Below, piece after piece: positions 1 through 64,000 of a stretch of 64,000 nt of DNA (position 1 is its first letter; each line of letters starts with the position of its first letter). Origin of the DNA: Cystobasidiomycetes sp. EMM_F5 (lineage: Eukaryota). The notes beneath the pieces were generated by a model that saw only the letters and a list, made by a program, of their open reading frames with translations, had not been told where the DNA came from and did not search any database. The stretch is taken from NCBI GenBank assembly GCA_051047955.1, contig JBPGPT010000001.1, positions 1,116,001-1,180,000 on the forward strand, in the 5' to 3' direction. The position numbers were made by a program, and so were the translations under genes.

Positions 1-2921
1 TACTGGCACCTGGACGGCGTGGGCTCCAAACTATTACGTCTCTTGCCTGCAGTCAAAAAGCAACACATACTGCGCATCGTCAAAGAAAGTGGACGCGATA
101 CCTGGTGCGTAGTGAATTGATATGCGTACAGTAATTACTGAAGTTCTCGTCTAGTCCCGGCAAATTTCCCCAGCATCTCTGTGGTCTTTTGTTTACGGGC
201 GATGCCGGCAAATACATCACGCTGTTTCCATCAGTCCGCACTGGCAGGGATGCAGAAACTTACTTGTTCAGCGCGACCGTCCCGCGATTGTCCGCTGCAC
301 ATGTTGAACGAGGCGGCTCTGCGGATGCATCCGACATACAAGAGATCAAGATTGAGATGACTGGCAATTGGCTTATTCGATGGACGGCAACCGATTCAGA
401 CTTACCTTTCGCGTTCATGCGTGCCTATCACCGCCAATTGGCTAACTATCTGCCTATCTACGAAATAGGCGCAGCTCGACTAGATGCCAAACATCTCATC
501 TCTGCACCGGGATACGTATATATTGCGGCGACTTTGCTCGAAGTCTGCGATGCTCTCATACATCGTCAGCTTCGTTCCGTAACCACTGTAAATATTGATT
601 CGATGAAGTCCGGGTCGTAGAATCTTACTTTGCATTGCCTAGATGGCACCACCGTCCACAGGTATCAACGCAAACGAGTCAGCGAATCTTCAAGCCGGGC
701 AGAAGCCCAAGGCATTGGAGGTCGTAAGTAAGCGAGTGGTACAAACAATATTTGAGGTCGTTGGAGGCTCGCTTCAAGGCGGCGCAGAAGACGCTTCTCC
801 GCAAGCTTATGCCTCCGCATCGTTGCGGCACAATTTCGGGTGCTCAGTCAAAATCTGGATTGCGGCAATAACAAAGCGAACGTCCATGTGGGACACCCGC
901 GGCATTTTCGCTCTTCTGGACCTCATCGAAGGTCTGATGTATAACATCTGTTCCCCACCGATTGAAGGGGTCGCGGCCGAGGAAGACGAAATCTGGAAGC
1001 CATCGGAGATCGGTCTTGCTCTCTTTGACACCTCGTTCATCCTATCTTTCATCAAGACTATTCTAGCGAAAGCCGATAATACCACATGTTTATTAAGAAC
1101 TATCAGCTTTCTTTATACGGAATTTGCATCGTACGTGCATCATTCTCAAGAGTTATTCAGTCTCACTTCTTCTGCTCAGATTCACTACAAGACCCGCCGA
1201 TCGCGAGTCACTGTGTGACAATATTATCCTGGCTCCCGAGGTGTTTGACCGCCTGTTTCTGTTTTACAATGTCGGAGTGCGAGGTGCGGTTCAGAGCCTG
1301 AAGGAGGTCGCTCGGATTGAGTGTATTTCTCTTTATAGGGTACTTTTTACGGCTCTTGGTATATCGGCTTGCTCGACTCGGAAGCGATGATGACAGCAGA
1401 AATGTAATATTACGTGATCCTTCGATATTCACTACGCTCCGCCTATTTGAGACACGCTTGCAGAATATCCGGGAACGTCACGAGTAGGTCGCCAGATGAG
1501 ACTCCTCAAGAAGCTGAATCGAAGCTAAGCCATCATCTATAGCGAACTAGACCCCTTAGACGACTATACAAGTGACTCGGAAGACGAATTTCGCCCAAGG
1601 CACATGAATCGATCGACCATTTGCTCTACGTGGGGCGTGAGAGACAAACCTTGGGTGATGGGTAGTCCAAGTCCTCGCTCTTCACTAGATCAAGTCAACG
1701 AGGATCAAAGCGCTGAGAATAGTCAATCTCAGCTAGTTGAAGCGATTGAGGAACGCAGTCGCGATGTCGCGGCTACTCCTTCTGCCACATCTCCCCTCAC
1801 GGATCCACCTCATGGAAAGGCTACGAAGCTGAATGCAGCAAAAAAGGTAGCTGGCGGATGGTGGTCCTCTCTGACTAGCAAGACACACCGCAAAGCAAGT
1901 CCACACAGCGGTCAGGAGATTCTGTCGTCACAGAGGCGCCTCGCACCGATTACAACGCAGTCTACCGAAACAGCCTCTGTTTTGCCGTCAGCTTCAGACT
2001 CACCTCTCCCGGTCACAAGCGATGTAAGGCAAGAGAAGACAGTCAGCCATGCAGTTCAAGCAGAAGCGCAAGGTCAAAGCGGGGAAGGTCCGAGCAGAGT
2101 CGTCGGAAATGCAGCGGAGTCACACAGGCGGTCATCACGCAGGTCTATCAGGAAGAGCACATCGGCGGTCACTTCTCCACACTCACGCCGCTCCTCCACC
2201 TACAGCTTTGACCTTTCAGTGGTGACACCGCGATCTGACGCTTTCGAATCGCCCCTCTCACCGACTGAGCTTGCTCGTCTTGCTGTACCCCCTCTGGGAA
2301 TGCTAAGTCTGTCCCCGGTGGTGTTCGGACAATTCATGGACACCGCATTTAATTCGGATACGGAGGGTGCTCTCGCGTTCAGTCCGCGCCAAGTTCGCCC
2401 AGATCAGCGCCGCCGAAAGAGCAACAGCTCCAATCGTCCATCTCGACCGGTGAGCGCTCTCTCGGACCGACCCGGACCATCACCCCGCGTGTCGAAGCGC
2501 TTCAGCAAGCGCGCGTCACTGTTACCGCCGCCAGCACTCGACTTGTTGAAGGAGAGTCCTTCCGAGCCGGTACCAAAGATTCCAGAACATTTTAAAACGC
2601 CTACAACTGGGAATGGATCATCACACCTAATACCGCCCGCAAGTGCGGCTGCGGCCGTTGCGCAGACTTTAGCATCAACGACTTCTGAACCCTACGACGT
2701 TAAAAGTCATCCATACGCAGTACGAGGTCTACGCGAGTACGAGGATTGTCTCGATGAATGGGAACTTTTCGTGGTCCGTGCGCAAGAGGAGGAAGGCGCC
2801 GAAGGGAAGGAGTTGTAGGTTCATCTGTCACTTGTTCTCGGTCGATAGCTAATGGCTGTCGTACAGGGCCAGCCTAATACCTCGATTGTCAACTGCTTGG
2901 CCGTCGACTTGGGAGGACTAA
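1..2921 (+). CDS. 5'-truncated multi-exon gene, DUF1765/UPF0592-like fungal protein with Ser/Arg-rich C-terminal half
   Basis: ORFs 189-620, 643-1218 and 1604-2818 are joined by GT-AG introns. The last intron ends at 2866 and the final exon reads ASLIPRLSTAWPSTWED* (TAA 2919-2921). Helical segments FDTSFILSFIKTIL..LRTISFLY and C-terminal LREYEDCLDEW resemble DUF1765 proteins from memory. Confidence 0.55.
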
Positions 2922-3185
2922 GCTTGCTGAGCGGATCTGTGATCAGCAGAATCGAAACTCCCAGAAAGCGTGTATTGAATCATACGCCGGTTACCAGTTG
3001 CAGTATAGAACGTCGTCTGTATACGTACATGCATATGATGCTGTGATTTTGCGAAGCTATTTACAGAGCTAGACCCAAGTATACAGGATGAATGATGCGA
3101 AGAGTGGTCGCTGATTGAATATACGCGGTAAGGATTTCAGAACAACGCAGCATGTGGGCTGATTGACCTCTGGCTGCGGTATATA

Positions 3186-5368
3186 TTAAGCTGCGTCAAA
3201 GGCCACCAGTTCGTGGCGCTTGCCCGGCTTCGAGCATGGCTCTTTTGCGTCCTCTGGACTCATTTTTTTCGCTGCTGATGTCTTCGCCCGATGACCTATC
3301 GTTTCCGTCTGCACTGGAATCCTGAACTGTGACTCCAACTTCATCCTGCTTGGAATCGCGGACACTTGGCAAATAGTTGCCCTCTGATGAATTCGAAAAT
3401 TAGCAGAACATTTGATGAAACAAATGCGGTCGACTTACCGAGGTCTCTTCTGTCACCGGATGCAACAAAATCATACGCAAATTCTGAGAATTGGTTATCA
3501 GCCAGCTGTAGCAGAATTCCTGTATGCGATTGGCATTACCTCCGCATTCGACTTCGTCAAGTCCGCAAGTCTCGCCATCGTCCGTCGTACGGAATTGGCA
3601 GTAAGGGATGTGGTCAATGACGAACATAATGACGAAAGTTCCAACTGCAGTCCAGGCAGTTGCGAAGGCGATCCAAGCGAGCTGATACGGTACCTGCATC
3701 CAATGTCGGTCAAGCCAGCCACCTTCAATAACCAAGAAACCATCATTAGCGGCAACGCTAGACTGTGCGAAGATGCCCGTGAGGAGAAGACCAATCATTC
3801 CGCTGATGCCGTGGCATGAGAAGATGTCGAGCGTGTCGTCGAATTTGAACCAGATCTTTAGTCGCGTAAGAAGATTGGAGACAGCTGCTGCTACAGCTCC
3901 AATGAGGATGGACGCAGGTACTCCAACAAAACCAGCAGCTGGTGTGATGGCGACAAGGCCACTGATGAGACCCGTGCAGAATCCTACTACTGACCAACGA
4001 TGGAAGTGGCGCCAGTCCATGATCATCCAGACGACTCCTCCAAACACTCCCGCCATGAGCGTTGTGGTCACAGCCATTCCGGCTTTCAAGTTTGCTGCGA
4101 AGGTCGAGCCTCCATTGAATCCGCACCAACCGAAGACGAGGAGAACAGTGCCAAGGAAGACATGCGCTACCGAATGTGGAGCGTACTGAAGGCGATCTGT
4201 GCCCCAATGCTTGCGTTTGCCAAGATACAATGAGTATACGAGGCCTGTCACACCCGATGCAATTTCAACGGGACCCCCGCCAGCGTAATCGAGGACGCCA
4301 AGCTTGAAAGCCCATCCGTTGGCTTCAAATGAATTCATCATTAGCAATGGCAGGCAACCGATGTCAGACACGCCAAAATAACTTACGATTCCATACATCG
4401 TATGCAATGACATTGTAGACTAGCGTGCCCCAGACAAAGGTGAACGGGATCATCGGCCAAATTCGGCCACGCTCACAGGCAGCCCCGATAGCGATGGCGG
4501 GAACGAGCGCAGCAAATTGCTGCTCGTACACAGCGTACACAATAGCAGGAAGCTTGTTGTTCGCCGCGGCAGCAGGTTCGCCCAAGACTCCCCTGAAGCC
4601 GAAATACTTGAGGTTTCCAAAGAATGGTCCGCCAGTTTCAGTGAACGTGAGTGAGTAGCCCCAGAAGCTGCAAAACGCGACAAGGGCTCCTCAGCATTCC
4701 ACTGTTAAAGTCCGCTTGTAGTGACATACAACCACTCAAAGTAGATTACTGCCAGCGTAAGCATTGTTGCAATAAGCATATCTTCGACAGTGTTTCGGGT
4801 CAGAATTCTGATTTCGCTGCGTGTCTATTGCGACTCACGCAAAGCATTCTTTCGCCGGACCAAGCCAGAGTAACTGTAGGGAGTCGGCCGTCAGCTCGAG
4901 GAGGTTCTCAATCCTCGCGGTAGCCGTACAGATAACCAAGACCCGGAATCATGAGGAAGACTGGATGACCACATCAGTCAGTCTACTTCGGCTGCATGAT
5001 TGTCAGACCTCACCTAAAGCCGTGCATGTCACTGTAACCATGCGTGATGTAGAATTTAGCATTGAATAACAATTCGCATGCCCCTAGAGCATGAATACTG
5101 ACGGATCCACGCGATGTCGCCGGGGTTATAAGAAGCTATTATTGTTGCATCGTCATTTGTCCAGATAATATCGCTCCCTGTAAAGCCGGGAATCATCAGT
5201 CACCATGCTTCTGGCAGAAATTTCTGCAGTAAGCTCACCGGGGAGGATGAGACCCTCTGCCGGAGTTGTGGGACCCGAAGAGTTCAATATACCATAACTG
5301 ACAGTGGTCGTCGTTAAAACACGTCGCGCCGCTCTGAGGAAGAAAATTACTCACGTCAAATTGACCAT
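3186..5368 (-). CDS. MEP: Ammonium transporter (Amt/Mep family), many exons
   Basis: Spliced product: [105 protein letters not shown]. These are all Amt/Mep motifs. Confidence 0.95.
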
Positions 5369-5910
5369 GATTGCTTCGTATGTGAGACGCTATGACACGT
5401 CTGTGCACCTCTCGTACACCGCAGGAGCAGAAATGCCTGAGGTTGGCTCCAAAAGGATGCGGGTGTCCGCAAATCTTTCCGGCGACAAAATGTTTTCCAC
5501 CTAGTCTGATCCGGCCAGCTGAAGACGCCAGCCCGACAGATGTCAGAACTTGCTGAGAGTCTTGTCGAAGGTTTCCGTCAGCAAGATTGCAGCTTTGCCA
5601 GGGTGTGTTTGGAAATTGGAGACTACTTACAAGCCCCGTTACGCTTGGACCTCATCCCCGCCATCATTCTCGGGCTAACCCGCGGGTCAAATCCGGGTGG
5701 CAAAATTCTCAGAGCTGCCTGTCGCAAGACTCTGTTGGATGGACGCCTATCTGTTACCTTCACATTGGAACGTTCTACAGGCTAGATATGATATGCTGAT
5801 TGAATCTATGTACTGGTTAATGTGGAGAAGAGCGCTGGGTTGTTACGAGGTGTACAGCGTACGAGGCATCCTGGCGGAGGCACGATGACACGTATAGCCA
5901 AGCTTGTATG

Positions 5911-7548
5911 TCATATCATGGAAGGACCCCTTCCAAAGTAGTGTTCGTTCACCGGTCTGCCGGTACGAGAGGGAGGCCGGGACGGCGCGCGACTCTGTGA
6001 CCTTGAAGCGGGTTGACTGACAGTCGGCGTATGCGACGGACTTCGCCCAGGCCAGGGCGAGCGTGAGCGTGACCTAGATCGCAAGTCGCTTTCAAGGTCG
6101 TTTCCATATTCGTCGTCATCCTTCCATTGGTCGTTGCGACCACGAGTGACGGTTCCGAACCGGCTTGCGGCTCCCAAGCTTTCCAAGTCACTGCCGTAGA
6201 GGCGTATCATCTCGTCTTCTGCAGCTGCTTGGGATACTCTACAGAGGCACTTGGTCTTGTGCCCTTGCAATCTCTGTGCGGCCTGTTCTATTGGATCCTC
6301 CTTGCTGTACGAGGGTAGTTGCAGATTACCAATCATGCAATCGCACGAGGATAGCTTGCAAGGATGACTTATTTTCATCTCCTTCATGTTCTCTTGCACT
6401 ACAGCTGGGCCTTTGCCCTTGGCGTCCGGCAACGGTGTGAAGCGAATGATAGTTTGAAGGGCATGGCTGACTCGGATACCAGTATTTGACCATTCGTTCG
6501 AAGACGGCCGCACCGTGTCATCGTCTGCGAGTTTCATCTGCCGAACGAGGTGATATTCTTCCTCCGGTTCAATGATGGTTCCTTTCTCGTTCTTGGCCAT
6601 GCTCCACAACAGGATCGGCTTGGCTCGAGCTTGCTCCGAGCGCTCTGGATCCTTCAGGCTCTGTAGGCGAATGTCTTGTCGCAGAATGACGCAGATGTCG
6701 TCTAGTCGACATCGTTGCGCTACTCCAGGTAGCGACAACGACATTCGCAAATAACCTGCAATCAGGAAGAAACGAGAGAACAAATGCATCTGCGATTGCG
6801 ATTGCCGTGTCAGTGTTACTTGTATACGCTAGCCATCATTTGCTCGAAGCGTACTCTGAGCGGCCCAAGAACTTCGTGGGTAGTTTCAGTTTCGGAGGAG
6901 AAGCCTTGCGCGGCTTGTCCAGGATCGTTGGAGTTGCAGACTGGGTACCTATCAGTTTGCTTTGTGAAAGAAGGAGAGACAAAAATGTAACACTACCTAA
7001 GCCAATCTCGTCAGACGTTGCTGTGAGATCAGCGCCCAATCTTCCGAGTCCTTGCGCAGTTGCATACACCTTGTGATAGGTTCTGCCATAGTCGGCACGC
7101 TCATACGGCTGTAGAAGCGTGCATGTCAGTGTACAGAATGAATGCAAGCGCCTTCGCTACCCACAGCAGTATTGGCGGGGACGATGAAGGACCATGCGAA
7201 TTCATGGGTTCCGGCTGGGAGCTCTGATCCATACTCGTTGGCCAAGTCGAGTGTAAGCTTCTTGCGGAACGTATCGTATTGTTCGTATTTCTTGAGTAGA
7301 AACATGTTTTGGCGACCAACCTTATCATTTTGTAAGACAAGTTTCCCCCTTCAAGGGCAATCTGTAACAAAGTCACCGACCAGTTCTACATCAAGCTTCT
7401 TTACCTTCCTCGCGGAAGGCAGCGTTAGCTCGACAGTCCCGTCGACTATCGTATCTTGGGAAGGTTCGGTCGGGGGTCCGGGCAGCAGGAAGAACAAGTC
7501 TGTTTTAATCTTGACGCGCAGCTCCGCAGAGCCAAACATCTTGGACAT
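5911..7548 (-). CDS. Alpha-arrestin (arrestin N/C domains, LPSY PY-like motif, RS-rich tail)
   Basis: N-terminal GTVELTLPSARKVKKLDVEL, then LPAGTHEFAWSFIVPANTA PYERADYGRTYHKVYA, IRVSHALQTIIRF and LPSY. Canonical introns. Confidence 0.75.
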
Positions 7549-7682
7549 GTTGGCGGACTATTGAGCATATGGAGTTGTGCTCGCTGTTGCGCATAGGGGC
7601 AACCTCCTTTCTCCGTTGTCTGCAGCAAAGATGCTGTAAAATTGCACGTGCAAGACTGGCTCTGACAGCTACCAAGTTTAGG

Positions 7683-8383
7683 ATGGCTGTAACGATGGCT
7701 GCAGCACTAGCAGAGCAGCTGCAGAATCCTACAAACGTCTTCCTGCTCGCTGTGCTGGTGTATCTCCTGTACCCCATACTGACGGCCTCCAACAAGCTGC
7801 CAACGAGCACCAGCAAGGTCCCCAAGTCGCACCTCGAGTCGTACTCGTGGATGCCAGAGAAGCACCCGGAGTCTATCGTTTGGCGGTCATATACTCCTCG
7901 CCAGCTCCGCGCTTTTGACGGTACAGCTGGACCGCACGCGCCCATCCTGTTTGCGATTCGCGGCAAGATATACGATGTCACTTCAGGTCGAGGCTTCTAC
8001 GGCCCAGGCGGGCCCTATGGTAAGGCCAGGCAATTCTTCGCTCTACGTGATATCGCTGAGCGTCCACCATATCGGCCTTAGGTAATTTTGCTGGAAGAGA
8101 CGCTTCGCGCGGACTGGCCAAGCAAAGCTTCGAGATAGTACGCCGCAAAATGCAGCTTCAGCAGGTCTTCGTTACTGACTACAGTTCCACAGGATATGCT
8201 CACGCCGATAGACGCTCCTATTGACACCTTGTCGGACTTGACGGAGATGGAATGGGCAAATCTTCGCGAGTGGTATGTCACCGACAGGACATGAGAGTTG
8301 CGTGGTTTCTGAATGCCATCGTTAGGGAAATGCACTTTCTCAATAAATACTTTCAATGTGGAGATTTCGTGGAAGAATCATAG
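7683..8383 (+). CDS. DAP1: Membrane-associated cytochrome b5-like heme/steroid-binding protein (Dap1/PGRMC family)
   Basis: N-terminal TM helix, then [51 protein letters not shown] and WEMHFLNKY. Three introns. Start is ATG 7683 or 7695. Confidence 0.9.
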
Positions 8384-8425
8384 CTTGCAATTGAGCTCTC
8401 AGGGCGGAATGCCAGGTGGAATAAC

Positions 8426-8455
8426 GTGCAGTGCAGTGCAGTGCAGTGCAGTGCA
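8426..8455. repeat. (GTGCA)6 pentanucleotide microsatellite
   Basis: Six perfect GTGCA units between the convergent 3' ends of DAP1 and the bZIP gene. Confidence 0.95.
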
Positions 8456-8654
8456 AAAGGAACTGTGTATAAAGACCTTATGATAACTAGTGTCCCCGGA
8501 TTGCACAAAGTCTGCACTACCCGCAGGCATGTGACAATGTCAACAGATACTACCCTATCAACATGTAAATATGGACACTAGCAAGGATTTCTACTCGATA
8601 CAGAGGCTATACACAAGTGCGAAAGAACTCGAGTTAATTTCAGTTCAATTTGCA

Positions 8655-10036
8655 TTAGAATGCCTGAGAGAAGAGTGAGATCATAATCAGCAAGAGCGCT
8701 TGCTTGAACTAGATTATACCGTACCTCCGTCCCCATGCCTGTATTGCCAGTTTGACCACCGCTCATCTTGATACCACTGGAATGCGTACTCGCAACGACC
8801 TCCTTGACGGGTGAAGGGTCGATACGTGCGCTCGAATCCCCTCCCACTTTTCGGATTACAAGATCCCGCAGAAATCCATTCTCTACGCGTGCCGCCTCTA
8901 GTTCCTTTTCAAGTCGCTCCAACTTGTTGGTCAATTCGGTAATTTGTGCTTCCAAGCCCGCCTCGCGCTGCTTCTTCTTGACCCTGAATCGAGCTATGGG
9001 CAGCCAGTTAGTATGGCATTTGGTGGAATGGTATAGAGAGTAAGCTGGACATACCACTGGCAGCAGTGTTACGTCTGCGCTTATCATCCTCTACAGCGAT
9101 ACGCTCCAATTCTGCTGTTCTAGCCGCCTCCTCTTCCGCAGTCAATGCTGCACTGGCTTGTGCTTTTAGCTCGGCAGCTTGAGCAGCCAGGATCGCTGCT
9201 TTTGTCAGCAAGGGCTGCTTCCCAGGAAGGCGTAATGCCTTTCCTGCTGGCGTCGTCTCAGCCGAAGGAGTAGAGGGGCTCTCGACAGAAATGAGAGAAG
9301 CAGGCGTAGGGAGCGGGGCTGCAATCGGGGTTGACGCACTACTGCCACTAGAACGAGCAAGCGTGGGTTTAGAGAGGCTGGTCTCTAATGATGAGGTCCG
9401 ACGTTGTTTCTTGGTCGCGGGAGCTTCAGCCGTCACTTCCGGGGCAACGTGATTGGGCGTGCCTGCGATGCTAGGAACAGCAATGTTTGACTGGGCTGGA
9501 CTTGCAAAGAGGGTATGCGAGCCATCGGGAGCTGTTAGGATGGCGCTGTTGCTCAGAAGACCAGAATTGCCGAGACCAAAGGAGAATGGACTATGGTCGA
9601 AGGCTGGCGAAGTAGAGATACCAGCTGGGTTGTGGGATACGGTCGGGGCGAAAGCATTGAAGCTGCGTTCGAGGCCATATTGCTGAGCACTGCTGTGACC
9701 AGACAGTCCAAACTGCCCAAAAGGTCTCTTTGCATACGGTGACGGATCGGGTTTTGCGCTGCTTGGATTCAGCAGATCGTCGAGGCCGTTGTCCTTTGAA
9801 AAGTCAAACAAGCTCGAGTTGAGGTTGTCTGGACTGTCGCTAGACACGCTGTTGCTGTGGTCGAAGCCAAAGGAGACTGTCGTCCACTGGGCGAGCTGAG
9901 CCCGCAGTTCGTCCGACAGGACTGCTCCGTCGATTCCACCATCGGGAAGGATGGGCTGGCCTGCGATACCGTTTGGTGGGGACGGCCCTTCGGATCCCGG
10001 GAGCTCGTTGAGGTAGTTGATCCACGAGTTTGCCAT
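8655..10036 (-). CDS. bZIP transcription factor, MetR/CYS-3/Zip1 sulfur-regulator type
   Basis: Spliced basic region DKRRRNTAASARFRVKKKQRE plus leucine zipper (LEAQITELTNKLERLEKELEAARVENGFLRDL). N-terminal QLAQWTTVSFGFD motif. Last exon is GCA TTC TAA. Confidence 0.85.
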
Positions 10037-10624
10037 TGTATGACTGCTGGTGCTGCTGCTGGCTAGCGAGTGTCTGGCGACTGTAGCCTCGGCTGTTCCG
10101 ACGGCACCCGATCCTGCACCAACCAGTCTCCCACTGTCTCCCTCCTACTGCGCGGCCGTCTCTACGACTCTCCGTACACCGTGCGAGCCGCTGTCGCGTT
10201 CAGAATTGCAGCTTGTCCGATTTTCGTCTTGTCGGAACAGACGGGCAAAAGTGCGGCCGCTGACTGAGCATTTTCTCGATCATGCCCTATAAGGGCTTTC
10301 AGGACTGAACAGTAGCTGGACATTCGTGAAGGTCATGCAGATGTAGGATTGTGCTAATGGCTGCGAGCTCACAACATGTTCAAACACGAGTCGGAAGGTC
10401 GAAATTGAGTTTGGGCTGCAAGAACTGTACAGTTTGCCGTATGTCGACACGTGCCGCGAATTGTCGCGACTTGTCGCTGTTTTAAAGATATAACGCTGCG
10501 CTGCTCTGAGCTTGCGTCCGCTGCATTCACACCTTCTCACTACACCATACTTGTACACTACAAAGCTTCCGCAATCCTGGCGAGCACGGCCACGCAGCGT
10601 CTGGCCGCGATAACCGGTCAGATC

Positions 10625-11719
10625 ATGTCATCAGCAGACTCTGGCGAGAAGGCAGAAGCACCGCTTCCTCGCGCTCAAGATGTTCATATAATCGTATGCG
10701 GTAAGAGAGACACATCCCAGCTGACTGTGGTGATGATAGGCTGATTGGTCTGTAATTTACTGATCTTGTACGCGTGGTAATGTCCGACTGTCCGATCGCC
10801 TCTTGCAGACGTCGACGGGACGCTCAACACTACAAAACATGTTATCCATCCACGTACTGTCGATGCGATCAAGCATATCAGAAAAGTACAAAGGACCAGC
10901 TCCGTGAATGTAAAATCGCTACTAATGTGCAATGTTGACAGACACGACCAGAGCTCCCGATAGTGGTATCTAGCGGAAAGCAATACATCTCCTGCAGCAC
11001 GATACGTGAGCAGCTTGATCTGGACGAGTTCCCCGCCAGCCATGCGCACGGAGCGATAGTGTACGGTCCGAGAGGGAGGATTGTACATATGCACAGTCTG
11101 CCAACGGAGACTGTCCTTTCTGTGTGCGAATACACGCGCAGGCGGAACCTCGCTACATTCATCTTTACCGAGTCCGAGTGCCTGCTTGTCAATAGAGAGG
11201 AGGACGGCAAGGACTGGGCAAAGATTGGCAGTAAATACGACAGTAACGTCGAAGATATGGTGGACAGGCGTGAGGAAATACTCGAGACCATCAAGCAAGG
11301 TCGGAGAAAGGTCGTTAAATTCTCAATATGCACCGAACCGGAACGAATGAGCGGTAAGCAAGCGTCTTAACCTACTTACATCGACCATTCTAACGTTTTC
11401 ATCAGGTTTGATGATCAACTTGGCGAGTCAATTTCCCGGCGTAGGGCTGACTCGAGCAATTCCATTCATACTGGAACTGCACGATCCGCACATCAATAAA
11501 GGCACTTCTCTTACTCACATTTGCAACGATCTAGGTATCGAGCCAAAGAATGCCATCACTTTTGGAGACGGAGAGAATGACGTTTCAATGTTTCGCGTTG
11601 CACAATGGAGCGTAGCCATGGGAAATGCTATGCAGGCGGCAAAGGACGCAGCGACTTATATCGGTCAGACCAACGATGAAGGCGGAGTAGGAGTATTCCT
11701 AGACCGTGTCTTTAGGTGA
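10625..11719 (+). CDS. Cof-type HAD-superfamily hydrolase (subclass IIB)
   Basis: Motif I IVC|DVDGTL, motif II SSGK, INKGTSL, motif IV FGDGENDVSMF, and VAMGNA..NDEGGV. Three introns. Confidence 0.9.
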
Positions 11720-11870
11720 TGGATGCGAAGCCACTCGTCGTCACTCTTAGCTGCCCCTCTTAGTATGATAGTATTATGTGAGCTTCGTGTATCCTGTATA
11801 TTACGACGACACCGTTATCCAAGCAGTACATTTTTGCATACAACGACATTAACGTTGTATCAGAATCTGC

Positions 11871-13422
11871 TCATTCTCCTCTCAAAGCTTCGGCCGCCTC
11901 TTCTACGACTTTGCCGGTATCTCGCTGGGAGCCCTCTCCGCGAGCCACTTCGGTTGCGACCACTTCGTGCCCAGCAGTACTTGGGCCTGCACCATCATCA
12001 ATTGCCACTTTTTCGAGAATCAGCGGGTAGATTTCTAGTATGGTTCGCGTCTCATCCTTGCTTGATGACGGGAAGGCCGAAGGTAATCGTACAAGGCGCG
12101 GTCCACCGACGACTCGCAGGCATGGCTCACGTCCTGCATACCACCCTCTGTCGACAAGAGTGACGTGTTCCAGATCTTCCTTCAGCTTCTGCCAACGCTT
12201 CTTCTTCCATCCTTTCGGTCCCGGCCCCTTTGTGTCAAGTAAAACGGCCAATCCCTCCAGCTCAAAATTAACGTCCGTCACATCATGAACAGCAACGGGC
12301 TGTTCGGGCATCTCAATCAGTTTTGGCTCCCCACCACGAGACTTCCATTCGTCCAGGAAACCTTGTACTCCCCCCTTTTCTCGTAAACGATCAATGACGC
12401 TCCCCGCGAATTTTTGTGCGTCAGCGGCTTGGGCTTTAGCTGCACTGACGGCCTTGCTGCGATATTTTGACGCAAAAGGTAGCTTGTTTGCAACTCCTAA
12501 ACCGGTGGCGATGCTCGAGAATGCGGCCGTCACACCTTCGACCGCGGTGGTCACTAAGGCAGTGATGGAAGCTGTCCCGGTAACAATGGCGACGATAGGT
12601 ATGGCTGCTAGAGAGATAGCTGCTGCAGAGGGACCGGCTACGAGCATCTGCATGGAACCGCAAGGTAAGCCAGCTGCATAACGTAGCTGTTATATGCAAC
12701 CACATACGATGGGCCAGGCTATGTTACGCAATGTTAGCTGTATTCGGGACGCTCATTGAATGAGTATGGAATGGGCAACTTACCAACGCTCCACTTGTTG
12801 TATTCGCTTGCCGGTCCTAGATGTAACCTGATCTCAATTGTGAACCAGACTTTGCCGGTCTGCCTCGAAAAGACTTCCCCTGGCTTGACGACATCGTAGT
12901 AGATTGGACCGACTGATAACGAGAGGGCTCAGCATCAGTCTGACACGCCTACAGTTGGGTGGGACACGACTGCACCATGATTTAAGCTAATATTGAGAGG
13001 CAAGCCGGTTGCGTTCTCTATTTTCAATGGTGCGTCAGCTATCATGAGGCTAAAGTGAAGTGTCTTTGCGCACCAATGTCAAATTGGCCAACGGGTATCT
13101 TTGACGTCAGTTGTTCCTTGTAACGGACGAAACTGGGCTTTCTTGACATTTCGTTCGACGAAGCTTCCGCCTCGACTGCTGAAAGCTGGTCTCTGGCATC
13201 CTTGTTCGGCTTAACGAGTTCTGCCGTCGCTGCACTGTCTTTATTTTCTGGAGGGTATTGGTGTTGTTTCACGCTGTCCGACGCTGCATCCGTAGGCTCT
13301 ACCTGTGCGACAGCGGGCGAAGAGGTTGCCGGGACAGTCCCCGTCTTTGTATCGTCATCCTTGCTAGTGCTGGCCTTGTTGCGTTTGTCTAGGTAGCCCG
13401 ATATCGTGTCACGCCAGGACAT
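11871..13422 (-). CDS. Hypothetical protein with a central hydrophobic (1-2 TM) segment
   Basis: Exons run from MSWRDTISGYLDKR through LKIENATGLPLNISLNH and GPIYYDVVKPGEVF..WFTIEIR to the Ala/Ile-rich segment of ORF 11871-12653. Canonical splice sites. No family recognised. Confidence 0.7.
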
Positions 13423-13549
13423 GCTCGATTGGAAGTCGTTAAGTAGAGAAACGCAGTCCTGCAATCAAGCTGGTTGACTTTGCATATCTGACTGCGCACA
13501 AGGACACTTCACACCCTGACACGCGACTCTCATACACTGCTGCCTCACC

Positions 13550-13881
13550 ATGTCGTACAAATTACCCCGTCTTCGAGTCCGCCCAAGGTCTGCCGACAAA
13601 TCAACACCGTGCGCACCAGAGCTCGCAGCACTACTCGCGTGTTGGGCGCAGTCGGGAGACAAGATGAGCACTGGGTCGTGCGCAGAGGCAGCGGCCAGTC
13701 TGCAGCAGTGTATGGCCACCGGAGGTCTCAAGGGTCGGGCTGGCAAAACTCGGAAACCCACAATCAATTACCGTAAGTCGAGCGAGTGCATCCTTTTACG
13801 ACTATTGTGGTAGCAGCAACGTGTCTGAGATGTTGACGTCCACTATGAGCAGACTTGGCGCGCTTGGGCAAAAATTTATGA
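13550..13881 (+). CDS. MRP10: Mitochondrial small-subunit ribosomal protein mS37/Mrp10 (twin CX9C-like)
   Basis: LPRLRVRP..PCAPELAALLACW..CAEAAASLQQCM. After the intron starting at 13773 it reads TINYHLARLGKNL*. Confidence 0.85.
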
Positions 13882-14043
13882 GGCTTCCCAAGTGGGACGG
13901 CAAGATATACAACAAGCCTAGACATGGAGATGGCGCCACGTGAACACTGCTATCATCTAGTTCAGCGGCATGCGATGGAACGACTAGGCCTATAGAGCAC
14001 CTCCGGGGCGGAGGGGTCACTCCCAGCAAGACGGGCGGGTCTA

Positions 14044-15094
14044 ATGACAGAACAGCAAGACCGCACTAGCCCTCCTACACCAAAGAGGACTACTTCATAC
14101 GACGATAAGCATAGTATGCGGATGTGTCTCGAACCAACCGTAGCTACTGTCTTCCACGATCACACCCGCCGAGATCTCCCCACAAGAATGAAACTTACGA
14201 GCACGAAAGAGAGGAATATCCGCCGTGTCGCATATTTCTTCTCATCATCAGATGCGCAACGACTTGGGCCAGCCATAGAGGAGGACATAGCTCAATCTGA
14301 TCATGCGGCACTCACGGAGCAAGCACGAGCCCGCATTATTGTAGGAAGGCAAGTCACACAGTACAATACATTTGCAGACATAGCGTGTATCATTAGGCCA
14401 AATCCCGTGTTCACACGCTCCCGTTCTCAACAGCAGGCCTTATCACGTACTCACAAAATGTCTGTACCACGTTGACGTCTTACAAAGTGTGCCCTCACAG
14501 CTAATACATCCCGAACATTGGAGGTACGAGAAGCCCGTGCGGTGCACAGGATCAGTCTGTTGTCGAGGCGTCACGCGCTAACTTCTCTTCGGCTTTTCAA
14601 CACGGCCTGTCAGTACTGTGAAGCATATGTGAAGCGGTCGGTAGACGTGAATTGCCTACCTGCCTTTTTCCCCGTAAATAATTCCGATACTCCCTTACAT
14701 CACTGGAAACATATCTATGGTGCATCTCGCCCACTCCAAATTTTCTCGTACCAGAACAGGTCAGGATGCGTCAGTCGCAGATCGGACGAGAATCGTACAG
14801 CACAGCACCTGCAATCCAGCAAGCACCCCGTGAAGACTTCGGCGAAACCCAATGGCAGATGTTCGTCTTCCGAATAAGGTCAAACTCTACGGATATCTTT
14901 CTTGTTCACCGCATTGCCTCAAACAGTCTAGCGCTGCTATCGTGCCATTAAGCTCCGAACACAATTACGTTGGAGAAGTGGTAGTGACTCGCAATCATAT
15001 TACAGAGTCTACGGAATTGAGGTTGCAGTTAGGTCTTCTTAAGCAGTCACGCTGTGACTGGTCACGGACAGACAAAACATATTACGGAGATTAG
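14044..15094 (+). CDS. Possible lineage-specific multi-exon gene (uncertain)
   Basis: Consecutive + strand ORFs (14044-14475, 14518-14877, 14852-15094) with GT-AG-like breaks and Cys pairs (CQYC, CSPHC). No family recognised and the splicing is not resolved. Confidence 0.3.
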
Positions 15095-15228
15095 GAAAAA
15101 ATCTATAGACTTTACCCAATGAAAGTAATATCCGAGTGCGCCGCCCAAGACCGTTAGTGTTAGTGCATGACATTCGGCCAGATATTCATTCAAATTGACT
15201 ACATGCTACATGAATGCAATATCATTGT

Positions 15229-15641
15229 TTAGATGTTGTTCTTAGCATTCTCCTGTATAACACAGACAACGCTGCTTAGCAACCGGTTCTCAAATCAGCA
15301 TGAGGCATATTCGAAAGTACCTTTTTGCCGGCAGCAGTAGTCTCGTCTGCCTTGTTGCCAAGAGCAGACACGCCTGCTGACGCACGCTCGCCTAAGCCCT
15401 TGCTGGAATCTTGGGCCGTTGACTAAAGGAGCGAAAGCACATCAATTAATACTAAGCGCAGACAGACGCCTGCGAATAGATAACGCACCTTGTCTCCCTC
15501 TTTCTTGGCGGCCGCGGTGTTCTCGCCGAAAGTCTCACTGACTGCAGTGGACGCGCTGTTGATGGCTGCAGTGGTAACCTTCGTAAGAAAAACCAAATGA
15601 ATCGCAAACGGACAGCACTCACTCTGCTTGACTGACTCCAT
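15229..15641 (-). CDS. Grg1/ccg-1-family glucose-repressible small stress protein, copy 1
   Basis: Four exons give MESVKQTINSASTAVSETFGENTAAAKKEGDKSTAQDSSKGLGERASAGVSALGNKADETTAAGKKENAKNNI*. Confidence 0.8.
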
Positions 15642-15727
15642 TGTAGACAATATGAGGTAGGCTTGGTAAGTGGTTGGGTTGATGCGGGTTGGTGACCGAG
15701 AAGGATACCCCTCGTGAAGAGAGCAGG

Positions 15728-15736
15728 TTTATATAA
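15728..15736 (-). promoter_or_regulatory. TATA box candidate of Grg1 copy 1
   Basis: TTATATAAA on the minus strand about 90 nt upstream of the ATG at 15641. Confidence 0.5.
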
Positions 15737-16220
15737 GAAGCATTTTCAGTGGCGTTCTGGCTTTACGATTCGTCACAGGATCTGCGGGACCCAAGGAATG
15801 CTAGAAGGCGGAAGAAGGAGGACGTGGCAGTTCTAGCACGGTGACGGCATTACCTGTGCGCGGGCCGTCTTATTAGGGTTGAGCGTGTCAGAGCTGAAAT
15901 TGCACTTGAATACTTCGCAGCTGACAGTCAGCTGGTGCGATGAAGTCAGGCACAATGGCCGGAACGCTTGCTTGAGAAGAAAATGTCAATAAAGAGCATA
16001 TGTAGGCATCGCTCTGTCAGATGTATAGCCGTCATCCATGGAGTGGAAGTCCGTAAAGCGCGAAACAAAGCCGAAGCATGAACGGGGGTGGAAGAGGGTG
16101 AGAAGGCAGTAAACGCAGGCAATTTTTGATTCATGATATGATTTCACTGTGCTGGTTGATGTGCTACAACGATGCTACCGTATGAAGGTATACTGGTCGC
16201 TCATGGCCTATGCAGTCAAT

Positions 16221-16619
16221 TTAAATGTTTTGCTTGTGGGCCTCCTGCAGAAAGGAAGAGGTCAGCGGAGAACGCATGACAGTATAAAACCAACTGACCT
16301 TCTTGGCATCAGAGCTGGTCTCATCCGCCTTGGCGGACAGAGCGTCACCGGCAGCGGAGAGTCTGGTGCCGACACCTGCGTTGGAGTCCTTGGCGACCGA
16401 CTCTGCAGAAGATGCAGTGGTCAGACAGTCGTGGAATGAGCGAATAGCAGGTTAGGCTCACTGTTTGCCTCCTTGTCGGCTGTGGCAGTCGCAGAGTTGA
16501 TGGACTCAGAGACGTACTGTGCGAGGGAATGACACGTCAGCATGAGATGCACTACGGAGATGAGGCTACGCTAGACTTACGTTGGCAGCGGAGGTGACGG
16601 ATTGCTTGATAGACTCCAT
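16221..16619 (-). CDS. Grg1/ccg-1-family glucose-repressible small stress protein, copy 2
   Basis: Four exons give MESIKQSVTSAANYVSESINSATATADKEANKSVAKDSNAGVGTRLSAAGDALSAKADETSSDAKKEAHKQNI*, a typical Grg1 signature (AANYVSE..KEANK.VAKDS..GTR.SAA.DA). Confidence 0.88.
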
Positions 16620-18103
16620 TGTGTGTGAGTGTTTGTTTGAGTATTGATTGGGTAGATTGCTTGTTGCTTTGAAGGTGTGTGTGTGACAGAAAGGCAAGCA
16701 GCGTTGCAGCCAGAGACCTGTCGTCAGGTAATTTGGTAGGCGGAGTTCGATCACACTCGGCCGTTTGATCGATGACGCAAGCGCGCGAGAAAGGCCTGGA
16801 ACTTTGCGGAGATGGATGACGTCAGCACAGCCTAGCCTGCGCGCCCTCAAGAGTAGTCGCGTTGTAGCCTGTCGCGTAACAGCTGCGGTATGGTCGCGCT
16901 CTCACGTCTCTGTCAGCTTCGGACTCTACTGAACAAGCTCCTTGTTCGAGGAGCGTCCATTTCGCTGAGTCGCGATGGACGGGGTTCCGGCCTCAGGTGT
17001 ACCGCACGGTACGGTATTGGATGTCATGAACCCATCAAGAATTTCCCCTCGTCCAGTCACTTCTTTTGCAGACCAGCACAATACTCCGTCACTACTGGGG
17101 GACTTATGTCGAATCTACGGCCACGTCACAATCAATTAATTAGAAACTTCTGTCTCTGAGTGATCTCCTCGCTAAAGCTGACTTTGCTCGCTGTAAGAGT
17201 ACTAATGAAGGGCACGGCTGTTTTGGCGTAATACGCTCGAACGAAGTTGCACGCTATCTTGACGGGATAAGGCGCTCTTAATATGAAGCGAAGGGCATTA
17301 CTCGTCTACTTCGAATGTGGGCCGCTCTCTCCTGAAAGTCGTGGTCTCGTCAAAATCGCCGATCAGCAGCCTTTTGCTCTCACGAATATTCCGCATCTGC
17401 CAGGGCTCATTCGGAGACATCACTTTGCATCGCAGCCCATGGAATCTAATCACCTAAAGAATGGCGGAAGATTTTGCGTATGTGGCAGAATTCTGTGGGC
17501 GCGACCTCAATCGGCGCAACAGCCAATTCCAGAGAGGATGCTGCGTGTCGGCAATGGGAGATGATGTTGGACCCCGGCTAGGTCCTGCTGGCACCACACA
17601 AAGAATCGCTGAATCACCTAGACGAGAAGCTGCTAGTGAGGAATCCATCTCATCGATGATTTCCGACGCTTTGAAAGTTCCGAGTTTCTGCACGACAAGT
17701 AGTCAAGGCGTACCACAATGGCTGGCTTAGAAATTGCTGAAGCAGAGCGAGTAGGCGAAAAGATTCGTATGGCGATATGTGCGAAAGGCAAACATTCCAG
17801 GATGTGTAGTGAATATGATTCTTGGATATGCCCTCATGATAGGCAAGCATACTGGTTGCAGGCGAAGCTGAAACACTGGAGCTGAAGTTGAAGCGACGTT
17901 AACGCGTCTAGAGTCGCCGTGTCAGAAAACGTGACCAATCTAGTCGGATAAATTCCGGGTTCCGACTTCCGAGGTTCCGTGAGATTTGGGATTGTCTTGA
18001 TTTGCTGTGTCCGACTGCACTCAGCTTGTACGAACATCTGAGCTTGACTCTGGTCTCAATCCGCCTAGCTACTACCACGTCTGACATCGACTCCAGCATC
18101 AAC

Positions 18104-19604
18104 ATGCAATATTTTGGCGAGAAGCGAGAGGGCAAGGCAGTCCGAGAGGCGAAAGAGCGTATGTGCTGCATATTAGATATTTCAATCAATCCACTAACCT
18201 GTAGGTCACAGGCGGTGTAGGCTCCTCATGACAAGCAAAGGCCGGGCCTATGCTGGCTGACCCAACAGGAACCCGCAGGCTCCGACCGTTGATGTGAAAG
18301 ACCTCCCCAACCTTAGTGATAGTAAGGTTTTAGTCGTGACTGCTGTCATCTCGGTCCCTAAATGCTTTCAACCTATGCCAGTGTCCGCCGACAACATCAC
18401 CGACAACGTGTTGGCTATCAACAGCATGTGCAAGAACCCTCGACAGAAATTTGTTCTCGAAGCGCTGGTTCGGCATTTGCATGACTTCACCAGAGAAGTC
18501 AGCTTGACAAGTGAAGAGTGGATGTAAGCGGTTCGCACAGCGACTTTGGCGGGACAAAATGCGGAGAGACTGATACAGCGGCATTACAGGATGGCTATTC
18601 AATTCTTGACCAAGACGGGCCAGACATGCACAGATTTGAGACAGGAATTCATTCTGCTCAGCGACATCTTCGGTTGGAGTGCACTCGTCGACACAATGAA
18701 TCACCCGAAACCGAAGAATTCCGATGCTACGGAAGCTACTGTTCTTGGACCATTCTTTGTGGAGGATTCGAAAGACGTCAGTGAGATTGTGACATGCATA
18801 CTATGTGACATCTGATGTTGAAACATGCGGCACATAGATTGAAGCCGGAGGTTCCATCGCGTCCGAGGGCAAAGGAGAGTACATGTATATGAGCGGTCGA
18901 GTCACAAATCTAGACGGCGAACCTGTCGCTGGATGCACCATTGAGACATGGGAGACAGATTTTGAAGGGCTGTACGACACAGTGGGTTATCATGCTGTAG
19001 CCACATACGATCTGCGCTAAACCCAATCGCATACAGCAATACTCGGATCGAGCAGAACCTGACTGTAGAGGACGATTGACCACAGACAAAGATGGCTACT
19101 ACTCCTTCAGAGGTGTTCGTCCTGTAGCTTACCCGATTCCTAACGATGTGAGCAGATCCAAGTACTGCTGTGCTGCTTTGGCTGATTACGGATCGTGTAG
19201 GGTCCGGTTGGAAAACTCTTGAGAACTCTGAACAGACACGTCTTCCGTCCTGCTCACCTGCACATGATGCTCGATGCTCCCGGCTACGAAAACCTTATCA
19301 CGGCATTGTATCCGGAAGGCGATGAGTATATAATGAGTGACGCAGTGTTCGGTAGGTCAATCTTTGCCTTACTGCACATTCGTCCGGGAAGCTGACATCC
19401 TGCAACGTGTTACCAGGCGTCAAATCGTCCCTCATCTGCAAGCTGGATGCGGTTTATGATAATGAGAAGGCCAAAAAGCTCGGCTTCCGCAGCGGACCAT
19501 ACTGGAACTTGGAATGGAACTTTGTCCTGCAGACTAAAGAGCAGGCCGAGGTGGAAAAGCGAAACTCTTTGCCAAATTTTTACAAGTTTGCAGACGCAAA
19601 GTGA
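18104..19604 (+). CDS. Intradiol ring-cleavage dioxygenase (hydroxyquinol/catechol 1,2-dioxygenase type)
   Basis: LVRHLHDF, QEFILLSDIFG, ATEATVLGPF, Fe ligands in GLYDTQY, YPIPNDGPVG and RPAHLH, and SDAVFGVKSSL. The 5' exon structure is uncertain. Confidence 0.92.
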
Positions 19605-19806
19605 TAGCGCATCGTCTCGGTAGCGCCGGAGGCTTGCGGATCAGTAGGGATCTTTGATAATTCTCGTATGAAGCATTTTGCGGCTATACAGCAACGCACG
19701 TTGTCACTTCGTGTAGAAAAAGCTGCAGCCATTGTTTGAGACCGGTTGTGCGGTTTGACGCAGTTCAACACGGCCCAGTGCCTGCTGACAGCCATTCCCA
19801 TGCTAC

Positions 19807-21548
19807 ATGGCGAGTCCGACGGCAGCACCAAGTGGAGAATATGCGGCTACTCTGTACGGCTCTTCGTACTGGGCCAACCTGACCGTCACGGCGACTTCGA
19901 CAGCAGCTTCGATAGTCGACAATGCGACCAATCCGCCAAACCCGCTGCTTGAGTTTCAGCCAGGCTTCAGTCGCTCTCTCATCATTCAGCTCATCGTTCT
20001 CGCTGGCGTGGCTACCCTGACCTTCGTTCTGCTTCTGCACTTGGCCTTTACGACTAGATACCACTACCCGCTTGCCAAAACAAACTACTTTCTACTAACG
20101 TCTGGCTGCTTCCTTTCCTTCTGTGCGGTCATCTGGCAAATCTCGGAGATTGCCGTCGATGCATGGAATCGAGCGAGAGAATGGCCATTCATGTTTGATT
20201 ACCTCGAATTCGTCTTTCCCGGTGACAGCTGGTCAGCCTCGAAGAGTGCGATATGGCTCACATTCAATGCAGTCGTGGTATTTCTGTGCCATGTGAGTTC
20301 CCGCATTCTACCTCGTCATTGTAGACTTCTTCTAATGGCAGCTACATTCGGCTTCAGGCTGCCCATATCCACGTTCTCACTCTACTGTACCCATCGAAAT
20401 TGGAAGCTCGGTTCTTACTATCTTTACTACTGCCGCTTGCGCTGATTGGGGTTGCGCTCTCGTATTCTCCGCTGATTGACGACCAGCGTCAACAAGATAT
20501 ATTCGACTCTGGCTCTGCCGTGTGCAACAGCACCTTGACCCTTCTATATACATGCGCGTTGTTGTTCTGGGGCCTATATATCGCTCGACCGCGCGCATGG
20601 GGCAAAACAGACGAGTCAGGCTCGACAGCTGTTTTTGGAGGTTGTGCAATCGGAATGGCCATGGTTGGAACAGCGCTCTCATTTCTCGGTGTACGGGCAG
20701 GCGTAGAGCAAGCAGGAGGTAGTCAAGGATGGCTGGCGCGCATGACATGGCTGGTTTTGCTCTGGCAGACATGGTTTACAGTCTGGTGGTGGATCGGAGC
20801 TGGAATGTACAGTGCGGAACGACCGCTTGACGATGAAGACGAGATGGGCGCGTCAGCTAAGAAGACGACTGTGGAGCGATTTGAAGGTTCTGTACGAAGA
20901 TTCGTTGACGGCTCGCTGAGCACTATTAGGCGTAGGCGCAGACCAGCTGGCGAATCAGCCCCAGACGAGATTGAAATGGCTTCAATCGACGGTGCTGCTC
21001 GAACGGAGCATCACATGGCGGCCGAATTCTCCTCAAATTCCTCCTCGTCTGCGACGAATACTCCACCGACCTTCTTGGCGAGCTTGCTGCAGCGTATCAG
21101 GCGGGCTCATGTACATGCTGCCAAGCAAGCACAACGCGACATACTGCAGAGTGCACAAGGCAACCCCAACATGAACGATGCTATACAAGGACGTCGGGGT
21201 AAAGGCTGGTCAGTGTCAGGTATCGTAAAGAGCAGGCAAGATCGTGTAATTGGGACAGTTTCTGCCGGCGCTCCGGCGGTCGGAAGAAGGGAGTTCGATA
21301 CCACCAGGGATGACAGAAGGGTCGGTGCAGTCAGGCTTGATCAGCCAATCGACCAGAGCGGGGAATGGGAAGATTTGGAAGAGGAAAGACAAAATTATGC
21401 ATCATCACGCGACACCGGACAGGATGTGCACTTCGCTGAAGCCGAGAATACGCAAGCACGGCGTACCGCTGGTATAGAAGGACTGTCACCATCGACTGGC
21501 AAGCGTTGGCAGAGCTGGAGACGGAAAGATATTACACGGTACGATTAA
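19807..21548 (+). CDS. Multi-pass (about 7 TM) membrane protein, PalH/Rim21/Rra1-like pH-sensor candidate
   Basis: Two exons. Ser/Thr-rich N-terminus, about 7 hydrophobic helices (..LLHLAFTTRYHYPL..WLVLLWQTWFTVWWW), then a long cytoplasmic tail with DDEDE followed by RRRRR. Confidence 0.55.
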
Positions 21549-21742
21549 GGGGTATTGTAAATCGGCATTCGGACGCTTCGACAGTCTTTCTTACCTATGT
21601 AGCCCTAGTTCGAGATAACGCAACCGTGTATCGATTCTTGACAACGTACTATAGCAAAGTCGATGTTCCAATGAACCAACGATATCCTGTTACCTCTCGA
21701 GCAACATGCTTTGCCAAACAGTAACCGGAAACTTACAATGAC

Positions 21743-24578
21743 ATGGCTCCTCCCCGTCGCTCGGGTAGACATGCATCAGTCGGTACACCGACGTCGGCTG
21801 CGGCCTCACCGGCCACTGGTCTGATGGGCTCCCACGATGCTGCCCTTGGATTTGGCCTGAAGGACGGCGATGGCGACCTACTGGGTCTACCGTCCGGGCT
21901 GGAGGACATCGGGACGGGTCTCCATGACTTGACGGGCGATGACCTGCTGCCTGGATCTGGCTCACAGCAATTTGGGAGTCTGTCTGCAATGCTGGATTTA
22001 GATGATCTCGATATGCACGCGTTTGGACAAAACGACTGCAATGAAGAAGCCCTGCAGAGTGTGACCATGCAAGCACAGCCGTCGACTATCGCCGAGGATT
22101 CCACCGAAAGCGAACGCGGTGACGACTTGGAGCAGATGTATGATATAGCCGAAAACACGAACGGACTGGAGGATGAAGACGGAGAAGGGCAAGAAGACGC
22201 AGACGATGCAGACGGTGATGAAGAGGAAGATAATGATGATGACGAGGAAGAAACATCTGATCTCCACGATACAGCAAATTCTCAGGACGGCTTGCTCCAT
22301 GATACGACATCTGCTTCCTCGACGCTGAAGCGCAGACGAGAAGCACACAGCGCTGACTCCAGCTCTAAATTCAATGCAAAGCGTCGACGCCGTTCAGTGT
22401 TGCCCGATGACAGCCAGCTCCTGACAGACGCCGAAACGCGAAACGATACGGACGCGGATTCTGGGAGTCTTCACCGCAGCCGCAGTCGAAGTAGTTCGAC
22501 ACTAAGCAGCGCTCCCAGTGAAAGTGCTAGTCAAAGTCTCGCCCTTAACACAGAATCCGTTCCGTTCGATCACACAGAAGTCGATATAAATCCTGGCGAA
22601 GAACATCGTGCGCCTGCCGCCCAAACCGAGAAAGAGAAGAGAGACGCGGAAGAACTATCTCGCCTCCGTCGTGGCAGTCCCGATAGTCAATTCTCAGCGT
22701 CTGCATCAGAAGAAGACGAGGACGACGTGCCTCTACAAGCTCTGATTGCATCCAAAACCGTACCCACTTCTAGTACTGATGGAGAAGCTCAGACCGCATT
22801 GAAAGGCGTACCACCGGCTTCAAAATCGGGAGACACGAAGCGGCCGACCAAAGGCCAGAAAGGGCAAGGTCATTTGAGGAAACCCAGCACGACTGGTCAT
22901 GCTCTAGCTACTAGTCGCAAAGTTGCCGGCAGCGAAACCTTACCCGCAGACAAAAGCAACGGAGCAGAACAGCCAGCCGCGAAGACTTTGGGCTCCTCAC
23001 GAACTGTGCCCGAACATCAACCGGGTACGCCACATGCTGATTTACATAACGATACAGCCCGTCTTGGGCCGAACGGAGAACCTGATGGTCTGCTCGATGC
23101 GGAGGAGTTGAAGAAGGCTATCAGTGAGCGAGTGAAGCTCGAAGAATTCGCTACGGAATCTATCACTACCAAGCCGCTCGACTCGACTAAGACAATGGAA
23201 TCACTCATTCGAGGCCAAGCTGTTGACGACGAGGAGATTGCGCATGATGTGAGAGGCATCCTATGGATTCCGATAGGCGGCTAATTTCCGCCACATTCGT
23301 TTAGTTGAAGCCTCGCGAACGTCCAGCACAGTTGGAAGAGCGGCTGGGCATCATACGTTTCGTGCCTGTCACTGCAAGTAGTCCATCAATCACGACATCT
23401 ATCCTCCTTACTGGACTCAAAAATATCTTTCAACGCCAATTGCCGAAGATGCCACGAGAGTATATCACTCGACTAGTGTTTGACCGCAATCATTGGAGTA
23501 TGGCGATCGTGAAGCGGCACTACCAAGTTGTGGGCGGCATTACATACCGTCCTTTTGACACAAGAGGATTTGGCGAAATTGTATTCTGCGCAATCACGGG
23601 TACCGAACAAGTCAGAGTGAGTATGGGGTACAGCAATTGGTACCTGCGTAGTGATTTGCTGATGTCACTGTCGCAGGGCTACGGATCGCATCTCATGAAT
23701 CATTTGAAAGACTGGGTCAAGTCTGCTCACCCAAATGTCAAACATTTCCTTACTTATGCAGACAATTATGCCTTTGGTTACTTCAAAAAACAGGTCAGCA
23801 TATGCCGTACCTGCGGAAAGTTATAGACTTACCATGTTGAATCGCAAGGGCTTTACTAAAGACCTCACTCTTCCGCGGTCGATTTGGGCTGGCTATATCA
23901 AAGACTACGAAGGCGCCACAATTATGCAATGTACCATGCTTCCGCGTATATCGTATCTTCAAGCTTCACACATGCTACTGCGGCAAAAGCAGCTAATCCT
24001 AAACAAGATTCGCGAGAAGAGCCATTCCCATGTTGTTCATTCCGGAGCGAACCTTTTCCGTGGTCGCGACAAAGTACACCCGTCCGACGTCGAAGCTCTT
24101 CGTGCGCATGTTTTTCTTATTGTGAATGATACGACGAAAGACTAAGTCCGTACACCGCGCAGGTGCCATCGGCTGGACACCCGATATGGACGCGTTGACG
24201 AGACGGCCTGAACGGGGTCCACAACATGCCATCATGCGTCGTCTGCTCACCGACCTTCAGAACCATCCAGCTAGCTGGGCGTTTGCGCGACCAGTCAATG
24301 CCGAGGAGGTGACGGACTACTACGAGGCGATCAAGAATCCAATGGACCTCGAAACTATGGAAAACAAACTCAATGCCAACCGATACTTTATACCTGCGCC
24401 TGAAGACGGTCATGTTTTAACGCCGAGAGAAGGATTGGGACTCTTTCTCAAGGACTGCCAGCTCATATTCGACAATTGTCGCAAATACAACTCTGACAGC
24501 AGTAATTATAGTAAGAACGCGGAGAAGCTCAGGGCTTTTTTGCGGGAAAGATTGAAGGCTTATACGGAGGATGAATAA
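21743..24578 (+). CDS. GCN5: Histone acetyltransferase Gcn5 (GNAT + bromodomain) with long acidic N-terminus
   Basis: [60 protein letters not shown] and [10 protein letters not shown]. Bromodomain [27 protein letters not shown]. Confidence 0.96.
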
Positions 24579-24722
24579 GCTGGAATATGCAGTGTGCTTG
24601 ATCCGTTGTTGTCTAGGGTAGTAGTGCATCGTGTCCAGCTTGGCTGGTAGGCAAAAATCATGTCTTTATTCTGCTTCGGCTCTTCGTCACCGTACAGCTT
24701 GGGCCGGACCCTACCCGAAGAC

Positions 24723-27152
24723 ATGCAACGGAACCTATGTAGATGTGGGCTTATATCTGCAAGAGCTGCTCCTCAACCATTCCCATATATCACTGCTCCA
24801 GTGCTAGCTCTCCAGCGTTACCAGTCAAGATCCGCATCGCGACCATACGTCCAGACCGCGCCGAAACATGCCGAAAGTACTGACACAACCAGCAAAGGAA
24901 TCCAGACATGGCAGGCTTTCTTTCTTGGAAGTATTGCTGTCATCGCAATTCAAGGCCTGGTTTTATATTCTGGAGCCTTGCAACCCGCGAGTCGGTCCAA
25001 TAACACTGGTGGCCAAATTGGACGCTCGGCAGCAGACTTGGAGAAAGCGCTGCAAGCTATTAGAGATAGCGACATCGAAGTCTCAACCGCCGAAGATGTT
25101 CTGAGCGGGTATGCTACCGCTCCTGGAACGTCATACCCCGCATCATTGCCGCTGGCAGCCGTCTACCCCACTTCAACAGAAGATGTCGTCACCATTGTGC
25201 ACGCATCGAGAATGTCACGCATTCGTAAGGCATCGTCGTCATGCGACTTTCTGACGTTGACTAACAGCTCCTTACAGCAATCCTGCCCATCAGCGGACGT
25301 ACTTCTCTCGAAGGGCATACCATCGCGCTGCAAGAAAAAGGATCTGCTATTCTCATCTGCTTCGAGAAGATGGACAAGATTCTTGATGTAAATGAAATGA
25401 ATGGAGACGCTGTAGTACAAGCCGTGAGGATATCAAATAGGACAGAGCTGTTCGCGACTAATTCTAAAACAACAGGGCGTGACGTGGGAGGGTCTCAATG
25501 AACATCTGGCAGACAAAGGGATACCCCTCTTCTTCCCAATCGAGTCCGTCGTGTCCTTTCCCACCCAATAATGCAGGGACGCTAAATCAAAAAATTAGCC
25601 CCGGACCTGGAGCAGCATTTGGTGGCAGTCAGTCATATTCTCTTATTTTCGAAACAGTGCTTATGTTTTGTATTGCAGTGATTGGTGCTGGAGGGTATGT
25701 CTTAAGTAAATTCTGCCTCCTTGTGATCTGATGACCCGACAGATCTGGCACCGGGGCCGTTCGGTACGGCACGATGAAGAGCGAATTTATAATTAACGCT
25801 ACAGTTGTTCTTCCGTCGGGAGAAGTCATCAAGACGCGGTCGCGGGCTCGAAAAAGCGCTATGGGTTGGGATGCAACAAAGCTCTTCATCGGTGCTGAAG
25901 GGTACGAGTCCCCGTTTCGCTTACATCCGTATCAGCCCGATTGACTTTGCCGAGAGCAGCACGTTAGGGATCGTGACGGAATGTACAGTACGACTCGCGC
26001 CGAAACAGCCCGACAAGGTGGCAACGACGTCTTTTACAAATGTAGCAGATGCTGTTAGGACGGTGGTTGAGCTGCTCAATAAAGGGGTGCAGGTTACCTG
26101 CGTCGAACTCCTCGATGATGTGACAATGAAGGCCATCAACCTCAGTGGTCAGATGAGCCGAAGGTATCCGGAAGTGCCTCACCTCTTCAGTGAGGCGCCC
26201 TCGTCTTGCTGTACGCACTAGGTGTATGCTTGATTTGACATCGATGGCCACACAGTCAAATTTTCCGGAGGACCAGGGACGATGTCGGATAACATCAAAC
26301 TTACGAATGAAGTCTTGAAGCGCAATAAGGGTCAAGCGTTGACAATAGCGCGCAACGATGCGGAAAACGAAGAGATCTGTAAGTGCGTTGAATGGACATA
26401 TCCGTCACACCGATTTCATATCCATATCGACAGGGGCGGCGCGGAAAGGCATCTTCTTTTCTCAGCAACTCTTACTGCCAGGGTGTAAAGTTTATATTAC
26501 CGATGCTGCAGTGCCGCTGTCTCGCCTGCCAGAGTTGGTTGACTTTGCCGCCAAGGACATCAAAGACAGTGGCTTCATTGCTCCAATTCTTGGGCACAGC
26601 GGGGATGGCAATGTAAGATTCTCCGCTTGAAACATTAGCTATCGTAGGCTCATCGAGTCCTCTTTCGGTACCAATCCCAATATTCAGATACAGTCAGCTT
26701 TTTGATCTGGAAGACAAATCGCAAGCGTTTCATGCTGACTTGACGCTTCACCAGTGCGGCTATACTATACTCGGCCGATCAATCCTACGAAGGTGTCAAA
26801 GCTCTAGCTAAGCGTATTAGCGATCGCGCTATAGAGCTGGAAGGCACGGCTTCGGGAGAGCACGGCGTTGTAGGATTGTGCCCATGCTCTCCAAGGTGAT
26901 GCTTTCCGCTGACATGTTTGTCAGGGTCAATCCAAGAAAATTTTCATGGAGAAGGAGCTAGGCTCTGGTACCGTTGCATTAATGCGAGCCGTAAAGAAGG
27001 CCATCGATCCTGATGATCTTTTCAAGTAGGCCTGCCTCGTGTTGACGCCCACTTTTATGGACTTGATAACACACTGATCTTCACATCAACTCTACAGTCC
27101 TGGCAAGATGTTGCCCGATGAGCCCATACAACACAAGAGCTCCTCAGAGTGA
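24723..27152 (+). CDS. Mitochondrial D-lactate dehydrogenase (cytochrome)-like FAD-linked oxidase, many short exons
   Basis: PTSTEDV, SGRTSLEGH, DPGPGAAFGGMIG..SGTGAVRYGTMK, LFIGAEGTLGIVTE, TDAAVPLSRL, GHSGDGNIH, GEHGVG and DPDDLFNPGK. Start is ATG 24723 (or 24660). Confidence 0.9.
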
Positions 27153-27315
27153 ATCCGATACCAGTCCTTGCTAGAATCTGCTGCGCAGCAAGACATTGAT
27201 TGTGCATCGCCAAAATAGTATAGTGCGGTCCATTAGTGATCGTACCCGCGTTCGCAGTTGACATCTGAATCGTCCATCAATATCAATACTTTTAACGTGT
27301 TGAGGGTCTCCGACT

Positions 27316-28963
27316 TCACATCGGCCGTCCGAACTAAAACACAGATCAAAGTCGGAGTCAGCAGGAATTTTCGTCTCACCTGTCGGTATCACCTCACCGC
27401 TTCCTCGAGGTTGTTGCGCAGAACAATGTCTGCTACGCTCGCTAACACGATTTTCATGTTATCTGTATCCGTAGCTATTCATACTCACCGACTTCAGCCC
27501 GCGCTATATTCGCTGCACCTGTTTTTCATGATATATTACTTACCAGTGCACATGTGCGAATAAACCTTCTTCCTCCTGATCTTCTCTTCCGTGACTTCCG
27601 AACCCTGATGGGCTCTTGTGAATTTGCTTTCGATGAATCGAAAAACAGCCTTCCAATCTGTCGGATCTCCGGTAAACTCTGGAAAGGAGTCGGGATGATT
27701 GATCATCTGGGCTGGTACTCCGGATTGGCATTTCCTCCGCAAGAGATCCGCCTTATTGAGGAATAGGATGACTGGGACGTTGATGAAGTGCGGTGATGTC
27801 ACGATGGACGAGTATAGTATATGCGCTTCCCTCATACGATTCTGTTCACGACAGTCAGCCTGCACGACGGCTGTCGGACGTACTTTCATGCACCCACTAT
27901 ACTTTCGTCCTCGCGGAGAAACATGTTCCATTCGTTTAGAGCGACCACGTACAGCAGTGCCGTTACTATAAGCAGGAGCAATTCGAGCTGTTAATCACTC
28001 CGTCAATCTTTAGTCTGGGTTAATTTACCATTGTCGAAGCAATGCAGCCTTGAAGTGAGAATAGAGTGAGAATAGTATCCGGACAATCAGCTGGGCAACC
28101 CTCTCTTTCGGACTGCTGGTCACACACCATTTGCGCCTTTCGCTCCGCTGTCCGCCTACGTCCACCACGATGAACTGCCTTCCCTGTTGCTGAAACCTCG
28201 TCTCGGAGATTCCCGTAGTCTTGACTCTTGCCTTGAGCACATCCGTATCCGTCGGCAGCCAACCTTCTTTGTATATACGACTGGCGTTTTCCAAAAAGTA
28301 TTCAGCGCTATCGTTGAGCTGGTACTCGTTGTTTCGCTGAAAACATTCCTGTACGCCCGCGTCCTTCCAGAGCGTGACAACTGCGTCTAGTATGCCGGGC
28401 ATGAGCGAACCGTCAGACTGTATGCCTATCGATCCAGCTTGAGGTCGAAGCTCGAGGATGAGGTTTGCAGATGGTTTGAGTGCTTTATCAGCGAGCGAAA
28501 TTCCAAGCAGGATCATGTGGTCGAGAATGATTTGTAGGGACGAGATTCCGTTCGTGCGGCATACATCGGCTGTAAGATAGGTACTGTCAGTATTTGAAGC
28601 TGCTTACAGCACTTTTGGTCCACTCTAAGCTGATTGCCCACCGAATTGCTCCCTTTCGTCATCAGTAATGGCAATACCCTCAATGAGCTTGAACTGCTGC
28701 CGGATGGTGCTCTTGCCGCTCTCGCCTGCTCCGAGCAGGAGTAGCTTGATCTCCTTCCGATGCACGTCGTGATCGTTTTTCAATTGAAGGTCTGGCCAAG
28801 TAATGCATAACAATATCGCCAGTATCGGTACGCTCCTCCTCTCACCTATATTTTGCGAGGCTTTGACCTGATATGGTAGTGTAGACTACATCAGCGTTGC
28901 CAATTAGCAGTGCTAGCGGATGCTCACGTCGTCAGAGACGGGCTTTGATGCAAGACAGCCCAT
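27316..28963 (-). CDS. Heterotrimeric G-protein alpha subunit
   Basis: MGC N-terminus, G1 GAGESGKST, switch I LKARVKTTG, G3 DVGGQRSERRKW, G4 FLNKADL and G5-like CTATDT. Multi-exon. Confidence 0.93.
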
Positions 28964-29436
28964 ATCGAGCAAGTCTTAAGGGAATTACGGCGTCAGTACA
29001 GCGCATGCAGAGTCCAGGTCGACGTTAGCATGATTCAACACACTCAGCCATTGGTCGCAGTTTGCAAATTTCGCCTTCGAGCCATCCGGCGCGGATTCCG
29101 ACATCAACCCACGCTAAGCCCACGACAAGCGTCGCTAAGGAACAGCGAGCTCAGCCCTCCGGAGCGGTTGCTACTGTTCAGCTCGGTCAGCTGTGTTTGG
29201 GTGTGAGAAGGTGGATGCACGGTAGCCGGGGCGTGGAAGTGAAAGAGTGGTTCAGTAGCCTGCTTGGAAGACATGTACATCGCAACGTATATGATCAGTG
29301 CGAAGAGGAATCTCAATGTACGATGCATGGATTTCTGCAGCCTTGCCATACCAAGTGTATGATGTCATTCAGCAGGCATGGCCTCGAGCAACTCCCACGC
29401 ACCCTTCGTTTCTCCGCCATTCCATCTCTGCCCAAC

Positions 29437-30072
29437 ATGTCTGAGTCCACTGCACCAGGAATCGTCTCAGGACACGCAAAGCTGTGGGTAGCAACCACCG
29501 GCATTGCAAAGTAGTTGCCTGACGACGTGGGAGGACAGCGCTGGAGGAGCCGCAGAGGCTGCATTCGGGAGCCTGACGGGCAATGCCAACCTACAGTCCA
29601 GCGGAGAGGCCCTCAAGCAGTCGGGTGTCGACGAGCTCAAGGCGTATCAGAGTGCACACCCTCCGTCCGGCAATGCGAGCTCACTCGAGGCAAAGGTCGG
29701 ATCGGCTGTAGGGTGCGAAGGGCTCGTCAACGATGCACAAGGTAGTACAACTGGAAGTACCGGGAGCTCTCTGTCAAACACAAACAGCGTGTCTGCTGCA
29801 AGCGGTGTCGGGGGCGTCATCAAAGACGACGGGTCTGCCAATGCTGGCTTACAGGACATTCTCGCGGGAGGTGTTCAGCCTGGAAAGGGGGTGAGCCAGG
29901 GTGCTCTACAACTGATGCGTTCTGGCTTACGATGCTCTGTTTGTACCTACAGACTGGCGGTGCATCTGGAGGTGAATGCAGACGTTCCTTGCCAGATCCT
30001 CTATCCGTTAACTGATGTACTGCCTCGTACTCGTCTGCAGCTGCCGGAGAACAGCCCGAGCGACTCGTATAG
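29437..30072 (+). CDS. Small Gly/Ser-rich hydrophilic protein, fungal CsbD-like stress protein
   Basis: Spliced MSESTAPGIVSGHAKLAGGAAEAAFGSLTGNANLQSSGEALKQ..AKVGSAVGCEGL..AAGEQPERLV*, with three canonical introns. Confidence 0.6.
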
Positions 30073-30366
30073 GCTTTGATGTAGTAGGCGGGCCCACAGC
30101 GTGTCAGCCTTGGCTTCTTTACGCGTAGCTCGTAGAGGTATCTCAGAAAAGAACAGAATATATGATGTAGCAATGGAATACCGCGCGTGATGCATGCGAT
30201 AAACGCCTATCGTGGACGAGTTACTGCTCGACGGCAGCTTTGCCTAGTAACATGCTTTGTAGCCCAAATCAAAAGTTGGCAGGTCTGCTCAACGACAACC
30301 CAGCCAAACCCCAATCCCCTCACCACCTCTCAGCTGGGACACTGCGTAAAGATCATAAGGTAGCGC

Positions 30367-32515
30367 ATGTCAACGCCCAACTCGTCGACCCCCGGTAGCG
30401 GCTCGTCGAATAATTTTGGATATGGTCAGAGTGGCAGCAACGCAGCCTCAGCCTCAGCAGCACTAGCCGCAGCGACCAAGGACAAGAAGCCCACGCTAGC
30501 TGGCGTAAAGACTAAGCAGAGGTGAGGAGATGCAGCCCATTGCGGTCTGGATACAACTGGCACAGGAATGCAAGCTAGCTGCTGGCAAGCGAAAAGGTCC
30601 AAGAACCGCAATGATTGTCCAGGACGCGCAATGCGTGCATGTTGAGGAGCCTTTGCTCACCGAACTTATCAGGACGTGTGCCCTTACTGACTGTTTATGC
30701 ACTTTCCTGTCGATTCATTCACTCATTGTGCCTGCCTACAACCCCCACACTGCTCCCTAACATCCATTTCCACCTATAGAAAGGGAGTTGCCAAAGCACA
30801 AGCAAAGCACGAACCTACCGTTTTCCGAGATGAGCTACTTCGGCTCTTGTCAACCTGCCCGTCTTCGACAGACTGGGAAGGCTACCTGCGGATCCTGGAG
30901 AGTGCAGCAAACGAGCTCGACGTGAGAAAGTACGACAGTGCCTTCTTTGAGCTGCTCATTTTGGGCAAACTTCTCGCCCCTGGTGGTGCAGTACTTGCAG
31001 ATGGCGCAGAGGCTTCGCCGTTCTCGGTGCTCGGAAGAGACCTCAACCAGCAGAAAGATGTAGCTGCCGTCTTTGCAAAGCTCATCAGAAGGTAGCGCTA
31101 GTTTCATGAGCAGCATCGATAATGACTGCTGATATTCCACTCAGATACAAATATCTACAGAAGCCCCTCGAGGAGAACGTGCTCCCTGGCCTCATTGTAT
31201 GTAGCGTCTACCCTATAATGTCTACGGAATTCTGCTGAACTATAATCCTTGTATTCGCATTCAGCAAAATGCAAACAGATTGGATCAAACGGCTACACCT
31301 GCCGGCGCAAGTCTGTCAGTACCAGGTTCAGCTGGTAAAGTCGGCGGCGCCAGTACCCCCGGCAACGGCTCTATTTCTGGTGCCATTACGCCCACTGGCA
31401 GTGGAACGCCTCTCTCTGGACCGATCCCAGCAGGCCCCAAGCCAAATGCAGAAAAGCTCGCGACTTTCTTAGCACACGCCATAAGTGCCGGCTTTACCAT
31501 CCCTGCCGTTTTGGCCAATGCGAAGCGAGAACATCTGGTCAAGGATGGCACCGCTCTGGTCTTTCTGACCACGTACTGCAAGACCTACATGGCTCCTGCC
31601 GCGGCTGGTGGAGCTGGCGAAGGTCTTGACCAGCTCGTCTCCTCTTTGAGGAAAGGAGGAGCTGGAAATCTGCTCGATTTCTTTCCATTGCAACATCGCA
31701 GCATGGCGCACCTGCAAAAGGAGTTTAAGGACAAAAACTTGGACAAGTTGACAGTCTGGTACAACAAGGTCTCCGAGGGTATGAGACGAGATGGTGTGTT
31801 TGAAGGCATCAAGGAACTCATTGCCTCTGGCGAAGGCGAGGATGTAGTCCACTCGGAAGAAGTGAGTCGATAACACTGCGAACGTGCCTATAGGATATCG
31901 GTCGGCAAGAGTACTTACATTGTCCTCCCTATTGCCGTCCAGATCATCTCGTATATTGACTCTGTTCAGAAATCCACATCTCCCTTGAACGAGCAGGATC
32001 TCGTCACCGTTCTGTGGCAAGCAATCATGTCGCATGACCTCGATATCAACAATACAAACAAGGATCAAGTCGCTGACCGTGTTCTAAAATGGATCAAGGT
32101 TCGTAACGAAGGTATATTTCTGTCTTGGAGCACGTAATGACCGTCATTTGCTATTCACAGTCCACAGATCCAGTTCTGGAAAAGTACACCCAGGGTGCCC
32201 GAGCCGAGATTGCTCTGATGTAAGACGACTATGTCTGCAGGTCCATACAGTACTCTCCATGGCTGACGATCTCACGACTCTCCGCTCAGTAATGCCATTC
32301 AGGTCTACTTCTACGAAAACCCACCTCTCATCCCCTTATTTCCTCGAGTCCTGCAATTGCTCTACAACGACGACGTTTTGTCCAGTTCGGGCATATTCTA
32401 CTGGTTTGAGAAGGGAGCGAAGCCGAACGGGAAGCAGACATTCCTCAAGTCTACGGAGGCTCTTGTCAAAGCTATTAGACAAAGCGAGGACGACGACGAC
32501 GAAGATGAGGAGTAG
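30367..32515 (+). CDS. BZW: eIF5-mimic protein (5MP/BZW, W2 domain)
   Basis: KPTLAGVKTKQRKGVAKAQAKHEPTVFRD, LDVRKYDSAFFELLILGKLLAPGG, KLIRRYKYLQKPLEE, and a W2 aromatic/acidic end (LYNDDVLSSSGIFYWFEKGAKPNGKQTFL..SEDDDDEDEE*). Confidence 0.88.
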
Positions 32516-32692
32516 AAGCATCAGAGCAGCTATATGTACCGTGAAGTCATTATTGGAGGTCGTTATTGCTTCTGCCAGCAAACGAAGGATATATATCTGC
32601 GTTACCCTCACCCGTTGCCAGATGCTTGGGTGCATTGATGTGCTTCCAGTAGTAACAACAACAATCACGACTGGCTGCTTAGACTGCACTGA

Positions 32693-35600
32693 CTACTTCT
32701 TTTTCGTCGTCTTGCTTGCTACTTTACGTCTTTTGGGCGATTCGTCATCTATGATTACTTCCGGGACTGGCTTTCGTTTCTTGTTAGCTTGTGCGCGTTT
32801 CGGCGCTGAAGTATTCGGCGCTGTCTTGGCTGTTGAACTCGCTATAGAGGTTGAAGCCAACGACGAGACATTGGCCTTGATGGCAGGTGCGCTGTTATTG
32901 CCGCTTGGAAGCGGCTTGTCTTTGTTTCTCGAAACGTCCTCTGCTGTCATTGGGACGCTGACATTTGAGACCGCCGAATTTGCGTCGATACTGACTGTCA
33001 GGCTTCGACGGAAGTCACGCTGCCACATGGACTCTTGCAGTATAGGAATTTCTGCATCGAAGTTGCCTTGGTCGGCAATTCTGAAATTTGAATCTTTCGC
33101 AGATCTCTGATCCGTGTTTATCGGAGGCAGATTCTGCATTTGCGGAGCGAGATCGACAATGTCCGCCTGCATTTTGTGCAAGTCGATCGGACCGTTGTTT
33201 GAGGACGCTTTCTCCCTAGCATCCCGAGCTGTCGGTTCAATGCCTCCGAGTTGGTCCCATGGTCGCTCCGGTGCAAAGAACATCTCTCCTGAATCGTTCT
33301 CCAATACGCATGTAGATTCCCTCTTCTCTGAAGAAAGCAGAAGCGGAACCGTCATATGGTTTGTTCCGTAAGAATTCGTTGTTTGCCCTTCCCTCTGGCG
33401 CCATCGAGATGCTATGATGACCCAGGTACTCTCAGGGGTGTCTGCTCACCAAGTTCTTCAGTGACTGATATTGGCAAATCAAACTCGAAGCTACTCACAA
33501 TCCTTCAGGCGGACAAGCATGTCATACATCTGTTGTGCATGTTCCGATGATAGCTGAAAGTCGGCGAGCAGCCGGAAAAACCCATCAACCGCAGATTCAA
33601 GGAGATCTTCGTTTTCCGTCCACAAATCCCCATATCTCATAGCAAGGCATAGTGACTCGCATAGCACGAGCAAGCACATCATCGATTCCTTACTCATGCG
33701 CCAGCCATGTGTGGTTGCAGCCACGCTGTAACTTCGAACATGGTCGAAAGCTTGCGCCCATTTGAAAGTGAAAGTTTGCTGCAGCAGAGTGGTTACAGCT
33801 TGACTCACGCGCAGTTGCGTTGCTTGCTTCATAATGCGTCTGAATATCGAGCAGGTTATTCCGATGCGGGCTGGCAATCTGCCATATCCAGCTGGGCCGC
33901 CAGTAATAAGATTCTCCATATCTTGAACCAGACAGAGAATTGTTGCATGCAATAGCTGGAAGAAAGAAGGTCCCGCGTGTCAACAAATAGAACTCATGTG
34001 TCGATGAATGACCTTAACAATGAATGTTAGATTGACTTACTTGGTCGGCGCCGCTACCGGTGAAGGCAGACAGCTGACCGCTTCCGTTGGTCAGGCTGTC
34101 GGGTCTGTTCAAAAGTCCCTCGAGGAAACGCTGCGCGAAGACGGGGTCTTCGAACTGCTCGCTCGTCTTTGACATTTCGAGGTGCTTCAGATAGGCTTGC
34201 AGCTCCATCTGATCCAAGCGCGACACAACCACTTCGGCAGATAACGTGCAATGCTTCGTAGAGTCAGAGGTGGGGACAGATATAGGCCCAATAGGATCCG
34301 TCTGTACGCCCGAGCGGGATTTGAGAGCCTTGATGACGTCTCGAAGAACGTCGACTCGCGCCACTGCTGTATGCATGTCGTCTCCACTAGTGTCGAGCAT
34401 TTTCTCACTGACCCGTACCAAATTGCGCATGAATAGCCGCTGGAAGCGATCGTTTCGAGGCATTTTCAGCCGCAATTCTCGCACAAGCAGTGCGTGCACC
34501 TCGTCATTACGGGCTTGCAAAACGCTTTCCAGCCTGCAAAGGCTTATGAGCAGGTCAAAAATCTCGCAGATTTGCGCAGATGTGTAGAAGATTTCCAGTG
34601 CGGCTTCTACCTTTAGAAATGTCGTGGCACTGGTTTCGGTAAGCTGGTTGTGCAATAGTCTTCCAATCTGATTTGCGCATTTGATTGAACGGATTATCTG
34701 TAGGGCTGATGTGCCAGCTTCGCCGCTGAGATGCTTCGTTGTGGCGGTGAGCAACGGCATAAGATATTCTTGTACTAGGCTTGACATAGTAAGAACACCG
34801 TACGTGACCAGCTGGGAGAGAAAGACCGCATACTGCACTTTCGGCCCTTGCCCCTCATCGAAGCAGGTGCTCAGTGCACTAGTCATCACGTCGGGGAGTT
34901 TTGACTCATTACTAGTAGTCGACAGGTCATCCACAGCAAGCCAAAGCTGGGCGAGTGCTTCGGCAGCCGGGGTATTAGTTGTGTCCTCGAGCACGATGAG
35001 GATGCAGGTCGCAATGTCTGAACACCATTGAGGGTGACTTCCGTACATTTTCCAGTATGATTCTGCCAAGGAAGCGGTGCTTGCTGGAATCCAAGTGTTG
35101 ACATGACGACGGATTTCATCCAAGACCGTAACTTGGATGTCAAATGTCCAGTCTGGGCTTGCCATCTGAGCAGTTTGGTTGAGCGCCTTGTGTAGCTTGT
35201 CGACGTCGAGCGCTAATTCGTAGGATATTTTGGTGCCATTGAGTACATCTGGGGACACTTTGGGCGAGATTTCTACTAGGGTCACCAAGGTAGTCTTGCA
35301 AAAATGCCATGGTTGGAAGATCGAGTTGACAAACCGCCTGTGAGCTTTGTATAACGAAACAAACAGCTCATCTAGACACCCCATGACAGTCCATAGTGAG
35401 ATCTGAGATCGGAAGACGTCGGATAGGCATTGAAGCATGCTCCTGTGCAAAACATAGCCTTCACACAATTCCGACAGCAGGGGAACGAGTAGAGTGACGA
35501 CAGAATTATGAATCCACAGACTCAACGCGCTGGATAATTCTGCGATACCATCCGCAATACTGTTCAGTAGTCAGCAGAGGGTGTAGAAAGCTATTGCTAG

Positions 35601-38478
35601 GACTGTGACTTACGCTGATGCTGCATCCAAAGTACACTGGCTAAGCCACTCGAAGAACTTTTGCACATCGCCGACCTCAGCCCTCTCCAAATACGGGACG
35701 AGTACGTCACTGCCGCCGCGAGATTCGGCTAGCGTGCCTGTACCACTAGCATTTTGCGGTTCGCTGCCACACAGGATCGGCATGACTTTCCGAGCAACTT
35801 GTTGCAGCTCAGCCAAGCAAGATACATCGGCATTGTGAGAAACGGAATCCTTCAGGAATCTTGTCAATTGGAACTGCAGGGGTGGTGAGGGGCTAGAAAT
35901 GGGAAGTTGCCTAATGATGTACCTGTAAAATAGCTTCGGTGTTTGATGTTGCATGCCTATCGATGTATGTACTGTGTCACTACAGGTAAGAGCGTGCTGC
36001 AGGATTGCGCCGTAGTCAAGAAGGCCGTGTTCACACAGCTCGGAAACAAAAAGTGCAGTATAGCCAATTAACGATGCAATCGCCGCCTTTGAGCCGGAGT
36101 CGATCAGCTCGTCCTTTTCCCGATGCTGCAACGCTGCCTCGTCAAGCCACTGCAAAATCGCTCGCTGCGCCACAGTCCGGCGTTCCTGTTCTCCAAAATT
36201 TTCGCTGCCGAAGCGGCCGGAGTGTCCTGTCTGTTCGGTCACGAATGACTTGAGGAGATTTATCACCAAAGATCTTCCGTACGCTCCTTGTCGCGTCGAC
36301 GAGACAGCCCAAGCAAGCATTACGTGCAGGGTCTGCGGTGTTGTCAGATCGCTCGTTCGATCTGCTCGATTGATAGGCGGGCGTTTAGTAGCAGGCGAGA
36401 GCAGGTCTGTAGCTGGCTGACTCGTAATAATGGGCGAGTGAGGCTGAAATGATGTAGGCTGGGGCTTAGCAGATTGGTGAGAAATTTCATCGAAGAATTT
36501 GGAACTGGAGTCCGTTGGCTCAAAGGCGTCAAGCCATGCTACCAGAGTACATGCGCTCGTGAAATCGATTTCAAGGGATTGCGGTTTCGAGTCGCTTTTG
36601 AGTGAAACTGCAGACTCCTGCATCCACGAAAGACAGTCTGTGCTGATTAAAGACCGGACGCCGAGGACTTGATCTATGCGTTTCTTAAGGTTACTCCATA
36701 ACGCAAGAGTGCTTTGTGATGGCGAGGTTTGCGCTGTTGCCAGTGAGGGAGCGATTGCTGCTTCTAGTATTTCGCGCTTAGCGTGGTCGGCCCAGATGTT
36801 TGGACGGTATAGGGCTTCCGGGAAGGTGTTGAAGATATCTAACAAGAGAGTGTTGCAAATGGATGTGACTTCCTGTATGAGTGGCTCATCTCTGCACAAA
36901 GGCTGTTGCGAGGATGATGTCTCTGGCTCGGCGTCATCTACTATAGTGAGTTCTGATAAGCGGTCGACTGTCGAATCGACGAGGCTGAAGCCGAGATATA
37001 TGTTCGTATCGATGAGCGGAAGAACAAAGTCAGCCATGACGGAGCCCAAGAGCCCTAATTGAGCCATGTTTGCCGTCTTCCACATATCACAGAGTCCAGA
37101 AACCCATCTCGCATTGCATAATAGATCATTCTTCTGGCAGAGCTCGGCGAGCTCGAGGGAGCGGATCCATTTTGCTTGCCATTTTTCTCTGGACGTACCA
37201 TCGGCCAGTACATTCCTCGCCCGGCCCTTCACAACCATCCCAGGGCGACTCAGTGCAAGCGAAGCCGCATGCGTAACAGGCATAATCACTTCCTGTAACT
37301 GCTTGCGAAGGAGGTCGAGCGTAGCATTGGTGAATTCCAAAGTGTACGCATGCGCAGCATTGCCTCCAACACTGCTTGACTGCGAGGACGATGATGACAA
37401 CCTTAAAGACGATTTGACTGACTGTGACTACGCACGAATAGGGAGATCAGCTTTCGACCGTTGTGAGCGTAACAGAATCTGCATACGATCTCTGCTTGAC
37501 CGACACATTGTAAATACCAAATGGCCCTATCAAGAGGTATGTTCCGAGACACTACCAGATCCAGGTTCTTCTCACATGCCTTATCTACCGCTCCGGTGGC
37601 ATTGATCCGACTCGCGCTGCCGTACAAGCCTGATCCGCTGCTCGTCAATCCGGCCCCGCCTGTCGAGGCTGAAGCAGGATTGTTGGGGATGCTTTTGGCC
37701 AGCTTGGATAACGGCACAGAAGGATTTGCTAGATCTAAAAACCATGCCTCGCGTCGTGCTTCGTTGAGGACCACCCTCGACGGGCTCTTGTACGACCATG
37801 GCCTGTGCGCGTACATGAAACAGCAGCATATGTGAATGAGCAAAATGCGCTACTGCCACTGTAAATCCCGCTTGACACTACCTACCCAATACTCGGCAGA
37901 ATCTGCTTTTTGGAAGATGGAGAACCGACGGCATTGGAGACAATCTTTTGTCGTTCGATTACCTTTTGCACAATCTTTGCCAGTGCCGGCAGGGTTGGAC
38001 CGGTCAGAAGGCGCTGTCGAATATGTTGTTGCGCAGAAAAGCCTTCGGTCTGTGGGAAGTATGTCGCCCGGAACATCAGCAGACTTGACACAGCAAGAAC
38101 GTCATTGCAGCAGAGGCTCACCTGGACATGAGTTCGACTTACGAAGCCGGATTTGACAACACTCTCGGACAGGTCGTCCTCTCTTGCCATAGTAACGCCA
38201 GCAACACCCATCTGCCCAGACGAACTATCGCGACCGTGTCCCGCATAATTGCCGTGGCTGCTTGTGGACGCGGAATGCGACGAAAAGGGTTGCGGATAGA
38301 GGGCGGTCGCGCCAGGGAAGAACTCGGGATAGGCAGACTGGACGCAGCTCGGTAGGTTTGCATTAGTTGATGCCGGCTCTGCGACCGAAAGGAGTGGCAA
38401 CCGCCATTCGGGCGGCTCGAGATGCCACAGTGTCAGCTCTTTCGATGAAGTGCCCATGCTGGACGAAGCGGTAGACAT
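32693..38478 (-). CDS. MED12: Mediator kinase-module subunit Med12 (Srb8)
   Basis: Med12 domain KSPSRVVLNEARREAWFLDLANPSVPLSKLAKSIP..NIPLDRAIWYLQCVG. Long helical exons (ORFs 35610-37400, 34014-35525, 33491-33952, 32693-33355) and a basic NLS-like C-terminus. Confidence 0.85.
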
Positions 38479-38621
38479 GGTCAGCTGTACGGGCGTGTGT
38501 AGAAGGTCAGCGGGGTCCGCAGTCTCGACATCGCAGCAGAGTGTGCGACCATCAACCACCGTAGAGGTCAACCCGAGTTTGCCGTTTCTTTCCTGACTTG
38601 GGGACAATCTCCGCTTGAACG

Positions 38622-39418
38622 ATGCTGCTGTACATACAGACCAGCCTGACAGCTCGTGTACAGTCTACGAGCACTACTGCGACCAGCAGAGCATGCCACT
38701 CTGCCTTTGAGGCGAGAAGCTTCAGCTCAAACAAGCGCGTAAAGCCCGTCAGAGCTGCACCAGCCCAAGCAGACGTGACTTCTGGCAGCATACCTCCAAC
38801 TTCGTACAACAACGATGCAATGATCTCTCCGTCTGCCGTGTCGCAGCGTCCCAAGCGAAGGCTGCCTCTCCGCAAGCTGATATTTCCCCTGGCCCTAGCG
38901 AGCGCGGTCACTTCGCTAGCCATCCATCTGCGCAGCTCAAAGGACGATGTGAAGCAACTAGAGCGACGGCATGAAGCACAGCTATCAGTCCTGAACTCGC
39001 TCGTCTCGAGAATAAAGGCCGGCCAGATGCTAAGCGAGGCGCAGATTATGACCGAGTACGAGCGGGTTGGACTTGCAGAACGAAGCCAGCACACGCAACC
39101 GTCAGAGAAGCTGGGATGGAAGGAGATGCTGTTTGGCCGTGCGAGGACGGCAGAGCAAATACGATACGACGCCGAGGAAACGAAACGTTTGGAAGAAGGT
39201 CAGTCTTGCCTGCAGGCGTGCACAACGTCCCTTAGGCAGAGCTGACCTACTTTCATCCGATAGCATTCAATACAGCAGATGTAGCTACACCTGCGACTCA
39301 GAACACCCTAAATACAGCCCCTTTGCCAAAAAAGCAAATCAGTGGCCAAGACACTGTCCCTACAGCCGTCCCGGCAAAGCTTACTGCGTCCGGAACGAAG
39401 CCTGTCATTATTTATTAA
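38622..39418 (+). CDS. Hypothetical protein, probable mitochondrial inner-membrane single-pass coiled-coil protein
   Basis: Arg/Ser/Thr-rich presequence-like N-terminus, one TM (LIFPLALASAVTSLAIHL) and a coiled coil. One intron. Ends ..TKPVIIY* (TAA 39416-39418). Confidence 0.7.
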
Positions 39419-39445
39419 GATTACAACGGCACCGTGGCATCCATG

Positions 39446-39480
39446 CTAGATATGACACTACCACTAGATATGACACTACC
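39446..39480. repeat. 18-bp-period tandem duplication (CTAGATATGACACTACC[A]) x2
   Basis: Perfect direct repeat in the 77-bp gap between two convergent stop codons. Confidence 0.9.
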
Positions 39481-39495
39481 TCCGAGGCCCGCCAC

Positions 39496-40527
39496 TCAAT
39501 GGGCCTGTTTAATGTCGGGACAAGCGTCTTTGATCATGAGATCCAGCACCAACATACTGCCTGGCTTGTGAGCAATGACGCGCCCTGGTATTTTGCTGTC
39601 CATGACGGCTACCTGGGGTGTTACGCCGCAGCCCCAGAACACGGGTATTTCGCCTTCGCGAAATTCGGAAGGATGTCCAAAATCCGGCTTGCCAATGTTG
39701 GCAATTCCGAGCTTTGTGGCACCCTGCGAATGTACATCAGATCGTCGTTACGAAGCTCGTAGGCTCCACATACATCGTATCCCCAAGCTACCGGTTCTCC
39801 GTGAGTTTCCACGTAGGGTCGCGTGATGTTCCTGACCTCCTCAATCTCGCTTGGCTTGTAGGGACGCATACTGACAACCATGCGTCCAGTGAAGGCTGTC
39901 AAGATCTGCGTGAGGTCTGGAATACTAGCACTCATGATGGGCTCTTACCTCCCGCCGCACATAGCGGGACTGCTGTCTTGAACATCGGAACGGTTCGCTC
40001 AATAGCGATTTGTCGAGGCATCAGACCAGCATCTATAAGTGCTGCTTCGAAAGTCTGGGAGCATCCGATCAAGAAAGCGACACTGTCGTCTCTCCACTCA
40101 TTCTCGATATTCGAGACTTCGTCAACGAGTACGCCGTCTTGGTAGATCATGTAGCCAGGTATATCTGAGCGAATATCGCAGTTGGCGGCTGCCCAAGAAG
40201 GTAGAATCGGATTGCCAGGCTCAGTTTCGACGATGAGAGGACACCTGTTTTTGTGCGATAGACAATGTAAGCAGGGCACAGGGCACAGCGGAAGACGTTC
40301 AGTGCAACGTACGGGACAGGGTTGCGCTTGCATAGCAACCGAAAATCATTTGCATATGCCCTGGGTAATATGAGAAGATTGGCCTGGACGTAGCCAGGAC
40401 AGTAGCCAGCTGTCGATGCACCGTGGAATTCGTCGGCTCGAATCTGACGCCGGAACAACTCTGCAGGAGTTGCTTTCTGGCCTCTTCTAGTCGAAGTAGC
40501 ATCATGTCCGTTGAGAAGGCCAACCAT
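39496..40527 (-). CDS. DUF1445 / D-glutamate-cyclase-like ('putative hydro-lyase', YcsI-like) protein
   Basis: TAGYCPGYVQANLLILP..ANDFRLLCKRNPVPCPL, IRSDIPGY, VAFLIGCSQTFEAAL, GRMVVSMRP, THGEPV, KPDFG, PVFWGCGVTPQ and AHKPGSMLVLD. Three introns. Confidence 0.9.
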
Positions 40528-40696
40528 TGTCGTAGATTCTCAGAGGATTGTCACTTTTGGCGTTCAAGGTGGCGATACGAGGCGACTTCAACGGGGCTTC
40601 GCTGAAAAGCCGGAGCAGATCTACTGATTCAGCGAGACACGCAAACAGACTTCCAAGGGCACGGTAAATGTCCCATTCTGCCAGTCCACCACAGCT

Positions 40697-40851
40697 CGGC
40701 GAGCAAGGCCGCTGAAGAGCGTGCAACTTCCTCGGATTTCGTTCGGAGGTTGCTGCCGAAGAGAATCCCGGGAGATCAGCGCATTCTTGGAGCGATAGGC
40801 GTTTTGGCTGCTATTCCCTCGGCTTTCAGTCTGAAAGGCGGGCATTGACCG
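40697..40851. promoter_or_regulatory. Candidate Zn2Cys6 binding sites in the DUF1445/TF divergent promoter
   Basis: CGG-N9-CCG at 40697-40711 and 40744-40758 (the latter TTCGG..CCGAA). CGG-N7-CCG at 40839-40851. Confidence 0.45.
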
Positions 40852-40906
40852 GACTTAGGCCTGTCAGCCATCCCGCTGGGCACCGTACGGGCACCGTACG
40901 AGCTCC

Positions 40907-43833
40907 ATGCCAGCGCCGTCGGTGAGGTCGCATCATCAAGTCGTACATGGCCGGCAAGAGCAGTCGCAAGAGCCATCTGGAGATCGCGAAGACGATGTTG
41001 CTAGCCATATTCTGGCATTATCTGGACGCAGTGGTGCGCGGATGAATTTCACAGCTCCCTCAGACGATGGATCCGCTTTGCGTACAAACGGCAACCTCTT
41101 CACCTTCCAACCTCTGACGTCTTCGACCGCAAGCCGGGAAATCTTGACGACGACAAACAGTCAAGCTGACGCATCTAACTCATCTGGTGTCCCTGCTGAC
41201 GAGGACAGTCGACCACGTAAACAGCGGAAGACTACACATGTCAGTAAAGCTTGCCAACACTGCAGGCGTCGGAAGTCGCGGTGCGATGGTGCCAGGCCGT
41301 CGTGCTCCACTTGTGTTGTCTTCGGACAAGAATGCTCGTACGATCCTGCTCAAGACGGTCGCAAGCCTCCGTCAAGAGACTACGTAAGATCACTCGAAGA
41401 ACGCCTTCGGGTGCTTGAGGCTGCAATACAAGATAAATACACGTCCGACTGCAGTTCATTCTCACCTTCTCAAGCCGAAGACGCGCAGCCTCTTCCCAGG
41501 GATGCGTTACCGCCAGTTTCGTCCGGAGGACTCTTCAAGGTGATGAACAAAGATTATGTGCTGGCGTATGGATCGACGAGTAGCTATGTTAGTGGAATGG
41601 GTCTAAGTCACAAACTCGTCGTGTGCTTAATATAATGTGTTTTTAGATGCACGTTGAAGATGCCGGGCAGCAAGCAAACGGTCCTCATCATCATAACGGA
41701 AGCAATGTTGTGAACGACGATTCATCTTTGGCGGACGAAACGGAACTGTTCTCCCAGCACACCGTCGCTTCCATCGATGATTGGGCGTCTGCCAGTCGGA
41801 TGCTCCCCGCAGCTCTGCCCAGAGACCTTCACGATGAATTTCTATCATATTTCTTCACTTACGTCAATTGTTTTACCCTCTTTGTTGTAAGTCATGTAAA
41901 TGTTGCGCTTGGTTTGTACGGATTCTGAAAACCCCGCTTAGGATGAAGCGCGATTCTACCGGGACCTCAAGGTTTGTACATCAAATGGTCGGCCGGAGTC
42001 GGCTACCGCATGGTACTCGCCGCTTCTGCATAACGTCCTACTCGCCGTTGGATGCAAGTACAGCAAAGACCCTCGTCTGCACGACCTGGATTTCTCCTCT
42101 GCCCCGAGCAACACCTCGCGAAATGCGTCAATACCACTGAAGGAGCGCGGTCTCGCTTTCGCGCAGACTGCGGTCCAGTATCTGGAGCGAGAGATGAGCG
42201 CCCCTTTTTTGAGTACTGTGATCGGCTGCATGCTTCTCGGAACATACTATCAGAACAGTGCTAAGCCTACCTTAGGTTGGGTGTACGAGGGAATTGGTGT
42301 CCGACTTGCGCTAGTCCTGGGTCTTCATATGAAAGGCACTGATTTGGCAGCGCGCGGCATCATAAGTCACGAGCTCAAAAGAGCAAGAGACTATTGCTGG
42401 CTTACGGTGGGTATACAGGACAAGTTATGGTCAGTTGTAATGAGCAGGGTGGCATGCTGCCCGAGCAATAATTTGACCCGTTTCTGCAGGTCGTATACGC
42501 ATGGACGCCTCCCAGCTATACGTAGCATCGATACCGAGAATATTGATCCACCTGCGCCGTCTCCGAGCATGGACACTGTGCCGTGGAAGTCGTTCCCTGA
42601 GGGAGTGACGCTACCTGGCTTACGAAGCACTATTCAAGTCAATACTGCCAAGTTGACGGGTTTGGCCGAGCGTATTCATACTCTCAACTACTCCATGCGC
42701 ACTGTCAAGCCTATGCAGTATCAATTGGAACGCTCGCAAGTGTACATGGAGCTCATGGCATGGCATCGCGCGCTGCCGTCGTCGTGTAGCATTGGGCTTA
42801 CCTCGACTCAGCTGTATACACCACACTGCATCAATCTCAATATCTACTTTTGGTATCTCCAGATACTACTGTATCGCACTCATTTCCGCTTGCCCGGTGG
42901 CCCTCAGCCGAATGAGCCAAGTCCATCCGCTAGCTCGATTTGCGTTACAGCAGCGTGAGTCGTACTCGCAATTCTCAATCGTACTCGGAATATTGAGAAT
43001 TCCGACTAACGGTCGCATGGCTTAGACACCGGATTTTAAATCTCCTGCGGATGTGGCACAATCAGCATGACCTGGCTCGTTCAGGGACCCCCAGTCTACC
43101 AAATATCACATTCTGCACCGGCACTATCTTCATCCTCTCTATAGCCAACGAAGCAGACCGTGCGAAGCGGTCGATGGAGAATCTCGAAGAGACCATACAC
43201 TTGTAACTATCTGCAACAGATCAGCCTCTGCGACTCGAGCTAATTGTCTTCTCTGTCATCGACAGTCTCAGGGAGATTGGAAGAAATTCCTCCTTCGCAA
43301 CGCTCAGTGCAGATGCGCTTCAGCACATGGCTCGGGAATGGCTACCGGCGCCAGAGAGTCCTGTGCCGGTGACTCGAGCGCTTAAGGAGGGACAAGATGT
43401 TCTCACGTCTCAGCTGGCGCAGCTCAACGATCCTACCTCCGCGCTTTCGAAGGTGCTGGCGAGTATGGGATGGACGCCGCCGAGTGCCAAACAGCAGGCG
43501 GATTCGAGAGACGGACATAGCCCACATGGTCTATATAATTCGGCTGAAGGAGGGTCCGTGCACCAAATGACAACGGAGTACGCCAGTGTACCTGCTCAGG
43601 GGCTACAGTCTCTCCTATCACCATCTTCAGAAAACTTGTTCGACACCATCGCGCCCGTTGCTCTTGACGCATCGGGATCGAATAGCTTGAATGACATTGC
43701 TAGCAATCCATTCAGCGCCCATCTTAACCCGGAGGACTTCACATTCAGTCTCCATCCTTCGTTTTATAGTAGTTTTGACGATCAGTTTTCAAGCTTATTT
43801 CCTCAGCATTATGGTGGGAATGCATTGTTGTAA
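40907..43833 (+). CDS. Zn(II)2Cys6 fungal transcription factor with middle homology region
   Basis: ACQHCRRRKSRCDGARPSCSTCVVFGQECSY, coiled coil YVRSLEERLRVLEA, fungal TF domain (GWVYEGIGVRLALVLGLH..QDKLWSYTHGR) and an acidic/aromatic C-terminal activation-like tail. Start is 40907 or 41042. Confidence 0.93.
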
Positions 43834-43977
43834 AGGCGCTTGTTTCATAAGTTCAATTACAATTCAGGACGAAGATCAGATCTATTGAGAAATACCATTT
43901 GACTTCCGTATATCCCTTTGTTGTGGATTGATTCCCTTTCACCCGTATAAAACAAAGACCGCTACACTCTAATTTAA

Positions 43978-45740
43978 TCAAAGCATGTAAAGATAATGAG
44001 GGTTCTTGTCTCCAAGTTCAGGTTGATCTTTCGCTCCAGCCGCAACAGCCGCTCTCTTTTGAGCATTGCGCCAGTTATAATACCAGAGCATAAAGCCGAT
44101 GGACATCATAGCGACGCTATGGACTGCTATGGCGATGCCAAACCCTTTGGCGTAGCGAGGACCGTCCATGTATATGAAACCAATAGCCGCGCCGGAGCTG
44201 TTGCCAACAAGCTGCATGAGTCCAACAGCAGCTGCGCGCTTGTAGTGTGGAGAGTGATTTGCCTGGGTCCAGCCAACATTCAAGCCTGCGAAGCCGTACA
44301 TCAGCGAGACAGCCCAGACACTAGGCTTGTTATGCAAGAACGTACCGACAGGAGCATACATGCCCAGCGCGACAATAAATAAAGCAAAGTATCTGACGCC
44401 AGACGGATTGCCCACGCTACACAATATAATGTAGCCAACAAGGGTTACAAACATGTTGCCAAGAATGAAGATACCGCGCTTCTTCAGTTTGTCGGAAAAG
44501 TAGGCCTGTATGACGAACGAAATTGCTGCAACGAAGTAGACTGGGACGGTCAGGATCTGACTAGTCACCGTAGAATATCCGAAGTCTGAGATGAAAATGG
44601 GCATGAATGTGGAAATGCCGTATAATGCGACGTCGATGCCGAATTGAGCGATCCCATGCGTGTAGGTAGTGATGTCGGTCCAAGCCGCTCTAACGTACTT
44701 GAATTCAAGCTTGTCAGTAGCAGAGTACTCGCCAGTGTTTGCCTCGTATCTTTGAGTGCATAGATCCTTCTCACTCTTAGACAAAAACCAGGCGGTGTTT
44801 GCAGCGGATGGAATCCAGAAGAAAACAAACGGTGCGAAAGCGAGCGTGAGTATACCCTCTACTATATAGATCCAGCTCCAAGCAGCGATGCTGCCTGTTG
44901 TAATATGGGAGAGGCCAAAGGCTGGTAAAGAGGAGTTATGTGCGTGAGCCTACGCTCATGGTTCACGACAGAATTCGTGCTACTGCATGAAATACGTACC
45001 CACTAGTCCACCAAAAGAACCTGATAGTGCGGCAAAAACGAAAATGTATGAGAGTCGGCGGCCCAGTTCCTCGCGTTTGTAAATCATCGAATAGTAGACT
45101 ACGATGCAAGGGAAGACGCCAGCCTCTGTGACACCAAGTAGCAGGCGACATACGACAAGAGAGGAGAAGCCGGTGGTAAATGCCGTGCCCACAGTGATCG
45201 CGCCAAAGCCAAGCATGGCTATACTCATTGTCCATCTGGGTGTGAGGACTTTGATGAACAGAGGCCAGATGCACTCGAAGACTACGTAGGTAGCGTAAAT
45301 AACAGAAATCGCAGCTGCCTTCTCCTTGGCCGTCAGATGAAGGGCTGCAGTCATTCCAGCAGTCATTGCATTGCCGACTGCCCACACAAGTCAGCAAGGA
45401 ATTGCCCACATTTTATGTATGAGCGACTCACTATTGCCTCGGTCAAGGAAGCAGAGACAATAGATCATTCCGAGGACACTGTCGAAACAAGATTAGGAGG
45501 CTTTCGCAGTGCCTGTCCAGCTGTGTCCTTACGGCTGTAAGTAGATGTCACTACGAGAGAGACAAAACGTCGTCAGCGAGGGAGGGGATCCTGAGCGCAA
45601 GACAGGCTTCGTCCTTACAGCTTTCGAAGAACTTTCTTCTCCTCAACGGGGTCAATGTAGTCGGCGGCAGGTACGGTTGCGATCTTAGACTCATAGTCGT
45701 ACTTGGACATGTCCGCTACGTCGGAAGAAGCGGAAGACAT
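43978..45740 (-). CDS. MFS transporter, anion:cation symporter (Dal5/Tna1-like) family
   Basis: EEKKVLRKL, CFLDRGNIGNA, RLLLGVTEAGVFP, YKREELGRR, WSWIYIVEGILT, LTVPVY, FSDKLKKRG and HYKRAAAVG. Confidence 0.92.
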
Positions 45741-45920
45741 GACGGACACGACTGCGATTTGAACTTTGATGATGCGGGAGCTGCGATGAGTTTGCGCTCT
45801 GCAAGTGAAGATGACAAGCTGCAGGAGGCTGCAAGGAAAGAGAGAGACCAGGCAACGAGTTATCCCGCGATCTTGCACCTCTTATGGGGCTGCAGCGGGT
45901 CTCTTCATGTTCTGGGAGGC

Positions 45921-46028
45921 CGGCATTTTCCCGTGTTTCCGTCTCGTGAAATGAAGATAAGACTCGGGAAAGCAGCAGAAACAGTGCAAAGCATCGCGGC
46001 TTTGTCGATCCGTCGGACGCTAATCCCG
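45921..46028. promoter_or_regulatory. Candidate Zn2Cys6 binding sites in the MFS/oxoprolinase divergent promoter
   Basis: CGG-N7-CCG at 45921-45933, and CGG-N10-CCG at 45997-46012 directly followed by CGG-N9-CCG at 46014-46028. Confidence 0.45.
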
Positions 46029-46192
46029 GTCTGACTTTCGCGATCGGGATTGCAACGGGCTGTACCGGGTTTTTCGGAACTGTGCTGCTTTCGGCTTCTA
46101 GCTCGGTCGTGGTCGCAAATGGTCGTTGAGCCAGCCAGCAGCGAACGCAAGTCAAGCCTCTCTCTTGTCTCTCCTCATTACACTCGTGCAAC

Positions 46193-49100
46193 ATGTCGCC
46201 TACTAACGCTACCAGCAATCTCATACGCATAGCCATCGGTAAGTCTGGCGCATACATAACGAGCTAAGTGCCATGGCATTATTGATAGCTGATACGATCC
46301 TCATCCTTCTTCATGCTATCGTTTGATGTACTGATTAGATCGCGGCGGTACTTTTACCGACTTCCATGCTTCTGCATCCGGAAGACCCGATGTCGTGCTC
46401 AAGCTGCTATCCGTGGATCCTCAAAACTACGCAGACGCCCCCACTGAAGGCATTCGCCGCATTCTAGAAGACTTTACAGGCAAGAGCATACCTAGAGGCG
46501 TCAAGATCCCGCTAGACAGCGTCGAAAGCGTTCGTGTCGGTACCACCGTAGCCACTAACGCTCTGCTCGAAAGGAAGGGCGAGCGATGCGCACTATTGGT
46601 TTCGAAAGGCTGCAGAGATGTTCTTAAGATTGGAATGCAGGGCGAGTGGTTTACAGCATCCGTCTAGGAATATAACTCCTGACATCAAGGATCCACACAG
46701 CCCGGCCGGACATCTTTGATTTGTCGATAAAGAAGCTCGGTCTGCTGTATGAACGCGTGGTCGAGCTGGATGAGCGCGTCACACTTGAGGCGGCCGCCGA
46801 AGATCCAAATCAGCCTGATATCAATATAGAGGAGGATACCAATCTCGTAAAGGGGTCCACAGGCGAAGTTGTCCGCATTCTACAGAGGCCGTCGGAATCA
46901 AGCATAAACGCACATCTAGAAGATCTGCAAAAAGACGGCTTCCGCTCTATTGCTCTGGCTCTTCTGCATTCATACACATACCAAGAGCATGAGAGACTCG
47001 TAGCTAAATTAGCTCGCGCAAAAGGCTTTTCCGTTTCAGTTTCCCATGAATTACAACCTCTCATTCGTCTAGTATCGCGAGCAAACTCGACAGTCGCGGA
47101 TTCCTACCTGACACCAATCACGCGACGCTACATCGAAAGTTTTGCGAGCGGATTCGACGGTGGCCTGGAAGCATTCGGAGCCAAACTGTGAGCGTTGGAA
47201 ACAAGACTGCTTTAACACCTGCCTATATCTGACTCTATCGTTGGCAGCCTCCTTATGCAGAGTGACGGGGGCCTTACTACCTGGAATAATTTCACAGGGC
47301 TTCGCGCAGTTTTATCAGGACCAGCTGGTGGAGTGATTGGCTTCTCTAAGACTTGCTTTGACGAGTCGGAGCGCACTCCTCTTATCGCTGTAGATATGGG
47401 TGGTACCTCTACCGATGTCTCTCGATTTGATGGCGAGCTAGATCAGTAAGCGGGAATCCTGCATGATAGCGAGTTTTCGTATATACTGCTCTTTAACACC
47501 AGCGATCCGCAGTACCTTTGAATCTATCACAGCTGAGGTCATCATCTCCGCACCTCAACTCAACATCAATACCGTTGCCGCAGGGGGTGGATCGCGACTC
47601 TTCTGGAGAAACGGAATGTTCATGGTCGGCCCAGAATCTGCATCGGCGCATCCCGGGCCTACGTGCTATCGTAAAGGCGGTCCTCTAGCCATTACCGACG
47701 CTAATCTTCAGCTTGGCAGACTTTTGCCAGACGCATTGTAAGCTCGTTCTACTGATGAAGTATCGACAAGCGTTGTTGCTAACTGTCTCAAACCCTTCTC
47801 GAATACAGCCCGAAGATCTTCGGCCCCAAGGAGAACGAGGCGCTCGACGTAGAAGCGACAAACAAGGCTTTCGTGGACTTGGCGCACACTATCAACACAT
47901 CCAAGGGCGAAGATAGCAGACTATCCGCTGAAGATATCGCTCTCGGATTCCTTAGAGTAGCGGTCGAGGCTATGTGCCGACCAGTCAGATCATTGACGGA
48001 AGCTCGAGGGTATGCAGCTTCAGCACACAATCTTGTTCTCTTCGGTGGTGCAGGAGGTCAAGTCGCGTGTGCGATCGCTCGTACTCTGGGTATTGCAAGA
48101 ATTCTGTAAGTCACGCAAATGGCAATGTGAGCGTGGAAAGCCCGCTGATGCCATCGTTATCATCGTCCGCACGCTTAGTATCCCGCGCTTCTCTTCCATC
48201 TTGAGTGCATACGGTATGGCATTATCGGATGTGACTGTCGACCTGCAGGATGCTGTTCATGCGACGCTGCAGTCAAGCGGCAACAAGGGCCTTCAAGGTC
48301 ACGTCGATTCTCTAACCAAGAGGGCTGTCTCAGCGTTGAAGGACCAAGGCTTCACAGACGACTTCATCAATGTCGAGGTTTTCTTCAATTGCCACTTTGC
48401 GCAAGCCACAACGAACCTCATGATCAAGTTGCAGCCCGGTCTTGATCTTGTAAAAGCCTTCCACGACAAGCATCACGAGCTATTCGGTTTCATCTTGCAT
48501 GGTCGCGATGTCCTCGTCGACAGTGTCCGCGTTCGCGGCGTCGGTCTTGGTCCGTCAAGCGAGACAACAACACCATACGCCGAGCTTGCAACTATCCCCC
48601 TGACCTTGTTCCAAGGAGACTGCAAGAAACACAATGTCTATTTCGAGAAAGTTGGCTGGCAGACGTCCAGACTAATCGCGCTGGATGACTTGTCGCCTGG
48701 TCACCAGGTCCTAGGTCCTGCCATTATCTTCGACAAGACGCAAACTATCTTGGTGGAGCCCGACTTCATTGCAACGACTTTGTCTAAGCATGTCATCCTT
48801 GATAAGCGTGACGACGGTCTTCTTGCCAAAAAAGGCTCGGGTATCACTGGTATCGACTTGGTGCAACTTAGCGTGTTCTCTCATCGGTATGTTTGCGTTC
48901 ATGCAGCAAGCGCGAACTGACCAACTTAAATACTTGTTTGGCAGCTTCATGAGCATTGCCGAGCAGATGGGCGACACGCTGCAGCAGACTAGCATTAGTA
49001 CAAACATCAAAGAGCGTCTAGATTAGTAAGTACAAACAATCGCATACATACGAATTTACCAGCTGATGATGGCTTTACGCGTAAAGCTCATGCGCTCTCT

Positions 49101-50949
49101 TCTCTCCGGACGGTGGCCTCGTTGCCAATGCACCGCACATTCCTGTTCATCTCGGCGCAATGTCAAAGGCAGTGGCCCACCAAGCCGAATACTGGGGAGA
49201 TTCCTTGGAAGAGGGAGACGTGCTTCTCTCCAACCATCCGTATGTTATCTAGTCCATCATCGGGTGCACGGACTGACTTTGCGATGTAGCATCGCGGGAG
49301 GGTCACACCTGCCAGATTTGACGGTAATCACGCCGGCGTTCCACAATGGCAAGATTGTTTTCTGGACAGCCTCGAGAGCGGTATGTACTCACGCTGCGCT
49401 GTTGTATTGGGAAAGCTCATGAGTGTGTGTCCCTCTGTCGTCTTCCACTAGCATCATGCAGATATCGGAGGTGTTCGAGCAGGTAGCATGCCTCCGTCGT
49501 CCAAATACATTTGGCAGGAAGGTGCACAGTTCAAGACGTTCAAACTCGTCAGCAAGGGCCGCTTCCTCGAAAGAGAAGTCGTCAAGGCACTGTCTCACGA
49601 TCCGGCTCAATACCCAGGCTGCAGCGGCACTCGGACGCTCGGAGACAATCTATCCGACTTGCGCGCTCAATGCAGTGCGAACCATCGAGGCGCAATGCTG
49701 ATTCGTGCCTTGGTGCAAGAATTCACCTTGGAGACTGTGCAAAAGTACATGCTGGCTATTCAGGATACTGCTGAGAAAGCTGTCCGAACACTGTTGAAAG
49801 ACTTTTGCAAGAAGTTTGATGGCGCTCCACTCACTGCAGTCGACTATTTGGACGACGGCTCCGAGATCCACCTCAACATTCAGGTAAGAAGATTTGCTGG
49901 CTTGCAGCGAGATTTGCTGATTGTGTTTCCTCACCGCCGCAAGATTGATCGCGAGACCGGTCGAGCTGTTTTCGATTTCACTGGAACTTCCGAACAAGTG
50001 TATGGAAATCTAAATGCACCAACTGCCATCGTGTACTCTGCTATTCTTTACGTTCTGCGGTCTCTTATACATTCTCCGATACCCCTTAATCAGGGCTGCT
50101 TGGCACCCATCAAGATTATAGTACCACCCGGTACCCTGATCTCCCCTACGCACGATGTCGCTACAGTCGCTGGCAATGTCGAGACGTCAGCTCGCCTGGC
50201 GGATGTCATATTGAAGGCCTTCCAAGCCGCCGGAGCATCGCAGGGTACTTGTAACAACTTCACCTTTGGTTACGGTGGAAAGAACCAAACGACGGGAGAG
50301 GTGACACAGGGCTTCGGCTACTACGAGACCATCTGTGGTGGAGCGGGAGCTGGCGAAGGCTGGCACGGGCAAAGCGGGTGCGTAGTGAGGCGCTCCAGAG
50401 AGTCAATACAGTGTGCTGATAATCCCAACAATAGCGTGCATTGTCATATGACAAACACCGCCATCGGAGACACTGAAATCATCGAGAGAAGGTATCCTGT
50501 CATTGTGCACGAGTTCGCTGTGCGGCCAGGGACAGGAGGCAAGGGCAAATGGAACGGCGGATGCGGTGTGATCCGCGACTTCGAGGTGAGTGCAAGAGAC
50601 GAGATGTGACATATTGCAACTCACGAATGATCTGTCATTGCTTGGCAGTTTCGACGAGCAATCGATGTGGCCATCCTGTCCGAACGACGTGTTGTCGCGC
50701 CTTACGGAATGAAAGGAGGTCTCCCAGGACAGCGCGGACTGAATCTATGGATGCGGAAACTAGATGATGGCTCGTATCAGGCTGTCAATGTTTCCGGCAA
50801 GGCTGAATTTACTGTGAAAGTTGGCGACCGCTTCGTCATTAGTAAGTCAAAGACATGCAGCATCACACTGCCCGACACGAGCTGACCTCATCATTTATGT
50901 AGATACGCCAGGAGGCGGTGGATATGGCGCTCCGGAGGGGAAAGAGTGA
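46193..50949 (+). CDS. OXP1: ATP-dependent 5-oxoprolinase (fused hydantoinase A+B type)
   Basis: [118 protein letters not shown] and TPGGGGYG. Many short introns. Confidence 0.95.
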
Positions 50950-51324
50950 TTGCGACACAGTTGGTCATGAGAAACAGACGAAGTGTATGGGTGTAGAAAG
51001 CGTAGCTTCAGTATGCCGAATGATTTGCAGTAGACTAGTCAAAGCAGGGATTAGGATTAGTGGCGCGTTCCGTGTATGTATCCCGTTTCAATGTTAGCGA
51101 ATCCTCAAAGTTATCTGTCGATTCTATGTTGCTGCATGAAACGATGTCGATACAACAGGTAGTACACCAAGAGGCGGATGCGGGAATAGACATGATTCAT
51201 AGTGCAGGATGAACGCGTGCGCGCGTCGATAGTAATCATACAGAAAGCAGAAAAATGACGAAGCCGTCCAGTGTTTGCTAAGTATGCCGTCTCTGTAGAT
51301 GAGGCGGTCACTAGAGGCGATCGC

Positions 51325-52863
51325 TCAATGTCTGTTTGGAGCTGATCCCGGTATGAACTCATACGACTCCTCCTGAGTGGGCTGGAAAGCAAAGAGCTGT
51401 GCCAGCTTGCGATACTCGTCATCATCCTGAACGAGCTTGAAGTTTGCAAGCGCAAACGTTCTATCCTCGCTCTGTTCCACCTTCCTCATAGCGCGCTGCT
51501 CATTCTCCAGTTTGGATTTAGCGACGCCAGCCTTGTCAAAGTCTGATGATCGGATACCGTCTGCGACATCCTTCCACACTCTACGACTCTCCATGCTTCC
51601 CTGCTCCGAGATGGATGCTACTTGAATTTGATGACGACTGGCAGAATCGTCTTCACCAGTAGCATCCGTGAAGATGGGGTTGGACTCGTACTGTCGAATA
51701 CTCGACTTGACAAACTTTGAAAGCCCAGTCCATTGTCCCTCGATAATATGAGCAGCGGAAGCGGCAGGATGCGGCGACACATTTGCGACAAACCGATGGG
51801 CAGCACCGCTCAGGTAGCCCTTGCCCTTGTAGGTGATTGCAGCGTGGTAGCCCGACGAGGACTGGATAAAGGACTGTTCGATGAGCTCGACGCTGCAGTG
51901 ACAGATAGGCTTTAGTATAGGGCATGGAGATGAGCAAGTCACAAAGGAACGCACTAAGGACTTCCAAAGAGCAGACCGTCGATTCGTAGTTTTGGAAGTG
52001 TGATGAGGTACGACTCGTCTTTACCGTCTGGCGTCTTGATGGACACGATGGCGTGTCCAACCTGTTTGACCATGATGCTCTTTCCTGAAAACGACGTCTT
52101 TTGAGCAAAGTGACCCGTCACCTTTACCTTCTTTTCCACGTTTTCCAGCTTGAAGGCGGTAATGGGCGGATGGTGTGATACCTGTTCGGCAGCGAGGTCG
52201 AGTCGTCCAGTCGAGGGAGATGAAAAGTAGCCGTAGAATTGCTCGCCGAGAATGGGATTCAGTGGCTTCTTTTCGCTGCCCGTCGTTGTTTCCCGACGGG
52301 TGTAAGAGCCCTGTAGAGAATATAAAATGCCGAGTGTGAGAATCTCCATACAAACGAGTTTGACTTGGACATACCTTCAAGGTTGCAATGAACCATTTGA
52401 GCGTCCTGAGCATTCGTTCCTCTGGCGTGGACCCCGCTGAAATAGCGGCCAGCTCATCACACGGTTCGCCCCAGTCTGCAAAACAAATGTGCATTAGCTG
52501 ACGAACACGGACACTCGACACTCGGACAGAGACGCCTCACAGGCACTGAATTCGACGAGGGAAGTGGGCGAGAGAATGAAGGAGGGGGCCGTCATTGACG
52601 AAAGGTCGCCCGTCATGCTTGCCAGGCTGTGTGGCGAGTTGTCCACACCACGAGTGACGAGAAATGTCAGCTGCCTGCTTCCGACGACGTCGAGCATAAC
52701 GCACGACTTTATGAATGATGTCCATGACCCTTTCTGTGAGCGCAGGGATGGATGCGAGCAGTCAGGATATATCAATCCGAGCGAGCATGTACATGACACT
52801 CTGCTGCATGCTCGTTTGACCTACCTGCGCCTGGGGAACTGCGCCTGCGTCCTGTTCCGACAT
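51325..52863 (-). CDS. Oxysterol-binding protein, short ORD-only Osh4/Kes1 type
   Basis: SWTSFIKSLASMTGDLSSMTAPSFILSPTSL, SEKKPLNPILGEQF, signature EQVSHHPP and KSKLENEQRAMRK. Confidence 0.93.
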
Positions 52864-53998
52864 TCTGTGGTGGAGTGTGCGTGTTTGAGTATGTCTCGTT
52901 GAAAGGGAAAGACAGTGTTGCCGTGTCCGTGTGTGCCGTCAGAAGTTGAAGATATCCCTTGACCAAGATGTGTAGCGTGAAGCAGGACACTGAGACGCAA
53001 CACTGAGTGGGCGCAGTCGATCAATTTGATGGCGTGTCTTGAGCTCGTAACGGATGGCAGGCAAGTGATTCAAGCGGGATGGCTTACAATTGTCAAATAA
53101 ACAGAGCACAACTACGTGTGTTAAGCAGCACAGGTTGGGTGTGCTGTTTGTAGAGTGTGCGACTCGATGACGGCATCCGAGACGAGAACGTGTAGAGTGG
53201 TACAAAACAGGGAATGGCTACAAGAGTGCGGGCAATAGGAACACATCCACACACACCACTACAGACACGCGACTGCTATTCCTGTAGACGCGTTTCATTT
53301 GCTTTAGAGAGTCCAAGTCGAAAATGGTGGCAATTTGTGAGGCTGACTCCCCTTCCCTTTCCCGCCCTCCCTCTGCCTACCCACCCAGCAGCACCCAGCC
53401 AACACCAGCACCGCCAGAGGTGAGCGAGTAGTGCCAGCACTCGGATAGGGGTCACACAACTTGGAATGTGCACGACACACACAAATACACAAACACACAC
53501 GCACACAGCACAGGCACTGCAGCAGCAGACTACACGTCGTATCTCAGAGCTGTCCACGCTGTCACGGCGGGACGGGTGATGATGGTCAACCTGGCAGTCG
53601 CGTATGTCCATCGCGTCAATGGCGAGCAGGCGTCGTGACTCCAGCCGTGCCGTGTCCCTGCGCACTGCATCGCTGTAGTGTACCGTCCCGTCGTGTCGTG
53701 CTCGTCATTTGTATCCCATCCTCGTAGACTTGTATTACTCGACACCCACACCCACTGTTCATTACGAATATTGTAGTAACCACCCCTACCCGTCAACCCT
53801 GATTAACAATCCATTGTAATCGTCCGCTAACACTACTCACTTGTAATTACTCCCTCCTCTTTGTTTACCATCATCCATTCCTCCCTGTTTGCCACCAAAT
53901 TCCACTCCCCCTCCTTGCCGTGTTTTCTCTGCCCATCTCTCCTCTGACCACTGTGCAATTAGACAGACTACACTCAAGTCACGCAGCACAAACTCACA

Positions 53999-55135
53999 AT
54001 GGCAAAGGCAGCATCCGATAAAGCAGCAAAGGTGAGCACCGTCCACTCTCGTCTGTCTGGGCTGCGTGCAGAGGCTACGCGTCGTCGCGTCGAGGGGTGC
54101 ACGACAAACAACAACAACAACAACAACAACAAAACAAACAGATATGGACAGGGGAATACATTATACTGATGCATTTTTATCCTTGCGTTGGTGACAGGGC
54201 TCTAAGAGTGGGTAGAGGGTACACCGTCAAATGGACGTGCGTCGTGTCGGATCATGGCTGAATGAAACCTACTACGTCTCGCTCAACCCAGGCAAGAAGG
54301 ACAAGGACGTGAGTAGCACTGTCATCGTCCATCGTGCAGTGAACTGTGTCTGACCACTCCACACGCAAAACAGCCAAATGCACCAAAGCGGGCTCAATCC
54401 GCCTACTTGATCTTTTGCAACGAGAATAGGGTGGGTTCACTAGCGTTTGTTTGTGAAAAGGAACGTGCAGGCTGATTTCCGCTCGCTTGTTCTTGACATG
54501 CTTTGCCCGCCCCGTCTTTACGGTCTCTCTTCTACGCTGTGCTCTGTCCTGTCCTGTCGCTGGTGTTCTGTCGCTGTCGCGTTTCTCCGTTCTTTCGCCG
54601 TACCTCATCCCCCGTTGTCTGTCCGGATGCTGATTTTACTCGCATCTGTTCCGCTGTCCCTTCCGCATATTCAACTCCAACCCGTTCACCTCTCCTTGTT
54701 GACTGATTCCCTTTCCACCCGTTCCCCGTCCTTTCGTTGGTTATCATTCCCCCTCGATTCCTGTCCTCTCGCTCGACCCATTCTGCATACAATTGCACCA
54801 CCCGGCCCCCTTGCCATCCATTACATCCATCTCTACACCTTCTGCCTTGGCCTGTGTCACTTCTCCTCCAATTCTCCACGACCACCACAGCCAATTGTCA
54901 AGGAGGAGAATCCCGAAGCGTCATTTGGTGAAATGGGCAAATTGCTAGGAGCAAAGTGGAAGGAGTTGGCCGATGAGGGAAGGAAGGTAAGGATTGACAT
55001 TGGCGCTCATCCATTCGCTCGCAGTGTATACGACTGATGACTGTCATTTGGCACACATAGACGTACGAGCTCAAGGCGGCCGAGGAGAAGAAGAGATATG
55101 ATTCCGAGATGGCGGCTTACAAGACCAAGGAATGA
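53999..55135 (+). CDS. NHP6: HMG-box non-histone protein Nhp6 (six coding exons)
   Basis: Spliced MAKAASDKAAK|GSKS|KKDKD|PNAPKRAQSAYLIFCNENR|PIVKEENPEASFGEMGKLLGAKWKELADEGRK|TYELKAAEEKKRYDSEMAAYKTKE*. Confidence 0.93.
54107..54130. repeat. (AAC)8 microsatellite in the first coding-region intron of NHP6
   Basis: Eight perfect AAC units. Confidence 0.95.
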
Positions 55136-56116
55136 AGAGCGACGTCTCTCTGTCTCTGATTTTGCGTGTGTGCACCTGCTCTGTCACAATCGGATCCTGC
55201 AGCACGTGCCGCGCATTGTCTGTGTACACATCAGCACCGCTTAATAGCAATCATCTATCGAGGCGGCCGCAACGCCTTACGTCCCCTTTCGAATCTTTCT
55301 ACAAGTCCTTTCCCCCTTTTCATCATCTGTCGTGACTCGACTTTCAACCCATTTTTTAAGTTTACCCATACTACCCATCGGCGTGTTGTCTTTTGTGTCC
55401 CGAGGCGCCTGGCCGGGTTTGCGAAAACGATGAAGGGCTGTGCTGTCTGTTGTAATTTTCTGCAGTGGAAAGAAGCACATTTAGGTCTACATGGTACTTG
55501 AGCTGGGTTCCCGCGCTGCGACTGAAACTGCCAAATTATCGATAAGCGACTTGCTTTTTAGGTATCAGGCCTTCAAGTGAGGCAGAGCGCAACGTCCCAT
55601 AGAGGAAAGCCGCATAATGAAGCAAGAGGCGAAAATGAAGAATTTGGTCTCGCGAATGAGCAAGTGTCTTGAGTTTTCTTCTGCGCGTCTGTCATACAAC
55701 GCAGTTTGATGGTCTATGGGAAGGCCTGCTGGGTACAGTAGCAGAGTAATGACTGCTCTGACTTGCACGAGCGCTTGCGCAGTAGCAAAGCGGAGGAAAA
55801 TTCGGGTGAACAGTAATTTTGCACATCCTCGGTGCACAAAAGAAGAAAGTAAGAGGCTTTTGCAATGAAGGAAAGGTAGGTATCTGGGTCGGCCAACCGC
55901 TCCAGTATGACCACTTATGAGGTTTTCGAAGCTCGTTATTTTGTACATCTTCCGCTTGCGGCCTTGTTTGTATCTGCGTGCATCCATTGCCCGCTCAATC
56001 TTATAGGGAAAAGGGGCATGTCTCGTTTCGTTTCGTTGTGGCAATTGTTGACTTTGGATTTGCAATAGGGCATCCATTCAGTGCCCGATTTGATGTTTGC
56101 GAGTGTTGAGGGTGCA

Positions 56117-59100
56117 CTACTCAACATCATCGAGCGCGTTTGTCACCGGAGCAGATGAATCGTTCTGTGTGCGTCCGGCAGCGTGCTCGTCACGCGTGAT
56201 CTCGGCAGTGCTCTGCTCTGTGCTCGTCACAGCTTTGCTAGACTCCTCTTCCTTATGCTCCGCCAGCTGTCTTTGACAGGCGGCACAATCGCAGTCGAAG
56301 AGGTATGTATTTCGCAGGACAGACCGCCTGATCTCGACTGGAGCTGACGGAGACACGTAGGAGATGGCTGTTGTGACACATTACAAGAGAAGGTAGATTA
56401 ATATGGAGTATATACCAAGATCAAGTCGGCGCAACGCACTGATTTCTTCGCCAGGCGCAATATCTTTGATGGCAACAACGTAGATTCGGCTTGGCTTGGC
56501 TTCTCGTGCACCGTGGTTGTTGAGCGAGGGTGTTCGCTTGACGATGGCATTGGCCTCGCATCTGCAAAGAGGGTAAACCACAGGTGTCAGTGATTTACGG
56601 CAAAGAGCCTTTCAAAGGAATAGAGGCATACGCGTGGTTTAAGCAGGGATGCAAAAAGTAAATTCCTCCGTCATCCTCTTGGTTGAGTGCAACTCTGCCT
56701 AGCCAGATGAGGAAGTTGTCAAATCCGAATATCTTGTCTACCAATTCCTGCGGCACTTCGGCATTCCTGAGCCATGCTGGAACTGCGCTGGTCCGTTGAA
56801 CCGTCTTGCCTGGGAGGGATGGAGCCTGAGTATCGGCGTCCTCGTCGTGTGCATCGGCGTCCAAGGCAGTAGACGAGTCTGTGGCTGGCTTGTAGTATTT
56901 CGCTGGTAGTTGAAGAGCCTCCATGACGAGCCTGTGAGCGATGATCCACTCGCTAGCCCACTGCAAGTCTGCGATCATTTGCATCTCGCGAGAGCGTCGT
57001 AATCGCTCACTGATGCCAGAAAGGCATTCGATACGCCGCAAAAGGGTCTGTGCAGACGATGTCTGACCATCGGCATCCGTCTTTACAGTTGTGAAACCAT
57101 CGCGGACTGCAGTGACGAGCAGTCGGAGGTAAATCTTGAAAACTCCTAGAACATTTTGCTTGCCATTCTTTGACTCTTGCCCTTCGCTCCAGGCAAGCAA
57201 GGCTGCGTAAGAGGGGTTGACGAGGGGACACGTCAGGGAAGCGTAATTTTCGGTGTCTGAACACACATCATTCAAATTCAGCTGCTTGCTATCAAGAGGC
57301 GATCGAGATTGTTCTCTGACCCACTTCGATCTCTACACAGCTTATTACAAAACCTCACGTGGCACTTCTTCTTGTCCTTCTCCTCCATTGTTGGCGCGTC
57401 GCCGTTTGCGACCGGACTCTCTGGTGACTGCTTATCCTTGGTCGCTACAGCCGACGATGATGGTTCGGACGGTTTTTGCTTCTTGAGCATGGCGCTTGGT
57501 TTCTTTTTCGGTTGCGGTACCTTACGCGTTCCGGATGCTGAGGAGGTAGAAGCTGAGTTTGAAGTTGATGATGCAGAAGATGGGAGGGAGTCGTGCGATG
57601 TGCAGGGAACGATGAGGGCAGAGACCTTGCCCAGGAAGAGCTTGCCGCAGTATCCGCATGCCTGTCCCTCATTGACAGCAGATTGAATGGTCTTGGTGGG
57701 CGCGAATACGAATGCCTCTCTGATGAAAGAGAACAGACATACGTCAATCAAGTGCCGTTGCGCTTGTAGGCATATCACTCACTCTTTGAAGATGACTGTA
57801 CTGCGTTTGAAGCCGTTGTTGGAGATTACGCCCTTACCCTTGACTTCATCGAACCAGTGAAGCGATAATTGACCGGTTGTTTTCTCATCGGCCTCTACAG
57901 ACTGACCTGGCAAGCTTTGGGTGACGGCGTTGATTGCTGAAGAGACCGCGTCTGAGACGGTATTGACTACACTTCCCGCTACTGCCTGCGCTTGCTCTTG
58001 AAGCGATTGACCATTCTTTTTTGACTTTTTCTTGTTTTTCGATGGTGGAGGGACGACTGGACTCAGGTTTTCTTTGTCGGTATCTGAGCCGAGAGCAGGT
58101 GAATCTGTGATTGGCCTGCTCGCAAACCCTTCCTGACCGTTTTTGGGGGTCTTTACGACTGGACTGGAGATGAGCGGAGAAGTAGGGTTGGTATCCAAAC
58201 CATCGGTCTGCAGCATACGAACGAGTTCGTCGTCCATTTTTGAAACGGGCACAAAACCATCAGACTGTGCTGGACCAGTGATATGAGCGAGTCGGAGAAT
58301 TCTGTCAGCTTCCGCCATTCCTCCGTCGTGGGATTCGTCCTTGACGACTCGGCGTAGACGTTTTTCAGAAATGGACCATGAAGGGTACGCTTCCCTAATC
58401 CTGTCTAGAATTTTCAAGATACCGGGCGCTGTTGCGGTAGACTCATTGTTGCCGGCGCCCTGCAGCCGGATCAAACGGTATGAAAGGGCGACTTGTAGAT
58501 CATCTGGCGTCACACTGCTTGCAGGCACCGCGTTGGCTTCTGCCTTCTTTTCGGGAATCTCGTCGTTCACCTCATGGAACCGTGGACCGTCATCGCCTTG
58601 CAGACTACTCGCAGCGATAGCCGCTCTCACAGCAGCCGTATTACGTCCGTCGATAGCTTCGTATGCTTTCTGTGCTTGTAAGAGGTATCTTGACGGGAAA
58701 GCAGTACGGAGAACATCAAGATGACGGAGGTGGGACAGCTGTGAGAGATTGTACGTAAAGAAGTTTTGACCGTTTGCATTCGGAAGGTTGCTGCTTGGAA
58801 AGGGGTGGCCATTCTCGCCTCCCTCCCCACGGGCGTTGCCAAGGAGTTGAGCTATTGTTGCTGGAATATCGGGCTGTTCCTTGTCTGATGACGCGGAGAT
58901 GGCTGCGTTTGGGGATCCAGATGGTTCTCCTGCTGGCGCGGCTTCTGAGCTGTTTGGGTCTTGGGCTGCGCTCGCTGTGGACGTGGATGCGGGGTCGGGT
59001 TTCGATTGATTGATTTGCGGAATGGATTCTGGTTTACTCGGGACTGAGGAGGAGTACACACAATCAAAGGATCAGTCCACATATCTTCCCTGTGCAGCCG

Positions 59101-59593
59101 CAATTGATGGTTTCTAAAGTCTGCCCACCTTTGAAGACATTGTTGACGTTTCCAGCGTCGTCTGACGTTGTGGGCTGATCTGTCGCATGTTGCCATTTAC
59201 CATCGACGACAAACTAACCCACCACCATACACAACATGACAAACGGCCAGCGGGAATGGGAATGACGAGCATCAGACGTGCCGATTAATTGAAAAAAAAG
59301 GTTGCATCCCACTACCCACCTTGTACTTTATCTCGTGCTCCTGGCCTGCTGCGTACGGCACCTCGATAGGCTGCCTCCATACCCCGTCCTCGCCCTTTGC
59401 GAGCTGCACAGTCCCCTTCCAGTCGTCAAAATCGCCGGTGCATACGACAGACGCTGCGTCGATGCCGGACCTTTTATAGTGGAGTGAAAATGAGGAATGG
59501 CAGGAGCGGTGCACGGTCAGCATGCGATATATATCCACCCTCTAGACGGGCATCAACCCACCACTCTATCGTGTGACGGTAGGTCGCAGCCAT
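56117..59593 (-). CDS. SET-MYND (Set5/SMYD-like) lysine methyltransferase with an N-terminal CBM48 (AMPK-beta-type glycogen-binding) domain
   Basis: Exons 1-3 read MAATYRHTIEW|SGIDAASVVCTGDFDDWKG..EIKYK|FVVDGKW..DDAGNVNNVFK and splice in phase into ORF 57779-59059. Then KGKGV, CGYC..CHVRFCNKLC, LNHACEANA, KDIAPGEEITISYV and post-SET FDCDCAAC. Confidence 0.85.
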
Positions 59594-60217
59594 TACGAAG
59601 GTGTGTATTATTTTGTGCAAGTTTGCAAGCAGCGCTGTGCGAGCAGGATATCGATGTAGGCTGTGTGCGTGTTTGAAAGACTCGTCGACGAGGTCTGCTG
59701 AAGTTACGAGCGAGTTTTGAATTTTCTGAATGATGACTGGGTAAGCAGGTCACTCTATGCTATAGACCGAGGACTACCAAAGTAGTTGCAGCAGTCACAG
59801 GTCTCGGCAATAATAATGATCTCGTCATCATTTGCGTAGTATAAGTACAGCACACTCTGCAATAACATTGTATCTATTGCTAGACGTTGAAGCAGAATAC
59901 GTTAGACAAAAAAGTAGGTGGAGTTGGAGTCCAAGTACCTGGCTGAATGGATAAATGTGGGTCTACGTCCTGCACTGGGAACCACTCTTAACCTTCTGCT
60001 GCTCCAATCCAAGTCGCAAATCATCCAGGACCAACTTGCACTTCCGCGTCTTGTTGGCCATACAATTTGTTTTTCCCTTCCACCACTCCAAGTCAACGCG
60101 ACATCCAGCAACAACATCGAGCTTCACACCCATCAGAGGCTGCACACTGTCCACCCCGTCGCCCATCGTATACTCACCCACCCGCAATCGCACTACCTGA
60201 TTAAAAATACCCAGAGA

Positions 60218-63200
60218 ATGGCCGCCTCGACGAGCAACGTCGTGTCGCTGCTGCAGAACGGGCTGGCTCAGGATGCAGCTACGCGTACAGCTGCTGGGAG
60301 TGCCCTCGAAGCACTGCAGGCCTCCGACTACCCCTCGTATCTCCAGGCCATGGCCAGCATCCTCGCAGGCGACGACCATCCCTCGACGGCGAGAAACGGT
60401 GCTGGGCTGGCAATAAAGAATGCCCTCTATGCAAAGGAGCAGGCTACCCAGGACGTGAATGCGAGGAGGTGGAGGGAGGCTATTGACGACACCGTCCGAA
60501 ACGCAGTAAAGGAAGCCTCACTCGCGACCCTCTCGTCAAACGATAGGGCAGCGAGAAACGTAGCTGGACAGGCAGTCGCTGCCGTCGCGAGACTCGAGCT
60601 CGCACAGTCTACTCAGCCATGGCCCCAGCTCATCCCGTCCCTCTTGTCCGCCGTGACTCTGCCCACCTCCACTCCTCAACTGCGTCAAGCTGCACTACAA
60701 GCGCTGGGATTTGTGTGCGAATCAGTGGTGAGTCGGTAGCCTTTCGCTCCAAGTATCGAAATTTCACCAACTCCCTCTTTTCATTTCGCAGCGGCCTCAG
60801 GTCCTAGCGCCCCAGTCCAACGAAATTTTGACGGCAGTAGTCCAAGGAGCGCGAAAAGAGGAGCCTTCGACAGATGTACAGCAAGCAGCCTTGCAAGCAC
60901 TTTTGAATTCCCTCGACTTTATCCGGGACAATTTTACACGAGAGGTCAGTATCTTACACTTTGGGCTTTATGGATGTTTTCTTGTGCTGAGATGTCGCTA
61001 CTGCTCGCTCGTCGACAGGGCGAGAGAAATTACATCATGCAAGTTGTGTGCGAGGCGACGCAGTCGACTGTGCCGGAGATCCAAGTCACAGCGTACGAAT
61101 GCCTAGTCAAGATTATGCAGCTGCACTACGACAAGATGCGAGTGTACATGGAGCGTGCGCTGTTCGGGGTGAGGATTCAGGTCACTCAGCCTTGATCTCG
61201 TACTGATGCTGCCTCGTTCTTCCAGCTCACGACCCTTGGCATGAAATCCGAAGACGAGAATGTAGCGTTGCAAGCTGTAGAGTTTTGGTCTACCGTCTGC
61301 GAGGAAGAGATGGATATTGCTCTCGAGCACGACGAGCTAGACTATGACGGCGGAGCGAATGGCGATGCTGGATCTGGACAGAGGCAATCGTTCAACTTTG
61401 CCAAACTAGCTCTTCCAGAGATCTTACCAGTCATTCTTCAACTCCTCACAAAACAAGACGAGGACGCGTCAGTGGACGACTGGAATGTATCTATGGCCGC
61501 TGGAACGTGCCTCACTCTTCTCGCACAGACGGTAGCAGACGCAATCGTCGTGCCCATTATACCGTTTGTCGAACAAAATATCCGAAATTCAGATTGGCAC
61601 TTTCGGGAAGCGGCAGTCATGGCTTTTGGCTCAATTCTCGATGGACCAGATGCAAAACTCCTGTCACCACTCGTCGCTCAGGCGTTACCTACCCTCATCG
61701 AGATGATGTCGTCGGAACCCGATGTGCACGTAAAGGATACAACTGCGTGGTGCTTAGGCCGCATCTCGGATGTCCTAGTGGAGACTATCAAGATTGATAT
61801 ACACCTTCCCGGGCTGGTGCAAGCCCTAGTCGCCGGAATGGCGGATTCGCCTCGTATCGTCGGAAACTGCTGCTGGGGAATCATGAACCTAGTCGAACAG
61901 ATTGGTGGCGCAGAAGGAGATACTAATCCCATGAGCCCCTTCTACGAGGGTCTGGTGCAAAGTCTTTTGACTGCGGCAGAACGGTATGTCTAAGGTTGTT
62001 CGATGAGTCAACAAGGATCTATTCTGACGTGAAGTATTCCGCAGCGACTCGAACGACGCGAACCTGAATGTACGAGCACCAGCATACGAAGCTCTATCCA
62101 CTCTCGCCACTCACTCTGCAAACGATACCTTACCAGCCGTCTCGAAGCTGTTGCTAACCATACTCGACCGGTCTGAACAGCTTCTGGGCATGCAAAACCA
62201 GATTGTGTCGTCGGATGACCGCAACAAGTACAATGAGCTACAAATCAGCTTTTGTGGCGTGCTGAATGCCATTGTCCGACGTCTCGGCAAGCAAATTCGA
62301 CCGTTAAGCGATAGAATCATGAACCTTCTCCTACTTCTCATTCAATCGTCTGCTCGTTCTTCTCCTATCCTCGAAGATGCTTTCCCGTGCGTTGGTACTA
62401 TGGCAAGTACCCTCGAAGCCGATTTTGCGCCATATGTCCCTCCTTTCCTCCCCTTCCTTGCGAATGCTCTTGCAGCTCACGAAGAGTATACTCTGGTAGG
62501 CACCGGCGTAGGTCTCGTTGGCGATATTTGCAGAGCTCTCGGCGAGGCTGCCCAGCCTTACGTCGAGGCCTTTTTGAGCGCGCTAGTTATGGATCTGCAG
62601 TCCTCTGTCCTGCATCGATCGGTCAAACCACCCATCTTTGCGTGTTTCGGAGATATCGCTTTGGCCGTGGGTGCCAATGGCTTTGAGCCGTACGTCGAGG
62701 CGACAATGTCCGTCCTCGCTCAGGCAGGCGGTATGCGAGCAGATCCTACAAACTACGATATCATCGAGTATGTCAATGTACTGCGAGAGGGCCTCATGGA
62801 AGCGTATACTGGCATCGTCGGTGCCTTCAAGCAGACGCCAAAATGTAAGTAATCCACGTCGGATGCCGTGGTACATGGGCTAATCGCGCTCATCGCATCG
62901 CATAGCCCCACTCCTCATTCCCTACATGCCAACCATATTCGCCTTTTTGCATATCGCTCTGACGGATCCTGAACGTTCAGAAACGATTGTCAAGTCTGGC
63001 GTCGGTCTCATTGGCGATTTGGCATCTGAGTACCAAAAAGGCGAAATTCGCGAACCGTTGATATCAGAATGGGTTCAGGAGAGCATAAAATCTGCAAGGA
63101 CCCGCAGCGGAAGTCAGGAGATCAAGGCGCTTGCCAAATGGGCAAAGGAGGTATGTCATGATGTGAAGAACACGGTATGTACAATCTGATGCTGTTCTCG

Positions 63201-63235
63201 TAATTTCACAGATGGTGCGGATAGCAACCAGATAG
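60218..63235 (+). CDS. KAP95: Importin beta-1 (karyopherin beta, Kap95)
   Basis: [93 protein letters not shown] and [11 protein letters not shown]. Confidence 0.95.
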
Positions 63236-64000
63236 CCGGACCGCGTGCCTTTATGCCATTCTTCCCATACACCAACACTTGTAATTCTCTTGCACTCTCA
63301 TCATGGGACTCTCTAATCACGCAGCCTTCGTCAATTTCCGCAACATCTTACACCTATAGACAACGTCGGTATGGACAGGCAATAGACTCTTCGACAAAAC
63401 ACCCTCTCCTGACGGGACCGGGCGACACTCGAAGAACGCGTCCTCACATCTCAGGACTCTACATAGCGATTGCACTGCTTGTACATCGCATAACCAGTCC
63501 AATTGGCTATTCCTCAATAGAGAGCCCATCAGCATCCCTCCACTGTAGCAAGGCTTTCACGCAACATCGTGTGTATCACCAGACAGTAAAACGACAAGCA
63601 GCCGACTAACGGTCCATTCTGCCAAACATTTACGAAAATATCCTTCTTGTCGTGGACTGTATCCAGCAAGAATACGCCCCGCGAAAAGCTCAACAGCCGG
63701 TTCATTAAAGAGACCGCAGCCGAGTGTACGCCTCAGATGAGTTTGACGCCAGCATCGCGTACTACTCCCCTTCATTTTCACATCTTTCGCTTTCGCTTTC
63801 TCCCTGCAAGGTGCCTTGCAGGCTTCCCCTTCGTCCGGTCCGCTAGTCTCTACTACCGAGCCTCCGTGCAGCCAATACATTTGGCTACTATCACGCTAGC
63901 GGCGAAAAAGGCATGCATCGTGGGCGGACGAACAGGACACTGACTGAGGTCATCTGGACAAGGTGCCTCCTTCTTGTTCAGCCGACGCACCTCGGGTGTG

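Follow-up and report, generated by a model that had tools for sequence, protein, structure and literature searches.

A DUF1445, Zn2Cys6, MFS carrier and 5-oxoprolinase gene cluster in a basidiomycete as a candidate 5-oxoproline-scavenging module

Genes for a carrier, a 5-oxoprolinase (OXP), a DUF1445 protein and a transcription factor (TF) lie together in Cystobasidiomycetes sp. EMM_F5, which raises the question of whether they form one catabolic unit and, if so, for which compound. We analysed a 64,000-nucleotide stretch of contig JBPGPT010000001.1 (the window), in which the original prediction had placed a self-regulated cluster for using 5-oxoproline or D-glutamate.

Gene content and layout of the locus

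Spliced models resolved positions 39496-50949 into four intron-containing genes in two head-to-head pairs, DUF1445 with a Zn2Cys6 factor and an ACS-type MFS carrier with OXP (Table 1). The predicted cluster ends match the DUF1445 and OXP stops to the base, Pfam matches upheld all four family calls, and the gene models and a flank scan bore out both the paired arrangement and the unrelated neighbours (Med12 and a small ORF without assigned family upstream, an oxysterol-binding protein downstream). The TF and MFS genes end tail-to-tail, 144 bp apart (43834-43977). Seventeen of the 20 exon-sized reading frames from 39496-50885 matched Pfam, and the spliced models of DUF1445, MFS and OXP gave complete, uninterrupted reading frames. 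Since each of the four genes has spliceosomal introns and regional GC content is even, we regard them as resident genes. A scan of 195 frames from the window (20 + 129 + 46) revealed neither a LamB_YcsF nor a DUF4392 domain. Assuming one DUF1445 gene, one or two OXP genes and several thousand genes in total, chance would place DUF1445 within three genes of OXP about once in 500-1000 cases, a reasoned rather than a computed estimate.

Table 1. Features of the four-gene locus, as positions in the window
Feature	Position	Strand	Support
DUF1445 / D-Glu_cyclase-family (UPF0317, 'putative hydro-lyase') gene	39496..40527	-	Pfam PF07286, NCBIfam NF003969, open spliced model
Divergent region common to DUF1445 and TF, 379 bp	40528..40906	.	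gene models, motif scan
Zn2Cys6 transcription factor, ~892 aa	40907..43833	+	Pfam Zn_clus PF00172, Fungal_trans PF04082
MFS carrier, anion:cation symporter (Dal5/Tna1-like) branch	43978..45740	-	Pfam MFS_1 (two minus-strand pieces), NCBIfam TIGR00893 2A0114
Divergent region common to MFS and OXP, 452 bp	45741..46192	.	gene models, motif scan
Fused HyuA/HyuB-type ATP-dependent 5-oxoprolinase (OXP1/OPLAH-like), 1281 aa	46193..50949	+	four Pfam domains, open model

The DUF1445 gene encodes 286 aa in four exons (40527-40313, 40244-39949, 39895-39774 and 39723-39496), from an ATG at 40527 to a stop ending at 39496. The D-Glu_cyclase model PF07286 matched three minus-strand pieces corresponding to exons (E 1e-11 to 1e-22), and NF003969 matched two exons. 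The protein is 42-54% identical to bacterial members across almost its full length and, in an alignment with 87 bacterial rows, has the conserved residue in 69 of the 75 columns with at least 90% conservation. In the tree it falls in a set of nine rows (SH-aLRT 97), five of which have a HyuA/B context. The family has a single biochemical activity attributed to it, that of mammalian DGLUCY (9030617O03Rik / C14orf159), a mitochondrial protein with DUF1445 followed by DUF4392, which converts D-glutamate to 5-oxo-D-proline, a compound that humans excrete (PMC5339696, excerpt). The original prediction was right about this domain and product. However, the excerpt does not name the catalytic domain and the window protein is a stand-alone DUF1445 in a window without DUF4392, so that D-glutamate cyclase activity cannot be assumed; that part of the prediction did not carry over.

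OXP comprises 15 exons, from an ATG at 46193 to a stop ending at 50949, and its 14 introns measure 50-100 nt each, one of them (46642-46700) being of the GC-AG type. Ten plus-strand pieces matched Pfam in the order Hydant_A_N, Hydantoinase_A, Hydant_A_C, Hydantoinase_B. End to end, the protein is 62% identical to basidiomycete proteins, some with the UniRef name 5-oxoprolinase, and 40% identical to a Polaromonas fused OXP. It groups within the basidiomycete clade with full support, and may be a dedicated paralogue or the cell's sole, housekeeping 5-oxoprolinase.

Dal5 and Tna1 are characterised carriers of a single family, and both are importers. The MFS protein, which had been assigned to this family, has 482 aa in six exons (45740-45619, 45550-45533, 45478-45432, 45377-45000, 44921-44346 and 44285-43978), the second an 18-nt micro-exon. 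Its top NCBIfam model agrees with the assignment, as does the name 'High-affinity nicotinic acid transporter' that NCBI gives to an identical fragment (P0275). Residues 1-482 and residues 1-487 of an MFS from Armillaria align at 50% identity. The orthologue group, at 42-50% identity compared to ~32% for other family members, is narrow, with 15 proteins at E 1e-10 or better.

The TF exons are approximate (40907-41587, 41647-41886, 41942-42954, 43026-43202 and 43266-43833); neither the first junction nor the start codon is certain, and three alternative splice models are all open. From the position of its gene alone, this factor would be predicted to control the cluster. A CGG-N7-CCG site occurs in each divergent region: the one at 40839-40851 lies in a 17-nt stretch spanning 40836-40852, the one at 45921-45933 in another spanning 45917-45933. 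The two stretches agree at 13 of 17 positions, and the motif common to both promoters was not significant after correction for the number of patterns tried.

DUF1445 neighbourhoods in bacteria

The bacterial sample comprised 85 DUF1445 loci, namely the best 80 of at least 587 genome hits and 5 of 10 metagenome contigs; neighbourhood counts are lower bounds, 30 of the 85 loci having flanks shorter than 3 kb on one or both sides. An ATP-dependent lactam hydrolase lay within 6 kb of DUF1445 in at least 41 loci, in keeping with the predicted tie to 5-oxoprolinase in bacteria: the PxpA/LamB_YcsF type in at least 31, the HyuA/B-OXP type in at least 11 and both in one. Importer-type transporters, with uptake systems that include binding proteins, were present in at least 32 loci, hydrolase and importer together in at least 16, and DUF4392 in at least 19. 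Neither a lactam hydrolase nor DUF4392 was found in 31 loci, 13 of which have short flanks. All six loci holding PxpA and DUF4392 also held a class IV aminotransferase, a family that includes D-amino-acid transaminases. Outside fungi, there is good support for a functional tie of DUF1445 to ATP-dependent lactam hydrolases.

As in the window, the DUF1445 gene of B. subtilis lies alongside an ATP-dependent 5-oxoprolinase, in the order ycsF(pxpA)-ycsG-ycsI-kipI(pxpB)-kipA(pxpC), and ycsI does share an operon with ycsG, downstream of it (PMC10448178, excerpt). YcsG, which the original prediction listed as a transporter, is reported in the same excerpt to import Mn2+ rather than the substrate. The B. 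subtilis enzyme is the three-subunit PxpABC, non-homologous to the window OXP, and its genes stand in one operon together with a bacterial repressor, whereas the window has divergent eukaryotic promoters and a Zn2Cys6 factor. The proposed convergence of eukaryote-type parts on the pxpABC layout is not simply so, however, given the bacterial loci in which HyuA/B-OXP genes stand beside DUF1445.

The same three functions with a same-family oxoprolinase occur in Burkholderiales (L076, L086), Vulcanimicrobiota (L014, L016, L026) and a Thermoleophilaceae MAG (L048). L076 and L086 share the order Liv-type ABC, DUF1445, DctP and fused OXP, the last 40-41% identical to the window OXP. Bordetella DctP6/7 were solved with 5-oxoproline bound, and a eukaryote-type oxoprolinase gene is nearby (PMC13274462, excerpt). 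In L048, DUF1445, MFS and OXP adjoin and the latter two are divergent, as in the window. As importers, these bacterial HyuA/B-OXP operons carry Liv-type ABC systems, DctP of the TRAP type or an MFS from a different branch (2A0115), and the window MFS as query found no match in these loci at E 1e-5. The bacterial DUF1445 genes closest to that of the window adjoin more distant HyuA/B genes (31-32% identical to the window OXP, with caprolactamase as top models), and thus there is no sign of whole-block transfer. In C. glutamicum, pxpR-pxpTABC is a self-regulated carrier, oxoprolinase and regulator set for growth on 5-oxo-L-proline (PMC13274462, excerpt), but none of its parts is homologous to those of the window; the terms DUF and ycsI are absent from the available text of that report.

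Counterparts in other fungi

Linkage, on which the original prediction turned, recurs at least once among other fungal genomes, in the basidiomycete Saitozyma podzolica, where OXP EHS25_000907 (P0004, 60.5% identical to the window protein) and MFS EHS25_000908 (P0282, 44%) have consecutive tags on contig records of equal length. DUF1445-OXP linkage was found in none of eight Penicillium genomes with a tagged DUF1445 (P0263 cluster) and a tagged OXP (P0034 cluster), a comparison confined to this one OXP paralogue; in all eight, the tags are thousands apart and the contigs differ in length. The MFS orthologue of Cryptococcus sp. DSM 104549 is on a different contig from the OXP listed for that fungus. 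We conclude that linkage in fungi is real but patchy. The A. nidulans lam system acts on 2-pyrrolidinone; its lamB gave the LamB/YcsF family its name, and its lamA presumably encodes an OXP homologue. The system is a characterised fungal lactam catabolism locus under the Zn2Cys6 activator AmdR (PMC8016842, excerpt). Compared by description only, the partner of the OXP homologue is LamB rather than DUF1445, and the regulator is unlinked.

Judged from systematic names, the S. pombe OXP and MFS genes are three apart on one cosmid. Cosmid c5H10 presumably follows c11D3 directly, making MFS and DUF1445 immediate neighbours, and we take SPAC11D3.14c to be a second oxoprolinase. SPAC11D3.17, a regulator close by, is of the C2H2 zinc-finger type, in contrast to the Zn2Cys6 factor of the window. 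The three window families (SPAC11D3.14c/.15, the Tna1-like MFS SPAC11D3.18c and the DUF1445 gene SPAC5H10.01) are co-regulated: SPAC5H10.01, SPAC11D3.18c and SPAC11D3.15, the last given as 5-oxoprolinase (PMC5983419), belong to a nine-gene set repressed specifically by high copper (PMC1929147, excerpt). SPAC5H10.01 and SPAC11D3.18c both decreased in a klf1 mutant (PMC3805531), and nitrogen limitation raises SPAC11D3.18c (PMC4614384, excerpt). The papers found to mention SPAC5H10.01 do not present these genes as a cluster. In an A. fumigatus gprK mutant, the DUF1445 gene AFUA_5G01690 drops along with nitrogen-scavenging transporters (PMC5008803).

Proposed pathway and competing explanations

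We give about an even chance to the four genes being a nitrogen-scavenging catabolic module that converts 5-oxoproline (pyroglutamate), or a compound very close to it, to glutamate. The ACS-family carrier would bring in the anionic lactam, and the fused OXP would open the ring at the cost of ATP to yield glutamate. The DUF1445 hydro-lyase would work without ATP on the same five-carbon skeleton, either making the lactam from D-glutamate or a gamma-glutamyl compound, precursors that OXP cannot use, or interconverting lactam forms, while the Zn2Cys6 factor would turn on the gene set. We infer which compound is used, in which direction and with what stereochemistry DUF1445 acts, and that the carrier imports rather than exports. 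The absence of DUF4392 from the window, unlike mammalian DGLUCY, counts against the module. 5-Oxo-D-proline is not known to be used by any characterised 5-oxoprolinase; acting as a D-glutamate cyclase, DUF1445 would give this compound and would therefore form no obvious linear path with OXP.

The same architecture could serve another lactam or cyclic amide that is imported and opened, such as 2-pyrrolidinone (as for the A. nidulans lam genes), hydantoin or a substituted pyroglutamate, with DUF1445 handling its product or precursor. HyuA/B-type enzymes include caprolactamase and N-methylhydantoinase, the only solved, and distant, relatives of OXP (E 1e-9 to 1e-10), and the caprolactamase-like HyuA/B proteins beside the nearest bacterial DUF1445, the narrow MFS group and the AmdR-controlled lam genes are also consistent with such a substrate. 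The paralogous lactam hydrolases of P. putida each act specifically on one compound: butyrolactam, valerolactam or 5-oxoproline (bioRxiv 10.1101/2021.12.09.472016, excerpt). We nevertheless regard this explanation as rather unlikely, with OXP so similar to proteins partly named 5-oxoprolinase, placed among basidiomycete family copies and not on a divergent branch, and related to Burkholderiales enzymes beside a DctP that the excerpt on Bordetella suggests is of a 5-oxoproline-binding type; moreover, no LamB_YcsF gene was found in the window frames scanned.

Alternatively, the functional unit may be the MFS-OXP pair only, with DUF1445 and its TF adjoining by chance or serving another pathway. 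The sole directly shown fungal adjacency, in Saitozyma, is of this pair, and both the unlinked Penicillium genes and the 31 bacterial loci without hydrolase or DUF4392 point the same way. However, 13 of those 31 have short flanks, at least 41 loci pair DUF1445 with one of two unrelated hydrolase types, S. pombe DUF1445 is co-regulated with MFS and OXP genes in the excerpted data, and chance adjacency within three genes would have low prior odds, all of which makes this explanation unlikely. It is very improbable that the locus disposes of D-glutamate, with DUF1445 cyclising this toxic compound to 5-oxo-D-proline, the MFS exporting the product and OXP serving as glutathione-cycle housekeeping. 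The excerpted DGLUCY reaction and human excretion of its product would fit, as would the class IV aminotransferases of the PxpA-DUF4392 loci, but the characterised Dal5 and Tna1 carriers import, uptake systems recur in the bacterial loci, the counterparts in S. pombe and A. fumigatus act like nitrogen-scavenging genes in the sources excerpted, and the window lacks DUF4392.

For the proposed 5-oxoproline module, we found no description of a fungal module of such composition in the searchable literature. The grouping of a carrier, OXP, DUF1445 and a regulator, which recurs in bacteria too, would give the little-understood DUF1445 family a testable role.

Structure and surroundings of the four-gene locus

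Pfam matches were obtained for 17 of the 20 reading-frame pieces submitted from 39496-50885, and these fall into four families. On the minus strand, three pieces match PF07286 (D-Glu_cyclase/DUF1445) and two match MFS_1. The plus strand carries Zn_clus and Fungal_trans, as well as Hydant_A_N, Hydantoinase_A, Hydant_A_C and Hydantoinase_B, in that order, over ten pieces. Spliced gene models were built from GT-AG junctions (with one GC-AG junction) chosen to keep the frame open, and in these models all four genes carry introns. The genes are arranged as two head-to-head pairs, whose divergent regions measure 379 and 452 bp, and a tail-to-tail gap of 144 bp separates the pairs. The original prediction had described two head-to-head pairs between 39496 and 50949; the spliced models bear out this layout, and the two limits are exactly the outer stop codons. 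All parts of the cluster are present and intact. The predicted structures of the 5-oxoprolinase (OXP) and MFS carrier genes are validated by end-to-end alignments with homologues.

Coordinates of the cluster genes and of associated features in the window
Feature	Position	Strand	Description
Ammonium transporter gene	3403-4690	-	Ammonium_transp, E 3e-69; 35 kb upstream of the cluster
Small ORF	38619-39242	+	207 aa, one hydrophobic stretch
DUF1445	40527 to 39496	-	286 aa, 4 exons
CGG-N7-CCG	40839-40851		within 17-nt stretch 40836-40852
Zn2Cys6 factor	40907-43833	+	about 892 aa, 5 exons, first junction uncertain
MFS	45740 to 43978	-	482 aa, 6 exons including an 18-nt micro-exon
P0275 (public protein)	43978-44949	-	267 aa
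MFS intron	44286-44345	-	multiple of three, stop-free
CGG-N7-CCG	45921-45933		within 17-nt stretch 45917-45933
OXP	46193-50949	+	1281 aa, 15 exons
OXP second intron	46642-46700	+	apparent GC-AG (GCGAGT ... ACACAG)
OXP intron	49884-49943	+	multiple of three, stop-free
OXP intron	50378-50434	+	multiple of three, stop-free

A frame scan with Pfam placed a Med12 gene and a small ORF without assignment upstream of the cluster, and an oxysterol-binding protein gene and, farther off, an importin beta gene downstream. GC content is even (0.47-0.57) over 34-56 kb of the window. The 207-aa ORF is without a Pfam match; it and the DUF1445 gene are arranged tail to tail. The distant ammonium transporter gene showed no sign of belonging to the cluster.

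Several details of splicing were observed along the way. The second intron of OXP appears to be of the GC-AG type, with a CTGAC branch site; the alternative would be a 44-nt GT-AG intron whose donor is weak. If the ORFs are read without splicing, the three stop-free introns stay in as 19-20 extra residues each, and all three are insertions against a bacterial homologue. The public protein P0275 begins inside the MFS gene and retains the 60-nt in-frame intron 44345-44286; unlike P0275, the model with 482 aa and six exons can be aligned from end to end with complete homologues.

Properties of the encoded proteins

Three exons of the DUF1445 gene match PF07286 at 45-81 bits each (cut-off 25) and jointly cover profile positions 1-143, which places the product in the family; the NCBIfam model NF003969 ('putative hydro-lyase') matches two of the exons. 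Bacterial members share 42-54% identity with the protein along nearly its full length. Over 91 aligned rows (2 full-length proteins from databases, 85 bacterial DUF1445 stretches taken from genome or metagenome loci, and the four exons of the window), column identity averages 58%. Of the 75 columns conserved to 90% or more in 87 bacterial rows, the window protein is identical at 69, three near-invariant cysteines among them. Such retention of family-conserved residues would imply that the predicted product is an active enzyme. Among the 195 frames scanned from the window with Pfam, no match was found to LamB_YcsF (the PxpA subunit of the bacterial PxpABC 5-oxoprolinase) or to DUF4392 (PF14336, GLUCM-like_C), and hence no DGLUCY-type architecture. 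In mouse, the two-domain protein DGLUCY converts D-glutamate to 5-oxo-D-proline, an activity that the relevant passages of PMC5339696 do not apportion between DUF1445 and DUF4392. This mouse protein is the sole assayed DUF1445 relative and the only one for which D-glutamate cyclase (EC 4.2.1.48) activity has been shown.

In a PDB search, the DUF1445 family profile recovered 3DB9 and 2PIF (E about 1e-111 to 1e-115) as the only solved relatives; both are structural-genomics entries labelled just UPF0317. A bacterial member, P0001, gave a confident model (pLDDT 94.9), which was compared with the PDB by Foldseek and with 48,161 chains by VIA-align. Its structural neighbours were two UPF0317 entries and NrpR-like 3NEK, the rest having Z scores of 4.6 or below. 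A check for a racemase-like fold found no Asp/Glu racemase among the matches listed by either program. For 3NEK, the sole neighbour outside the family and a structure of the NrpR-like nitrogen-repressor protein MJ0159, 168 residues aligned at an rmsd of 4.1 (Z 9.8). NrpR senses 2-oxoglutarate, also a five-carbon dicarboxylate.

An exhaustive search of representative proteins with DUF1445 returned 1083 clusters at E 0.001 or better, and clusters of relatives include Penicillium, diatom and gammaproteobacterial members. A word-index protein search with exon 2 gave just 2 matches among 49 candidates, the DUF1445 clusters returned by the ESM Atlas were all bacterial, and a metagenome scan with exon 2 found 10 loci with identities of 46-55%. 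Four of these loci (L005, L007, L008 and L009) were examined further and have bacterial-type gene neighbourhoods. No look-alike of the window turned up in an index of other DNA windows. Stand-alone DUF1445 proteins also occur in transcripts of the diatom Ditylum brightwellii (cluster of the database protein P0231), and the family in eukaryotes is therefore wider than fungi and vertebrates. Six library fragments (P0125, P0126, P0142, P0155, P0163 and P0226) align to the window DUF1445 only up to residues 170-174, the exact site of its second intron. This suggests that other eukaryotic genomes may share the intron position in genes that were called without splicing.

The OXP gene encodes four domains in canonical order in one open chain, the eukaryote-type fused HyuA-HyuB architecture. 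The product is 60-62% identical end to end to basidiomycete matches, some of which UniRef names 5-oxoprolinase by annotation, not by assay. Residues 7-1268 align with residues 2-1270 of a Desarmillaria protein at 62% identity, and residues 15-1275 with a fused OXP of Polaromonas at 40%. In the tree, OXP lies inside a 15-row clade (support 100) whose other 14 rows are all Basidiomycota; several paralogue clades are present in ascomycetes, and some basidiomycetes have two copies. Judged by annotated names, it groups with 5-oxoprolinases and not with the hydantoinase, caprolactamase or carboxylase branches. A PDB sequence search matched solved N-methylhydantoinase and caprolactamase at E 1e-9 to 1e-10 only, and found no solved 5-oxoprolinase of the eukaryote type. 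By homology, the predicted protein is a typical member of a fungal family that includes several 5-oxoprolinases so named in UniRef.

For the carrier, TIGR00893 (2A0114, anion:cation symporter) was the best NCBIfam match of both MFS exons tested, at 75 and 57 bits; these scores lie below the whole-protein cut-off of 395 because exons alone were submitted. The full model aligns end to end with fungal MFS proteins of 481-490 aa, for example residues 1-482 with Armillaria MFS residues 1-487 at 50% identity. Members of this orthologue group are 42-50% identical and stand apart from other family members at about 32%. The fragment P0275, 100% identical to part of the MFS protein, carries the NCBI name nicotinic acid transporter and is filed under Cystobasidiomycetes sp. 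EMM_F5. This record and the OXP clade mark the host as a basidiomycete and not a filamentous ascomycete.

The predicted regulator contains both Zn_clus (PF00172, 42.7 bits) and Fungal_trans (PF04082, 36.3 bits), and from its position we infer that it may control the neighbouring genes. Each divergent region holds one CGG-N7-CCG site, and the 17-nt stretches enclosing the two sites match each other at 13 of 17 positions. Two of the 12 such sites in the window fall within the 831 bp of divergent regions, or 1.3% of its length; with 12 sites in 64 kb, about 0.16 would be expected there. Since 16 spacings and several orientations were scanned before this motif was picked, the pair is a candidate binding site, a lead and not evidence. 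Allowing one mismatch, a single promoter 11-mer was common to both regions, fewer than in shuffles (mean 3.8).

Linkage of DUF1445, oxoprolinases and carriers in fungi and bacteria

In Saitozyma podzolica (Tremellomycetes), OXP (EHS25_000907) and the MFS orthologue (EHS25_000908) have consecutive tags, each on a contig of 2,705,151 bp. In S. pombe, two cosmids presumably abut, which would make SPAC11D3.18c (MFS) and SPAC5H10.01 (DUF1445) neighbours. By contrast, none of the eight Penicillium genomes with tags for both proteins links DUF1445 to the OXP of cluster P0034, other OXP paralogues apart; in all eight, the two genes are thousands of tags apart, on contigs that differ in length. Likewise, the MFS orthologue and the listed OXP of Cryptococcus sp. 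DSM 104549 lie on different contigs. Saitozyma and the gene names and co-regulation in S. pombe speak for a conserved linkage, Penicillium and Cryptococcus against it; in fungi the linkage thus seems to recur in a patchy manner, a pattern common among their catabolic clusters.

Expression studies bear on the same genes. Passages of PMC1929147 place SPAC5H10.01, the Tna1-like MFS gene SPAC11D3.18c and SPAC11D3.15 in a nine-gene set lowered specifically by high copper, and a table of PMC5983419 gives SPAC11D3.15 as 5-oxoprolinase. Both SPAC5H10.01 and SPAC11D3.18c fall in a klf1 mutant, as stated in part of PMC3805531, and nitrogen limitation raises SPAC11D3.18c and the adjacent zinc-finger gene SPAC11D3.17, according to tables of PMC4614384. 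Passages of PMC5008803 on a gprK mutant of A. fumigatus list the DUF1445 gene AFUA_5G01690, along with transporters for oligopeptides, nitrate and ammonium, among the 20 genes whose expression falls most. On Botrytis cell walls, a Trichoderma harzianum homologue ranks in the top ten for induction at 72 h (passages of PMC10055783).

For bacteria, we clustered all six-frame ORFs within 6 kb of DUF1445 at 85 loci, the best 80 of at least 587 confirmed genome loci plus 5 of 10 metagenome contigs, and named recurrent clusters by Pfam. Since 30 of the 85 loci have less than 3 kb on at least one side, the neighbour counts are lower bounds: PxpA/LamB_YcsF at 31 loci, the HyuA/B-OXP type at 11 (10 by clustering and one more by tblastn), either hydrolase type at 41, an importer-type transporter (Liv-type ABC, DctP or MFS) at 32, hydrolase plus importer at 16, DUF4392 at 19, Nramp at 9 and a class IV aminotransferase at 6. 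The hydrolase and importer counts tie DUF1445 to uptake systems and to two unrelated kinds of ATP-dependent lactam hydrolase. Gene order is tight and on a single strand: four Vulcanimicrobiota loci read ABC importer, HyuA, HyuB, DUF1445, and two Burkholderiales loci read ABC importer, DUF1445, DctP, fused OXP. On the actinobacterial contig L048, DUF1445 is followed by an MFS gene divergent from an OXP gene. Bordetella DctP-type proteins have been solved with 5-oxoproline bound, and their genes lie near a eukaryote-type oxoprolinase gene (in passages of PMC13274462). DUF1445 is thus associated across kingdoms with oxoprolinase-type enzymes and importers.

The class IV aminotransferase is present at all six loci that have both PxpA and DUF4392 (L017, L055, L068, L070, L080 and L083), a hint of a D-glutamate route in Clostridia and Rheinheimera, and the co-occurrence of these genes with DUF1445 keeps a D-amino-acid link plausible. 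The DUF4392 gene was often seen directly 3' of bacterial DUF1445 (for example in the stretches 9842-11500 of L008 and 9824-11518 of L009). Since this is also the domain order of mammalian D-glutamate cyclase, the animal enzyme looks like a fused bacterial gene pair.

One explanation considered for the shared combination was that the entire block came from bacteria. A quick maximum-likelihood tree (88 rows) puts the window DUF1445 in a nine-row set (SH-aLRT 97), five rows of which have HyuA/B context, a placement that is tentative because of its long branch (1.14). The HyuA/B genes next to the nearest DUF1445 relatives are distant, with just 31-32% identity to the window OXP and best scores on caprolactamase models; matches of 39-41% are in Burkholderiales and Pirellulales. 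The window MFS has no match in the 85 bacterial loci, and the L048 MFS belongs to another branch. Because of these distant neighbours, the missing MFS match, the introns in all four genes and the even GC content, we reject a transfer of the complete block. That carrier, DUF1445 and OXP recur together looks like repeated selection for the same combination.

A candidate pathway and its meaning

In the proposed working of the cluster, the carrier would import 5-oxoproline or a close analogue, OXP would open the lactam ring with ATP to yield glutamate, DUF1445 would supply or convert the lactam, and the Zn2Cys6 factor would induce the set. The DUF1445 step is the weak point of this pathway. 5-oxo-D-proline is not known to be a substrate of any 5-oxoprolinase.

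A more far-reaching reading, which we consider unlikely, holds that in every domain of life DUF1445 is the ATP-independent partner so far missing for 5-oxoprolinases, making or stereo-converting 5-oxoproline, and that the fungal cluster is a eukaryotic pathway using such compounds from decaying bacterial cell walls and proteins. Candidate roles would include, for example, a D-glutamate cyclase, a 5-oxoproline racemase or a gamma-glutamyl cyclotransferase-like lyase. If this were true, D-glutamate, D-pyroglutamate or gamma-glutamyl compounds would be funnelled via ATP-driven ring opening into L-glutamate, and the N-terminal domain of human DGLUCY would be explained too.

In the literature searched, we found no description of a fungal DUF1445-OXP cluster. 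The closest known systems are the ycsF-ycsG-ycsI-kipIA operon of B. subtilis, the bacterial importer-DUF1445-OXP operons, pxpR-pxpTABC of C. glutamicum, the lamA/lamB genes of A. nidulans and mammalian DGLUCY, whose second domain, DUF4392, was not found in the window. In the window cluster, by comparison, the carrier comes from a different family, the fused oxoprolinase is of the eukaryote type and the regulator is fungal.

Knowledge of the cluster would, in addition, describe fungal uptake and use of pyroglutamate, whose utilisation, as passages of PMC13274462 indicate, was worked out only recently even for bacteria. The chief worth of the cluster lies in offering a tractable route to DUF1445 function. 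The DUF1445/UPF0317 family is strongly conserved, and its sole biochemical anchor is the two-domain mammalian enzyme tied to D-glutamate handling in the heart. The association of DUF1445 with two unrelated bacterial oxoprolinase types points the same way as the fungal cluster. A deletion collection exists for S. pombe, where the same three functions are co-regulated, and the compact fungal cluster may thus provide genetically tractable systems for the substrate and reaction of DUF1445.

Follow-up and report, generated by a model that had tools for sequence, protein, structure and literature searches.

A fungal stand-alone DUF1445 protein encoded beside a predicted 5-oxoprolinase, a tentative candidate for two-cysteine inversion of 5-oxoproline

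Described relatives of DUF1445 proteins

Racemases that work without PLP, such as proline racemase, glutamate racemase and DapF, use two cysteines as acid and base, and characterised oxoprolinases are L-specific. In the DUF1445 family (PF07286, also YcsI or UPF0317), the closest described members are bacterial proteins named "putative hydro-lyase", among them PSPTO_5379 (2PIF) and Atu3911 (3DB9), and ycsI itself belongs to the pxp operon of Bacillus subtilis. We found no demonstrated activity in the literature for the stand-alone bacterial YcsI/UPF0317 proteins, and none of the publications found under DUF1445, UPF0317, ycsI, PF07286 or DGLUCY is, judged by title or abstract, a mechanistic study. 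Here we describe a DUF1445 gene in a 64,000-nucleotide stretch of DNA from Cystobasidiomycetes sp. EMM_F5 (the window). Its product resembles the bacterial proteins in its single-domain architecture and length class, in sequence (54–56% identity to the bacterial relatives P0006, P0009 and P0001 over residues 20–273 by blastp), in having both cysteine motifs and in the presence of a 5-oxoprolinase neighbour. Unlike bacterial ycsI, the window gene is eukaryotic, has three introns and is partnered by a gene of the OPLAH/OXP1 type rather than by PxpABC; the window also has a Zn2Cys6 regulator and an MFS transporter where the bacterial loci have LysR/GntR regulators and Nramp, TRAP or ABC transporters.

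The second described system is mammalian mitochondrial DGLUCY (C14orf159/9030617O03Rik), which has in common with the window protein its DUF1445 domain and a chemistry of D-glutamate and 5-oxoproline that is predicted in our case; DGLUCY differs in having a second domain, DUF4392, which the window protein lacks. According to the sections of Ariyoshi 2017 (PMC5339696) drawn on here, whole mouse DGLUCY (DUF1445 followed by DUF4392) converts D-glutamate to 5-oxo-D-proline; the separation used resolved D and L standards, neither an L-glutamate peak nor glutamate racemase activity was seen, and the cyclase activity is assigned to neither domain. The work on TON_0340 (PMC5132392), in the portion cited here, describes DUF4392 as an enzyme domain that binds Mn and has six invariant acidic ligands; its authors suggest that the fused domains run sequentially linked reactions. 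The same portion states that DUF4392 is absent from fungi, where homologues of Atu3911 are present.

A third comparison is with the two-thiol racemases (proline racemase, DapF, MurI and hydantoin racemase), which, like DUF1445, have two conserved cysteines. The DUF1445 family may be likened to them in that each of its cysteines lies at the end of a strand and the start of a helix in a weakly repeated unit, and its putative substrate would be a five-membered-ring alpha-carboxylate, similar to proline or a hydantoin. Unlike these enzymes, DUF1445 has no racemase fold among its listed structural matches (five from Foldseek at E ≤0.001 and four chains from VIA-align at Z ≥5), and at E values up to 10 the family profile has no sequence match to DapF/proline racemase or to Asp/Glu/hydantoin racemase.

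Gene structure and neighbours in the window

Reading of the minus strand, with splicing by coordinates, gives a whole four-exon gene from start to stop at 39496–40527 (Table 1). Its three introns, of 68, 53 and 50 nt, are all GT..AG, and the 861-nt coding sequence specifies 286 amino acids and a TGA stop codon at 39498–39496. Exon 1 has no Pfam match of its own; it encodes an N-terminal region with the motif NPVPCP, and the codon for Cys73 is broken by intron 1. Exons 2, 3 and 4 match PF07286 with 45.3, 44.9 and 79.6 bits, respectively (cut-off 25), and since these matches fall on contiguous positions of the Pfam model (1–143) they support the splice model. Exon 4 also matches the solved members directly (3db9_A, E 8.6e-16; 2pif_A, E 2.8e-15). 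A 164-base contig from one sequencing run of guessed type, in which 9% of the words are present, spans 39628–39791 and still contains intron 3, as expected of DNA.

Table 1. Positions of the DUF1445 exons and of the neighbouring genes, counted from the first base of the window.
Feature	Coordinates	Strand	Match or content
DUF1445 exon 4 and stop, VFWGCGVTPQ (second Gly-Cys motif)	39496..39723	-	PF07286 positions 86-143, E 2.8e-22
DUF1445 exon 3, VVSMRP and HGEP motifs	39774..39895	-	PF07286 positions 46-85
DUF1445 exon 2, FLIGCSQTFE (first Gly-Cys motif)	39949..40244	-	PF07286 positions 1-44, E 1e-11
DUF1445 exon 1, ATG at 40527-40525	40313..40527	-	N-terminal part of bacterial YcsI (tblastn, blastp)
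Zn2Cys6 transcription factor gene	40907..43833 (approximate extent)	+	PF00172 Zn_clus, E 5.5e-11
MFS transporter gene	43978..45740 (approximate; start inferred)	-	PF07690 MFS_1, two ORF pieces
Predicted OPLAH/OXP1-type fused hydantoinase A + B gene, several introns	46193..50949 (ATG at 46193, last ORF end at 50949)	+	Hydant_A_N, Hydant_A_C, Hydantoinase_B

The earlier note had described a short DUF1445-only protein of about 290 residues, with two Gly-Cys motifs and without room for the extra domain of DGLUCY, and the gene model bears out this description in each respect. The 286-residue product has PF07286 as its sole Pfam match, the two-domain architecture of DUF1445 plus DUF4392 (PF14336) is absent here, and the cysteines of the two motifs are Cys133 (codon TGC at 40063–40061, in IGCSQTFE) and Cys243 (codon TGC at 39630–39628, in WGCGVTPQ). 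A tblastn search of the 64-kb window found no DUF4392 and no Pxp homologue; with DUF4392 missing from the window, the DUF1445 protein is thus a stand-alone one.

On the strength of its sequence we assign the gene product to the YcsI/UPF0317 (PF07286, DUF1445) family, all of whose near-invariant motifs it carries (NPxPCP, GCS, VSMRP, HGxP and FWxCGVT). The family is large, with 3243 cluster representatives at E ≤1e-3 and, among 8000 scored 90%-identity clusters, 7233 at E ≤1e-5. The spliced protein is 51% identical to a Penicillium protein (blastp). In a FastTree phylogeny of 116 rows, made after 46 of the 162 aligned rows had been removed as fragments or second pieces, it lies inside a 13-row clade (support 0.96) whose five named members are from Penicillium, Aspergillus (two), Lasiosphaeria and Colletotrichum; this fungal clade is nested in the radiation of bacterial stand-alone proteins, far from the DUF4392-fused forms. 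An ESM Atlas search by features, with PF07286 left out, returned no usable match. The window adds to a known family a fungal member with introns, whose gene cluster is found repeatedly (below).

The gene next to it, for a Zn2Cys6 transcription factor, is divergently transcribed across a 379-bp spacer and also matches PF04082 (Fungal_trans) with E 1.2e-4 and 21.7 bits, under the cut-off of 23. Beyond it lies the MFS transporter gene, the two pieces of which match MFS_1 with E 5.4e-15 and with E 1e-6 (28.4 bits, under the cut-off of 33.4), and divergent from that is a fused HydA/HydB gene. The latter matches PF05378, PF19278 and PF02538 (E 3.3e-100) on successive ORF pieces of the same strand, and its Hydantoinase_A (PF01968) region is accounted for by a tblastn match to the protein P0163. 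The largest HydB exon is 52–60% identical to fungal proteins of 1250–1370 amino acids that bear the annotation 5-oxoprolinase (one has the name Oxp1p), and a database search with this exon found nothing closer; the solved relatives are distant (N-methylhydantoinase, E 2.3e-10; hydantoinase, E 2.5e-7). The gene has, judged by these matches, the fused architecture of a eukaryotic 5-oxoprolinase, and we predict both that activity and its L-specificity. The two divergent promoters have no common word of at least nine bases. CGG..CCG pairs are present in both divergent spacers, and none is notable as common to them.

Association with oxoprolinase genes beyond the window

The earlier note had argued that the cluster would make chemical sense if the DUF1445 protein were a D/L 5-oxoproline racemase (or a cyclase and racemase), and this logic is strengthened beyond the window by bacterial loci, by fusions in Planctomycetota and by fungal-like contigs. 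For the bacterial loci, a single query gave 468 confirmed relatives, and the best 80 of these, with one genome per species, are considered here; they are not independent, and many are from Clostridia. Among these best 80 of 468, a Pxp or HydA/B gene is nearby in 57. Pxp genes lie within 8 kb in 54 of the 80 (all three of them in 50) and HydA/B in 9; the oxoprolinase gene is at most 300 bp from DUF1445 in 53, and DUF1445 sits between pxpC and pxpA in 37. A separate DUF4392 gene is present in 41 of the same 80 loci. It is missing from 22 of the 57 oxoprolinase-linked loci as well as from the window, so the core of the association is the pair of DUF1445 and oxoprolinase, a pairing that is seen across many bacterial phyla.

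In the other 23 of these best 80 of 468 loci the neighbourhood lacks an oxoprolinase gene, and the contexts are of various kinds. A context scan of 99 ORFs from 20 loci gave 14 loci with neither an oxoprolinase gene nor DUF4392, 3 with DUF4392 only and three (L015, L024 and L042) that do have HydA/B; no second recurring theme was found in these 20 contexts. Single instances of a pyroglutamyl peptidase (L021) and of a Hydantoinase_A-like ORF (L016) came up as well.

Fusions point in the same direction. Five of the 36 long representatives of the family are fusions of HydB (with or without HydA) to DUF1445, two of them of about 1480 amino acids and the named ones from Planctomycetota, and 15 of the 36 are fusions to DUF4392 in either order. 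The remainder carry an MGMT DNA-binding domain (5), PALP, NUDIX or FKBP (one each) or PF07286 alone (8).

We scanned metagenome contigs with an alignment of the fungal clade and obtained 80 loci, of which 56 have a GC content below 0.58. An OPLAH-type gene, 48–53% identical to the window gene, is present in 13 of these 56, a related MFS gene in 22 and both in 12; among the 24 that are at least 9 kb long the OPLAH-type gene is found in 11 and the MFS gene in 16. Seven loci were inspected. In three of them HydAB is one ORF of 1289–1332 amino acids, in others it has intron-like splits, and coding density is low (0.62–0.80 in the five low-GC loci among the seven); on account of the splits and the low coding density we call these contigs fungal-like. 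The gene order of the fungal-like loci is unlike that of the window, and the association is thus not a single inherited arrangement. Of the 24 high-GC metagenome loci, 19 have HydA/B, and Pxp is absent from all 24.

It might be that the neighbourhood in the window is a coincidence and that the DUF1445 gene belongs to an unrelated pathway. The OPLAH-type gene is absent within 10 kb from 13 of the 24 long fungal-like loci, the Zn2Cys6 query matched none of the 80 metagenome loci, and the lack of a common word in the divergent promoters would fit as well. Against this stands the recurrence of the pairing in fungal-like contigs with other gene orders, in many bacterial phyla and in fusions, and we consider a chance neighbourhood very improbable.

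Cysteine conservation, fold and the candidate reaction

Conservation of the two cysteines across the family had been set in advance as a test of their proposed role, and of the 133 aligned rows in which neither column is a gap, 121 keep both. Over all 162 rows the first column has C in 143, S in 7, G in 3 and a gap in 9, and the second has C in 133, S in 3, T and H in one each and a gap in 24. Among the 133 rows, the first cysteine alone is missing from seven (replaced by Ser or Gly, with the second retained), the second alone from two, and both from three; the losses go together (3/10 versus 2/123, Fisher p 0.003, uncorrected for kinship among rows). Both motifs are present in the solved members (by alignment, the cysteines are residues 124 and 232 of 2PIF and 125 and 233 of 3DB9), and in every one of the 5 Hyd-fused and 15 DUF4392-fused long representatives, the DGLUCY-like proteins of a sponge, a jellyfish and choanoflagellates among them. 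In these alignments, both motifs are conserved far beyond chance. Other near-invariant residues include D99, Y103, S134, S179-M180-R181, H202, G203 and P205.

As a proxy for the fold we took an AlphaFold model of the bacterial protein P0009 (56% identity to the window protein), made from an alignment of 101 rows (pLDDT 97.1, pTM 0.93). In the model C111 lies between a strand (104–110) and a helix (113–121), and C219 likewise between a strand (212–218) and a helix (222–229). Alignment of residues 98–178 with residues 205–256 by hhalign places cysteine on cysteine over 44 columns (E 2.9e-4, probability 40.6%), and HMMER also gives a weak cross-match between the two motifs; these matches suggest, as a weak sign, an internal repeat of two Cys-bearing units.

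The ties of DUF1445 to two unrelated ring-opening enzymes, together with its fusion to one of them, point to a common metabolite. A cyclase alone would yield the wrong enantiomer or a futile cycle, and the simplest coherent scheme is therefore a D-to-L inversion. Thus we propose, as a possibility that we hold tentatively, that the window DUF1445 protein inverts 5-oxo-D-proline to the L form by means of its Cys133/Cys243 pair and works with the clustered MFS transporter and OPLAH-type enzyme; what we infer here is the substrate, which way the reaction runs and the chemistry of the two thiols. In such a scheme the MFS transporter would take up 5-oxo-D-proline, or the D form would arise from D-glutamate, possibly through the DUF1445 enzyme itself. 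Cys133 and Cys243 would serve as the acid/base pair of the inversion, and the OPLAH-type oxoprolinase would open the L form, in an ATP-dependent step, to L-glutamate. The neighbouring Zn2Cys6 regulator would control the cluster, and DUF4392, where it is present, could be a metal-dependent D-glutamate cyclase. Humans excrete 5-oxo-D-proline, as stated in the cited sections of Ariyoshi 2017 (PMC5339696), so the D form occurs in the environment. Our literature search found no report that names an oxoproline or pyroglutamate racemase and no study that pairs oxoprolinase with D-5-oxoproline.

For the family as a whole, DUF1445/YcsI might be a new fold of cofactor-independent, two-thiol 5-oxoproline racemase. 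Together with an L-specific oxoprolinase of either type and, where it is present, DUF4392 as a Mn-dependent D-glutamate cyclase, it would provide bacteria and fungi with a one-way, ATP-driven route from 5-oxo-D-proline and D-glutamate back to L-glutamate; we regard this broader proposal as plausible but less likely than not. If true, it would explain how a D-lactam that L-specific oxoprolinases cannot open is cleared or used, and the two-thiol racemases would gain a new structural class. The question concerns a large family that is found in bacterial 5-oxoprolinase operons and also makes up half of the animal D-glutamate cyclase, and the linkage to two unrelated ring-openers, the fusions and the recurring fungal cluster narrow the search for its reaction.

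The data on mammalian DGLUCY, taken by analogy, weigh against the idea that a DUF1445 domain with these cysteines racemises its substrate. The DGLUCY-like proteins of the animal lineage retain both cysteines, so that there the pair coexists with an outcome in which the D configuration is kept. The protein in the window might instead be a plain D-glutamate cyclase (EC 4.2.1.48), which would make 5-oxo-D-proline from D-glutamate and use the cysteines for binding or ring closure. PF07286 carries the Pfam name D-Glu_cyclase, and ring closure is energetically downhill. Mouse DGLUCY, which has the activity, is the sole assayed protein that contains DUF1445 (PMC5339696, sections cited). That activity is known from a two-domain protein, however, in which the cited sections leave the share of DUF1445 unassigned, and the other domain is itself the Mn-binding enzyme domain that, in the cited portion of PMC5132392, is absent from fungi. 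In addition, a cyclase beside an ATP-driven ring-opener, or fused with one, would cycle futilely or leave a D-lactam as a dead end, and yet this is the dominant context of the family. We judge a plain cyclase unlikely.

The preferred D-to-L inversion also supposes that the substrate is 5-oxoproline. Paralogues of Pxp/Hyd open butyrolactam and valerolactam too (P. putida preprint 10.1101/2021.12.09.472016, in the part cited here), and since they act on other lactams the substrate of DUF1445 need not be 5-oxoproline. In addition, D99, Y103, S134, R181 and H202 could make up another kind of active site, a Cys2-His metal site being one example. The cysteine pair might thus bind a metal (Zn) with His202 and/or Asp99, like the Cys-His-Cys hydro-lyases, and open, close or isomerise a different 5-oxoproline-like ring such as 2-hydroxy-5-oxoproline, the lactam of 2-oxoglutaramate. 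The near-invariance of H202, D99 and both cysteines would agree with this, as would the several lactam substrates of the Pxp/Hyd paralogues in the cited part of that preprint and a CN_hydrolase (of an omega-amidase-like family) beside DUF1445 in 3 of the best 80 of 468 bacterial loci. The resemblance of the nearest foreign fold to NrpR would agree as well, given that NrpR responds to 2-oxoglutarate (PMC4902934, passage cited). On the other side, the change of the first cysteine alone to Ser or Gly in seven rows is unusual for a metal ligand, the PDB titles of 2PIF and 3DB9 name no metal, and the CN_hydrolase context is rare. We give little credence to a metal site of this kind.

That foreign fold is 3NEK, an NrpR-like domain of MJ0159 (of the euryarchaeal nitrogen repressor family), which follows 2PIF and 3DB9 among the Foldseek and VIA-align matches and is the sole structural neighbour from outside the family (Foldseek E 4.2e-6; VIA-align Z 9.7 over 162 residues, rmsd 3.5); all other VIA-align matches have Z ≤5.2. 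Its ligand class is the C5 dicarboxylates, its identity to DUF1445 is 10–11% and its context is regulatory. NrpR is described in the cited passage of a review as a repressor that responds to 2-oxoglutarate (PMC4902934), and by this likeness the DUF1445 fold, as modelled, may be a binder of C5 dicarboxylates. Such a protein might be a non-catalytic C5-dicarboxylate sensor or gatekeeper that modulates the oxoprolinase, and the NrpR-like regulator domain and the existence of HydA-HydB fusions would both suit that role. We hold it to be very unlikely: the two unrelated oxoprolinase machines that DUF1445 has as partners point to a common metabolite and not to a common protein contact, the near-invariant polar residues form an enzyme-like pattern, and unrelated enzymes also occur as fusion partners of DUF1445 (PALP in one and NUDIX in one of the 36 long representatives).

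Finally, an iron-sulfur cluster held by three cysteines (Cys73, Cys133 and Cys243) was considered and set aside. The position of Cys73 is occupied by V, L, I, M, F or A in rows that retain the other two cysteines, and its replacement by hydrophobic residues makes a three-Cys cluster unlikely.

DUF1445 fusion proteins and bacterial loci

Five DUF1445 family proteins (P0163, P0165, P0179, P0151 and P0206) are natural fusions in which hydantoinase A and B of the oxoprolinase type are followed by a C-terminal DUF1445, and all five retain both Cys motifs. P0163 and P0165 are about 1480 aa long, and those fusions that bear a name come from Planctomycetota metagenome genomes. Among the bacterial loci of the 80 best of 468 relatives, six of Rokubacteria/Methylomirabilota type (L017, L025, L027, L047, L062 and L064) have the order DUF1445, pxpB-pxpC-pxpA, HydA, with HydB also present in five of the six; both ATP-driven kinds of ring opener therefore lie in one string. 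A carbon-nitrogen hydrolase adjoins DUF1445 in three others (L007, at 3508-8762, L008 and L029), two of which have DUF2848 nearby, along with a GntR regulator and an MFS gene, in place of an oxoprolinase; this context may link DUF1445 to 2-oxoglutaramate or its lactam.

DUF1445 is also joined to a 6-O-methylguanine-DNA methyltransferase DNA-binding domain in five of 36 long representatives (P0122, P0152, P0164, P0167 and P0175), and there are single cases of a PLP-dependent (threonine dehydratase-like), a NUDIX and an FKBP domain (proteins P0130, P0131 and P0186).

Fold likeness to NrpR

Among the matches listed for m78806594ee7e, the predicted fold of a bacterial homologue (P0009, 56% identical to the window protein), the sole structural neighbour from outside the family is the NrpR-like domain of MJ0159 (PDB 3NEK, Z 9.7). 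NrpR is described in PMC4902934 as a 2-oxoglutarate-responsive repressor, and the likeness hints that the DUF1445 fold binds C5 dicarboxylates.

Gene calls and surroundings of the cluster

Three database gene calls for fungal-like relatives (P0296, P0257 and P0251) run into unrelated sequence that begins either at the VFW of the second Cys motif or past it (alignment A2; locus L081, 865-1872), and in a fourth, P0253, the switch comes further downstream (A2). Because the divergence looks like an unspliced intron, the apparent lack of the second motif or of the C-terminus in these four is probably an annotation artefact.

For the window's oxoprolinase-type gene, identity of the HydB exon to proteins in a 5.8-billion collection does not exceed 60%. 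Neither this gene's protein nor the window DUF1445 protein was found there as such, so the source organism seems poorly represented in it. The gene's stop-to-stop ORF probably still contains in-frame introns.

Features of the window around the DUF1445 cluster
Feature	Position	Strand	Remarks
Long ORF	34014-35525	minus	503 aa
Long ORF	35610-37400	minus	596 aa
17-base direct repeat	39446-39480		16-50 bases past DUF1445 stop codon
Tandem 11-base direct repeat	40878-40899		GGGCACCGTAC x2, containing CCGTACGG; shortly before regulator ATG
Oxoprolinase-type gene	46193-50949	plus	stop-to-stop ORF 49452-50609
Oxysterol-binding protein gene	51325-52349	minus	PF01237 on two ORF pieces

A Pfam match at E 0.001 was sought for the two long ORFs and none was found; they are probably exons of a single large gene. 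The oxysterol-binding protein gene, just beyond the cluster, marks its right-hand limit.

What the first reader, a model, noticed from the sequence alone, without database searches (positions are those of the whole stretch)
56117..59593. Glycogen-binding CBM48 domain fused to a Set5/SMYD lysine methyltransferase
Seen: three 5' exons encode a complete AMPK-beta-type CBM48 (W..VVCTGDFDDW..W..YKFVVDGKW..GNVNN). The third exon ends AAA G|gtgggc and the next acceptor gives ctcag|TC CCG, so the phases match. From there the frame is open through a low-complexity linker into the Set5-like N-terminal helical segment (..YPSWSISEKRLRRVV) and the SET-MYND-postSET core. There is no stop that would end a separate CBM48 gene. 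Established: this CBM48 type occurs in Snf1 beta subunits and Crp1/Mdg1, and I do not know it from SET proteins. Inference: a methyltransferase targeted to glycogen particles or regulated by carbohydrate, or a lineage-specific gene fusion.
Basis: partly seen in the sequence, partly recalled or inferred. Interest (0 to 1): 0.7.

Follow-up and report, generated by a model that had tools for sequence, protein, structure and literature searches.

The report
Fungal methyltransferase with glycogen-binding module
In this basidiomycete fungus the Set5-type protein-lysine methyltransferase gene begins with three extra exons that encode a glycogen-binding module, a combination I did not find described, which could tie protein methylation to the cell's sugar stores; it is so far seen in one genome and untested.

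Summary
Eight exons (minus strand, 59593-56117) with seven GT-AG introns give one 973-aa frame: AMPK1_CBM/CBM48 (aa 1-90), a linker, a winged-helix-like Set5 N-domain, and a MYND-split SET core with post-SET. The linker scores as coding and has no in-frame ATG, and none of 115 alternative single-intron entries has both a consensus donor and a branch site. So the CBM48 exons are the only good source of a start codon. One correction: retaining intron 3 would give a 110-aa CBM48-only product. The module shares two intron positions with the genome's separate, intact Crp1/Mdg1-like gene, so it derives from that family, not from Snf1-beta. AMPK W100/K126/W133 equivalents are kept; L146 is Ala and T148 is Asn. 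This is the genome's only Set5-like gene. None of 7 long homologues (5 named basidiomycetes) carries a CBM48, and literature searches found no such fusion. No transcript and no close relative's 5' end could be examined. Best reading: a lineage-restricted fusion that tethers the methyltransferase to glycogen, most likely as a location switch. New variant of known parts; interest 0.5.

The parts
59562..59593 (-). Exon 1: ATG and first strand of the CBM48 (aa 1-11, Trp11 codon split by intron 1)
59471..59561 (-). Intron 1, 91 nt, phase 2, donor GTGGGT
59320..59470 (-). Exon 2: CBM48 aa 11-61 with Trp28 (AMPK W100 equivalent by motif) and Lys61 (K126 equivalent)
   Evidence: PF16561 14.4 bits, PF02922 15 bits
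59214..59319 (-). Intron 2, 106 nt, phase 0; same position as in the Crp1/Mdg1-like paralogue L003
59129..59213 (-). Exon 3: CBM48 aa 62-90 with Trp68 (W133), Ala81 (L146), Asn83 (T148), Asn85 (N150)
   Evidence: PF16561 33.6 bits, over cut-off; aligns to AMPK beta-1 residues 127-153 and to LSF1
59044..59128 (-). Intron 3, the fusion junction: 85 nt, phase 1, donor GTGGGC, branch-like CTGAT, 73% pyrimidine before the AG; holds a TGA at 59066-59064 if retained; same position and phase as in L003
57783..59043 (-). Exon 4 (aa 90-510): linker, Set5 N-domain, insertion, first SET strands
58502..59041 (-). Linker aa 91-270, Ser/Pro/Ala-rich, coding, no Met; aa 185-240 weakly predicted helical and of unknown origin
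58328..58501 (-). Set5 N-terminal three-helix domain (aa 271-328), helix-turn-helix/winged-helix-like, conserved in basidiomycete homologues, no Pfam match
58016..58039 (-). Lys-rich stretch aa 425-432, possible nuclear localisation signal (inference)
57830..57838 (-). SET motif I G-x-G (aa 492-494)
   Evidence: conserved in 7 of 7 long homologues
57720..57782 (-). Intron 4, 63 nt
57325..57719 (-). Exon 5: MYND-like zinc finger (C531, C534, C549, H552, C629, C634, C638) split by a 76-aa Ser/Lys/Pro insertion
   Evidence: no Pfam zf-MYND hit
57257..57324 (-). Intron 5, 68 nt (best of five stop-free options)
56632..57256 (-). Exon 6: last MYND Cys (C651), SET-I helices, SET core to the N848-H849 motif
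56562..56631 (-). Intron 6, 70 nt
56440..56561 (-). Exon 7: SET core C-terminal strands
   Evidence: PF00856 18.5 bits, E 0.0028, under the cut-off as a single exon
56368..56439 (-). Intron 7, 72 nt
56117..56367 (-). Exon 8: catalytic Tyr894, post-SET CxCxxC (916-921), acidic tail, stop
59594..60217 (.). 624-bp non-coding stretch shared with the divergent importin-beta gene; no room for another first exon set upstream

Best explanation
One gene makes a 973-aa Set5/SMYD-type protein-lysine methyltransferase that has gained an N-terminal Crp1/Mdg1-type CBM48. SHOWN (DNA): exon structure, phases, coding linker, lack of another good start, intact SET motifs, single copy. STRONGLY INFERRED: the module came from a second copy of a Crp1/Mdg1-like gene whose first exons were joined to the Set5 gene; the parent-type gene survives elsewhere in the genome. 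INFERRED from known families: the CBM48 stacks on alpha-1,4 glucan through Trp28, Lys61 and Trp68, probably more weakly than AMPK beta (Ala at the L146 position), and sits on a flexible 180-residue tether. The SET/MYND/post-SET core binds SAM and zinc and methylates lysines. MOST LIKELY USE (inference): a location switch. Glycogen particles hold part of the enzyme in the cytosol when stores are full and release it to chromatin (winged-helix domain, Lys-rich signal) when they are spent. My odds: fused protein is the main product 0.87; module binds glycogen if so 0.7; location switch rather than targeting to particle proteins or no role, about 0.4 of those.
For: 973-aa model with 7 of 7 GT-AG introns, each with a GTRNGY donor and a branch-like site. 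Linker coding. First Met after Met1 is Met332, downstream of the conserved N-domain. No unspliced entry; 3 of 115 single-intron alternatives have a consensus donor and 0 of 115 also have a branch site. Introns 2 and 3 match those of paralogue L003 in position and phase, and both exon 4s open with Val-Pro; the Snf1-beta gene L001 is uninterrupted there. Three AMPK1_CBM matches in the genome: Snf1-beta, Crp1/Mdg1-like, this gene. Mixia SET5 gives 7 matches in the genome, 4 of them collinear in this gene. K126/W133/N150 equivalents by alignment to AMPK beta-1; binding residues named in PMC2642990. Yeast Crp1 co-localises with glycogen synthase and the Atg45 PF16561 half sediments with glycogen (PMC11145338). 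No N and no duplicated DNA at the junction.
Against: No transcript seen. Intron 3 holds an in-frame stop, so a CBM48-only product is possible. Met332/359/366 could start a catalytically complete enzyme, and homologue P0012 lacks the N-domain. Two of five named AMPK binding residues differ (L146 to Ala, T148 to Asn), and L146A weakened binding in AMPK. Yeast Sip1, Sip2 and Gal83 carry PF16561 yet did not co-localise with glycogen synthase. The donor consensus was drawn from these same introns and their paralogues, so that filter is partly circular. The 5' ends of the five closest relatives (P0001-P0005, fragments) are unknown. Nothing here separates the location-switch model from targeting to particle proteins.
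Confidence: 0.6

Rival explanations
1. The fusion is real and the module targets the enzyme to substrates on the glycogen particle (glycogen synthase, phosphorylase, branching enzyme, Snf1), making it a metabolic, non-histone methyltransferase.
For: Same anatomy as the best explanation. SMYD enzymes methylate histone and non-histone proteins (abstract of PMC9967872). Human SMYD3 co-precipitates with AMPK (PMC9039736), a loose parallel only.
Against: The conserved winged-helix-like domain and Lys-rich stretch are kept. Yeast Set5 is an H4K5/K8/K12 enzyme (PMC9692433). No substrate evidence either way.
Confidence: 0.2
2. The fusion is real but recent or passive: two neighbouring genes (a second Crp1-like gene and Set5) merged by loss of the DNA between them, and the module has no joint function with the enzyme.
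For: Seen in one genome only. The module is only 29% identical (28 of 96) to its paralogue, so its conservation may date from a life as a separate gene. GC3 differs along the gene (0.68 CBM, 0.49 linker, 0.50 Set5 N-part, 0.59 SET part).
Against: The key aromatic residues are intact, and the linker no longer resembles the paralogue's proximal tail (best tblastn E 0.9 against L003), which suggests age. The GC3 values rest on few codons.
Confidence: 0.15
3. Two products from one locus, not a fusion: a 110-aa CBM48-only protein (intron 3 kept) and a SET enzyme from an internal start.
For: In-frame TGA inside intron 3; internal Met332/359/366; P0012 shows a homologue without the N-domain.
Against: It leaves 240 open, coding-biased codons and a conserved folded domain untranslated. 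0 of 115 alternative entries pass both splice filters. None of five poly(A)-like hexamers occurs in intron 3 or the linker (weak evidence in fungi). The junction matches the paralogue's.
Confidence: 0.1
4. The module serves as a protein- or DNA-contact domain, not a glycogen anchor (yeast Crp1 is named for cruciform-DNA recognition; recalled, no call).
For: Some PF16561 proteins do not co-localise with glycogen synthase; two binding positions differ from AMPK.
Against: Both stacking tryptophans and the lysine are kept. As I recall, Crp1's DNA binding maps to a Lys-rich stretch next to the module, which is absent after this module (aa 91-184 composition).
Confidence: 0.1
5. Assembly chimera.
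For: No read-level check was possible.
Against: 1.2-Mb contig, no N, even GC, unique DNA, a well-formed intron at the junction and a continuous coding signal.
Confidence: 0.02

Closest known systems
Fungal Set5 (UniRef-named SET5 of Mixia osmundae, Melampsora larici-populina, Tilletiaria anomala; S. cerevisiae Set5, an H4K5/K8/K12 methyltransferase)
   Same: N-terminal three-helix domain, G-x-G motif, SET split by a MYND-like finger, N-H motif, catalytic Tyr, post-SET cysteines; 23-33% identity over aligned stretches to the Pucciniomycotina homologues.
   Different: N-terminal CBM48 plus 180-aa linker, absent from 7 of 7 long homologues; longer insertions at aa 366-480 and 553-628. Not compared directly with S. 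cerevisiae Set5.
Crp1/Mdg1-type CBM48 proteins (yeast Crp1, Mdg1; paralogue L003/L006 in this genome)
   Same: N-terminal PF16561 module followed by a low-complexity tail; two shared intron positions and the same first residues after the module.
   Different: The tail runs into a methyltransferase instead of ending as an Ala/Thr/Ser/Pro/Lys-rich region; the module is 29% identical to L003.
AMPK/Snf1 beta-subunit glycogen-binding domain
   Same: PF16561; W100, K126, W133 and N150 equivalents kept; couples a catalytic regulator to glycogen in principle.
   Different: No beta-subunit C-terminal part; other intron positions than L001; L146 is Ala, T148 is Asn; fused directly to its enzyme.
Atg45 (yeast glycophagy receptor)
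   Same: N-terminal PF16561 module shown to bind glycogen on its own (PMC11145338).
   Different: Atg45 is 189 aa with an Atg8-binding motif and no enzyme. Three loose W/F/Y-x-x-I/L/V matches lie in this linker, which is not evidence of that role.
Animal SMYD1-3
   Same: SET core and post-SET; close relative P0004 hits SMYD1/3/2 structures at E 7e-7 to 2.5e-3.
   Different: No TPR-like C-terminal domain apparent here (48-aa acidic tail); no carbohydrate module in SMYDs (recalled).

Membership tests
AMPK1_CBM / CBM48 (PF16561) | Profile match over the curated cut-off | tested here: met
   Exon 3 alone 33.6 bits vs 26.8; exon 2 adds profile positions 11-43
AMPK1_CBM / CBM48 (PF16561) | Glycogen-contact residues W100, K126, W133 | tested here: met
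   K61 and W68 by alignment to AMPK beta-1 127-153; W28 by the G-x-F-x-x-W motif (mapping recalled)
AMPK1_CBM / CBM48 (PF16561) | L146 and T148 contact residues | tested here: not met
   Ala81 and Asn83; Asn at the second position also in plant LSF1
AMPK1_CBM / CBM48 (PF16561) | Binds glycogen or cyclodextrin | not testable with these tools
   needs a pull-down
Snf1/AMPK beta subunit | C-terminal alpha/gamma-binding domain after the CBM | tested here: not met
   No such Pfam match in exons 4-8; L001 has the beta-subunit-type C-terminus (identification recalled)
Crp1/Mdg1-like | N-terminal CBM48 with the family's exon pattern | tested here: met
   Introns 2 and 3 shared with L003
Crp1/Mdg1-like | Remainder is a low-complexity tail without an enzyme | tested here: not met
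   Continues into a SET enzyme
Set5/SMYD lysine methyltransferase | SET motifs: G-x-G, N-H, catalytic Tyr | tested here: met
   G492/G494, N848/H849, Y894; PF00856 on exon 7, 18.5 bits
Set5/SMYD lysine methyltransferase | SET split by a MYND zinc finger | tested here: inconclusive
   Cys pattern aligns with homologues, but Pfam zf-MYND is not hit here or in 14 proteins scanned, and a His seen in several homologues is Tyr646
Set5/SMYD lysine methyltransferase | Post-SET CxCxxC | tested here: met
   aa 916-921
Set5/SMYD lysine methyltransferase | Orthology to proteins named SET5 | tested here: met
   Best named hits include UniRef SET5 entries; Mixia SET5 maps collinearly to this gene only. The names are automatic.
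Set5/SMYD lysine methyltransferase | Orthology to S. cerevisiae Set5 itself | not tested
   The yeast sequence was not fetched
Set5/SMYD lysine methyltransferase | Methylates H4K5/K8/K12 or other lysines | not testable with these tools
   needs an assay

The most novel reading that the evidence does not exclude
A clade of Pucciniomycotina yeasts has turned its Set5 histone methyltransferase into a direct glycogen sensor: glycogen particles bind the enzyme through a borrowed CBM48 and control its access to chromatin, wiring stored carbon to histone methylation in a single polypeptide.
Probability: 0.2. Interest if true: 0.8.

Novelty: new variant of a known kind. Interest (0 to 1): 0.5.

Why it matters
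Both parts are well known, but I found no SET-domain enzyme with a glycogen-binding module in the searches named. If the module binds glycogen, the protein is a one-gene test case for whether glycogen particles can govern lysine methylation directly. The reported link between nuclear glycogen and chromatin runs through acetyl-CoA and histone acetylation (abstract starts of 10.1101/681833 and PMC13632743). It could also point to non-histone substrates of the little-studied fungal Set5/SMYD enzymes, and it is a clear exon-level record of domain capture from a Crp1/Mdg1 gene. If it proves private to one species and functionless, it is a curiosity.

Tried and rejected
Transcripts: no RNA holder was listed for 55900-59900, so no reads were laid; this is no evidence either way. 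Full-length fused relatives: three word-index protein searches found nothing. These are weak: one search also missed P0008-P0010, which lie in its length range. Seven ATG-started pieces are not in the collection by exact look-up (0 of 7). Related loci: 0 of 179 pattern matches in metagenome contigs and 0 of 97 in prokaryote genome contigs were relatives. The importin-beta neighbour gave 1 locus from 40 matches (L005), which ends about 190 bases upstream of its start and does not reach a neighbouring gene. ESM Atlas: no hit at 0.9 or more for exon 4 or exon 6. Foldseek on aa 180-370: no match at E 0.001; VIA best Z 7.5, rmsd 3.1, 75 aligned, with many winged-helix proteins at Z 5-6.4, a middling result. 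aa 175-250 has no other match in the genome and no Pfam match below E 0.1. P0011 (repeat protein, spurious) was dropped from the homologue set. Earlier scan findings: none by place, sequence or the full word set; one search gave only bacterial CBM48 fusions. PMC6944473 (Set5 localisation) is not held. Rejected: Snf1-beta identity (other introns, no C-terminal domain); a separate upstream gene for the SET start (624 bp to importin-beta, non-coding score); the 170-aa ORF 55565-56077 as part of the gene (55500-56100 scores negative in three minus frames).
Full report
Setting. The window is G000:C1:1116001-1180000 of an 18.3-Mb, 253-contig genome, about 51% GC. The best named homologues of the gene are from Atractiella, Mixia and Melampsora, so the organism is most likely a Pucciniomycotina basidiomycete. 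In a tree of the SET part (17 sequences, exon 6-8 columns; P0011, P0015 and P0018-P0022 left out) the window groups with five unnamed fragments, P0001-P0005, apart from all named species (support 0.993). A Cystobasidiomycete yeast is my guess; no call shows it.

Gene model. Eight minus-strand exons (59593-59562, 59470-59320, 59213-59129, 59043-57783, 57719-57325, 57256-56632, 56561-56440, 56367-56117) translate to 973 aa with one terminal stop. All 7 introns are GT-AG, 63-106 nt, with a GTRNGY donor and a YTRAY branch-like site 12-65 nt before the AG. Only 239 of 3734 GT dinucleotides on this strand fit that donor pattern; the pattern was read from these and paralogous introns, so the test is partly circular. 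Five of 20 boundary pairs for intron 5 are stop-free; the chosen one aligns to homologues without a gap. One statement needs correcting: a TGA inside intron 3 would end a 110-aa CBM48-only protein if the intron were kept.

Is it one gene? Three results say so. First, the linker (aa 91-270) is coding. A fourth-order codon-position model was trained on four fifths of 97 long ORFs from 245 kb of this genome outside the gene. It scores the linker 0.051 in frame, above 155 of 155 wrong-frame controls and at or above 30 of 31 held-out pieces; 0 of 256 off-frames stay open for 180 codons, and the upstream intergenic stretch scores negative. Second, exon 4 has no Met before Met332, which lies after a domain conserved in homologues (aa 271-328). 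There is no unspliced entry. Of 115 possible single-intron entries from any other ATG between 60215 and 58502 (introns 45-250 nt), 3 have a consensus donor and 0 also have a branch site; multi-intron routes were not enumerated. Upstream lie only the CBM48 exons and 624 bp to a divergent importin-beta gene. Third, the junction itself is ancestral to the module's family, as shown next. Against: no transcript was available, and homologue P0012 shows that an enzyme without the N-domain can exist, so an extra internal-start isoform is not excluded. An assembly chimera is unlikely: no N, even GC, and no second copy of 58400-60200 in the genome.

Where the module came from. The genome has three PF16561 matches. 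L001 has the layout of a Snf1 beta subunit (identification recalled). L003/L006 is a CBM48 followed by a long Ala/Thr/Ser/Pro/Lys-rich tail, the Crp1/Mdg1 layout. The third is this gene. L003 has introns at the same two places as introns 2 and 3 here (phase 0 after Tyr-Lys, phase 1 in the Val codon that ends the module), and in both genes the next exon opens Val-Pro; L001 is uninterrupted there. The two modules are 29% identical (28 of 96, E 6e-14), and the linker has no similarity to the L003 locus (best E 0.9). So the first exons of a second Crp1/Mdg1-type gene were joined to the Set5 gene, and the two modules diverged long ago. Whether the joining is equally old is not shown.

The module. 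Exon 3 passes the PF16561 cut-off alone (33.6 vs 26.8 bits), exon 2 covers profile positions 11-43 weakly, and exon 3 aligns to AMPK beta-1 residues 127-153 and plant LSF1. PMC2642990 (passages) names W100, K126, W133, L146 and T148 as contact residues. Here they are Trp28 (by motif; mapping recalled), Lys61, Trp68, Ala81 and Asn83: 3 of 5 kept. L146A reduced but may not abolish binding in AMPK, so binding here may be weaker. In yeast, Crp1 and Atg45 co-localise with glycogen synthase but Sip1, Sip2 and Gal83 do not, and the Atg45 module sediments with glycogen (PMC11145338, passages). The domain therefore often, not always, anchors a protein on glycogen; this one belongs to the branch that does.

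The enzyme. G492/G494, N848-H849, Tyr894 and the post-SET cysteines are present, and relative P0004 hits SMYD1/3/2 structures. The MYND-like cysteines align with homologues, but Pfam does not call the finger, a 76-aa insertion splits it, and a His seen in several homologues is Tyr646. Mixia SET5 gives 7 matches in the genome, 4 collinear in this gene and 3 single segments elsewhere; exon 6 has no second match. So this is the only Set5-like gene, and any Set5 function must come from it. The N-domain folds as three confident helices (pLDDT 70-94 for piece residues 81-150; mean 60.9 overall, 6-sequence alignment) and resembles winged-helix proteins at middling Z (5-7.5; no Foldseek hit). Yeast Set5 methylates H4K5/K8/K12 (PMC9692433, passage) and interacts with chromatin (PMC10100857, passage); I did not compare the yeast sequence.

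How it probably works. Shown: anatomy. Inferred: the CBM48 on its flexible tether binds glycogen particles and the SET core methylates lysines. I favour a location switch, in which glycogen holds the enzyme in the cytosol and releases it to chromatin as stores fall, because the chromatin-type features are kept and this is the only copy. Targeting to particle proteins is a close rival, and a passive fusion remains possible. Odds: fusion is the main product 0.87; binds glycogen if so 0.7; switch model about 0.4 of those. The 0.6 given for the best explanation is for the glycogen-tethered fusion; the listed rivals overlap with it in part.

Novelty. The 50%-cluster library gave 17 hits for the exon-6 frame. 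Of 14 of them scanned with Pfam, 0 carry PF16561; the CBM part finds nothing among all 23 fetched proteins (best E 0.92). Seven are long homologues (P0007-P0010, P0012-P0014; five named), and none has the module; P0013 may be cut at its 5' end. The five closest relatives are fragments that do not reach the N-terminus, so the range of the fusion is open. Other database searches were blank but weak. Literature: 'CBM48 + SET domain + methyltransferase' gave 3 unrelated plant papers (listing). The PF16561/AMPK1_CBM/SET/PF00856 search gave 63 papers with at least two terms; none of the 20 listed contains a CBM term. (listings) showed nothing on such a fusion. Three fungal SET surveys have no CBM or glycogen term in the main text for the terms tried: PMC9692433, PMC2474616 (glycogen and carbohydrate only), PMC12581908. 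Supplements of PMC12581908 (10 files; its figure PDF was unreadable) and PMC9692433 (1 file) have no CBM, AMPK1, PF16561 or Cystobasidi term, so these surveys probably did not sample the clade. InterPro, CDART and MycoCosm were not searchable, and automatic gene models with this architecture may exist there.

Verdict. Observation confirmed; interpretation partly supported. A probably genuine, lineage-restricted domain fusion of two known parts, with a testable link between glycogen and lysine methylation, known from one genome and without RNA support. New variant of a known kind; interest 0.5.

Noticed in passing
window 60218-63250 (+): Importin beta-1 (KAP95-like; IBN_N, TPR_IMB1) lies head to head with the fusion gene, 624 bp between start codons.
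   Followed up: partly
window 58328-58501 (-): The N-terminal domain of basidiomycete Set5 homologues has no Pfam match and is predicted as a three-helix winged-helix-like fold; possibly an undescribed chromatin-contact domain.
   Followed up: partly
window 58592-58759 (-), aa 185-240: A Leu/Ala/Arg-rich, weakly helical segment inside the linker with no counterpart in homologues or elsewhere in the genome; unexplained.
   Followed up: partly
L003:1044-1981 (-) / L006:4815-7424: Crp1/Mdg1-like paralogue; in my model its first strand lacks the Trp seen at position 11 here, or its true first exon lies further upstream. It has two introns in the module that the window gene lacks.
   Followed up: partly
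window 57325-57719 and 57872-58216 (-): Two long Ser/Pro/Lys-rich insertions (inside the MYND finger, and before the first SET strand) exceed those of all 7 long homologues; possible phosphorylation-regulated regions.
   Followed up: no
P0010, P0007, P0006: These homologues (P0010 is Melampsora) lack the N-H motif at the position of an intron in the window gene; probably faulty gene models, not dead enzymes.
   Followed up: no
window 54890-54990 (+): HMG-box exon (PF00505, E 1.7e-4), of a small Nhp6-like gene converging on the fusion gene (the name is recalled).
   Followed up: no
window 55565-56077 (-): 170-aa ATG ORF directly after the stop; the region scores non-coding, probably 3' UTR and intergenic DNA.
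   Followed up: partly
window 46676-52820: Oxoprolinase/hydantoinase gene (+) and oxysterol-binding protein gene (-), ordinary neighbours.
   Followed up: no
L005: A metagenome importin-beta gene 72% identical to the window's appears to lack several of its introns (contiguous tblastx blocks).
   Followed up: no
G000:C1:180144-180421 (-): A PF02922 CBM_48 match elsewhere on the contig, presumably glycogen branching enzyme; not checked.
   Followed up: no
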